From an uncultured Candidatus Saccharibacteria bacterium (GTDB taxonomy: Bacteria > Patescibacteriota > Minisyncoccia > Minisyncoccales > JAUWAW01), in the NCBI GenBank assembly GCA_964359535.1, contig CAYHTF010000001.1:1-28285 (forward strand): DNA of 28,285 nucleotides, read 5' to 3'. The position numbers and the translations under genes were made by a program. Below, in pieces: positions 1 through 28,285 of the stretch; position 1 is the stretch's first letter, and the number at the start of each line of letters is the position of its first letter. The notes beneath the pieces are model-generated. The model was not told where the DNA came from. It saw only the letters and a program-made list of their open reading frames with translations, and did no database searches.

Positions 1-2
1 GG

Positions 3-329
3 CTGAGCAAGAAAAATATCCGCTTCTTCGGCCGCAAAATCATCGTTGTTCTGGCCTACTATATCGCGGTCGTTCTGCCGCTTTATCTTAAAGGCATTAT
101 CGGTCATCCGGACAATAGTTTTTGCGGCTGCGGCAAGGAAGAATTGATTATGGACAAACTAATTGTGGGCATTGCTTCCGGCTCGGTGGGTTTTATTATT
201 GGCGCTATACTTTACCATTATTTGAAAAAGAAAAATCAGGGCAAAGCGTATTTTCCTTTTCAAAAGGTTGTTTTGCCCATTGCCCCTTTGATTATTTTAA
301 CCGTTGTTTTTTACTTCTTAACTCGCTAA
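3..329 (+). CDS. Partial CDS (5' end off-window): small hydrophobic membrane protein, family not recognised
   Basis: Frame 3 is open from the window edge to TAA at 327-329 (LSKKNIRFFGRKIIVVLAYYIAVVLPLYLKG...IVGIASGSVGFIIGAILYHY...LPIAPLIILTVVFYFLTR). The 144..329 track ORF is only the tail of this frame. It has three helix-length hydrophobic stretches. Confidence 0.45.
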   Translation: MSKKNIRFFGRKIIVVLAYYIAVVLPLYLKGIIGHPDNSFCGCGKEELIMDKLIVGIASGSVGFIIGAILYHYLKKKNQGKAYFPFQKVVLPIAPLIILTVVFYFLTR

Positions 330-380
330 CTTGTGGATAACTAATTGCCAGAGATCTGTTCTCTGCCAGTTTATTACGCT

Positions 381-920
381 ATGGAACAGCCAATCATTGA
401 AAAATTAAACGAGTTTGTGCAAAAAGCCGACCTGCTCAAAAAGCAGGAAAAGCTTGATTTGTCTTCGGACCAGGATTTAAGCATTGCCATTATGAATTTG
501 GTGAGTATTGAAGAACATTTTTTCTTTTCCGGCGGCAAAACCCAAAAACCAGAGTATTACGACCTAATCAAGGATGTGCGGGAAATGAGAAAAGAACTGC
601 TCAAGAAAATTATTAAGGATTCAGAGCCGGGCGCGGAAAAATGGTGCATTTCCAAGCACTTGCTGGCCGCTTCTATGCGGCTGATGGAAGTGGGCACCAA
701 GCAATTGGGCCAGGACAAAAAACAAGAGGCCTATGATTTGTTTGACAAGGCCTATCAGCTATATTCTCTTTTTTGGGGAATAAATATGGGGCTGGTTAAA
801 ACAGACGACATCAAACACATTGACGATGGCGCCATAAATAAACACGACAAAGAGAAAAAAGGATTTATGGGAAAACTGGGCGAGCTGGTCAAAAAAGTGA
901 TTGACTGCTGTATTGAATAA
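381..920 (+). CDS. Hypothetical soluble Lys/Glu-rich protein
   Basis: The track ORF 345..920 starts at TTG. I prefer the first in-frame ATG at 381 (MEQPIIEKLNEF...). A hairpin terminator follows. No family recognised. Confidence 0.55.
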   Translation: MEQPIIEKLNEFVQKADLLKKQEKLDLSSDQDLSIAIMNLVSIEEHFFFSGGKTQKPEYYDLIKDVREMRKELLKKIIKDSEPGAEKWCISKHLLAASMRLMEVGTKQLGQDKKQEAYDLFDKAYQLYSLFWGINMGLVKTDDIKHIDDGAINKHDKEKKGFMGKLGELVKKVIDCCIE

Positions 921-939
921 AATAGTCTATAAACAAAAT

Positions 940-965
940 CACCGCAACAAGCGGTGTTTTTGTTT
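940..965 (+). terminator. Rho-independent terminator
   Basis: Stem caccgc (940-945) pairs with gcggtg (951-956) around loop aacaa, followed by ttttgttt. Confidence 0.6.
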
Positions 966-1036
966 ACTCATCTTCAAACATTCAAATACTTAGCATAGTA
1001 TTTGAAGTAACCATCGGGGCTGGAATAGACATATTT

Positions 1037-1819
1037 TTATTTACAAACAACATAATGCAAATATTCTAATGTTTTGTTTGTTGTATAATTTCTATTTTCT
1101 GACTTATCCGCTTTGAAGCGATTATATTCTTTCGTGAAATAACCATATTTGCCCCGTAGGATCATTGTTTCTTTAATATCCTTAAGCGTCATAAGTCCCT
1201 CGTTGTTGTAGCTTAAAAAGATATATTTTGCTTTCGCTTTTAAAATCAAATCCTTAAATACTTTTTTTACCTGCGTTCCTGAGCAATAAAGAGATTTTTG
1301 ATTTTGATAATCACGCAAGCCAGTTTTTCCATGTATTTTTGGATTATCATATTTGGCGATAGTTTCAAGCATGTGATAATTTGTTGCGTATTGCCGGTGA
1401 TTATATGGCGGGTCAAGATATAAAATGTCCCCTTCAACCTTGCTCGCAAGATTATTAATGTCCTCGTTGAAAACTTGGTGTTCTTGGTCATTCATTATCA
1501 ACTCTGCCGGTTTTAACACAAATGGCGTTTGTGCCGTCTTTTTTAATTGTTTCAAAAACGCGCCATAAATAGAGGCGGTATTCGCTCGTCTATCAATCGT
1601 TTCAATAAGTGTGGCCAGGAGAAAATAATACTCATTGTCAGTAATCAGCTTTTCTTTTTTCCAATTCTCAACTTTTTGGCGAATTGCGTCGCATCTCATT
1701 CCGTTTTCGTCAGAAAAATATTGTCGCCCCTCGTTTTTATTTTTAGTTCCGCCAACGCAATAGTTTTTATAATAAAGCAGGCGTGCCATATCCGCATTTC
1801 TCGCAAACATCACGCTCAA
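1037..1819 (-). pseudogene. N-terminally truncated D12-class (Dam superfamily, M.FokI N-domain-like) adenine DNA methyltransferase remnant
   Basis: It contains YFSDENGMRCDAIRQKVENW, ASIYGAFLKQL and GDILYLDPPYNHRQYATNYHMLETIAKYDNPKIHGKTGLRDYQNQKSLYC. These match, as I recall it, M.FokI-type methylases from about residue 100 onward, including motif IV (DPPY). The N-terminal ~90-100 aa with the AdoMet-binding FxGxG motif is absent. There is an in-frame stop at 1835-1837, and the only starts are TTG (1819) or internal ATGs. Confidence 0.6.
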
Positions 1820-2054
1820 CCAAATTTTTGCCGTCTATATCAAACATTCTTGACACTAACTCAACTTCGCAATGAATACAAATCTCTCTTGCCTCTGTCA
1901 ATTCATAATCTACAACTTTCAAATTATCATCAATACCATCAAATTTTGAGTATTGGTTATCCGTATTATGCAAAGCAATAACTAATTGTTTCTCCAAATC
2001 AATTTTAGACAAACTGCTTTCCACTTTGGCTTTTATATTTACATCGTAAAACAT
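1767..2054 (-). CDS. Small zinc-ribbon protein (two CxxC pairs), function unknown
   Basis: 95-aa ORF with an ATG start. CIHC and CEKC lie ~20 aa apart near the C-terminus. It occupies the position where the missing methylase N-terminus would be and overlaps the remnant by 53 nt in another frame. Confidence 0.4.
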   Translation of the reverse strand: MFYDVNIKAKVESSLSKIDLEKQLVIALHNTDNQYSKFDGIDDNLKVVDYELTEAREICIHCEVELVSRMFDIDGKNLVERDVCEKCGYGTPALL

Positions 2055-2098
2055 AAATTTTTTGTTAATTGTTAATATTGATACTAAAATTCAAAAAA

Positions 2099-2800
2099 TT
2101 ACCCCTGAAATATATACTTTTTGTGATATTCCAAAAATTCTTCTCTACCGTCAACATTTAAGTCTTCAACGGCTTGATTATTGAAAATATTTAATCTAAC
2201 AATATTTTCTTTTGAAAGCTTGCTTGAAATCAAAATCTTTTTATCAAGTGTGAATGTTATCAACCCAATACCCCTATCAAATAATTTATCAAATAATGGA
2301 GAAAGCAAAATTCCATTTTTTACATTTATTCTTTCTTCATTGTTGCTGTGCACCCAAGGTTTAATATGGCTAGCAATTAAAAGTCTTTTATCGTCAATTC
2401 CCGTAATGGGACATCTTTTCATCTCTGAAAATAAATTACTCCTAAAATAGGATTGTCCGATTCTACTTTTTTGCTCAATAATTTTTTCTGTATTTTTAAA
2501 TTTTCTTGTTGCCCTAAAAACAATTTTATTTTTATCAATAGTAAAAAAACCTAAATCGTCTTTTTCAATTTTTTCTATAAAATCAGTCAACGCGTAAACT
2601 CCTTTTGCGATTCTTGTAAATCTCGAGTCTCTTTGAACTCTTTCCTGAATTGTGTTATCTGGAGTTATCCCAGTAATTTTACTTTTATCTTTGTAGTTCC
2701 AAACCTCCTTATATAAAAGCTTTAACGGCGCAAAATAACCATTGTTCATCATCACTCTTTCTATCGCTTCGGAATAAGTTGTGTCGTCGTTATTAAACAT
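2099..2800 (-). CDS. HNH (HNH_2-type) restriction endonuclease candidate with N-terminal winged-helix-like domain
   Basis: RIGQSYFRSNLFSEMKRCPITGIDDKRLLIASHIKPWVHSNNEERINVKNGILLSPLFDKLFDRG is the RxGQxxFRxxL...CxITG...ASHIxPW...NG pattern of HNH_2 nucleases. The N-terminal YSEAIERVMMNNG...RFTRIAKGVYAL resembles Mrr_N/HARE-HTH. The start overlaps the methylase stop by 8 nt. Confidence 0.8.
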   Translation of the reverse strand: MFNNDDTTYSEAIERVMMNNGYFAPLKLLYKEVWNYKDKSKITGITPDNTIQERVQRDSRFTRIAKGVYALTDFIEKIEKDDLGFFTIDKNKIVFRATRKFKNTEKIIEQKSRIGQSYFRSNLFSEMKRCPITGIDDKRLLIASHIKPWVHSNNEERINVKNGILLSPLFDKLFDRGIGLITFTLDKKILISSKLSKENIVRLNIFNNQAVEDLNVDGREEFLEYHKKYIFQG

Positions 2801-3563
2801 ATTGAAATTGTTTAAAAATGTAATAATCGCTAGACAACGCCCTATATTTCCAAATAGCTTCTTTGTGCTGTTTGGCGCGATTGCCTTCTATATTTTTAAT
2901 TATAATACTTTTTAGCGTAAGCCCCAATTTCTGAGCTTCGTTCATGCAATAAAACCCTAAAGGTATCCATCTGCCAGCCGTGTATTTATCGCCAATAACA
3001 ATCGTGAGATATCTGGCTTTCTCCAAAACTTCAATCGTGTTTTTTAGAACAGCCGAAAATTTTTCTAAAAATTCTTTAAGCGACTTAGTATTTGATAAAT
3101 CCTCTTTCAAGTCGCTAAACTTAATTATATCAGCGTAAGGCGGGTGTAGAATTGCTAATTGTATATTTTTCTTTTTTCTTGCGTTTAAGATTTCAGTTAT
3201 GCTCGAAAAAGTCTTTTTATCAGTACTGTCGCCAGTTATAAGTTCCGCGAAATAATTCTCATTATCGACCCTGCTTTTTATATGTTTTATAAGGTCATGC
3301 TGTATATCAATTCCAATAAAATGTCTGCCTAATCTTTCAGCTTCGTAAGCTGTTGTTCCGCTACCTACAAATGGGTCAAAAACAATATCGTTTCTTTTTG
3401 TATATCTCAAAATTAATTGTCGTGGAATCTGTGGGACAAAATTGCCGTGATAAAAGCCGTCGTGCTTTCCGGTTTTGTCTCTTTCGGGAATAATCCATAA
3501 ACTATCCGTCCAAATTTCTGATTCTTTCCAATTATTTAAATTTACATCATTGAAGTTCGGCAT
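2793..3563 (-). CDS. DNA methyltransferase (N4/N6 family) with motif I preceding motif IV
   Basis: HGNFVPQIPRQLILRYTKRNDIVFDPFVGSGTTAYEAERLGRHFIGIDI (motifs X-I of N6_N4 methylases) lies at aa ~40-88. LAILHPPYADII (motif IV variant, HPPY) lies at aa ~147-158. It is translationally coupled to the HNH gene. Confidence 0.8.
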   Translation of the reverse strand: MPNFNDVNLNNWKESEIWTDSLWIIPERDKTGKHDGFYHGNFVPQIPRQLILRYTKRNDIVFDPFVGSGTTAYEAERLGRHFIGIDIQHDLIKHIKSRVDNENYFAELITGDSTDKKTFSSITEILNARKKKNIQLAILHPPYADIIKFSDLKEDLSNTKSLKEFLEKFSAVLKNTIEVLEKARYLTIVIGDKYTAGRWIPLGFYCMNEAQKLGLTLKSIIIKNIEGNRAKQHKEAIWKYRALSSDYYIFKQFQYV

Positions 3564-3580
3564 GATTATTTTTATCGTAT

Positions 3581-3672
3581 TGCCGCCTACGCTAAAGCTT
3601 CGGCGGGCATAAGACCCGCTAAATTCGCTTCGCCCCGCTAAACGGGGCTTCGCTCATTAAGCGGCTCTTATG
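3581..3672. repeat. Nested hairpin cluster forming the 3' trailer of tRNA-Pro
   Basis: The outer stem pairs 3608-3620 with 3660-3672 (12 of 13 bp). The inner perfect hairpin is gccccg-ctaaa-cggggc (3632-3648). A further ccgcc/ggcgg stem pairs 3583-3587 with 3602-3606. The outer stem ends 1 nt from the tRNA discriminator. Confidence 0.7.
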
Positions 3673-3743
3673 TCGGGGCGTCGGGATTCGAACCCGAATT
3701 AAATCTTCCCAAAAGACTCGTGCTGCCATTGCACTACGCCCCG
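3673..3743 (-). tRNA. tRNA-Pro (anticodon TGG), no encoded CCA
   Basis: The reverse complement CGGGGCG-TA-GTGC-AATGGCA-GCAC-G-AGTCT-TTTGGGA-AGATT-TAAT-TCGGG-TTCGAAT-CCCGA-CGCCCCG-A folds as a full cloverleaf. The anticodon loop is TT-TGG-GA. Confidence 0.9.
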
Positions 3744-3810
3744 TTTTTTAACCTTGCTTTCATCTTAACGGAAAACTGGGACTGGTCAACCCATTCTTGT
3801 TTTTCCACTG

Positions 3811-3819
3811 TGGTATAAT
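3811..3819 (+). promoter_or_regulatory. Extended -10 promoter candidate for the histidine kinase
   Basis: TGgTATAAT sits 24 nt upstream of the GTG start at 3844. Confidence 0.35.
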
Positions 3820-3843
3820 TATATTGCGTAGTATAATAAAGTT

Positions 3844-4788
3844 GTGAAACTCAAAGATTTTTTTCAAGAGTTCAATATCCCGGGCCAATGCCGAAAATAC
3901 GGCTTGCCGCTTTGGCAATGCCCGCAGTTTTTGTTTTTGCTGATGGGTCTTGTTATTATCTTCGCCAACACCGTTATTTATGCTGTCGGCACTCGTTTTT
4001 TCGCTGAGCCAGAGACAGTCGCTCTAGTTGTCATTGCTGTTACGGCAGTACTGTTTATTATGTCCTTTACTATAATGCGCAGCTTTGAACGGCTGGCCGA
4101 GGTGAGTCGCATGAAAACGGAATTCGTCAATGTGGTTTCCCATCAGTTAAGGGCGCCCATTTCCAATCTAACTTGGGCTATTGAGTTTTTGATGTCCGGC
4201 CGAATAGGCCAGGACAAAGAAAAACAGGCGGAATATTTTGAGCTTCTCAAAGAGAACAGCGCTAGAATGCAAGAGCTTGTTTCGGACTTACTGACAGTTG
4301 CGCGCATTGAAACAGCCACTTTGGTTCTGCAAAAAGACAAGGTTTTGCTGGCCGAAGTAGTTCAAGAAGTCATTAACGCTTTCAAAATTTTCGCTCAATC
4401 ATCGCATGTGGAAATAAAAGTTAATATTGAAGAAGGCCTGCCCGCGATTTTAGCCGACCGCGGCCAGCTTAAAATAGCCGTTGAAAACTTGATAGAAAAC
4501 GCTATCCGCTATACTAAAGGAAAGGGCCGGGTCCAAGCTATCCTTAAGCGTGTGGAAAACATGATTTATTTCGCGGTCAAAGACGACGGCGAGGGCATAC
4601 CCAAACCGGACCAGAAGTTTATTTTTCAGAAGTTTTTCCGCGCTGAAAACGCGCGCCAGCTCCAAACTCAGGGTTCGGGACTGGGCCTTTACATTACCAA
4701 AGCCATTATTGAAAAGTCGGGCGGTCGAATCGGCTTTGAAAGCCAGGAAGGCAAAGGCAGCCGTTTTTGGTTTAGTTTGCCCCGTTAA
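3844..4788 (+). CDS. Sensor histidine kinase (2 TM + HisKA + HATPase_c)
   Basis: GTG start. Two N-terminal hydrophobic helices. H-box FVNVVSHQLRAPISNL. N/G boxes ENLIENAIRYT, DDGEGIP and GSGLGLYITKAIIEKSGGRIGFES. Confidence 0.9.
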   Translation: MKLKDFFQEFNIPGQCRKYGLPLWQCPQFLFLLMGLVIIFANTVIYAVGTRFFAEPETVALVVIAVTAVLFIMSFTIMRSFERLAEVSRMKTEFVNVVSHQLRAPISNLTWAIEFLMSGRIGQDKEKQAEYFELLKENSARMQELVSDLLTVARIETATLVLQKDKVLLAEVVQEVINAFKIFAQSSHVEIKVNIEEGLPAILADRGQLKIAVENLIENAIRYTKGKGRVQAILKRVENMIYFAVKDDGEGIPKPDQKFIFQKFFRAENARQLQTQGSGLGLYITKAIIEKSGGRIGFESQEGKGSRFWFSLPR

Positions 4789-4812
4789 CTTCACAAGATA
4801 TACACAGTTTTG

Positions 4813-4818
4813 TATAAT
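4813..4818 (+). promoter_or_regulatory. -10 box candidate (TATAAT) for the ATPase gene
   Basis: A perfect TATAAT lies 21 nt upstream of ATG 4840. It falls inside the TTG-initiated extension of the track ORF, which argues for the ATG start. Confidence 0.35.
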
Positions 4819-4839
4819 GCTGTTATACAGCAGATATTT

Positions 4840-6021
4840 ATGATTTATCCAAGGAAGCTATTGGTAAAAGTTAAAAATCGGTTGAAAGCCAAGGAGATCG
4901 TAGTGGTGACGGGAATGCGTCGAGTGGGCAAAACCACGCTTTTGAAAATGGTTTTTGACGGCATTAATAGCCCTAACAAGGTTTTTTTAGATATTGAAAA
5001 TCCAGTGGAACAAAAAATTTTTGAAGAAAAAGATTATAACAACATTTGGGCTAACTTAAAGCCATATGGTATTGCAAATACCAGCAAGTCCTACCTATTT
5101 TTAGATGAGGTTCAGGCAAGCCCAAGCATTATTAAAGCGGTTAAATATTTACAGGATCATTATGATGTAAAATTTTTCTTAACTGGCTCCAGTAGTTTTT
5201 ATCTGAAAAATCTTTTCTCTGAAAGTTTGGCTGGCCGTAAAATAATTTTTGAAATGTTTCCACTTGATTTTGAAGAGTTTTTAATTTTTAAGGGCATCAC
5301 TAAAGAGTTTCATATTTCATTTAAGCAGAAACAAGACAAGAAAAATAAAATTCAGCATGAGCGGCTGAAAAAGTTTTACGAGGAATACTTGGAATTTGGC
5401 GGGTTTCCGCAAGTTGTTTTAGCTGAAAGTTTTGAGCAAAAGAAGGAAAATCTCAAGGATATTTTCAAATCTTACTTCGAAAAAGATGTGCGGTCTTTAG
5501 CTGATTTCCGCGAGATTAATGTTTTTCGCGATTTATTGCTTTTACTTTTACGGAGAGTTGGCTCTAAATTAGAGATAAGCAAGCTGTCTGTCGAGGTTGG
5601 CGCTGCCAGAGCCACGGTTTATTCCTACTTGTCGTTTTTACAAGGCACTTATATGATTGATTTAGTGCCACTTTATTCCAAAAGTATTGATAAAGAGGTG
5701 GCTGGAGCTAAAAAAGTATATGTTTGCGATAATGGCTTGTTAAGTCAATTTAGTCGTGTTAGTAGCGGGGCTTTGTTGGAAAATGCTGTTTATCTTAATT
5801 TAAAACAATGTGGCAAGATTGGTTATTATCAAAAAAGGCAAGGATCGGAAGTAGATTTTATTTTAGATGACAAAATTGCCCTTGAGGTTAAGGAAAAAGG
5901 AAACGAAAGCGATTACTTAAAATTGAGCAGGATTGCCAAGAGTTTAGACATAAAAGAAAGATATGTTGTCAGTAAAGATTTCGCGCCAAAAAGGGGGTTT
6001 ATTCCTGCTTCTGAAGTTTAA
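4840..6021 (+). CDS. AAA_14-type ATPase with DUF4143-like C-terminal (PD-(D/E)xK-like) domain
   Basis: Walker A VVTGMRRVGKTTLLK. Walker B YLFLDEVQ. The C-terminal GSEVDFILDDKIALEVKEKG resembles a D...E-x-K nuclease motif. I chose ATG 4840 over the track's TTG 4810. Confidence 0.8.
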   Translation: MIYPRKLLVKVKNRLKAKEIVVVTGMRRVGKTTLLKMVFDGINSPNKVFLDIENPVEQKIFEEKDYNNIWANLKPYGIANTSKSYLFLDEVQASPSIIKAVKYLQDHYDVKFFLTGSSSFYLKNLFSESLAGRKIIFEMFPLDFEEFLIFKGITKEFHISFKQKQDKKNKIQHERLKKFYEEYLEFGGFPQVVLAESFEQKKENLKDIFKSYFEKDVRSLADFREINVFRDLLLLLLRRVGSKLEISKLSVEVGAARATVYSYLSFLQGTYMIDLVPLYSKSIDKEVAGAKKVYVCDNGLLSQFSRVSSGALLENAVYLNLKQCGKIGYYQKRQGSEVDFILDDKIALEVKEKGNESDYLKLSRIAKSLDIKERYVVSKDFAPKRGFIPASEV

Positions 6022-6063
6022 AATTATTTTGCTTGCCCCGTAAAGTATAAAAAGTATAAATTT

Positions 6064-6882
6064 ATGTATTTCAAAAAAAACACCCTAACAAGAGTAACCG
6101 CGTTAATCTATTTTGTGGGTTTTGCTATTGTTTTTTATTTGGTATTAAATATTGCTAATCCCAGCGCTTCCGGCGGAGAAGGTGTGTTTGGTCAGATAGC
6201 GTATGTGGTAGTAAGTGCGTTTGGGATAATAATACCAACTGTGTTCGCGGGAACAATGTTAATTAGTGGTTTTATACAAATTGGTTTTTCGATTGTAGGG
6301 TGGAAAAAATTAACTATTGCAGACAAAGTTATTTTTGCAATTATGTTGTTAAGTTTTTTGTTTATGTTTCTTATTCTTGCTTATAACTTTTTGATTTATA
6401 GAACTGAAGGTTATCAAAATTCAAAAATAATAGAAAGCATAAAAGAGCAAGACAATCCAGATTTATGTGGAGAAATAAAAGATCAAAATATAGTTATTGA
6501 AAATGAGACAATAGAACATTGTTATAAGGAGTTTGCCCTAAAAAGACAAGACCCTAATTTATGTAAAAACAATTCTTGCTTTATTGAATTGGCTATAATT
6601 CTTAAAGATCCCTCTTTGTGTGAAAAGATGGTTTATGATTTTTCTGAACCAGGTTGTTATGAGGATGTTTTTAATGAAATTTGGGGAAGCATAGAAAATA
6701 AAGAAGCTGTTTGTGGTGCGATTGAGGATACAAATAACAAAAAGTGCTGCTTCAAGAGAATAGAATTAGAAAGGGTTTTAAATAAACCTTGGAGAAGCGA
6801 AGAAAGTAGAAAAGCGGTTTGTGGCAGTAAGGATCCAGGTCTCGCAGATTGTTGCTCTTTTAGGGTAGAACTAGAAAAGTAA
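6064..6882 (+). CDS. Membrane protein with C-terminal Cys-rich repeats
   Basis: The N-terminal ~110 aa have 3-4 hydrophobic helices. The C-terminal half has recurring xDPxLC / xAVCG / CC motifs (NPDLCGE, DPNLCKN, DPSLCEK, EAVCGAIED..KCCF, KAVCGSKDP..DCCSF). No family recognised. Confidence 0.6.
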   Translation: MYFKKNTLTRVTALIYFVGFAIVFYLVLNIANPSASGGEGVFGQIAYVVVSAFGIIIPTVFAGTMLISGFIQIGFSIVGWKKLTIADKVIFAIMLLSFLFMFLILAYNFLIYRTEGYQNSKIIESIKEQDNPDLCGEIKDQNIVIENETIEHCYKEFALKRQDPNLCKNNSCFIELAIILKDPSLCEKMVYDFSEPGCYEDVFNEIWGSIENKEAVCGAIEDTNNKKCCFKRIELERVLNKPWRSEESRKAVCGSKDPGLADCCSFRVELEK

Positions 6883-6992
6883 AAAAGTTTATAAATTTTA
6901 TGGTAGAAAAAGAAGAACAATTACAAAAACAAGGGAAGTTGATAAATATTGACAACTGTTTTTGTTTTGTTACAATTAAAGAGATTAATCTC

Positions 6993-7031
6993 ACTGCGTT
7001 CGGGGTCGCAAGCCCATGACCGCAGTTTTTA
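6993..7031 (+). terminator. Hairpin terminator after the Cys-rich gene
   Basis: actgcg (6993-6998) pairs with cgcagt (7021-7026), enclosing an inner ggg(t)...(g)ccc stem, followed by ttttt. Confidence 0.5.
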
Positions 7032-7037
7032 TTTAAA

Positions 7038-7130
7038 ATGCGAGTTGTAATTTTTATTGATGGCAGTAATTTTTATCATCACCTTAAATATCTAACCGCT
7101 GGAAAGAATAATTTATCTCTGTTGAGTTAG
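7038..7130 (+). pseudogene. Remnant of a NYN/LabA-like (DUF88) gene: N-terminal 30 codons only
   Basis: ATG...MRVVIFIDGSNFYHHLKYLTAGKNNLSLLS then TAG. M-R-V-x-I-F-I-D-G-S-N-x-Y is the characteristic N-terminus of NYN-domain proteins. The rest of the domain is absent. Confidence 0.5.
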
Positions 7131-7177
7131 GACTTTTAACGGGGTTTGCCTATAAAATAATTATAAATAATACGAAT

Positions 7178-7543
7178 ATGAAAAAAATTCTTTTAATTGA
7201 GGACGAGGCGGCTTTGCAAAAAACCGTGGGCGATCTTTTAATCTCCGAGGGCTACGAGGTGCGCTCGGCTCTGGACGGCGAAATCGGAGTTGCTTTGGCT
7301 CAAAGCGAAAAGCCGGACTTGATTTTGCTTGACTTAATCTTGCCCAAGCTTCACGGATTTGAAGTGCTCAAGTTTTTAAAGAGCAACGAAAGCACCAAAG
7401 ATATTCCGGTGATTGTGCTTACTAATTTAGAAAAGGTCTCTGATGTGGACAGGGCTTTGGAGCTTGGCGCGACCACTTATCTCGTTAAAGCGGCTTACAC
7501 TTTGGAGGAAATAGTGGAGAAAGTGAAAAAAGCGCTCGAATGA
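7178..7543 (+). CDS. Single-domain response regulator (CheY-like receiver)
   Basis: KKILLIEDE, phospho-acceptor context DLILLDLILPKLHGFEV, PVIVLTNL and TYLVKA. There is no output domain. Confidence 0.9.
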   Translation: MKKILLIEDEAALQKTVGDLLISEGYEVRSALDGEIGVALAQSEKPDLILLDLILPKLHGFEVLKFLKSNESTKDIPVIVLTNLEKVSDVDRALELGATTYLVKAAYTLEEIVEKVKKALE

Positions 7544-7545
7544 TA

Positions 7546-7675
7546 AATTAGAAAATAGTTATTGGAACATAGAAAATGGTAATAGAAATTAGAAAATGGA
7601 AAAAATAGACGATTAACCAATTTCTAATTTCCATTTTCCATTACTAATTTCAAATTTCTAACAACCAATTTCCGT
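7546..7675. repeat. AT-rich mirror-word spacer with a 15-nt stem
   Basis: The left half is built from ATTAGAAAAT/AGAAAATGG words and the right half from their complements (TTTCTAAT, CCATTTTC). The best stem pairs 7585-7599 with 7617-7631 (14 of 15 bp). Confidence 0.5.
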
Positions 7676-7682
7676 TGAATCT

Positions 7683-9449
7683 ATGAAAGTTGAACCGCAG
7701 CAGTTAAAATCATTTCTGGCGGACGCGGGCCTGGTCAAAGAAAAGCAGTTTGACGAGGCCCTGGCCAAAGCGGAAAAAACCAAACAGAAAGTAGGCGATA
7801 TTTTGGTTTCCGATGGCCTACTCTCTCAGGAGCAGATGATAAAAATGGAGGCCTATATTCTGGGCATCCCTTTTGTTAATTTGGAAGAAGAAACCATTGA
7901 TCCGAAAATACTTAAAATTATACCCGAACCCATTGCCCGTTCGCACAATATCATCGCTTTTAGAAAAAAAGACCAAAACCTTGAAGTGGCAATGCTCGAC
8001 CCTGAGGATTTAAGAACAATTGAGTTTATCAAGAAAAAAGCCAATTTGAAAATTCTGCCGCGGCTGACAACCGTGGATTCAATCAAAAACGCCTTGCGCC
8101 AGTACGCCAAGTCGCTGGAAGCGGAGTTTGGTGAAATCATCAGAAAGGACGCGGGCATTATTAAAATAATCAGAGAAAGCGACGAATCGGCCGGGAGCAA
8201 AGAAGTAGAGAAAGAAGAATTAAGAAAGGCAGCCGAAGAATTGCCGGTTATTCGTATTGTGGACACTTTAATTAAGCACGCTATTCTTCAGCGCACATCG
8301 GATATTCATATTGAGCCCACGGAAAAAGAAGTGATAGTTAGATACCGCATAGACGGCATTTTAAGAGACGCGATGCTTCTGCCCAAAACAGCGGCTTCGG
8401 GGATTGTGGCTCGCATCAAAGTTTTAAGCGACTTAAAATTAGACGAGCATCGTTTGCCGCAAGACGGAAGATTTAAGGTTGAAACCGAGGAATACCGCTA
8501 TTCTGTAAGGGTGTCCATCTTGCCGGTATTTGACGGAGAAAAAATCGTGATGCGTCTTTTGCCCGAAACATCTTCTAAAGCCCTTACACTGGAGGGCTTG
8601 GGACTTAGAGGGATGGCTTTGGAAAAAATACAAGACGCTCTAAAAAGGCCTGTGGGTATGATTTTAATTACCGGGCCGACCGGTTCGGGAAAGACCACCA
8701 CCTTATACGGTATGATGGAAATTTTGAACGACCCGGGCGTTAATATCTCCACGGTTGAGGACCCGATTGAGTATCGTATGCCTAGAATTAATCAAACGCA
8801 GGTTAATCCCAAAATCGGCTTTACTTTCGCCTCGGGTCTGCGCTCGCTGGTTCGGCAAGACCCCGATGTGATTATGGTGGGCGAAATTCGAGACAACGAA
8901 ACCGCCTCGCTGGCCATTAACGCGGCTCTCACCGGACACTTGGTGCTGTCCACTTTGCATACCAACTCGGCGGCCGGGTCTATTCCTCGGCTGATTGATA
9001 TGCAGGCCGAGCCGTTTCTTATTTCTTCCACGGTGAATATTATTTTGGCCCAGCGGCTGGTCCGGCGGCTTTGCTCGGAAAAAGAAAAATACACCCTGAA
9101 CGAGGCGGAAATAAAGGACTTGGATAAATACTGCGATATGGACAAAATTATGGCTATGTTTAAGGAAGAAAAAATCGCCAAACCGAACGACACGCTCAAA
9201 GATATTACTTTTTACCGCCCTAAGACAACCAAAGAAAACGAGGACGGCTACAGTGGCCGCATAGGCATTTACGAAGCCCTGCCCATAACCGAGACCATCA
9301 AGGATATGATTGTTAAAAAAGCGACCTCGGACCAAATACAGAAGGAAGCGGAAAAAGAAGGAATGAGAACAATGTCCGAGGACGGGTTTGTCAAGGCGGC
9401 GCAGGGAGTAACATCGATTGAGGAAGTATTAAGAGTCATCACTGAATAA
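7683..9449 (+). CDS. pilB: Type IV pilus assembly ATPase PilB (GspE family)
   Basis: N-terminal T2SSE_N-like domain. Walker A ILITGPTGSGKTTTLY. Asp/His boxes DPIEY, RQDPDVIMVGEIRD and TGHLVLSTLHTN. Confidence 0.95.
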   Translation: MKVEPQQLKSFLADAGLVKEKQFDEALAKAEKTKQKVGDILVSDGLLSQEQMIKMEAYILGIPFVNLEEETIDPKILKIIPEPIARSHNIIAFRKKDQNLEVAMLDPEDLRTIEFIKKKANLKILPRLTTVDSIKNALRQYAKSLEAEFGEIIRKDAGIIKIIRESDESAGSKEVEKEELRKAAEELPVIRIVDTLIKHAILQRTSDIHIEPTEKEVIVRYRIDGILRDAMLLPKTAASGIVARIKVLSDLKLDEHRLPQDGRFKVETEEYRYSVRVSILPVFDGEKIVMRLLPETSSKALTLEGLGLRGMALEKIQDALKRPVGMILITGPTGSGKTTTLYGMMEILNDPGVNISTVEDPIEYRMPRINQTQVNPKIGFTFASGLRSLVRQDPDVIMVGEIRDNETASLAINAALTGHLVLSTLHTNSAAGSIPRLIDMQAEPFLISSTVNIILAQRLVRRLCSEKEKYTLNEAEIKDLDKYCDMDKIMAMFKEEKIAKPNDTLKDITFYRPKTTKENEDGYSGRIGIYEALPITETIKDMIVKKATSDQIQKEAEKEGMRTMSEDGFVKAAQGVTSIEEVLRVITE

Positions 9450-9451
9450 TT

Positions 9452-10681
9452 ATGCCTTCATATTCTTATACCGCTAAATCATTGCAAGGAGAAGAGGTCT
9501 CCGGAGAAAAAACCGCCAAAAGCGAGAGAGACCTGGCCGGCCTGCTTCGTCAGGACGGCTTCGTTTTGATTACCGCTAACGAAATGGGCCGCCCCAAAAA
9601 GATTTCTCTTTTTGAGGCCGTCAAAAACAGCATACCTTTTTTGGGCAAGGTTTCTTTGACCGAGAAAATGATGTTCGCCAAAAATTTGCAGGTGATGGTT
9701 AAGGCCGGCATTGCTTTGCCCAGAGGATTGCAGATATTGTCCACGCAATCAAAAAACTCGCAATTTAAAAAGGCGCTGGAAACGATTGGCGAGGACATTA
9801 GCAAGGGACGCAATTTTTCCGAGGCCTTGGGTAGGTATCCGCGGATTTTTTCCGAACTTTTCCAAAGCATGGTGGCGGTGGGAGAAACAAGCGGCACATT
9901 AGAGGATGTTCTGCGAGTGTTGACCAAGCAAATGGAAAGAGATCATGAGCTCAAGTCAAAGATAAAGGGCGCGATGACCTATCCGATTGTTATTATCTGC
10001 GCGATGATTGCTGTTGGCATAGTGATGATGGTTACGGTGGTGCCCAAGCTCTCGGAAACTTTCATAGAGCTGAAAGTTGAACTGCCCCCTTCCACTAAAA
10101 TAGTAATTGGCTTGGGCAATTTTTTGGCCCAATTCTGGTATTTAGTGCCGATTATTGTCTTGGTTTTGTTTTTTTTGATTAGATTTATTTTGTCGCTGAA
10201 AATGGGAAAAAAAGCAACCGACGGTTTATTTTTAAGGATGCCGGCCATCGGCCCTCTAATCAAAAAAACAAACGCGGCCTATACGGCGCGCACTTTGGCC
10301 TCGTTGATTAGCGCGGGTGTGCCGATTGTAAGGGCATTGGAAGTGGTGGCCAAGACATTAAATAATTTTTATTTTCGGGAGGCCATTATTCAGGTCGCGG
10401 AAAAAGTAAGCCGGGGTTCGGAACTTTCTACGGCCTTAAAGCCCTACCAAAATATTTATCCTTCGCTGGTAGTGCAGATGATTGAAGTGGGCGAGGAAAC
10501 CGGCCAAAGCGCGGAGATTTTGGAAAAACTGGCCGACTTTTATGAGGCCGAAGTAAGCGACGCCACCAAAAACATATCTTCCATTGTTGAGCCAGCTCTG
10601 ATGATTATCATTGGCGTGGTCGTCGCCTTTTTCGCCGTTTCAATGATCCAGCCAATGTATTCAATGATGGATTCGATATAA
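9452..10681 (+). CDS. pilC: Type IV pilus platform protein PilC (GspF family)
   Basis: Duplicated GspF repeat (MVKAGIALPRGL... / LISAGVPIVRAL...), three TM segments, immediately follows pilB. Confidence 0.95.
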   Translation: MPSYSYTAKSLQGEEVSGEKTAKSERDLAGLLRQDGFVLITANEMGRPKKISLFEAVKNSIPFLGKVSLTEKMMFAKNLQVMVKAGIALPRGLQILSTQSKNSQFKKALETIGEDISKGRNFSEALGRYPRIFSELFQSMVAVGETSGTLEDVLRVLTKQMERDHELKSKIKGAMTYPIVIICAMIAVGIVMMVTVVPKLSETFIELKVELPPSTKIVIGLGNFLAQFWYLVPIIVLVLFFLIRFILSLKMGKKATDGLFLRMPAIGPLIKKTNAAYTARTLASLISAGVPIVRALEVVAKTLNNFYFREAIIQVAEKVSRGSELSTALKPYQNIYPSLVVQMIEVGEETGQSAEILEKLADFYEAEVSDATKNISSIVEPALMIIIGVVVAFFAVSMIQPMYSMMDSI

Positions 10682-10682
10682 A

Positions 10683-11552
10683 ATGAAAAACGGTTTCACG
10701 CTTATTGAGATATTGATTGTTGTTGCTATTTTGGGTTTGCTGATGGCTGGCGCTGTGCCGGGATTTCAGTATTTTCAAAAGCAGCGCGATTTGGGTTCTG
10801 GGGCGGACGGCATTATGTCTGCTTTGCGCCTGGCTCGAAGCAAAACATTGGCTTCGCAGAACGACAGCCCTTGGGGCGTTTATTTTTTTAACTCTGCCGC
10901 GCCCAATGAATATGTTTTATTTAATGGTTCCAGTTATGCCGAGCGAACCCTGTCTTTAGATGAAGTTCATTTTTTGCCGGTTTCAGTGGCGATAAGCCAA
11001 ATCAGCTTGTCAATCGGACAGGAGGTTGTTTTTAGCCGGTTGAGCGGTAATGCTTCTTCTTCGGGCAGTGTTGTTTTGCAATTAGTCAATGAGCCAGCCA
11101 AAACAAAAACGATTTATGTCTCTTCTTCTGGCCAAGCGGGGCTGACGGCTTTCTCTTCTCCCAGCGACAGCGCAAGAATCAAGGACTCCCGGCATATTCA
11201 TTTTAATTATTCGCGAATAATTAGCGCGCCGACGGAAAAAATCACTTTGATTTTCGGCAATCCGCAGATAGTCAGCCAGGAAATAAATATCGCGGAAAAT
11301 ATGCGGGACGGCCAGATTTATTGGTCGGGCGAGGTTGATGTTGCCGGAACCATACAAAAATTAAAAATACACACGCATTGGTTAAACTCTTCGGACACCC
11401 AGCTTTGTATTGACCGCGACCGAAGATACAACGATAAATTTTTGAAAATTACCATTTCTGGAGACGGTTCCGGCAGTTTGATTGAATACAGCGCGGACGG
11501 CTTAACTACCCAAGGCGGTTCAATTTATACCAGCAGTCCCCAATTGCAATGA
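10683..11552 (+). CDS. Prepilin-type protein, FimT/GspH-like minor pilin
   Basis: The N-terminal MKNGFTLIEILIVVAILGLL has the G|FTLIE class III signal. It is followed by ALRLARSKTLA, typical of the FimT/GspH group. Confidence 0.8.
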   Translation: MKNGFTLIEILIVVAILGLLMAGAVPGFQYFQKQRDLGSGADGIMSALRLARSKTLASQNDSPWGVYFFNSAAPNEYVLFNGSSYAERTLSLDEVHFLPVSVAISQISLSIGQEVVFSRLSGNASSSGSVVLQLVNEPAKTKTIYVSSSGQAGLTAFSSPSDSARIKDSRHIHFNYSRIISAPTEKITLIFGNPQIVSQEINIAENMRDGQIYWSGEVDVAGTIQKLKIHTHWLNSSDTQLCIDRDRRYNDKFLKITISGDGSGSLIEYSADGLTTQGGSIYTSSPQLQ

Positions 11553-12058
11553 AATTATTTTATGGCGCGGCAATTATAGAAATTTTAATCGCTATCGCTG
11601 TTTTGGCTTTGGTTTTAACTTCGGTTTTGGGTTTGGCCGGACTCTCGTTACAAAGCGCTGGGCTGATTCAGCAAACAGTGGCGGCCGTGAATTTGGCGCA
11701 GGAAGCAATGGAAGCGGCTCGCAGTTTTAGAGACGCCGTTGCCTGGGAGAACGAAGATCCGCAGGATCAATATGACGGTTTGGGAGTGCTCGCGCCCGGC
11801 GCTTTTTACCATCCGGCCAAGTCGCAGGACAGCCAGCCCAAATGGATGCTTTTGTCCGGCCAGGAAACATTTGGCGGTTTTTCAAGAAAAATTGTTTTTG
11901 AAAATGTTTCCCGCGACTCCAGCCAGAATATTGAATCGGTTTATAACCCGGCCAATAACGACCCGGACACTAAAAAAGCGATTGTTTCTGTTTCTTGGCA
12001 GGAGAAAGGCCGGCCGCATTCAGTTGAATTGAATACTTATTTAACCAACTGGCGATGA
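11549..12058 (+). CDS. Pilin-like protein with degenerate prepilin signal
   Basis: MKLFYGAAIIEILIAIAVLALV keeps the E5-type Glu and hydrophobic helix but lacks the canonical GF motif. ATGA overlap with the upstream gene. Confidence 0.6.
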   Translation: MKLFYGAAIIEILIAIAVLALVLTSVLGLAGLSLQSAGLIQQTVAAVNLAQEAMEAARSFRDAVAWENEDPQDQYDGLGVLAPGAFYHPAKSQDSQPKWMLLSGQETFGGFSRKIVFENVSRDSSQNIESVYNPANNDPDTKKAIVSVSWQEKGRPHSVELNTYLTNWR

Positions 12059-12570
12059 TTAAAAGGGAGGGATTCACAATGGTAGAAATATTGGTTTATG
12101 TGGCTGTTTTAGGATTGCTCGTTTCAGCTATCGCTTCTTTTTTTCTTTGGGCGTCAAATGTAAGCGCCAAAAATCAAGCGATGGCCGAAGTTCTTAATAA
12201 CGGCCAAAGAGCTCTTTCAACCATAACCATTGAAATTAGAAAAGCGAAAACCGTTTATTCTCCCACTATGTCTGCTTCGCAATTGTCGCTGGAAACAAAC
12301 GATAGTTTGGGAGCGGGCGAGACAAGCGGCTTTGTTGATTTTTTTCTGTGCGGAGAACAGCTCTGCTTGAAAAGAGAAGGCCAGCCGGTTTTGGCCATAA
12401 CTTCCGATAAGGTAGTTGTTTCTTATTTATCTTTTACGGTCGTTAATTACAGCACAACCACGGCTTCGGTTCAAATCGGATTGAAGGTTGATTATAAGGG
12501 CGGAGAGGGCAAAGCCGAGCGGCAAGCCGCGTTTAACGCGACCTCCACGGCCGCTTTGAGGCCTTATTAA
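12055..12570 (+). CDS. Prepilin-type minor pilin
   Basis: MIKREGFTMVEILVYVAVLGLLV (G|FTMVE signal). ATGA overlap with the upstream gene. Confidence 0.75.
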   Translation: MIKREGFTMVEILVYVAVLGLLVSAIASFFLWASNVSAKNQAMAEVLNNGQRALSTITIEIRKAKTVYSPTMSASQLSLETNDSLGAGETSGFVDFFLCGEQLCLKREGQPVLAITSDKVVVSYLSFTVVNYSTTTASVQIGLKVDYKGGEGKAERQAAFNATSTAALRPY

Positions 12571-12575
12571 AAAAT

Positions 12576-14390
12576 ATGTTATGTCTTAAAAGCCAAAAAG
12601 GATTTGCCGTTTTTTATTTAACTATGCTGGTAATGGCCGTGGCGCTTGGCTTGACCGCGTCGGTTTTCGCCTTATCGGCCAGCCAGCAAAAAATAGCGCA
12701 GGATGCCGTTAGGTCTAGTCAGGCCTATTACGCGGCCGAGGCGGGCGCTGAAGACGCGATTTATCGGATAAAAAAGATGCTGGATATCCCTTCGGAATAC
12801 AGTATCAATGTCGGGCAGGATATAGTGAATATTTCGGTTGATTCGCCTAACTCAAATCGCCGGGTGGTCACCGCTATCGCGTCAGTCAATGGAGCGGTGC
12901 GGAAAACACAAATCACGCTCAGTATCAGCGCTGTTAATCCGGAATTTTTTTATGGCACCCAAGCCGGAACATTGGGCGTTGAAATGGAAAACAATTCCCG
13001 GATTGAGGGAATAGGCGGTTCGGCCGGCAATATTTATTCCAATGGTTCAATTTTCGGGGCGCAGGGCGTGGTTATTACTGGCGATGCTTTTGTGGCCACG
13101 GGTATGTTGCAAGACCAAACCCATACTGTTTACAATAGCGGCCAGGTTTTTGGTCAAACTAACCCGGTTATTGATATGGCGCAAAGCTTCAAGCCCTCTA
13201 TTTCCGAAAAATTGGTCAAGGCGAGCGTTTATATCAAGAAAATCGGCTCGCCGTCTAATCGAACTATTCGGATTATGACCGACAGCGCCGGCTCGCCTTC
13301 AAAGGCCCAATTAGCTTCCGCTACTCTGAGCGGCAGTTTAGTCGGCACCAGTTATGGCTGGGTTGATGTTGTTTTTCCCTCGCCGTCAAGCTTGGTTCAA
13401 GACACGGTGTATTGGCTGGTTTTTGACGCCGCGCAAGATAATAACGATTACTGGTCTTGGGGCAAAGACAATGAGCAGGGCTATGGCAATGGTCAGGCGA
13501 AATATACCCAGAATTGGAATTCGGCCAGCCCGGTTTGGACAACGATTGCCGGCGATTTGGATTTTAAGATATTTATGGGCGGGCAGGCCACTTCATTAAA
13601 TGATGTTTTGGTTAAAGGCAATGCCTCGGCCAACACTATCAATAACAGCAAGATATGCGGCGACGCCTATTATCAAACCATAGATAGCGGCTCTCTTAGT
13701 TTTCTTAACAGCCCAAGCAGTCCCTGTTCTTCCCCTTTGACTCCGGGAACAGCGCACCCGGCCAGTCCGGATCCGCCCTTGCAGAATATGCCTCTTTCTG
13801 ATTCCAATATCAATCAATGGGAAGATGACGCGGAAAAGGGCGGAGTTCTCTCGGGCGACTTAGTTGTTGCTGTCAGTATGTCTTATGGCCCGAAAAAGAT
13901 TGAAGGCAATTTAACGGTTGATGGCAGTAAAACTCTCACCCTTACTGGCGCCATTTATGTCACGGGCAATATTAATATCGGCAATGGCGCGTCCGTGCGT
14001 TGCGATGCCTCGTATGGCGCGAACAGCTGTATTTTAATAGCCGATGGCTGGATTCATATTGAAAACAACGGCATTTTTAGCGGTTCCGGGCAAGCAGGCA
14101 GTTATGTTATGCTCTTGTCTAATTCAATATGCGATGGTTCTTTTCCAACCGGCTGCACTAACCATAACGCGGCTATTGATTTGCACAACAACGCGGCGGG
14201 CGCGGTATTTTACGCTGGCAATGGCTTGATTTATCTGCATAATGGCGTTGAAGTTTCCGAATTAACCGGCAAGAAACTGCATTTGGAAAATAACGCTATT
14301 GTCAGGTACGCGCAGGGCTTGGCCAGCGCTAATTTCAGTTCTGGACCCGGCGCGTCGTGGCAGATAGAGGACTGGCAAGAAATTGAGTGA
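12576..14390 (+). CDS. Large PilX_N-like pilus-associated protein (candidate tip or adhesin component)
   Basis: The N-terminus KGFAVFYLTMLVMAVALGLTASVF...AYYAAEAGAEDAIYRI resembles PilX N-terminal domains. The C-terminal third has Gly/Asn-rich beta-helix-like repeats (GAIYVTGNINIGNGASV, IADGWIHIENNGIFSGSG, GLIYLHNGVEV). Confidence 0.6.
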   Translation: MLCLKSQKGFAVFYLTMLVMAVALGLTASVFALSASQQKIAQDAVRSSQAYYAAEAGAEDAIYRIKKMLDIPSEYSINVGQDIVNISVDSPNSNRRVVTAIASVNGAVRKTQITLSISAVNPEFFYGTQAGTLGVEMENNSRIEGIGGSAGNIYSNGSIFGAQGVVITGDAFVATGMLQDQTHTVYNSGQVFGQTNPVIDMAQSFKPSISEKLVKASVYIKKIGSPSNRTIRIMTDSAGSPSKAQLASATLSGSLVGTSYGWVDVVFPSPSSLVQDTVYWLVFDAAQDNNDYWSWGKDNEQGYGNGQAKYTQNWNSASPVWTTIAGDLDFKIFMGGQATSLNDVLVKGNASANTINNSKICGDAYYQTIDSGSLSFLNSPSSPCSSPLTPGTAHPASPDPPLQNMPLSDSNINQWEDDAEKGGVLSGDLVVAVSMSYGPKKIEGNLTVDGSKTLTLTGAIYVTGNINIGNGASVRCDASYGANSCILIADGWIHIENNGIFSGSGQAGSYVMLLSNSICDGSFPTGCTNHNAAIDLHNNAAGAVFYAGNGLIYLHNGVEVSELTGKKLHLENNAIVRYAQGLASANFSSGPGASWQIEDWQEIE

Positions 14391-14425
14391 TTTTTGTGAT
14401 ACAATGATAAAAAGGCAATGAAAAA

Positions 14426-15520
14426 ATGTTTGACTTTTTAACCTTAAAATTGAGCGCTTTCGGTTTGGATATTTCCGACTTGTCAATAAAGTTAGCTTAT
14501 CTCAAAAAGAAAAAGGGAATTTTAGGCGTGGCTTCTTATGGCGAAACGAAATTAAAGCCGGGCCTGGTGGAGAAGGGCGAGATTAAAGACGAAAAGGGGC
14601 TGGCTGACGCGATTAAAGCCGCAGTCAAGCAGGTTAAGGGCGAAAAACTTTCCACGAATCGCGTGATAGTCGGCCTGCCCGAAGAAAAGACCTTTTCCGA
14701 GGTTATCCAGATGCCTAAAACCAAAGAGGAGGATTTGCGAAAAGCGGTTTATTTTGAGGCGGAAAATCATATTCCTTTGCCTATTGAACAGGTCTATTTG
14801 GATTTTCAAGCGGTTGAACCGTTAAGCGGCCAATCGGACCACATTGATGTTTTGCTGTCTGCTATACCAAAAACAATAGCGGACGGTTATGTGGCCGCGA
14901 TTAAAAAAGCCGGCCTGCGGCCGATGGTTCTCGAGAGCGAATCCCAGGCCGTGGCCCGCGCTCTGATTAAAGACAATACGGCCACAGCCCCGGTTCTTAT
15001 AGTTGACATAGGCGCCGTTAGGACTATTTTTACGGTTTTTTCAGGCCGTTCTTTGCGTTTCACCAGTTCTATCCCTATTTCCTGCAATGAAATTACCGCG
15101 GCTATTGCCCGCGCTTTGTCTATTGATATTGGTCAAGTTGAGGCGCTGAGCGCGCGTTTTGATTTGAGAGCAAGAGACAAAGGGGGTGAAGGAAGAAAGA
15201 TTTTTGAGGCCTTAGTGCCGGTTTTCACTGATTTACTCGAGCAGATTAAAAAATGCATTGACTATTACCAAACGCACTCCCATTACGAAAACTTGGCCGA
15301 AGGCAAGAAAGTGGAAAAAATATATCTTTGCGGCGGCTGGGCTAATATCGTGAAAGACCTCGTTGATTTTTTGGGCGCAGAATTGAAAATACCCGTTGAA
15401 CTGGCTAATCCCTGGGTTAATATCGCGCCGGGCGGGCCGGAGACGGAAGGCAATTTGCCGGGGCATGGGTTGTCTTTTGTTACAGCTCTTGGCTTGGCAT
15501 TAAGGGGAATACAGCAATGA
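14426..15520 (+). CDS. pilM: Type IV pilus assembly protein PilM (actin-like ATPase fold)
   Basis: FGLDISDLSIKLAYLKKK, IVDIGAVRTIFTVF, IYLCGGWANI. Position is upstream of pilN/pilO. Confidence 0.9.
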   Translation: MFDFLTLKLSAFGLDISDLSIKLAYLKKKKGILGVASYGETKLKPGLVEKGEIKDEKGLADAIKAAVKQVKGEKLSTNRVIVGLPEEKTFSEVIQMPKTKEEDLRKAVYFEAENHIPLPIEQVYLDFQAVEPLSGQSDHIDVLLSAIPKTIADGYVAAIKKAGLRPMVLESESQAVARALIKDNTATAPVLIVDIGAVRTIFTVFSGRSLRFTSSIPISCNEITAAIARALSIDIGQVEALSARFDLRARDKGGEGRKIFEALVPVFTDLLEQIKKCIDYYQTHSHYENLAEGKKVEKIYLCGGWANIVKDLVDFLGAELKIPVELANPWVNIAPGGPETEGNLPGHGLSFVTALGLALRGIQQ

Positions 15521-16086
15521 TTAATCTTTTACCGCCATCTGAAAAAATAATCCTCAGCGAAGAAAAAAACGCCCGGCTGGCGGCTATTCTTAGTATTGCG
15601 GCCGTGGCGTGCTTGATTTCTCTTACCGCCATACTTGTTTCCATTAATATTTATTTACAGTCCCAGTCGCAATCGCAAGTCATTATTTTTGAAGAAGCGA
15701 GCAAGCAGTTCAGGGGCTCTGAATTGCGCGGCTTGGAGCAGGAAATAACCTCTCTCAACCGTTCTTTTACCAGCTTAAAAGAGTTCTACGCGAGCAAGCC
15801 GTATCTTATCGCTGATGTTTTGGAAAAGATAAATAAGGTTGTGCCCGAGGGCATTTTTTTGGACGAAATTTCATTTAGCGTTTCCGCGAACGCGGAGCAG
15901 GAAAAAAGCGCCACGACCACGGCCCAAATTTTTCTTTCGGGTTTGGCCGTAAAAAGGAGTTTGATTTTTGATTTTAAGCGCAATCTGGAAGCCCAGTCGT
16001 TTTTCGACGAGGTTTATTTTCCTCCCGAGGACTGGGTCAAGCCGGAAAACGCCAGGTTTTCCGTTAAGCTCAAAATAGTGTTTTAG
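15517..16086 (+). CDS. pilN: PilN-like pilus assembly protein
   Basis: Characteristic MINLLP start, single N-terminal TM, ATGA overlap with pilM. Confidence 0.7.
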   Translation: MINLLPPSEKIILSEEKNARLAAILSIAAVACLISLTAILVSINIYLQSQSQSQVIIFEEASKQFRGSELRGLEQEITSLNRSFTSLKEFYASKPYLIADVLEKINKVVPEGIFLDEISFSVSANAEQEKSATTTAQIFLSGLAVKRSLIFDFKRNLEAQSFFDEVYFPPEDWVKPENARFSVKLKIVF

Positions 16087-16093
16087 CAAAACA

Positions 16094-16657
16094 ATGAAAA
16101 AAACTATTATCATCATTGTCGTTGCCGCAGTTATTGTTTCTGCTTTTATTTTTTTTGTTATCGCGCCCTTGATGGCTAATATGAAAAAAAATTCCAACGA
16201 TCTTTTGAGCGCCAAAAAAACATATTCGGCTTTACAGGAGCAAATTGACAATCTTGAGCAGTTCAAGGCAACTCGCCAGATGCTGGAATACGACAGAGCG
16301 AAAGCCGATAATTTGTTCGTTGACCCGGATATGCCCTTGCGTTTCGTCCAGCTTTTAGAGGACATTGCTGATGTCAGCCAAATAACTATCAGTATTTCGC
16401 CGGCTGGCTCAAAAGCGATAAAGGGCGATACTTGGCCGTCTATGGCTTTCAGAATTTCGGCCGCCGGTTCGACTGTTGGCTGTTTCAAGTTTTTGGAAAG
16501 ATTGGAAACAGCCCCTGCTTTGCTGGAAATCCAGAACCTTTCCATTTCCGCGATTAGCGAGGAGGAGGCCTTGCGAAGAAAGCAGCTGGGCTTGCCAACA
16601 GGCGAAGTAGAAGCCGAATTTTTAATTAAAGTTTATTCTATTAAACAACCCCGATGA
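16094..16657 (+). CDS. pilO: PilO-like pilus assembly protein
   Basis: N-terminal TM followed by a coiled-coil-like segment (LLSAKKTYSALQEQIDNLEQFK). Positional equivalence to pilO. Confidence 0.6.
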   Translation: MKKTIIIIVVAAVIVSAFIFFVIAPLMANMKKNSNDLLSAKKTYSALQEQIDNLEQFKATRQMLEYDRAKADNLFVDPDMPLRFVQLLEDIADVSQITISISPAGSKAIKGDTWPSMAFRISAAGSTVGCFKFLERLETAPALLEIQNLSISAISEEEALRRKQLGLPTGEVEAEFLIKVYSIKQPR

Positions 16658-16971
16658 ATCTTAAATCAAAAATAGACGGCGCTAAAATAAAAACATTGGG
16701 GAAGCGATTGAAAGGCCTGCCTCTTTTTGTCGGCGAACGCGCTTTTTTATCCATTATTATTGTTATTTTTATTGAACTCGTTGCCGGCGGATTGCTGTTT
16801 TACAAGTACAGCGTTTTGCCCGGCAAAATAAAAATTGAAATTTCCGAGAATGCGGCTGATTTTAACAAAGATGATTACGAACGAGTAGTTAAGTTTTGGG
16901 AAGAACGGTCCAACAGAAGCCGAATCATAGAAGATAAAGTTTATTACAACCCGTTCAAACCCCTACCTTAG
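16654..16971 (+). CDS. Small single-TM protein, last gene of the pilus operon
   Basis: ATGA overlap with pilO. TM FLSIIIVIFIELVAGGLLFY. No family recognised. Confidence 0.5.
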   Translation: MNLKSKIDGAKIKTLGKRLKGLPLFVGERAFLSIIIVIFIELVAGGLLFYKYSVLPGKIKIEISENAADFNKDDYERVVKFWEERSNRSRIIEDKVYYNPFKPLP

Positions 16972-16986
16972 TTTACGACTTTTTCC

Positions 16987-17032
16987 AATTGTGACGTCTC
17001 AAAACGCCATGGCATTTTGAGACGTCACAATT
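16987..17032 (+). terminator. 18-bp perfect hairpin closing the pilus operon
   Basis: aattgtgacgtctcaaaa (16987-17004) pairs with ttttgagacgtcacaatt (17015-17032). The loop cgccatggca is itself near-palindromic. Only a weak T tract follows. Confidence 0.6.
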
Positions 17033-17089
17033 TGGGAGGGCTTTGGTTGCGTTTTCGCGGTATATTTTGTAGTATATTTTTATAGAAGA

Positions 17090-17162
17090 GTCCCCGTAGC
17101 ACAATGGATAATGCGACTGCCTTCTAAGCAGTAGATTGCAGGTTCGATCCCTGCCGGGGACA
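17090..17162 (+). tRNA. tRNA-Arg (anticodon TCT), no encoded CCA
   Basis: Acceptor stem GTCCCCG/CGGGGAC. Anticodon arm ACTGC-CTTCTAA-GCAGT. T arm GCAGG-TTCGATC-CCTGC. Discriminator A. Confidence 0.9.
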
Positions 17163-17251
17163 CAACGCTAAGCGTTGTTTACGGCCGCGCTGAGCGCGGC
17201 CACCAGGCACGCTCAGCGTGCCACATAAATTTTGCGTCAGCAAAAATTTAT
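17162..17251 (+). repeat. Four tandem perfect hairpins in the tRNA-Arg/tRNA-His spacer
   Basis: ACAACGC-TAA-GCGTTGT (17162-17178), GGCCGCGC-TGA-GCGCGGCC (17183-17201), GGCACGC-TCA-GCGTGCC (17206-17222), and TAAATTTTGC-GTCA-GCAAAAATTTA (17226-17250, one bulge). The first three share the core CGCTNAGCG. Confidence 0.8.
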
Positions 17252-17279
17252 CCCAAATTACACACACAAATTACAGCAT

Positions 17280-17356
17280 GGCGGTCGTAGTGTAACGGTT
17301 TAGCACTGCAACCTGTGGAGTTGCCAGAGGGAGTTCAATTCTCCTCGACCGCCCCA
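17280..17356 (+). tRNA. tRNA-His (anticodon GTG) with encoded G-1 and CCA
   Basis: G(-1) followed by GCGGTCG...CGACCGC-C-CCA. Anticodon arm GCAAC-CTGTGGA-GTTGC. T arm GGGAG-TTCAATT-CTCCT. Confidence 0.9.
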
Positions 17357-17405
17357 TATTTTTTTGGTCGACGGTTTTTCAATTTTCAATTCGCATCATA
17401 TCTCT

Positions 17406-17540
17406 ATGAAAAAAGGCAAAACAAACGCCAAATATCTGCTTATAGTTATTATGGCGGCTGTTACTTCCGGCCTTTTAATATGGCAGTATTTCCAGCTGGT
17501 GAGCGAAGAGTTCGCAACTATCGCCCGGCTTGTCGTATAG
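17406..17540 (+). CDS. Possible 44-aa single-TM small protein
   Basis: ATG...MKKGKTNAKYLLIVIMAAVTSGLLIWQYFQLVSEEFATIARLVV then TAG. It has a positive N-terminus plus a TM segment, and a strong terminator follows directly. It is below the ORF-track length cutoff. Confidence 0.35.
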   Translation: MKKGKTNAKYLLIVIMAAVTSGLLIWQYFQLVSEEFATIARLVV

Positions 17541-17550
17541 TAAAAATATA

Positions 17551-17586
17551 AAAATCGGCAAAGGGCCGCCCTTTGCCGATTTTTTG
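17551..17586. terminator. Bidirectional terminator
   Basis: aaaa-atcggcaaaggg-ccg-ccctttgccgat-ttttt. An A tract lies upstream and a T tract downstream. It sits between convergent genes. Confidence 0.65.
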
Positions 17587-17631
17587 TTTGTCCTCCTCCC
17601 GTTCGCGCGACCAATCCCGCGAAATGTTTTC

Positions 17632-18027
17632 CTATAAAATTTTAGAGTATTCTGGATAGTTTTCCTTTACTAAATTTTTCCAGTTCGCGGTTTCGTTACT
17701 GCCGCTCAAATCGTTTTTATGATAAACAACTAAAATATTAACAACACAAGTATTTTTATGAACAGCAATAATGCAACGGTTGCCTAAGGCGCGCCGGGAT
17801 TCTTGCGTGCCGTGAACGCGAAACTCTGTTTTGCAGATTTTTGCGCCTCCTTGGTCTGTGATAGTTTCAGCGATATTGGTCTCTCCAATAAGCGTATCAA
17901 TACGCTTAAACTCCTCACATATCGCGTTCCATGTTATATCCCAAGCTCCTTTATATTTTTTCTTAAACTTAGAGATAAAGTGCCGCTCAGCGTATTTTGC
18001 GACGATGACAGTGTAATTAGTAGACAT
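17632..18027 (-). CDS. Candidate toxin partnered with the Panacea antitoxin (RelE/ParE-fold-like by pattern only)
   Basis: 131 aa, overlapping the upstream antitoxin gene by 11 nt. The C-terminal half KTEFRVHGTQESRRALGNRCIIAVHKNTCVVNILVVYHKNDL resembles the K-x-R...G-x-R-hydrophobic...hhhh-Y-x-K-x-D pattern of RelE/HigB-like toxins. No confident family. Confidence 0.55.
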   Translation of the reverse strand: MSTNYTVIVAKYAERHFISKFKKKYKGAWDITWNAICEEFKRIDTLIGETNIAETITDQGGAKICKTEFRVHGTQESRRALGNRCIIAVHKNTCVVNILVVYHKNDLSGSNETANWKNLVKENYPEYSKIL

Positions 18028-18700
18028 AGTCGGGGTCTTGCTGGGTTATCAGTTCGTATGGTATGGCCTCGTCCGGGGCGCAAATTTTGTACGGGAGTTG
18101 TTCGTGGGTAAAATCGACAATGTCGCGCGTATTTTTATTTTTCCATTTCGCGCTTATCTTTTTTATAAGTTCTATTTCTTTGGTGTCCAATAGATCAAGG
18201 TTTTGATTAAAAGAAGAACCGGAAAGCGAGACAAGAAACGCGTCGCCTTTGTGGTCAACGAATATTTTGCCTTCTTCCTCAAGCTCCGCGAGCGCGCGGA
18301 AATAAGAATCTGGCACTGGGCCGTGCGCGCGGCGCAGATACTGCATTCCGCTCATGCTTTTTAGGTTTTGGTAGTACCACGCGAAATCAGCAAGGTATAA
18401 CAATTTTGCTAATTTTGTTTTTGGCACTTTGCCGTCGGCAGATACGGAAGATTTTAGGTACGCAAGGATCATCTGTTTATATTTTTCATATTCGGGCAAT
18501 GTCGCGCTGGCGAATTCCTCAATAGAAATACCGAACAAGTCTTTTAATTTTTCCGCTTCTTCCAAGGTTAATTCACGGTTTCCGCGTTCAATGCCAATAT
18601 ACGAAGGCCTTGAAATGCCAAGCTTGTCAGCCATAAAAGATTGAGGAAAACCCCGCCCCGTTCTCAACTCCCTGATGAATTGCGCGTATTTATTAATCAT
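18017..18700 (-). CDS. XRE-HTH + Panacea (DUF4065/SocA-like) domain antitoxin
   Basis: N-terminal HTH: FIRELRTGRGFPQSFMADKLGISRPSYIGIERGNRELTLEEAEKL. The C-terminal KTKLAKLLYLADFAWYYQ...YLRRAHGPVPDSY matches the Panacea-domain pattern. Confidence 0.8.
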   Translation of the reverse strand: MINKYAQFIRELRTGRGFPQSFMADKLGISRPSYIGIERGNRELTLEEAEKLKDLFGISIEEFASATLPEYEKYKQMILAYLKSSVSADGKVPKTKLAKLLYLADFAWYYQNLKSMSGMQYLRRAHGPVPDSYFRALAELEEEGKIFVDHKGDAFLVSLSGSSFNQNLDLLDTKEIELIKKISAKWKNKNTRDIVDFTHEQLPYKICAPDEAIPYELITQQDPDYVY

Positions 18701-18731
18701 ATATTTTCAGTATATAGGTTTATGTAAAAAA

Positions 18732-18760
18732 GTCAATCATAGCGTGTCAATAAACTTGAC
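18732..18760. promoter_or_regulatory. Candidate operator upstream of the HTH-Panacea operon
   Basis: The inverted repeat GTCAA-taaac-TTGAC (18746-18760) and an extra GTCAA (18732-18736) lie 30-60 nt upstream of the start at 18700, overlapping minus-strand TTGACA/TTGACT -35-like hexamers. Confidence 0.3.
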
Positions 18761-18790
18761 ATATGTTTTGAAAGACAATGAAACCAAACA

Positions 18791-18822
18791 AAAACTGGCG
18801 GGAATAATTCTCGCCAGTTTTT
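18791..18822 (-). terminator. Terminator after the RelE/ParE toxin gene
   Basis: aaaactggcg (18791-18800) pairs with cgccagtttt (18812-18821). On the minus strand the stem is followed by tttttgtttgg. Confidence 0.55.
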
Positions 18823-18841
18823 GTTATGGAACACAATATTA

Positions 18842-19087
18842 CTACTTCGGGTGCTTGATAATGTTCAAAATAAAATAGGTGTCGCCTTTAATTAGGAAGT
18901 AAAAACGAAAATTGTCATTAACTCGGCATTGCCAAATATCTCTTTCCTCGTCATATTTTTTGGCGCGCAAAGACGGATGCCTAATATTGTTTAATAAAAA
19001 ACCAAGCTGTTTTTTAAACTTTTGCTTGGTGTTTTTTGGCAGTTCTTTAAATTTATCCAAAAATGGCTCAGTAAAAATCGCTTTCAT
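18842..19087 (-). CDS. RelE/ParE-family type II toxin
   Basis: 81 aa. ...NIRHPSLRAKKYDEERDIWQCRVNDNFRFYFLIKGDTYFILNIIKHPK matches the HPSL+xKK...W..R+...yRxxf..xgdx..ilxixxH pattern of this family. Confidence 0.8.
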   Translation of the reverse strand: MKAIFTEPFLDKFKELPKNTKQKFKKQLGFLLNNIRHPSLRAKKYDEERDIWQCRVNDNFRFYFLIKGDTYFILNIIKHPK

Positions 19088-19091
19088 GATT

Positions 19092-19292
19092 TTACAAACC
19101 TTTCAAAAACGATATGGCTTCTTTTGCGCCATTAAGCGCTTCAGAAATTCTTCCTTCTTTAATAGCTTTTATGCCTTCTAAAACAGCCGCTCTTTCCGGG
19201 TCGTCAATCAAAACTCTCCCCTCCTTGACAGACCGAAGGGGAATTTTTAAAACTAAATAATTTTTTGTCTGGCTCACCAAAACTTGTTCCAT
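19092..19292 (-). CDS. Putative cognate antitoxin
   Basis: 66-aa ORF ending 4 nt upstream of the toxin start, in antitoxin-first order. Family not recognised. Confidence 0.5.
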   Translation of the reverse strand: MEQVLVSQTKNYLVLKIPLRSVKEGRVLIDDPERAAVLEGIKAIKEGRISEALNGAKEAISFLKGL

Positions 19293-19360
19293 AATTTTAC
19301 TGTTTTTATCATAACAAATTATCCCGCTAAAATCAAACCGCTCAAATTTTTGCGTCAGCT

Positions 19361-19490
19361 TTGTAGTTTGTGTGAGTAATTTGTAATTAGGGATAAAATT
19401 TCCGTTCTATATAAATTACGTTTTTTCCGTTTTCCAAATTACTAATTACAAACTACAAATTACTCAAAATTTCCGTTTAGCGGAAATTTT
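19361..19490. repeat. Crossing inverted-repeat blocks plus the tRNA-Leu trailer hairpin
   Basis: 19361-19371 is complementary to 19448-19458 (11 nt). 19373-19385 is complementary to 19454-19466 (13 nt). The two pairings cross. Perfect hairpin aaaatttccg-tttag-cggaaatttt at 19466-19490. Confidence 0.7.
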
Positions 19491-19493
19491 ATG

Positions 19494-19577
19494 TGCCGCG
19501 GGTGGGAGTTGAACCCACACGAAGTTGCCCTCACGCGATTTTGAGTCGCGCGCGTATGCCAATTCCGCCACCGCGGC
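19494..19577 (-). tRNA. tRNA-Leu (anticodon CAA), long variable arm, no encoded CCA
   Basis: Reverse complement GCCGCGG-TG-...-CGCGA-CTCAAAA-TCGCG-(16-nt variable arm)-GTGGG-TTCAACT-CCCAC-CCGCGGC-A. Confidence 0.9.
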
Positions 19578-19598
19578 ATTTATTTTTCCAGAGCGAAG

Positions 19599-19946
19599 TG
19601 GTGGAGATGGCGGGTTTTGGACCCGCATCCGAAAATTATCGCCAAAACAATTCTACAAGCTTGTCCCGATTTAATTTATCCGCGAAAAGTATGAAACCGG
19701 ACAAAAAATTTTCGCGGCTGGCCCGTTGCTTTCAACAATTCTTCCGAGTCAAAAGAACTGTATATCTCGCTGGTATGACACTCGCTTTCGCCTAGCGAGA
19801 ATTAGCGGAGCGAATGGCTTTAAGCGTATGCTAAAGCAGGTTCTTGAAATAAGTTGGCACTTATATCATTCCTCAAAGTTTTGCGAGGTTTGAGAAAACT
19901 CGGCTTGCTTGGTTTGGTTCAATTCCCGTCGAAGCATTGCATCCCC
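19599..19946 (-). ncRNA. ssrA: tmRNA (ssrA), CCA encoded, tag ANLFQEPALAYA
   Basis: The 5' end GGGGATGCAATGCTTCGACGGGA pairs with the 3' end GCGGGTCCAAAACCCGCCATCTCCACCA, including a G3:U pair in the acceptor stem. The tag frame GCC AAC TTA TTT CAA GAA CCT GCT TTA GCA TAC GCT TAA lies at 19858-19820. Confidence 0.9.
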
Positions 19947-19950
19947 GTAT

Positions 19951-20400
19951 TTAGGATTTTTCGTTCAGCGTTCTCCGTATCTCTCTTTCCGTTTCCCTTT
20001 TTTTAATTTTCTCTCTTTTGTCAATTTCCCTCAGGCCTTTCACTAAGGCGAATTCCAGCTTGATTTTGCCGGCCTTACTATACAGCTTTAAAGGCACCAT
20101 GGTCAAGCCCTTTTGCCGGCTTTTACCCAGCAGATATTTGATTTCCTTCTTTTGTAAGAGCAATTTTCTGGAGCGGTCTGGTGAATAGTCAACGGGCGTG
20201 TTGTTCGGCTGATAAGGCGGAATGTTAGCGCCAATCAAAAAGGCCTCCTCCTCTTTAAAAACCACATAAGCGCCGCGCAAGCCAACTCTTCCGGTTCTGA
20301 TAGATTTAACTTCCTGTCCCAGCAAAACCATACCCGCTTCAAAGGTTTCCAGAATCTCGTAAGAATGGCCGGCAAATTTATTGACCGCTAATGCTTTCAT
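19951..20400 (-). CDS. smpB: SsrA-binding protein SmpB
   Basis: HSYEILETFEAGMVLLGQEVKSIRTGRVGLRGAYV...IGANIPPYQ...RKLLLQKKEI. I chose ATG 20400 (MKALAVNK) over the track start 20460, which would overlap argS. Confidence 0.9.
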   Translation of the reverse strand: MKALAVNKFAGHSYEILETFEAGMVLLGQEVKSIRTGRVGLRGAYVVFKEEEAFLIGANIPPYQPNNTPVDYSPDRSRKLLLQKKEIKYLLGKSRQKGLTMVPLKLYSKAGKIKLEFALVKGLREIDKREKIKKRETEREIRRTLNEKS

Positions 20401-20444
20401 GCCTCTATAATAGCATTTTCGCTGATTTTGGGCTATATTGAAAT

Positions 20445-21941
20445 ATGATGCTCCGAACAAAAATCAAAAAACTGCTCAAAGAAATAATCGGCCAGGAAGC
20501 GCGTCTGGAACATCCGGCTAATTTGGCTTTTGGCGATTATTCCACTAACGCGGCTATGGTGGCCAAGCTCAACCCACAAGAATTGGCTGAGAAATTAAGC
20601 GCCAACCCGCTTTTTGAAAAAGTGGAGGCGGTCAATGGTTTTGTCAACTTTTTTTTGTCGGGCAAATGTTTACGCCAGGAATTGGCTGATGTTTTAAAAC
20701 GGGGCGATAAATTTGGCGATATTAATCTTGGAAAAAATAAAAAGGTTCAAGTTGAGTTTATCTCGGCCAATCCAACCGGTCCTTTAACCGTGGGCAATGG
20801 CCGAGGCGGGTTTATGGGCGATTGTCTGGCCAATGTTTTGCGAGCCGCCGGCTTTGCTGTCCAGAGGGAATATTATATCAATGACCGCGGCACACAGATA
20901 GAGAGCTTGAAAAAAGGGCTTTACAAGGGCGAAGAGCGAACTTGGAATAAAATTCAAAAAGAAAATCAGAAGTTTATCGCCAAAAAATTGCGGATTAAGT
21001 TTGATGTTTGGTTTTCGGAAAAATCGCTTTATAAAACCAAGCAGGTTGAGAGCGTTTTGAGTTTACTGGAAAGAAAATGTCTCACTTATCGCCAAGAAAA
21101 CGCGCTTTGGCTCAAAACCATGGAGTTCGGCGACGACAAAGACAGGGTACTGGTTAGGAAAGACGGAGAGCCCACATATTTTCTGTCGGACATTGCTTAT
21201 TTTAAAAACAAAATGGCTAGGGGCTTCACTCAGGTGATTAATCTGTGGGGAGCCGACCATCACGGCTATGTGCCCCGGTATCACGCGATGATCAAGGCGC
21301 TGGGATACTCTGCGGAAAAATGGCAACCCATAATATTTCAGCTGGTTCAACTGCTCAAGAACGGCAAGGAAGTCAAGATGTCCAAAAGAAAAGGCGTTTT
21401 TATTTCGTTGGAGTGGCTGATTGGCGAAGTGGGGCTGGACGCGGCTAGATTCTTTTTCTTGACCCGAAGCGCGGACAATCATTTGAATTTTGATTTGGGT
21501 TTGGCCAAAGAACAGTCGGACAATAATCCGGTTTATTATATTCAGTACGCGCACGCCCGCATTTGCAGCATTTTGCGAAAGTTCAAAGCGGAAAACTCGA
21601 AATTTCGACACATCGACACCTCTACATCTCGAAATTTCAAACTGCTAAAACACCCGAGCGAATTGCGATTGATAAAACAACTGATTAAACTGCCGGAAAT
21701 TATTGAGGATACCACGCGCGATTATCAAGTACAGAGAGTGCCGCAGTACGCTCTGGATTTGGCCGCGGCTTTTCATCAGTTTTATCGCGACTGCAAGGTT
21801 TTGGAAGCAGACAAAAAAACCAGCGAAGCCCCGCACCATACGGCGCAGGGGCAAGCCCGTTTGGCGCTGGTTTTAGCCGCTCAAATCGTTCTCAAAAAAA
21901 CACTCGGCCTAATGGGCATTTCTTCTCCCGCCAAAATGTAG
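20445..21941 (+). CDS. argS: Arginyl-tRNA synthetase (short form)
   Basis: EFISANPTGPLTVGNGRGG is the HIGH region (here T-V-G-N). GADHHGY and KMSKRKG are present. The C-terminal anticodon-binding DALR-like region is YIQYAHARICSI. Confidence 0.9.
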   Translation: MMLRTKIKKLLKEIIGQEARLEHPANLAFGDYSTNAAMVAKLNPQELAEKLSANPLFEKVEAVNGFVNFFLSGKCLRQELADVLKRGDKFGDINLGKNKKVQVEFISANPTGPLTVGNGRGGFMGDCLANVLRAAGFAVQREYYINDRGTQIESLKKGLYKGEERTWNKIQKENQKFIAKKLRIKFDVWFSEKSLYKTKQVESVLSLLERKCLTYRQENALWLKTMEFGDDKDRVLVRKDGEPTYFLSDIAYFKNKMARGFTQVINLWGADHHGYVPRYHAMIKALGYSAEKWQPIIFQLVQLLKNGKEVKMSKRKGVFISLEWLIGEVGLDAARFFFLTRSADNHLNFDLGLAKEQSDNNPVYYIQYAHARICSILRKFKAENSKFRHIDTSTSRNFKLLKHPSELRLIKQLIKLPEIIEDTTRDYQVQRVPQYALDLAAAFHQFYRDCKVLEADKKTSEAPHHTAQGQARLALVLAAQIVLKKTLGLMGISSPAKM

Positions 21942-21944
21942 AAA

Positions 21945-22499
21945 TTATAAGCCAAGGGTTTCGGCAATATCTTGCATTCCGCCCAGGGCGATTTCAATGA
22001 ATTTTTCCAAGGCGATTCCCAGCAATCCCTCGCACATATTGATAATTTCTCTTTTGGCGCCCTTGGCGAATGATTTTTCCGGCAAGCGGTTAAGAACATT
22101 TTCCGTTTTCAGCTCGCTTATTTTTTTATTGGGCAAAACAAGGGTGCTGGCCACAATCAGGCCAGTTAAAGGGTCAACGCAAAACAGAGCTTTGGCCATT
22201 TTGCTTTCCGGAGCAATGCCGTGCGCCTCGTTGTGCGTCAAAACCGCTTGGCAGGTTTCTTCGTCCAGCCCCTGTTCTTTGAGCATATCGTAGCCCAGCT
22301 TTGAATGTGTTGAGGGATCGCCTTGGCTTTTTTTGTAGTCAATGTCGTGCAAAAGCCCGCAAATGCCCCATTGATCCTCGTTCTCGCCAAAATGACGGGC
22401 TAATTGACGCATAGCCGCCTCTACGGCCAAAGAGTGTTTGAGCAGATTTTGATTCTGCAAATTTTGTTTTAACAGGTTTAGCGCTTGTTCTCTTTCCAT
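21945..22499 (-). CDS. HD/HDIG-domain metal-dependent phosphohydrolase
   Basis: LKHSLAVEAAMRQLARHFG...GLLHDIDY. I chose ATG 22499 (MEREQALNLL) over the TTG at 22538. Confidence 0.8.
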   Translation of the reverse strand: MEREQALNLLKQNLQNQNLLKHSLAVEAAMRQLARHFGENEDQWGICGLLHDIDYKKSQGDPSTHSKLGYDMLKEQGLDEETCQAVLTHNEAHGIAPESKMAKALFCVDPLTGLIVASTLVLPNKKISELKTENVLNRLPEKSFAKGAKREIINMCEGLLGIALEKFIEIALGGMQDIAETLGL

Positions 22500-22537
22500 T
22501 TTTTCTATTTTATCATAAATTTTGTTAAACTTAAACA

Positions 22538-25054
22538 ATGCAGGCGATTGGATTTTTATGGATTATAGCCAGTTATCTGTTGGGCTCTTTGCCTTTTGGT
22601 TTTTTGTTTGGCCGCTGGTTCGGCAAAAAGAATGTTTTGGCCGAGGGCTGGCAGAAAACATCGGCCACTAATGTGGCCCGGGTGGCTGGTTTTTGGCCGG
22701 CTGTTTTGACTGGCGCGATGGATTTGACCAAAGGTTTTTTGGCTGTTTGGCTTGGCCAGAAACTCGGACTTTCTCAAACGGTATTGGCGTTATCTGGGGT
22801 AGCGGCGATTGTTGGCCATAACTGGTCTTGTTTTTTACGACTCAAAGGCGGCCGGGGCGTGGCCACCTTTATTGGCGCGGGTTTGGCGCTTTCTCCTCAA
22901 ATTACCATTCTTGGCGTACTGCCATTTTTATTGCTCGCTCTTATTTGGAACTCGGCCATTGGCACATTGGTTATGCTGGCTGTGATTTTAATATTGATTT
23001 TTTTGTTTGGCCAATTTTTGCCAGCCGGGCTTTTTATTATTTTGGCTTCAATAATTATCTTAATCAAAAGGCTAAATTTTCAAGCCGAATGTAAGGAAAT
23101 TTTGGCGGTTACAAAATATAAGCGGTCGCTTACATTTTGTAACCGGCTTGTTTTTGACAATGACCAGCCGCAATTTCAATTAAGATTAAAAAACATTATA
23201 GCTCGATTTGTGCCAAAAACAAAAGAGTTCTCTGAAAAAACACCGTTAGAAATGACATTTCTATCGGAGCAAGTCGAACCGATTTTTGAACTTAAGCCAA
23301 GCGATATTAAAAATTTTATCTTGTCAGCCAGGCAAAAACTCGTTCAATGTCAGGAAGAAATAAATCGGATAAATGTTTTTCCGGTAGCGGACAAAGACAC
23401 TGGCTATAATTTGGCCGCCACTTTGCGGGGTATAAGCGAGGCCATTAGTCAAAAAGATTACGATTCATTATTTGAATTATCGCGGGATATTGAAAGGAGC
23501 GCCTTGCAAAGCGGACAAGGCAACGCGGGTATGATTTTGGCCGGCTGGCTTTTGGGTTTTCTGTCGGAAATCAAAAACAAAGATGTCGTCAATAGTTCTT
23601 GTCTAATCAAAGCTCTGGAAAAAGCGGCCATTGGAGCTGAGTTGTCAATTGCCAAGCCCGTTGAAGGCACGATTTTAGACGCAATGAAAGCGGCGACGCT
23701 GAGCGCCGCTCAAGCCCCGCTTAGCGCCCCGCTGAGCGGGGCTCAAGGGGCGGATAAGCCCGATATCGCCCAAATCTTAAAAGCGGCGCTGGCGCGGAGC
23801 GAAAAAGCGCTTGGACAAACTCAAAATAAATTGGCGGTTTTAAGAAAAAATAAAGTGGTTGATGCTGGCGCTTTGGGTTTTGTGAAAATCTTGGAGGCCT
23901 GGGTGGAAGTTTTGTCCAGTCCCGGCATGGACACGATCGTGTCCGCTGGGGTTCCGCGGATAAAAACAAAAAAGCAAGCTCCAAAAGAAAACGAAAACCG
24001 ATTTGAAACCGTTTGCCGGTTCCGGGCAGATGACAACATTGATTTGGAATTTATAAAGCAAGAATTTTCTTTGCTTGGCGATTCTTTGGATTTTATCTCC
24101 GCTGAGAACGAAATGAAACTGCACATTCATACTTCTTTTCCGGAAAAAGTCAGGGAAAAACTGTCGTCTTATGAAATTGTGGAATGGCGAAGCGAAGAAT
24201 TGGTTGAGCCAGTTGGTATAGTGGTTTGTGACAGCGCCGACTTGACCGATGATTTTATCAGACAACATAGCATTGAGCGGGTATTTTTTACAGTCCGCTT
24301 TCCAAGCGGCGAGGTTGTTCATAAAGATGATTTTTTTAACCAAATGCGCGAGGCAATAAAACAAAATAAACCTTTGTCCGTCACGGCCGCGCCCTCTATT
24401 GGCGATTTTCTATCCGCTTTTCAGAAATCGTTGAATAATTTTGAAACAGTTTTGGTGATCACCCCTTCCGCTAAATTATCGGCCGCTTATACCGCGGCTT
24501 GTTCAGCCAGAGAGATGGCGCCTGAAAAACAGCGGCTTTTTGTTTTTGATTGCGATAGTTTTGAAATGGGCGAGGGATTCGCGGCTATGAAAGCCCAAGA
24601 ATTTATTGGGCAGGGCAAAAGGATTGAAGAAATAATAGGGGACTTGGAAATTTTTTGCCCAAAAATAAAAATAATCGGCTGTTTGGCGAATTTTGCTTAT
24701 GTGGCTAGAAGCGGCCGCGTTAAACTGCCTAGAATTTTAGTTGCCATATTAAACTCGCTGCCAAAGATCGGCCTGTATATTTTAGTGGCCTTAGAGCAAG
24801 GGAAAGTTAGGTTGTTGGGCCTGAGAGCTGGCTACGACCCTATTAAAATTATTGTTCAAGAAATAGAAAAGCAAACCAATGGCCGATTATCTATACTAGC
24901 CGTGGCGCACGGCGATTGCCCCGAGAGAGCGCAAGTTTTGAAAGAATTTTTGGAGCAAAAATTAAAAAAAGAAATTTTGTTTGTTTCGCCCTTGTCTTCG
25001 GTCATCGGCCTTTATACCGGCCCGGACAGTTTGGTGGTTGGTTTTGTGGTATGA
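22538..25054 (+). CDS. Tripartite fusion: PlsY-like acyltransferase + FakA-like fatty-acid kinase (Dak2 + middle domain) + DegV/FakB-like fatty-acid-binding domain
   Basis: aa 1-~185: multi-TM with PlsY motifs DLTKG and GHNWSCFLRLKGGRGVAT (motif 1 divergent: GWQKTSATN). aa ~250-460: INVFPVADKDTGYNL, SGQGNAGMILAG, KPVEGTILDAMKAA, KVVDAGALGF (Dak2/FakA N-domain). aa ~490-545: FETVCRF...LLGDSLDFISAENEMKLHIHT (FakA middle domain). aa ~560-838: IVVCDSADL, TAAPSIGDF, PSAKLSAAYTAA, FDCDSFEMGEGF, YVARSGRV (DegV pattern). Confidence 0.8.
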   Translation: MQAIGFLWIIASYLLGSLPFGFLFGRWFGKKNVLAEGWQKTSATNVARVAGFWPAVLTGAMDLTKGFLAVWLGQKLGLSQTVLALSGVAAIVGHNWSCFLRLKGGRGVATFIGAGLALSPQITILGVLPFLLLALIWNSAIGTLVMLAVILILIFLFGQFLPAGLFIILASIIILIKRLNFQAECKEILAVTKYKRSLTFCNRLVFDNDQPQFQLRLKNIIARFVPKTKEFSEKTPLEMTFLSEQVEPIFELKPSDIKNFILSARQKLVQCQEEINRINVFPVADKDTGYNLAATLRGISEAISQKDYDSLFELSRDIERSALQSGQGNAGMILAGWLLGFLSEIKNKDVVNSSCLIKALEKAAIGAELSIAKPVEGTILDAMKAATLSAAQAPLSAPLSGAQGADKPDIAQILKAALARSEKALGQTQNKLAVLRKNKVVDAGALGFVKILEAWVEVLSSPGMDTIVSAGVPRIKTKKQAPKENENRFETVCRFRADDNIDLEFIKQEFSLLGDSLDFISAENEMKLHIHTSFPEKVREKLSSYEIVEWRSEELVEPVGIVVCDSADLTDDFIRQHSIERVFFTVRFPSGEVVHKDDFFNQMREAIKQNKPLSVTAAPSIGDFLSAFQKSLNNFETVLVITPSAKLSAAYTAACSAREMAPEKQRLFVFDCDSFEMGEGFAAMKAQEFIGQGKRIEEIIGDLEIFCPKIKIIGCLANFAYVARSGRVKLPRILVAILNSLPKIGLYILVALEQGKVRLLGLRAGYDPIKIIVQEIEKQTNGRLSILAVAHGDCPERAQVLKEFLEQKLKKEILFVSPLSSVIGLYTGPDSLVVGFVV

Positions 25055-26031
25055 TAACAGATAATATTATGACTCAAATAAAAAGATTGATTATCATTGA
25101 CGGCCACGCGGTTCTGCACCGCGCTTTTCACGCTTTGCCTCCCTTGACCACTCAAAAAGGCGAGCAGGTGAACGCCATTTACGGCTTTTTACTTGTTTTT
25201 TTTAAGGCCTTAAATGAGTTTAGGCCCGACTTTGCGGTGGCCACTTTTGATTTGCCCGCTCCGACTTTTCGGCATCAAGAGTTCAAAGAATATAAAGCCA
25301 AGCGGCCCAAAATGGCCGATGAACTGGCCGAGCAAATTCCTAAAATAAAAAATATTCTTACCGCTTTTAGCGTACCTATTTTTGAAAAAGAGGGCTTTGA
25401 GGCCGATGATTTAATCGGTGCTTTGAGCCGGCAAGCGGAGCAGGAGCAAGTGGAAACAGTTATCATTAGCGGCGATTTAGATGTTTTACAGCTGGTTGGC
25501 CCTGCCACAAAGGTTTTCGCGTTGCGAAAAGGGGTTAAAGACACTGTTTTGTATGACGAGGAAAAAGTGAAAGAAAAATACGATGGATTATTGCCAAGCC
25601 AGCTTTTGGACTACAAGGCCTTGCGGGGCGACCCGTCCGACAATATACCCGGGGCCGCTGGTATTGGCGAGAAAACAGCTTTAACGCTTATTAAGGATTT
25701 TGACAATATTGAAAATATTTATGAAACCATTGAACAACAATCGGACGGCGCGGAAAAAATAACTCCAGCGGTCAAAGAAAAACTGACAGCGTCAAAAGAA
25801 CAAGTTTTTCTTTCAAAAAGATTAGTCGCCATCAGAAAAGACGCGCCAGTAGATTTAAATCTTGAGCAATGCCGCTGGGGCGATTATGATTTTGAAAAAG
25901 CGGAAAAAGCGCTTGGCGATTTTGAGTTTTACAGCTTAATCAAAAAAATACCCGCCCCGATGGCCATCGGGGCGGAACGGGCAAAACAGGAAGAAGAAAA
26001 ACCTAAACCGAGCAACTTAAAACTGTTTTAG
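25051..26031 (+). CDS. Stand-alone 5'-3' exonuclease (Pol I N-terminal/FEN-like domain)
   Basis: LIIIDGHAVLHRAFHALPPLTTQKGEQVNAIYGF, FEADDLIG, ISGDLDVLQLV, LRGDPSDNIPGAAGIGEKTA (H3TH). The ATG at 25051 overlaps the upstream stop (ATGA). The track start at 24916 lies inside the previous gene. Confidence 0.85.
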   Translation: MITDNIMTQIKRLIIIDGHAVLHRAFHALPPLTTQKGEQVNAIYGFLLVFFKALNEFRPDFAVATFDLPAPTFRHQEFKEYKAKRPKMADELAEQIPKIKNILTAFSVPIFEKEGFEADDLIGALSRQAEQEQVETVIISGDLDVLQLVGPATKVFALRKGVKDTVLYDEEKVKEKYDGLLPSQLLDYKALRGDPSDNIPGAAGIGEKTALTLIKDFDNIENIYETIEQQSDGAEKITPAVKEKLTASKEQVFLSKRLVAIRKDAPVDLNLEQCRWGDYDFEKAEKALGDFEFYSLIKKIPAPMAIGAERAKQEEEKPKPSNLKLF

Positions 26032-26043
26032 TGTAGCGTAATT

Positions 26044-26484
26044 CTATCTCCTCTTCACCCATAATGGTTGTTTCATCGTTTTCCAAACTAATTTTCCTTT
26101 TATTTGTACCCACCTTATTGCTCTTCTCAGCGTATTAATGTCATCTCCAAATTTGCCTAAACTTGTATTACAACTACTACAAAGCCACCCTCGAACACTT
26201 CCGTCTATATGGCTATGGTCTAAAACCACATCATTATTGTGTTCTCTGATAAAAGTTTTATTACAAATAGGGCAGGTAAATGGTTCACCTATTTTAGGTC
26301 GCGGGTGTGATAATTCAAAAATCTTTTTTTGTTCCGGATCTATCTTTACTTTTTTGGCGTAACATTCTCTACACACAGGTCTACGTAAGATTCTATTATC
26401 CTTGCCGTATTGGTTTGGAGCAAAATCTTCAACATTTTTACTCCTCTTACATTCTCTACAATATTTTAATTCTTTTTTTGCCAT
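26044..26484 (-). CDS. T4 endonuclease VII-family HNH nuclease with N-terminal CxxC zinc ribbon
   Basis: CPICNKTF...VVLDHSHIDGSVRGWLCSSCNTSLGKFGDDINTLRRAIRW matches the CxxC...DHxHxxGxxRGxLCxxCNxxLGxF Endonuclease_7 signature. N-terminal CRECK...CRECY. ATG 26484 lies 1 nt after the upstream stop (26486-26488). Confidence 0.8.
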   Translation of the reverse strand: MAKKELKYCRECKRSKNVEDFAPNQYGKDNRILRRPVCRECYAKKVKIDPEQKKIFELSHPRPKIGEPFTCPICNKTFIREHNNDVVLDHSHIDGSVRGWLCSSCNTSLGKFGDDINTLRRAIRWVQIKGKLVWKTMKQPLWVKRR

Positions 26485-26485
26485 A

Positions 26486-27928
26486 TTATTTAAATTTAAG
26501 GCGTTTCTGTATTGAGGATATTCTTTTTTGAGCAATATTGCAATAATCCTTGCTTATTTCACTGCCTATATAATTTCTTTCTTCAAGAATACACATTTTA
26601 GCCACAGTTCCGCTACCCATCATAGGATCATATACCACATCATGTTTGTTGCTCCACGTATAAATATGATCACGCGCTAATTTTTCAGGAAATATTGCGG
26701 GGTGTTCAAAGGCAATACCATCGCTCGTAGAGTGTCCTTTTCCAATATTGTATTCCCAGACATTTTTTCTTCTTCCGAATTCACCATAACCGCCGCGCTT
26801 TAAGTTTAATAGTTTTCCGTTTTGTAATCTTTTTGTTCCATTATCGCCACTTCTTGACTCTTTGTTTTTTCTATCCTTAATAAGGTTAACTGTTTTGGGA
26901 TTTCCTTTACTAAAAATAAACATATATTCAAATGATTGCCAATATGTTTTATTATTACCGACAGCGCCCCTTGGCGGTTTAGAATATATCATTGTGTCAA
27001 AAAGTTTAAACCCACATTCTTTAAAATAAAGCGCCTGACGAAACGAACTACCTGTTTCATCGCCTTTTATAGTTTCATCGCCAACCACCCATACAACAAC
27101 GCCCCCTTGTTTTATCACCCTAAACAAACCTTTAGCAATGCCTTCAAAGTTAAAACTGTAACCTTTGTAGTTTCTTAATTCGTCATAAGGCGGCGATGTT
27201 ACCACAAGATCTATCGAGTCGGGCGGAAATGTTTTCATTACATCTACTGCGTCGCCACAAATGATTTTATTTAGTGGTAATTCTCTGCGTTGTTCTGTTT
27301 CTTTATATTCTGGGAGTTGAATTATTGAAGCTCCTTCCTCGCGGATAACATCAAGCACAATGCCTTGTATGGAAACGCCCCGCCCATTTCTGAAAATGAG
27401 CGGCTTCATATCTTTGTTTGCCGGCTGTAAGCGGATATGCCCTTTTTCTTTGTAAAATTTCTTTAAGGTTGCTTCATGATTATCTATGAGAGCTACTACT
27501 TTTTGTCCATTTTCGGCTGTTTCTTGCTGGCGCACTAAAACAACATCTCCGTCATTTATATTTTCGTCAATCATACTATTGCCAACCACGCGGAGAGCGT
27601 AAACTTCTGACGAGTAAGGAATTTTGCTTTTAGGAACAGCGATAGTCTCTCTATCTATAATTGTTTCTATTGGCTGGCCCGCGGCAATAGTTCCCAAAAG
27701 TGGAATTTTTATCATTGTTTCGCGGCCTAATGTTTCAATGGAGCGCGGTTTGTTTTCTTTTTTTGACAGGTATCCCAAATCGCGGAGCTTGGAAACATGA
27801 AAATGCGCCGTTGAAACAGACGCGAGCTTGAATTTCTTGCGTATCTCGTCAAGAGAGGGGGCGTATTCTTTCCGCTTTTGATAATCGGTTATGAAATCAA
27901 GAACTTGTTTTTGCTTTTTTGTGAGCAT
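26486..27928 (-). CDS. LexA (wHTH + S24 peptidase) fused to a beta-class N4/N6 DNA methyltransferase (SPPY)
   Basis: aa 1-~198: LTKKQKQVLDFI...SLDEIRKKF...HVSKLRDLGYL (LexA wHTH), LLGTIAAGQPIE (Ala83-Gly84 site), LRVVGNSM (Ser117), ATLKKF (Lys155), IQGIVLDVIRE. aa ~220-480: IICGDAVDVMKTFPPDSIDLVVTSPPY (motif IV), FEHPAIFPEKL, VVYDPMMGSGTVAKM (motif I). The frame is uninterrupted. Confidence 0.85.
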   Translation of the reverse strand: MLTKKQKQVLDFITDYQKRKEYAPSLDEIRKKFKLASVSTAHFHVSKLRDLGYLSKKENKPRSIETLGRETMIKIPLLGTIAAGQPIETIIDRETIAVPKSKIPYSSEVYALRVVGNSMIDENINDGDVVLVRQQETAENGQKVVALIDNHEATLKKFYKEKGHIRLQPANKDMKPLIFRNGRGVSIQGIVLDVIREEGASIIQLPEYKETEQRRELPLNKIICGDAVDVMKTFPPDSIDLVVTSPPYDELRNYKGYSFNFEGIAKGLFRVIKQGGVVVWVVGDETIKGDETGSSFRQALYFKECGFKLFDTMIYSKPPRGAVGNNKTYWQSFEYMFIFSKGNPKTVNLIKDRKNKESRSGDNGTKRLQNGKLLNLKRGGYGEFGRRKNVWEYNIGKGHSTSDGIAFEHPAIFPEKLARDHIYTWSNKHDVVYDPMMGSGTVAKMCILEERNYIGSEISKDYCNIAQKRISSIQKRLKFK

Positions 27929-27988
27929 GTTAGAAATCGTTAATGAATGAGTGGCGGTTAGCCACGAATGAATTTACGAGTTCTTACA

Positions 27989-28096
27989 CCCCGTACTAAT
28001 CCTAATGGCGAACTCTGTTTAAGCGCAAATAGAGCCGCAGGCGAATTCGCAGATAAACTATGCCTGAAAATTTTCATCGCTGGGATTAGTATGGGG
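27989..28096 (+). ncRNA. Candidate structured element (multi-helix), strand inferred from wobble pairs
   Basis: P1 pairs 27989-28002 with 28083-28096 (14 bp). P1b pairs 28007-28011 with 28077-28081. P2 hairpin pairs 28013-28020 with 28027-28034. P3 pairs 28038-28042 with 28062-28066. Non-Watson-Crick pairs 27993:28092, 28007:28081 and 28017:28030 are G:U on the plus strand but A:C on the minus strand. No known RNA family recognised. Confidence 0.35.
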
Positions 28097-28150
28097 TTGA
28101 CTCTATTATTATAGAAAATAAATAGAAAGTATAAAAGAGGGAGTTATCCA

Positions 28151-28186
28151 CAACAAAAACCTCGGTCGTCAATTGACGAACGAGGT
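28151..28186 (-). terminator. Rho-independent terminator of the SDR gene
   Basis: On the minus strand, acctcgttcgtcaattgacgaccgaggt (28159-28186, one mismatch) is followed by tttttgttg. Confidence 0.65.
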
Positions 28187-28216
28187 AAAAACCAAATCGA
28201 GCGATATTAAACTATT

Positions 28217-28285
28217 TTAATTGGCCAGCCAGCCGCCATCTACGACAACCACGGCTCCGGTGATGTATGAAGCCTCGTCCGAAGC
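28217..28285 (-). CDS. Partial CDS (5' end off-window): C-terminus of a short-chain dehydrogenase/reductase
   Basis: The reverse complement reads ASDEASYITGAVVVVDGGWLAN then stop. This is the typical SDR C-terminal (A)SDxASYITGxxxxVDGG motif. Confidence 0.7.
   Translation of the reverse strand, partial: ASDEASYITGAVVVVDGGWLAN

Follow-up and report, generated by a model that had tools for sequence, protein, structure and literature searches.

A PlsY-like module, a fatty acid kinase and a DegV/FakB-like domain joined in one predicted membrane protein: a candidate route from exogenous fatty acids to acylated glycerol-phosphate

The window analysed here is a 28,285-nucleotide stretch of DNA from an uncultured Candidatus Saccharibacteria bacterium. 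It carries a complete ORF (22538..25054, + strand; ATG start, 838 codons and a TGA stop) which, from profile matches, homologues and intact copies, encodes an 838-aa fusion of a W-type PlsY-like module, FakA_N, FakA_M and DegV. Such a protein could work as a self-contained membrane-anchored machine, converting exogenous fatty acid into acyl-phosphate and then into acylated glycerol-phosphate. We favour this reading, whose acceptor is deduced by analogy with known systems, with a confidence a little above even.

Four Pfam domains were found on the protein, each above its gathering cut-off: PlsY (PF02660, residues 12-177, E 4.4e-31, 108.6 bits against a cut-off of 24.1), Dak2 (PF02734, residues 282-456, E 2.3e-23, 83.4 bits), FakA-like_M (PF21645, residues 488-545, E 2.2e-6, 27.9 bits, just over its cut-off of 24.9) and DegV (PF02645, residues 562-836, E 2.6e-38, 132.4 bits). 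An earlier note on this DNA had recognised the same fusion from short motifs. All of these are indeed present, in the membrane module (GWQKTSATN 37-45, DLTKG 62-66, GHNW 93-96, LKGGRGVAT 102-110), in the kinase (DKDTG 285-289, GNAGMIL 328-334, KPVEGTIL 373-380, VVDAGALG 440-447) and in the middle domain (LGDSL 513-517, KLHIHT 527-532). The FakA_C family (PF13684) is absent among the five Pfam families listed at E<=1. With the DegV match, this identifies the C-terminus as DegV and not as the usual FakA C-domain, as the earlier note had proposed. Among NCBIfam models, TIGR00762 covers the DegV domain with 142.6 bits, above its cut-off of 99.7. The PlsY equivalog TIGR00023 (101.8 bits, cut-off 137.2) was not reached and the remaining PlsY equivalog models stayed far under their cut-offs; FakA (NF038248, 104.8 bits against 975) and YloV (TIGR03599, 195.7 against 396.1) were not reached either.

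Comparison with solved structures gave the same picture. By sequence, the protein matches Aquifex aeolicus PlsY (aaPlsY, 5xj5, E 1.3e-16), FakA (7w7h, E 2.4e-22) and DegV (1pzx, E 1.6e-16), and by Foldseek (target-normalised TM) it reaches 0.87-0.92 to FakA_N structures and 0.76-0.81 to most FakB1/FakB2/DegV structures. The AF2 model has a mean pLDDT of 84 and a pTM of 0.47, the latter making it unreliable on inter-domain geometry. The reference for FakA and FakB was the Firmicutes system (S. aureus, S. suis; PDB 7w7h, 7rm7, 6w6b and FakB1/B2 structures). The fusion is collinear with FakA throughout, sharing a Dak2/DhaL-like ATP-Mg domain, a flexible loop, a His-x-His middle domain and an EDD-fold C-domain. 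Unlike FakA, it is predicted to be membrane-integral through its N-terminal PlsY module, it lies far under the FakA and YloV equivalog cut-offs, and it ends in a genuine DegV that carries FakB residues, where FakA_C is degenerate, which would put kinase and carrier on one chain.

The ORF is genuine. Three further contigs (one ENA assembly and two Logan runs) carry an identical 838-aa fusion gene, intact, and two more ENA assemblies hold an intact cluster member, at least 90% identical and 17 aa shorter as called; these copies rule out a frameshift or an assembly artefact, and the earlier note's concern that the gene might be split is thereby answered. These five assemblies with the intact gene are independent of one another and of groundwater origin. 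A chimeric assembly, or read-through of adjacent plsY, fakA and degV genes, could be suspected from one relative (locus L016) whose W-type plsY and Dak2-M-DegV are two neighbouring ORFs, and from one MAG where the fusion gene is broken between two contigs (L014 and L039). Beside the intact copies, more than 120 distinct homologue clusters (JGI, ENA, NCBI, Logan) combine these four domains in a single protein; these refute the artefact, to which we give practically no credit. The fusion is therefore a widespread family and not the singular oddity that the earlier note had allowed for; its members are 814 to 920 aa long, and all carriers are apparently Patescibacteria (Paceibacteria/Parcubacteria). 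Downstream lies a 5′-3′ exonuclease gene (25051..26031, +), functionally outside the lipid module. Its ATG overlaps the stop codon of the fusion gene (ATGA), so that both are probably co-transcribed, and L058 and L060 show the same arrangement.

The membrane module (aa 1-225; 22538..23212, +) was delimited by PF02660, 5xj5 and AF2 helices. The helices, predicted at residues 2-28, 52-75, 80-95, 108-118, 120-136, 139-157 and 160-178, are read as seven TM segments with a short TM4. This predicted topology, with two functional cytoplasmic loops, is that of PlsY (aaPlsY, 5XJ5; S. pneumoniae). In the model, one side of the membrane carries the K/R-rich loops 29-42 and 96-107 together with the basic tail that follows residue 177. 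This is consistent with an N-out/C-in orientation that would place the Fak module, and hence the C-terminus, in the cytoplasm, in agreement with the earlier expectation. Beyond what PlsY has, the module carries a conserved tail on the cytoplasmic side (KRL.., NRLxFD, basic helix), shared by the fusion and by stand-alone W-type proteins; the latter, of 215-227 aa, terminate just past it.

To describe the active site, conservation was counted over 120 fusion homologues (37-46% identical to the query), and W-type positions were also set against 122 other PlsYs. The acyl-phosphate residues of aaPlsY (Thr41, His92 and the phosphate hole 103-106) are all present, as Thr44, His94 and G104-G105-R106-G107. 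The last two belong to one loop (aa 93-110, GHNWSCFLRLKGGRGVAT; 22814..22867, +), equivalent to aaPlsY His92 and motif 2, where His94 is kept in 116/120 homologues and G104, G105, R106 and G107 are invariant; judged by these residues, the acyl-phosphate binding site appears conserved. The earlier note had labelled this loop PlsY motif 3. In the published naming (Lu 2007; Li 2017), motif 2 comprises residues 100-107 and motif 3 is H177-R-x-N180-I-x-R-L (PMC5700162); the label was thus misplaced, and DLTKG, which the note had also named as a motif, is a conserved element belonging to none of the three.

The G3P pocket differs. In cytoplasmic loop 1, the motif 1 equivalent (aa 37-48 from the aaPlsY alignment, GWQKTSATNVAR; 22646..22681, +), Trp38 stands in place of the G3P-clamp Ser35 and Lys40 in place of Asn37. 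Thr44, Asn45 and Arg48 are kept, Asn45 matching aaPlsY Asn42. Across the family the counts are 119/120 for the Trp, 120/120 for the Lys and 120/120 for the Asn, and the Thr41-equivalent position is S/T in 120/120; the Arg45 equivalent is Arg in the window protein and Lys in most homologues. Lys104 is replaced by an invariant Arg and Ser142 by Thr. At the motif 3 position (aa 177-181, KRLNF, from the aaPlsY alignment and family counts; 23066..23080, +), a basic residue, Lys/Arg, stands for His177, the family consensus being KRLSP with K, R and L invariant. The alignment register is ambiguous there by one residue, and His177 is missing either way; Asn180 is matched by the window protein alone, in one register, and is Ser/Pro across the family. 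Neither the full G3P clamp (Ser35, Arg45, Lys104, Asn180) nor the set of 2-OH ligands (Ser142, His177) is therefore kept. In aaPlsY, S35A loses more than 92% of activity, S35C/T keep 4-17%, and H177A retains 6.5% (PMC5700162). The divergence of motif 1 reported earlier thus stands, although it is not confined there, the real motif 3 (IKRLNF) being divergent as well. We describe the module as a new, distinct paralogous subfamily, which we call W-type: from its sequences, it would have kept the acyl-phosphate residues while its G3P pocket was remodelled and became near-invariant.

These features bear on what the module does. With a key G3P-clamp residue gone, a score under the PlsY equivalog cut-off and further PlsY paralogs in the lineage, it could have lost catalysis and anchor the kinase in the membrane or act as its lipid conduit, a separate PlsY using the acyl-phosphate. 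Against this, the active-site loops keep about 30 invariant positions, polar or glycine, His94 and GGRG among them, which is unexpected of a mere anchor, and the stand-alone W-type proteins have nothing to anchor; we consider this reading improbable. Many polar intramembrane residues are invariant too and, with the equivalents of Thr41, His92 and Gly105, argue for a working active site. A second possibility, to which we grant a minor but real share, keeps the tethered fatty acid kinase as the source of acyl-phosphate but has the W-type PlsY acylate something else than G3P, for which lysophosphatidic acid, glycerol-1-phosphate and a prenylglyceryl phosphate are candidates; with lysophosphatidic acid, this would be an ACP-independent sn-2 acylation replacing the PlsX/PlsC route, and the G3P step would be left to a separate Ser/Thr35-type PlsY where present. 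It is favoured by the contrast between the conserved acyl-phosphate site and a G3P clamp that was selectively remodelled and has since stayed fixed (W38, K40, K177/R178), the remodelled pocket and the low TIGR00023 score counting against G3P acylation. On the other hand, the conservative changes (R45K, K104R, S142T) retain a basic phosphate-binding pocket, and K104R also occurs in 34/122 ordinary PlsYs.

The genomic neighbourhoods pull in both directions on the acceptor. In related genomes, W-type PlsY occurs unfused and often adjoins a second PlsY paralog with Ser/Thr35: at least nine species genomes have the two in tandem, and three others have them on either side of one free DegV gene. W-type is thus a separate subfamily co-occurring with other PlsY types, which suggests that it may have a different job. 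In L051, L053 and L054, one lipid cluster contains both PlsY paralogs, an unfused Dak2-M-DegV gene directly followed by a plsY paralog (the two overlapping in L053, operon-like) and a free DegV, with no PlsC-family gene in these clusters; the W-type gene is directly 3′ of a PcrB/GGGPS-family gene. PlsC would need PlsX/ACP, absent from CPR, which favours a non-G3P acceptor, yet PlsC has been reported in Nealsonbacteria by Probst et al. (PMC7242380). Also against such an acceptor, no fusion gene has a second PlsY in the 10 kb to either side, and the ~38 kb of sequence available around this one contain no other PlsY, Dak2 or DegV gene. Moreover, in L030 (a complete genome) and L035 (a 636-kb contig) the W-type gene stands alone at a conserved pre-nusA position; it may be the only PlsY there and would then have to use G3P. 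Elsewhere, in L016, W-type plsY adjoins Dak2-M-DegV in the same order as in the fusion, and in L062 a CDP-alcohol phosphatidyltransferase, a CarS-like cytidylyltransferase and a free DegV precede the fusion. Together with the L051, L053 and L054 clusters, these loci provide an independent genomic coupling of Fak to PlsY and phospholipid genes in relatives.

A low-confidence, length-variable linker (aa 225-244; 23210..23269, +; pLDDT < 50) connects the membrane module to the FakA_N/Dak2 (DhaL-like) ATP-Mg binding kinase domain (aa ~255-462; 23300..23923, +), supported by PF02734, Foldseek and PDB matches 7w7h, 7ed6, 8vip and 7rm7. In the 120 homologues D285, D287, T288, G289, G328, N329, G331, G377, T378, D381, D442, G444 and G447 are invariant, as are the Dak2 motifs DKDTG, GNAG, PVEGTILD and VVDAG. 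A flexible tether (aa 464-485; 23927..23992, +; pLDDT < 50) follows, the counterpart of the unstructured loop from FakA_N to FakA_L in S. aureus FakA, for which a 34-residue flexible linker has been described (PMC9136124). The middle (L/M) domain (aa ~488-552; 23999..24193, +) rests on the PF21645 match and on an alignment to 7w7h residues 261-305. FakA has a Cys/His cluster in this domain (SaFakA C240, H282, H284; SsFakA C244, H289, H291, H226; PMC9136124, PMC10848957). Of this, His529 and His531 (His529-x-His531) are each kept in 120/120 homologues; unlike in FakA, the Cys is not conserved in the fusion family, Cys493 of the window protein being F/L/A/S in the others.

The DegV/FakB-like fatty-acid-binding domain (aa 559-838; 24212..25051, +; PF02645, TIGR00762, Foldseek) has the FakB fold and the candidate fatty-acid and phosphotransfer residues Thr616, Ser648, Arg727 and Tyr826, assigned by motif context and domain offset rather than by structure superposition. 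The S. aureus FakB positions are taken to be Thr61/62, Ser93/95, Arg170/173 and His266/270. The homologues keep T616 in 107/120, S648 in 113/120 and R727 in 118/120; position 826 is H in 100/120 and Y in 18/120, the window protein having Tyr where FakB has His. Arg727 is equivalent to FakB Arg173 (PMC9136124). By its sequence, this is a real DegV, sitting where FakA has its FakB-docking C-domain. The poorly conserved Cys and the Tyr are the weaker points of the Fak part.

The fused DegV could nevertheless be this lineage's version of FakA_C, with a docking or regulatory role, the protein being then a PlsY-FakA fusion and a free DegV the real carrier. In canonical FakA, the FakB-binding FakA_C is a degenerate version of the DegV/EDD fold (PMC9136124, PMC10848957), and the TIGR03599 (YloV) alignment extends to residue 684, inside the DegV domain. 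In L001, L003, L009, L011, L017 and L020 the gene immediately upstream of the fusion encodes a free DegV of ~300 aa, and L062 has one nearby, so that fatty acid might be carried by these as well, or instead. But the fused domain matches DegV/FakB over its full length and keeps the Thr/Ser/Arg/His set, largely lost in the clearly FakA_C-like domains of the unfused L051, L053, L054 and L046 proteins; the free DegVs of these loci are without the FakB His, and none occurs in the ~38 kb that surround the gene of the window. As carrier and docking roles can also coexist, we regard a purely docking role as rather unlikely.

Returning to the single-chain route, we infer every catalytic step, the channelling and the acceptor by analogy with Fak and PlsY. 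Like FakB, the C-terminal DegV would pick up free fatty acid from the membrane's inner leaflet. Dak2 (FakA_N) with ATP-Mg2, the His-x-His middle domain and DegV Arg727 would then phosphorylate its carboxylate to acyl-phosphate. DegV, tied covalently to the N-terminal 7-TM PlsY-family acyltransferase by way of two flexible linkers, would release the labile acyl-phosphate beside the conserved site (Thr44, His94, GGRG loop), and the acyl group would be moved to a glycerol-phosphate, most probably G3P, giving lysophosphatidic acid. ACP, PlsX and FASII would not be needed. The covalent tether would replace the docking C-domain of FakA: in S. aureus, FakA_C serves FakB docking only, and FakA_NL is active with a KM for FakB ~10-fold higher (PMC9136124), so that a tethered DegV could plausibly substitute. 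FakB, by comparison, is a free, exchangeable subunit shuttling between membrane, FakA, PlsX and PlsY. The invariant kinase residues and the conserved FakB residues count for the fatty-acid kinase route. That the whole route lies in one polypeptide, as the earlier note held, is supported by conserved residues for kinase and fatty-acid binding. Its last step, acylation of G3P, had been assumed: Ser35 is Trp, His177 and Asn180 are replaced, TIGR00023 stays under its cut-off and a Ser/Thr35 paralog adjoins in relatives, so that the PlsY module is a remodelled paralog whose acceptor may differ.

Tethered phosphoryl transfer has a parallel in single-chain ATP-dependent dihydroxyacetone kinases (DhaK-DhaL), where one polypeptide combines a substrate-holding domain of EDD fold with a DhaL/Dak2 nucleotide domain and transfer occurs between tethered domains. 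Their order is reversed (K-L, versus L-M-EDD in the fusion protein), they have neither middle domain nor membrane module, and they phosphorylate dihydroxyacetone instead of a fatty acid. The channelling suggested earlier also has a published precedent. Two-domain PlsY-DegV fusions were noted in 2017 in the thermophilic Anaerolineae Bellilinea caldifistulae and Thermanaerothrix daxensis (UniProt A0A0P6X7I7, A0A0P6XUK7), were taken as evidence for FakB-to-PlsY acyl-phosphate channelling, and were rationalised by the thermal lability of acyl-phosphate (Li et al. 2017, PMC5700162). Compared by description, they likewise have PlsY N-terminal and a FakB-like DegV C-terminal in a single polypeptide, without Dak2 and middle domains; the present family adds a ~330-residue kinase (Dak2 and M) between the two, occurs in CPR and has a remodelled PlsY. 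We found no publication on the triple fusion in CPR.

The host is a groundwater, ultra-small CPR/Patescibacteria bacterium, and the view of it as a lipid scavenger, already put forward from the sequence, is supported. In CPR (Nealsonbacteria), PlsY and PlsC are present and the PlsX/ACP machinery is absent, the source of acyl-phosphate being unexplained (PMC7242380). The fusion bears on this published question of where acyl-phosphate comes from in CPR without PlsX, and could explain how these bacteria, unable to make fatty acids, build their membranes from scavenged ones.

The fusion gene is an uninterrupted ORF in the window (22538..25054, +) with an ATG start and 838 codons, and all the motif strings quoted in the earlier note were found in it. 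The four-domain architecture read there from motifs was confirmed by Pfam, each domain lying above its gathering score: PlsY (PF02660, residues 12-177, E 4.4e-31), Dak2 (PF02734, residues 282-456, E 2.3e-23), the FakA-like middle domain (PF21645, residues 488-545, E 2.2e-6, 27.9 vs 24.9 bits) and DegV (PF02645, residues 562-836, E 2.6e-38). As had been proposed, the C-terminus follows the DegV pattern and not that of the FakA C-domain: FakA_C is absent from the five Pfam families that match the protein at E<=1. NCBIfam agrees at the domain level (TIGR00762 DegV, 142.6 > 99.7 bits). The protein lies under all function-level NCBIfam cut-offs, with TIGR00023 PlsY at 101.8 < 137.2 bits, TIGR03599 YloV at 195.7 < 396.1 bits and aligned only to profile position 403 of 530, and NF038248 FakA at 104.8 bits, far below 975. 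Sequence matches to solved structures include Aquifex aeolicus PlsY (aaPlsY, 5xj5, 1.3e-16), FakA (7w7h, 2.4e-22), FakA_N structures and many DegV/FakB structures.

The architecture is not a one-off, since the survey gave >120 homolog clusters with the four domains. The earlier note had also raised the prospect of a split gene. Three other contigs, one from an ENA assembly and two from Logan runs, carry the identical gene unbroken, and two additional ENA assemblies have an intact near-identical cluster member. Among these records, names containing 'Hain_H43' indicate groundwater samples from Hainich. These intact copies, together with the homolog clusters, rule out an artefact or a split gene, and we regard an artefactual fusion as vanishingly improbable.

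A search of 5.8 billion proteins with the fusion protein returned 2220 matches. The best 120 of these share 37-46% identity with it, span 814-920 aa and have its four Pfam domains without exception; their NCBI name is 'glycerol-3-phosphate acyltransferase', under Candidatus Pacebacteria/Paceibacterota or 'Patescibacteria group'. Public annotation of fusion homologs is either this name or 'hypothetical'. In GTDB species genomes, a scan with two family-specific peptides gave 56 loci, an undercount biased to W-type/ADKDTGYN sequences because exact peptide patterns were used; W-type designates the PlsY paralogs, fused or stand-alone, with a Trp at the position of aaPlsY Ser35. For nearly all 56 loci, the MAG label is Patescibacteria, Parcubacteria, Nealsonbacteria or Paceibacterota. 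Some MAGs bear the label 'Saccharibacteria', which looks generic, and one contig is labelled Dehalococcoidales.

Gene states were assigned by an HMM scan of every ORF within ±10 kb of each GTDB locus. The fusion is complete in 16 loci, cut by the contig end in L020 and broken over two contigs of one MAG (L014/L039). The stand-alone W-type module (215-227 aa) often lies directly downstream of a second, low-scoring PlsY paralog. Six loci (L019, L021, L046, L051, L053, L054) carry an unfused Dak2-M-DegV gene (M, FakA middle domain) directly followed by a PlsY paralog; the stand-alone module adjoins these genes or lies a few kb off, and four of the six have a free DegV. In L016, the PlsY-like module and Dak2-M-DegV are separate neighbouring ORFs, in the order of the fusion.

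The window protein represents its own cluster at 50% clustering, and only 19 clusters (50% identity) match its PlsY module at E<=1e-30. Matches of odd length are truncated fusions or an unrelated PlsY-Sua5 fusion; in one protein of the latter kind (P0178, 403 aa), a canonical-type PlsY is joined to a Sua5/YciO/YrdC domain (threonylcarbamoyl-AMP synthase family). About 15 positions have one residue in 115-119 of 120 homologs and another in the window protein, which is therefore a divergent member; at these positions it often has the canonical PlsY residue (ATNVxR, KGGRGVAT, Asn180). Judged from these residues, it is possibly early-branching.

An AlphaFold2 model built from 59 homologs had a mean pLDDT of 84.3, with low-confidence stretches at 34-37, 225-244 and 464-485; its pTM of 0.47 means that inter-domain geometry is not reliable. 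In Foldseek comparisons with the PDB, target-normalised TM-scores were mostly 0.76-0.81 to FakB1/FakB2/DegV and about 0.9 to FakA_N. Seven TM helices could be read from the helix pattern (2-28, 52-75, 80-95, a short TM4 at 108-118, 120-136, 139-157, 160-178), and the basic loops 29-42 and 96-107 lie on one membrane side with the basic tail after residue 177. This layout is that of aaPlsY and would place the Fak part in the cytoplasm, in line with the earlier note. Two linkers, 225-244 and 464-485, are predicted to be flexible, the second being the counterpart of the 34-residue tether of S. aureus FakA.

Within the Fak part, the nucleotide/Mg motifs of Dak2 are invariant in 120 homologs (D285, D287, T288, G289, G328/N329/G331, G377/T378/D381, D442/G444/G447), as is H529-x-H531 of the middle domain. 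The latter corresponds to H282/H284 of S. aureus FakA and H289/H291 of S. suis, which are needed for FakA activity and were considered catalytic by one group and zinc ligands by the other (PMC9136124, PMC10848957). The accompanying Cys (C493 in the window protein) is not kept in the family.

FakA_C of S. aureus is a FakB-docking domain only: FakA_NL is active, with a KM for FakB about ten-fold higher, and FakA_C is structurally a degenerate relative of FakB (PMC9136124); Shi et al. name it a DegV subunit (PMC10848957). Where S. aureus FakA has FakA_C, the window protein has a full-length DegV. Its equivalents of the carboxylate-binding and acyl-phosphate-stabilising residues of FakB, mapped by motif context and domain offsets and not by structural superposition, are kept in the family: T616 in 107/120 homologs, S648 in 113/120 and R727 (equivalent to Arg173) in 118/120, with position 826 a His in 100/120 and a Tyr in 18/120, including the window protein. 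In a three-way comparison, fused DegV domains keep the full Thr/Ser/Arg/His set, free DegVs of related loci keep Thr/Ser/Arg with I/V/L/N at the His position, and the DegV-like domain of the unfused L051/L053/L054/L046 proteins is, like FakA_C, mostly devoid of the set. Because this full set is kept, the fused DegV looks like a working fatty-acid carrier and not only a dock. That it is a degenerate, FakA_C-like dock is unlikely: it occupies the position of FakA_C but retains the FakB residues that FakA_C-like versions have mostly lost.

A free DegV of about 300 aa also lies directly upstream of the fusion in six species genomes (L001:7520-8476; L003:9977-10873; L009:456-1364; L011:3-530; L017:9974-10879; L020:9943-10836). 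In the five of these six that were checked, the FakB Thr/Ser/Arg are kept and I/V/L replaces the carboxylate-binding His.

According to Li et al. (PMC5700162), the acyl-phosphate contacts of aaPlsY are Thr41, His92 and backbone atoms of the Gly-rich loop near Lys104-Val106, and G3P is bound through a phosphate clamp (Ser35, Arg45, Lys104, Asn180) plus Ser142 and His177, these last two contacting its 2-OH; activity drops by >92% in S35A, to 4-17% in S35C/T and to 6.5% in H177A. These positions were compared in three alignments, one with 5xj5, one of 120 family members and one of 22 W-type, 9 second-paralog and 122 other PlsYs. On the acyl-phosphate side, Thr41 is S/T in all W-type proteins (T 85, S 21 in the 122 other PlsYs), His92 is H in 116/120 (H 116) and Gly105 of the loop is invariant (G 117). 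On the acceptor side, Ser35 is replaced by Trp in 119/120 (S/T 107 in the others) and Lys104, shared by clamp and acyl-phosphate loop, by Arg in 120/120 (K 81, R 34); Arg45 is mostly Lys, Arg in the window protein (R 105), and Ser142 is Thr (S 80, T 15). In motif 1, Asn42 is invariant (N 118) and Asn37 is Lys in 120/120 (N 90). In motif 3, where the register is ambiguous by one residue, His177 is Lys or Arg within ±1 (H 88) and Asn180 is Ser/Pro, or in the window protein Asn in one register (N 86). At the level of sequence, the acyl-phosphate site of the W-type is conserved and its acceptor site has been remodelled and then frozen. Because one site was kept while the other changed and became fixed, the residue pattern suggests that the enzyme was retooled rather than left to decay.

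W-type modules coexist with other PlsYs, which shows directly that they are paralogs. In at least nine species genomes, a Ser/Thr35-type PlsY is immediately followed by a W-type (L025:9974-11261; L041:4201-5644; L024, L032, L034, L036, L040, L045, L048), and in three more a free DegV lies between the pair. In L025, no more than 5 bp separate a 199-aa PlsY (GSKSPTATNVAR, GHIFPVFFKFKGGRGGAT, LRNNIKRL) from the 227-aa W-type after it; in L041, a 210-aa PlsY of the GTGNVGAMN type precedes a 215-aa W-type. The family-invariant substitutions, stand-alone orthologs and co-resident paralogs rule out that the W-type is simply the lineage's PlsY with a sloppy motif 1. Paceibacteria seemingly have at least three PlsY subtypes: W-type, 'GSKSPTATN' and 'GTGNVGAMN / ETKNVGALN', the last with Met/Leu at Thr41.

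In the window, the fusion gene has a divergent HD-domain gene on one side and, on the other, a 5'-3' exonuclease gene that begins with an ATG overlapping the fusion stop codon. No lipid gene was found in the 28-kb window or 10 kb further downstream in a near-identical contig, and the HMM scan gave no other PlsY, Dak2 or DegV in the window. The locus is not syntenic with most other members, where nusA directly follows the W-type gene, fused or stand-alone, and H+-PPase and/or clpP usually come next. The order in L062 is CCA enzyme, methyltransferase, free DegV, UPF0102, CDP-alcohol phosphatidyltransferase, CarS-like cytidylyltransferase, fusion, nusA. L053 has the same frame with extra genes between CarS and the W-type PlsY: a small membrane protein, an unfused Dak2-M-DegV and a PlsY paralog with a 4-bp overlap between them, geranylgeranyl reductase, UbiA prenyltransferase, polyprenyl synthase and a PcrB/GGGPS-family enzyme. 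These contexts tie the W-type module to glycerophospholipid assembly, and, quite apart from the fusion itself, the gene neighbourhoods are evidence for joint action of Fak and PlsY-family enzymes in this lineage.

The L053 genes form a lipid cluster of about 13 kb in a marine Patescibacteria MAG (L053:1977-13456), with the same layout in L051 and L054 by HMM positions. Free DegV, Dak2-M-DegV, two PlsYs, CDP-alcohol phosphatidyltransferase and the CarS-like gene are interleaved there with the archaeal-type ether-lipid set (polyprenyl synthase, PcrB/GGGPS family, UbiA prenyltransferase, geranylgeranyl reductase). Of these, the PcrB-family gene immediately precedes the W-type PlsY. The cluster has no gene of the PlsC family. 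Villanueva et al. (2020) reported GGGPS/DGGGPS homologs in one Parcubacteria genome, without mention of such linkage. In several genomes of Nealsonbacteria/Parcubacteria supposedly devoid of fatty-acid synthesis, the PlsY gene(s) come directly after acetyl-CoA-carboxylase-like genes (L030:5924-9924; L035:5955-9971; L025:8394-9968; L041:2061-4140). Those of L030 encode biotin carboxylase, a biotin/lipoate ligase-family protein and a carboxyltransferase of about 520 aa, matched by putative carboxyltransferase-like ORFs in L025 and L041.

Other features of the window were recorded. A low-G+C block (0.30-0.35) at 1037-3563 (-), beside tRNA-Pro (3672-3743), encodes an HNH endonuclease and two methyltransferases, one a D12-class adenine methyltransferase and one of the N4/N6 type, and is probably a restriction-modification island. 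An apparent type IV pilus operon (7683-16971, +) has genes for a PilB-like T2SSE ATPase, PilC-like T2SSF, two prepilin-type N-methylation proteins, PilM and PilN, along with several other ORFs; ahead of it come a histidine kinase (3844-4788), a low-G+C gene for an AAA_14/DUF4143 ATPase (4810-6021) and a response regulator (7178-7543). Within 17632-19277 (-), the 131-aa ORF at 17632-18027 and the overlapping gene for a protein with HTH and SocA/Panacea antitoxin domains (18017-18700) may form a toxin-antitoxin pair; next come a weakly ParE-toxin-like 81-aa gene (~18842-19087) and a 61-aa partner (~19092-19277), placed by coordinate transfer from the related locus L057. The tmRNA gene (19599-19946, -; tag peptide ANLFQEPALAYA) adjoins smpB (19951-20460, -) and has tRNA-Leu (19493-19577, -) on its other side; the argS start (20445) overlaps the listed smpB ORF start, which L057 gene calls put further in. 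At 26486-27928 (-), a 480-aa LexA-like repressor-methylase fusion (LexA DNA-binding, S24 peptidase, N4/N6 DNA methyltransferase) shares about 50 nt with the gene of an endonuclease VII-family protein (26044-26535, -); this stretch is lower in G+C (0.35 vs ~0.44), and the pair recurs in L060.

From the domain composition, conservation, predicted topology and linkage, we infer the catalytic steps. The DegV domain would load a free fatty acid at the cytoplasmic membrane face, and Dak2 with ATP and Mg2+, the middle domain and Arg727 would form the phosphotransfer site producing acyl-phosphate. The tether would keep loaded DegV in reach of the W-type PlsY, where acyl-phosphate would enter laterally and be bound by Thr44, His94 and GGRG, and the acyl group would pass to a glycerol-phosphate acceptor. 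The covalent link may stand in for FakA_C-mediated docking and would shield the hydrolytically labile acyl-phosphate, an argument made in the same form for PlsY-DegV fusions by Li et al. (PMC5700162).

We lean modestly towards this tethered transfer from Fak to W-type PlsY with G3P as the acceptor. The same transfer to another acceptor is appreciably less probable. In that case, and we hold it to be rather unlikely, the W-type would be a new acyl-phosphate-dependent acyltransferase whose acceptor differs from that of classical PlsY, lysophosphatidic acid being the leading candidate and G1P or an ether-linked lyso-lipid the alternatives. The remaining probability falls to an inactive anchor, a docking-only DegV or an artefact.

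FakA/FakB and PlsY are textbook components, and CPR/Patescibacteria make up a large share of bacterial diversity; to our knowledge, the latter are devoid of fatty-acid synthesis, ACP and PlsX. In the open-access literature, we found no description of a kinase-containing triple fusion or of Fak in CPR, no account of the restriction of the triple fusion to Patescibacteria or its spread within them, and no description of FakA_C replaced by a live DegV or of a W-type PlsY paralog. Li et al. (2017, PMC5700162) had already published the idea of an acyl-phosphate hand-over from FakB to PlsY and the occurrence of PlsY-DegV fusions in two thermophilic Anaerolineae. Probst et al. (2020) described Nealsonbacteria with PlsY and PlsC and without PlsX or ACP functions, and asked explicitly for the source of the acyl-phosphate used by CPR PlsY (PMC7242380).

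For the lineages carrying it, the fusion family offers a testable answer to this question: free fatty acids from hosts or the environment would be phosphorylated and used on the spot. The fusion is a natural single-chain construct with every Fak/PlsY component and therefore could settle how the active site of FakA_N, middle domain and FakB assembles, whether acyl-phosphate is channelled to PlsY and whether FakA_C descends from a working DegV. The remodelled acceptor pocket of the W-type and the co-occurring PlsY types suggest unexplored acyltransferase chemistry, and in some genomes the W-type adjoins archaeal-type ether-lipid genes. If the acceptor is other than G3P, Paceibacteria would make phosphatidic acid wholly from Fak-generated acyl-phosphate, without ACP, PlsX or PlsC. 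That would amount to an ACP-free phospholipid pathway not recognised before, with the fusion as its committed and channelled step.

Follow-up and report, generated by a model that had tools for sequence, protein, structure and literature searches.

Autogenous control by a DNA-binding domain carried on the methylase itself is known from M.SsoII, M.EcoRII and M.MspI, in which an N-terminal helix–turn–helix (HTH) represses the enzyme's own gene. All three methylate C5 and carry only a short HTH, without any protease domain. A link between DNA damage and restriction is known from E. coli, where, in the SOS restriction alleviation of type I systems, ClpXP degrades HsdR after DNA damage.

The window analysed here (the whole stretch of DNA, 28,285 nucleotides) carries a gene, lexA::M, in which LexA is continued by a DNA methyltransferase, followed by a small nuclease gene (Table 1), and we note how this pair compares with five known systems. 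First, like M.SsoII, M.EcoRII and M.MspI, it places a DNA-binding domain on a methylase and would thereby control the level of that methylase autogenously within a restriction–modification (R–M) system, whereas here a whole LexA that can be cleaved does the regulating, which can make the control responsive to DNA damage. Second, the fusion shares with LexA (TIGR00498; 3K2Z) the winged HTH, the Ala–Gly site, the Ser/Lys dyad and the S24 fold, and its gene likewise has a putative operator over its own promoter. However, it adds a 265-aa DNA methyltransferase at the C-terminus, its promoter adds a DnaA-box consensus, and no regulon member besides the fusion itself was found in the available sequence. 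Third, the nuclease shares both β4α2 zinc repeats, D148/H149/N165 and N83/Q84/R94 with the restriction endonuclease Hpy99I (Helicobacter pylori, CGWCG; 3FC3/3GOX), but has no N-terminal SH3-like barrel and carries S/K in place of D162/R170; unlike in the Hpy99I system, the companion methylase is here fused to LexA. Fourth, while related loci show the classic C–R / M layout of C-protein type II R–M systems, the window has no C gene and its nuclease is translationally coupled to lexA::M, which leaves LexA as the sole visible regulator in the window. Fifth, the likeness to type I alleviation in E. coli lies in the proposed favouring of protection over restriction upon DNA damage, whereas the fusion would act through transcription and proteolysis, and as part of a type II system. 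The reading that we consider probable, with its mechanism inferred, is a type II R–M system whose modification enzyme forms the C-terminal half of a LexA, auto-repressed and damage-sensing.

Table 1. Features of the lexA::M locus, in window coordinates
Feature	Position	Strand	Support or remark
DnaA-box consensus TGTGGATAA (gene orientation), just upstream of −35	28144..28152	(-)	
Promoter TTTATA-16-TATAAT, top sigma-70-like site of the region	28108..28135	(-)	Layout repeated in nearly all related loci
Putative LexA operator TTTCTAT-N4-TTTCTAT, direct repeat of 11-bp period over the −10 box	28111..28128	(-)	No binding data
Structured 176-nt leader, promoter to ATG, terminal inverted repeat CCCCATACTAATCC/GGATTAGTACGGGG	27929..28104	(-)	Fold z = -4.6
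lexA::M fusion gene, 480 aa (LexA + linker + beta-class DNA methyltransferase)	26486..27928 (incl. stop codon)	(-)	ORF list, Pfam, PDB, NCBIfam
LexA winged-HTH DNA-binding domain, aa 1–62, recognition helix SVSTAHFHVSKL	27743..27928	(-)	PF01726, E 8e-14
Peptidase S24 domain, aa 76–191	27356..27703	(-)	PF00717, E 1.5e-28
Ala83–Gly84 self-cleavage site	27677..27682	(-)	Invariant in 65 sequences
Ser118	27575–27577	(-)	Invariant in 65 sequences
Lys156	27461–27463	(-)	Invariant in 65 sequences
Flexible linker, aa 198–214	27287..27337	(-)	pLDDT <50, AlphaFold model
Beta-class N6/N4 DNA methyltransferase part, aa 215–480	26489..27286	(-)	PF01555, PADLOC methyltransferase models
Methylase motif IV SPPY, aa 245–248	27185–27196	(-)	
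Methylase motif I DPMMGSGT, aa 434–441	26606–26629	(-)	
Nuclease, 146 aa, Hpy99I homologue	26044..26484	(-)	PDB 3FC3, E 4.6e-20; PADLOC REase_II, E 1.3e-21

The sequence-only reading had proposed that a complete LexA and a full beta-class methylase lie in one open reading frame, and both parts of this proposal are borne out; its interpretation, too, held up wherever computation could test it, with the corrections given below. The frame 26486..27928(-) runs uninterrupted through 480 aa to a TAA stop (ORF analysis), each part is matched in Pfam, NCBIfam or PDB searches, and profile searches recovered LexA_DNA_bind (aa 2–62, E 8e-14, Pfam), Peptidase_S24 and N6_N4_Mtase (aa 239–468, E 2e-38, Pfam PF01555), the last over its entire model (1–221/221). 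The LexA half scores 181 bits against the TIGR00498 lexA equivalog (NCBIfam cutoff 111) and aligns over its full length to the Thermotoga maritima LexA 3K2Z (E 4e-34, PDB sequence search). In the methylase half, SPPY precedes DPMMGSGT, i.e., motif IV comes first and motif I last, which is the beta-class order, and the AlphaFold model folds the methyltransferase core confidently. The cleavage hallmarks are likewise kept, since A83–G84, S118 and K156 are unchanged in an alignment of 65 homologues; the catalytic residues had been given as Ser117 and Lys155, both off by one. Self-cleavage, repression and methylation by the fusion are all inferred, without an experiment. What we regard as decisive are the matches, at the level of sequence, to solved LexA, methylases and Hpy99I.

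A direct repeat overlapping the −10 box is present in nearly all related loci, and its two half-sites change together, tracking the recognition helix of LexA across loci. This co-variation supports autorepression by LexA, for which no binding data exist; it also favours the earlier suggestion that the fusion represses its own operon, repression itself being inferred. The geometry of the putative operator (an 11-bp direct repeat) is the same as that of the alphaproteobacterial LexA box, GTTC-N7-GTTC (PMC8565304). The DnaA box lies 20–24 nt from the operator and is perfect in 72 of 116 lexA promoters and near-perfect in 95 of 116. Most relatives lack the 176-nt leader of the window and are leaderless. 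It matches no known RNA in Rfam, whether the leader alone or the whole window is scanned, and no further copy of it was found in the retrieved related sequence.

The exact operator occurs 115 times in 1.24 Mb, and all but two of these matches immediately precede a lexA ORF; of the two exceptions, one is in the lexA promoter region of locus L057, in reverse orientation, and the other is at a contig edge. In locus L001, where recA is 7 kb away from the fusion, no operator was found ahead of recA, and in the 1.24 Mb scanned none was found ahead of a gene other than lexA; control of an SOS regulon by this LexA is therefore not demonstrated. None was found upstream of nuclease or C genes either, and scans with two mismatches allowed returned only background-level matches. 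The related loci were sampled with about 8 kb on either side of the match, not as whole genomes, and the scan covered scattered sequence amounting to about 1.2 genome-equivalents, from which weaker operators would escape.

The near confinement of the operator to lexA promoters in this sequence, and its absence at recA in L001, would also suit a LexA lineage that is not the SOS master at all but a damage-sensing replacement of the C-protein, which targets nothing but its own promoter and the R–M genes and travels with restriction genes. The flanking genes indeed vary between loci, and each LexA copy examined, fused or unfused, adjoins a restriction gene. However, the LexA half exceeds the curated TIGR00498 threshold for a lexA equivalog, and the limited, scattered scan would have missed weaker operators. 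Furthermore, LexA is conserved far better than the methylase half, which is swapped, and this looks like a resident host gene that receives cassettes rather than a mobile unit. We therefore regard such a dedicated controller as possible, though doubtful.

What the sequence-only reading missed is that the fusion is not singular but belongs to a very large, modular family in Patescibacteria. The same three-domain architecture is found in more than 120 protein clusters (65–87% identity) from independent assemblies, and about 60 species-level Patescibacteria genomes carry the fusion. When metagenomic loci were sampled by the LexA part alone, 74 of the 77 informative ones proved to be fusions. Within the family, LexA, linker and motif IV region stay conserved, and what remains of the methylase is swapped jointly with the adjacent nuclease, whose families are Hpy99I-like, BglII-like, MutH/Sau3AI-like, HNH and unknown. 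Methylase class and adjacent nuclease family co-vary over about 120 loci, and of the 63 complete fusion loci with enough sequence downstream, 57 have a known partner. Since a particular nuclease family adjoins each methylase class, the view that methylase and nuclease are a functional pair is supported, and so is the original assignment of the locus to an R–M module, here with an Hpy99I-family nuclease. Comparison of these loci demonstrates a modular R–M design, in bacteria that are largely without CRISPR, with a constant head (LexA/linker/motif IV) and a swappable specificity, the remainder of the methylase and the nuclease being exchanged as a cassette. An HTH_3 homologue of the C-protein-like gene of L001 occurs in 62 related loci (61 of them distinct) and, where its position was checked, lies directly upstream of a nuclease gene convergent with the methylase; no C-protein homologue was found in the window. 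LexA–methylase wiring recurs in hundreds of relatives of this groundwater Patescibacteria (CPR) bacterium.

We found no description of a LexA–methyltransferase fusion in the searchable literature, which agrees with the earlier impression that the architecture is undescribed, although a mention of the fusion or the operator in Sanchez-Osuna, Barbe and Erill 2017 (Environ Microbiol, PMID 28618189) is not excluded.

The covalent link might nevertheless add nothing, if in a tiny, compact genome the lexA stop was simply lost and the gene ran into a neighbouring methylase; LexA would then be an ordinary SOS repressor and its partner an ordinary R–M methylase. Fusions are common there (the same window has an 838-aa PlsY–FakA–DegV triple fusion), and AlphaFold predicts no interface between the two halves, only a disordered linker connecting them. 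Unfused LexA next to a restriction gene, though rare, exists as well, and selection may thus act on adjacency alone; in all five distinct unfused copies of the lineage with downstream sequence, a DpnI-like enzyme is encoded 5–20 nt further on. However, an accidental fusion should turn up sporadically and revert often, whereas the fusion is retained in 74 of 77 sampled loci and across at least eight methylase classes, one of them from a different methylase superfamily. The linker, about 17 aa long and disordered in the model, has a sequence that is conserved across several methylase classes. As nearly all sampled loci are fused, LexA is joined to several kinds of unrelated methylase (permuted N6_N4 and D12/Dam among them), and the five unfused copies all precede a DpnI-like enzyme, it is supported that the fusion was selected, and a neutral fusion appears unlikely to us.

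In the damage-sensing R–M system that we favour, the fusion would dimerise via the LexA C-terminal domain and bind TTTCTAT-N4-TTTCTAT over its own −10 box, thereby repressing itself and keeping the methylase at a set level. DNA damage, including the double-strand breaks that the nuclease of the system itself inflicts where sites are unprotected, would give rise to RecA–ssDNA filaments, and these would trigger cleavage at A83–G84 and free the DNA-binding domain from the S24–methylase body. The promoter would then open, and methylase production would go up. At the window locus, the translationally coupled nuclease would increase together with the methylase, while in most relatives read-through would run antisense into the convergent C-protein/nuclease operon. 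Overall, DNA damage would strengthen protection, which would make the system a type II counterpart of SOS restriction alleviation. Alleviation suits the convergent relatives better than the window locus, where induction would raise nuclease and methylase alike.

If this is true, the fusion would be the first SOS sensor that is physically part of an R–M enzyme and would give a direct route from a DNA break to methylase supply, which bears on the old question of how type II systems avoid the death of their own host. The findings also suggest that the role of LexA in Patescibacteria deserves a fresh look.

Cleavage could also have the opposite effect, exposing degrons so that the methylase body is degraded, the nuclease outlasts protection and abortive infection kills a cell that is phage-infected or badly damaged. 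ClpXP/Lon do degrade both fragments of cleaved LexA in E. coli. Moreover, with 72 unpurged CGNCG sites (the predicted site of its nuclease) in the 28 kb of the window, a loss of methylation would be lethal. However, methylation already present persists, and hemimethylated DNA normally resists type II restriction; derepression would replace the protein at once, and in most relatives the nuclease is under a separate C-protein, unlike what a LexA-triggered kill would call for. Such a suicide switch is in our judgement very improbable.

The nuclease gene had been placed 1 nt after the fusion stop and called T4 endonuclease VII-type. The placement holds (its ATG is at 26484, 1 nt past the TAA of the ORF 26486..27928(-), and its 146-aa ORF ends at 26044); the type does not, since Pfam covers only the core of the protein, which as a whole aligns to Hpy99I. 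Pfam names the nuclease Endonuclease_7 (E 1.5e-16) and the top PADLOC model for the methylase part is labelled 'orphan methyltransferase', from which one could conclude that there is no R–M pair but an orphan epigenetic methylase beside a T4 endonuclease VII-like resolvase or a homing endonuclease. The Pfam match, however, is limited to model positions 25–80, i.e., to the shared ββα-Me nuclease core. The closest solved relative is Hpy99I (E 4.6e-20, PDB sequence search), with which the catalytic D/H/N and all eight Zn-binding Cys (two Cys4 sites) are aligned and conserved, so that both the two-repeat zinc architecture and the base readers N83/Q84/R94 (Hpy99I numbering) match a restriction enzyme. 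In addition, methylase class co-varies with nuclease family, and the stand-alone M–R pair of Bacteroidota sits in CGNCG-purged genomes; the absence of a pair is thus barely tenable. A T4 endonuclease VII resolvase as such was rejected, the full endonuclease VII domain being absent. That an assembly or frameshift artefact merged two ordinary genes is already refuted by the unbroken frame that recurs in independent studies (more than 120 clusters, about 140 loci), by a second contig (L112, from the Hainich groundwater wells) that is 100% identical, and by an 87% relative (L083) with the same layout.

The evidence, which consists of sequence comparison alone, thus supports a barrel-less type II restriction enzyme of the Hpy99I family, whose cleavage is undemonstrated. 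Its alignment begins at Hpy99I residue 65, beyond the N-terminal beta-barrel. Deletion of this barrel abolished activity in Hpy99I itself, and its absence from the 146-aa nuclease is a point against the favoured reading. Because S/K replace the minor-groove residues D162/R170, as they also do in the Bacteroidota enzymes, the nuclease is predicted to cut CGNCG and not CGWCG. The closest pair in Bacteroidota, with a nuclease 57–72% identical, stands alone and unfused, and the genomes that carry it have 1 CGNCG site observed vs. 170 expected. In the window, CGNCG is mildly depleted (72 observed vs. 118 expected in 28 kb), which fits a recent arrival and also an inactive nuclease; site avoidance was dismissed as proof of nuclease activity in this genome, the depletion being only mild. 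The sites that remain nevertheless speak for the favoured reading, since with them the host relies on methylation.

More tentatively, and with somewhat less than even confidence, we propose that in a large part of Patescibacteria LexA has turned into the sensing and regulating arm of R–M and that the 3′ end of lexA serves as a docking site for such cassettes, with the DnaA box and the operator integrating replication and damage, RecA feedback from self-inflicted breaks raising the methylase, and LexA perhaps controlling little else. Methylase-specificity and nuclease cassettes would be exchanged by recombination between two conserved flanks, namely lexA/linker/motif IV and, at the opposite end in most loci, the conserved C-protein gene.

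A phage derivation, which the sequence-only reading had allowed for, finds little backing, as only one of 22 viral-contig matches is a fusion (L091), and this origin was rejected since the neighbours of that fusion are ClpP and a type III R–M system, not phage genes. The claimed contrast of 27% vs. 60% GC had been counted on single 60-nt lines; measured over whole segments, the block has 34–41% vs. about 44% in its flanks (nuclease gene 0.349, methylase part 0.361, LexA part 0.414, neighbouring genes 0.441). The inference of acquisition drawn from it stands in part: the LexA half looks native, while the nuclease and the 3′ third of the methylase look imported. For methylase aa 331–480, GC is 0.338, and mosaic identities place this segment nearer to the stand-alone methylases of Bacteroidota than to the Patescibacteria fusions.

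The sequence-only reading had placed LexA and a full beta-class methylase in one uninterrupted 480-aa frame, with the next gene 1 nt past its stop, and the open reading frame, its Pfam domains and the TAA stop followed by the nuclease gene confirm each point. The N-terminal 197 aa of this fusion, lexA::M, score 181 bits against the curated NCBI lexA equivalog model (cutoff 111) and can be aligned along their entire length with solved LexA structures (3K2Z, E 4e-34). Of the LexA hallmarks that had been listed, the A83-G84 cleavage site stands, whereas Ser117 and Lys155 are misnumbered by one and should read S118 and K156; A83-G84, S118 and K156 do not vary among 65 homologues. The methylase shows the beta-class order, with motif IV (SPPY, aa 245-248) ahead of motif I (DPMMGSGT, aa 434-441). 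The SPPY form is commoner in N4-cytosine than in N6-adenine enzymes, and by inference from this motif only, the methylase is perhaps of the N4-cytosine type. When modelled with AlphaFold from 40 homologues, the LexA core and the methylase core are both confident, and the linker between them (aa 198-214, pLDDT <50) is disordered.

Features of the window discussed in the text (nucleotide positions are those of the window; aa positions are those of the fusion)
Feature	Position	Strand	Remark
lexA::M fusion ORF	26486-27928	-	unbroken frame, 480 aa
LexA_DNA_bind	aa 2-62		Pfam
Peptidase_S24	aa 76-191		Pfam
N6_N4_Mtase	aa 239-468		Pfam, full-length (model 1-221/221)
Nuclease gene	26044-26484	-	146 aa
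Structured insert	27929-28104	-	176 nt, unique; between promoter block and ATG
Promoter block	28108-28152
DnaA-box consensus TGTGGATAACT, perfect	28144-28152		fixed position upstream of lexA operator
tmRNA gene and four tRNA genes	19599-19946 (-), 3673-3743, 17090-17353, 19494-19577

More than 120 clusters at 65-87% identity emerged from 5.8 billion searched proteins; every one is full-length and has the three domains, and the sources are Parcubacteria, Microgenomates and related groups. Scanning species-representative genomes revealed the fusion at about 60 Patescibacteria loci. Among 80 metagenomic loci, which were chosen by the LexA part alone so that what follows LexA was not biased, 74 were fused, 3 were unfused and 3 ended too early to judge. 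A Hainich groundwater contig (L112) carries a LexA part (aa 1-198) 100% identical to that of the window and an identical nuclease gene, and an 87% identical relative (L083) matches the window in gene order and 1-nt spacing. These clusters, genomes and two loci rule out an assembly artefact; judged from sequence, the fusion is a large family rather than an accident. The phage origin that had been suggested is not supported by the evidence. LexA, beta-class methylases, Hpy99I-type nucleases and C-proteins (small HTH controllers) are all known parts, and entries with the combined architecture are already in databases, labelled merely LexA or methylase (the fusion clusters as 'LexA' or 'Modification methylase BamHII'). 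Our literature search found no paper on the LexA-methylase fusion or its modular restriction-modification (R-M) context; a Patescibacteria SOS study (PMID 28618189) lay outside that check.

Across loci, the LexA part retains 60-90% identity to the window, while the methylase part falls into discrete classes at about 75%, 53%, 40%, 29%, 27%, 26% and 22%. In segment-wise comparison, conservation covers LexA, the linker and the motif IV region, and the remainder is replaced; the breakpoint differs by methylase class and falls near aa 200, 235 or 275. Representatives at 50% identity also include LexA joined to a permuted N6_N4 methylase or to a D12/Dam-class methylase. Every methylase class comes with a neighbouring partner gene of its own, i.e., Hpy99I-like (150-aa and 194-aa forms), BglII-type, HNH, MutH/Sau3AI-type, a family of ~330 aa without a Pfam match, or others, and a known partner was present in 57 of the 63 complete fusions with downstream room in the metagenome sample. 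The partner is usually convergent, overlapping the stop of the fusion by a few bases. An HTH_3 gene homologous to the C-protein-like gene of one related locus (L001) occurs at 62 loci (61 distinct) with 45-100% identity, and lies directly upstream of the nuclease, in several nuclease classes, wherever positions were checked; a homologue search found no C gene in the window. This conserved gene accompanies nucleases of unrelated families (L001, L029, L051, L062, L072 and some 55 further loci). It would form the second constant flank of a swappable cassette, so that the variable 3' part of the methylase and the nuclease are bracketed by two conserved flanks, a layout that would be the expected outcome of cassette exchange via homologous recombination.

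The 146-aa nuclease had been read as a T4 endonuclease VII-type enzyme, a reading that does not hold, since the Pfam match (Endonuclease_7) is confined to the nuclease core and the whole protein aligns with the restriction endonuclease Hpy99I (PDB 3FC3, E 4.6e-20), which cleaves CGWCG. A PADLOC type II restriction model also matches. Judged by the residue roles assigned in the structural study of Hpy99I (PMC2699513), the protein keeps the catalytic D148/H149/N165, the full set of eight zinc cysteines and N83/Q84/R94, which read the major groove. This alignment and these residues rule out a resolvase or homing endonuclease, and the protein is a predicted restriction enzyme. It differs from Hpy99I in two respects. 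First, the minor-groove residues D162/R170, which select the central A:T pair in Hpy99I (PMC2699513), are replaced by S/K. Second, it lacks the N-terminal beta-barrel, without which Hpy99I is inactive (PMC2699513).

In about 20 Bacteroidota genomes, a stand-alone methylase (67-73% identity to fusion aa 214-477) is followed by a co-directional nuclease (57-72% identity), which likewise has the S/K residues. CGNCG is nearly absent from these carriers (L054-L082, e.g., L069, L067 and L070), with 1 observed vs. 170 expected in 156 kb and a count of zero in nearly every locus with the pair. This purging points to CGNCG as the predicted site of the S/K subtype. The window retains 72 CGNCG sites vs. 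118 expected, so its host is unpurged and would have to depend on methylation. Across loci, the two minor-groove residues divide Hpy99I-like nucleases into three subtypes, D/R (Hpy99I and the 194-aa Patescibacteria form), S/K (the window and Bacteroidota enzymes) and R/M (the 150-aa Patescibacteria form), which suggests differing central-base rules on a common CG..CG frame.

The strong GC contrast between block and flank that had been estimated by spot count is not seen, as the nuclease gene (0.349), methylase part (0.361) and LexA part (0.414) compare with 0.441 for neighbouring genes. Along the fusion, GC drops from 0.414 in the LexA part to 0.391 in aa 215-330 and 0.338 in aa 331-480. The nearest relatives of aa 236-275 are Patescibacteria fusions, and aa 331-480 and the nuclease are nearer to the Bacteroidota pair; the window locus is thus a mosaic in its own right.

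Nearly all loci share the promoter layout TGTGGATAACT-N~10-TT(T/C)ACA-CTTTCTATTTAYTTTCTATAAT, and in most the ATG lies ~7 nt past the -10 box, which predicts a leaderless mRNA. The core is a direct repeat, TTTCTAT-N4-TTTCTAT, with an 11-bp period over the spacer and -10 box, which is taken to be the LexA operator in the absence of binding data. Its geometry equals that of the alphaproteobacterial LexA box, the direct repeat GTTC-N7-GTTC (as cited in PMC8565304). In variant loci both units are altered jointly (TTTCGAT, TTTCGGG/T, GCTCGGG, GTTCGGT); the recognition helix STAH(F/H/Y)H pairs with TTTC(T/G)AT, and ST(I/V/A/T)H(E/Q)H with the CGG types. Patescibacteria sequence totalling 1.24 Mb contains 115 exact matches. 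A lexA ORF follows directly downstream of all but two of them, the exceptions being a reverse-oriented match in a lexA promoter region (L057) and one at a contig edge (L176). The invariant TGTGGATAA is the DnaA-box consensus, found 20-24 nt upstream of the repeat, perfect in 72 and near-perfect in 95 of 116 promoters; these copies make up 72 of the 130 perfect DnaA boxes in 1.6 Mb scanned. A second identical 11-mer lies at 332-340, just upstream of an uncharacterised ORF (345-920). The window's insert is strongly structured, and L083 has a different one, flanked by inverted repeats, at the equivalent spot (590-760). Both inserts, strongly structured and inverted-repeat-flanked, occupy a site where most relatives are leaderless and could represent a miniature mobile element or serve as a regulatory leader.

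Near stand-alone LexA proteins have 211-213 aa and 68-83% identity. In all 5 distinct unfused genes with downstream sequence, a DpnI-like methyl-directed restriction enzyme follows within 5-20 nt, and genomic surroundings vary among the five. Hence, fused or unfused, lexA of this lineage always stands beside a restriction function. Two or three tiny conserved ORFs accompany the unfused lexA and DpnI-like enzyme (L084, L085, L108-L111, L159, L182). In other members of this lineage LexA is fused to a Dam-class methylase (P0192), an activity opposing the DpnI-like methyl-dependent enzyme.

The comparisons establish the architecture, conserved residues, methylase-nuclease linkage, modular exchange and promoter; the mechanism is inferred. 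The fusion would repress its own promoter, and on damaged DNA, RecA filaments would trigger cleavage at A83-G84, freeing the DNA-binding domain and raising methylase synthesis. Self-restriction induces SOS, so breakage at unprotected sites would in turn boost protection through feedback. In convergent relatives, stronger lexA::M transcription would also continue in antisense through the C-R operon because the 4-nt overlap is too short for a terminator. The window nuclease is coupled to the fusion, so the two would rise together. Control of repair genes by the fused LexA could not be shown. A dedicated R-M controller without a wider regulon remains possible. A damage-triggered suicide switch and a neutral joining of LexA and methylase also still stand.

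Elsewhere, the tmRNA and four tRNA genes confirm an ordinary chromosomal context. A single 838-aa ORF (22538-25054, +) joins PlsY (G3P acyltransferase), a FakA-like Dak2/middle domain and DegV, which puts an entire fatty-acid-kinase/acyltransferase pathway in one protein. A second R-M-like cluster of low GC (1037-3563, -; GC 0.33) comprises a D12-class methylase, an HNH_2 nuclease and an N6_N4 methylase. The window avoids AGSCT very strongly (2 observed vs. 40 expected), as well as GCWGC (13 vs. 53) and AGWCT (8 vs. 21). This avoidance has nothing to do with the predicted CGNCG site, and the system behind it is unidentified; depletion of AGSCT extends to many related Patescibacteria loci (e.g., L042, L052, L131).
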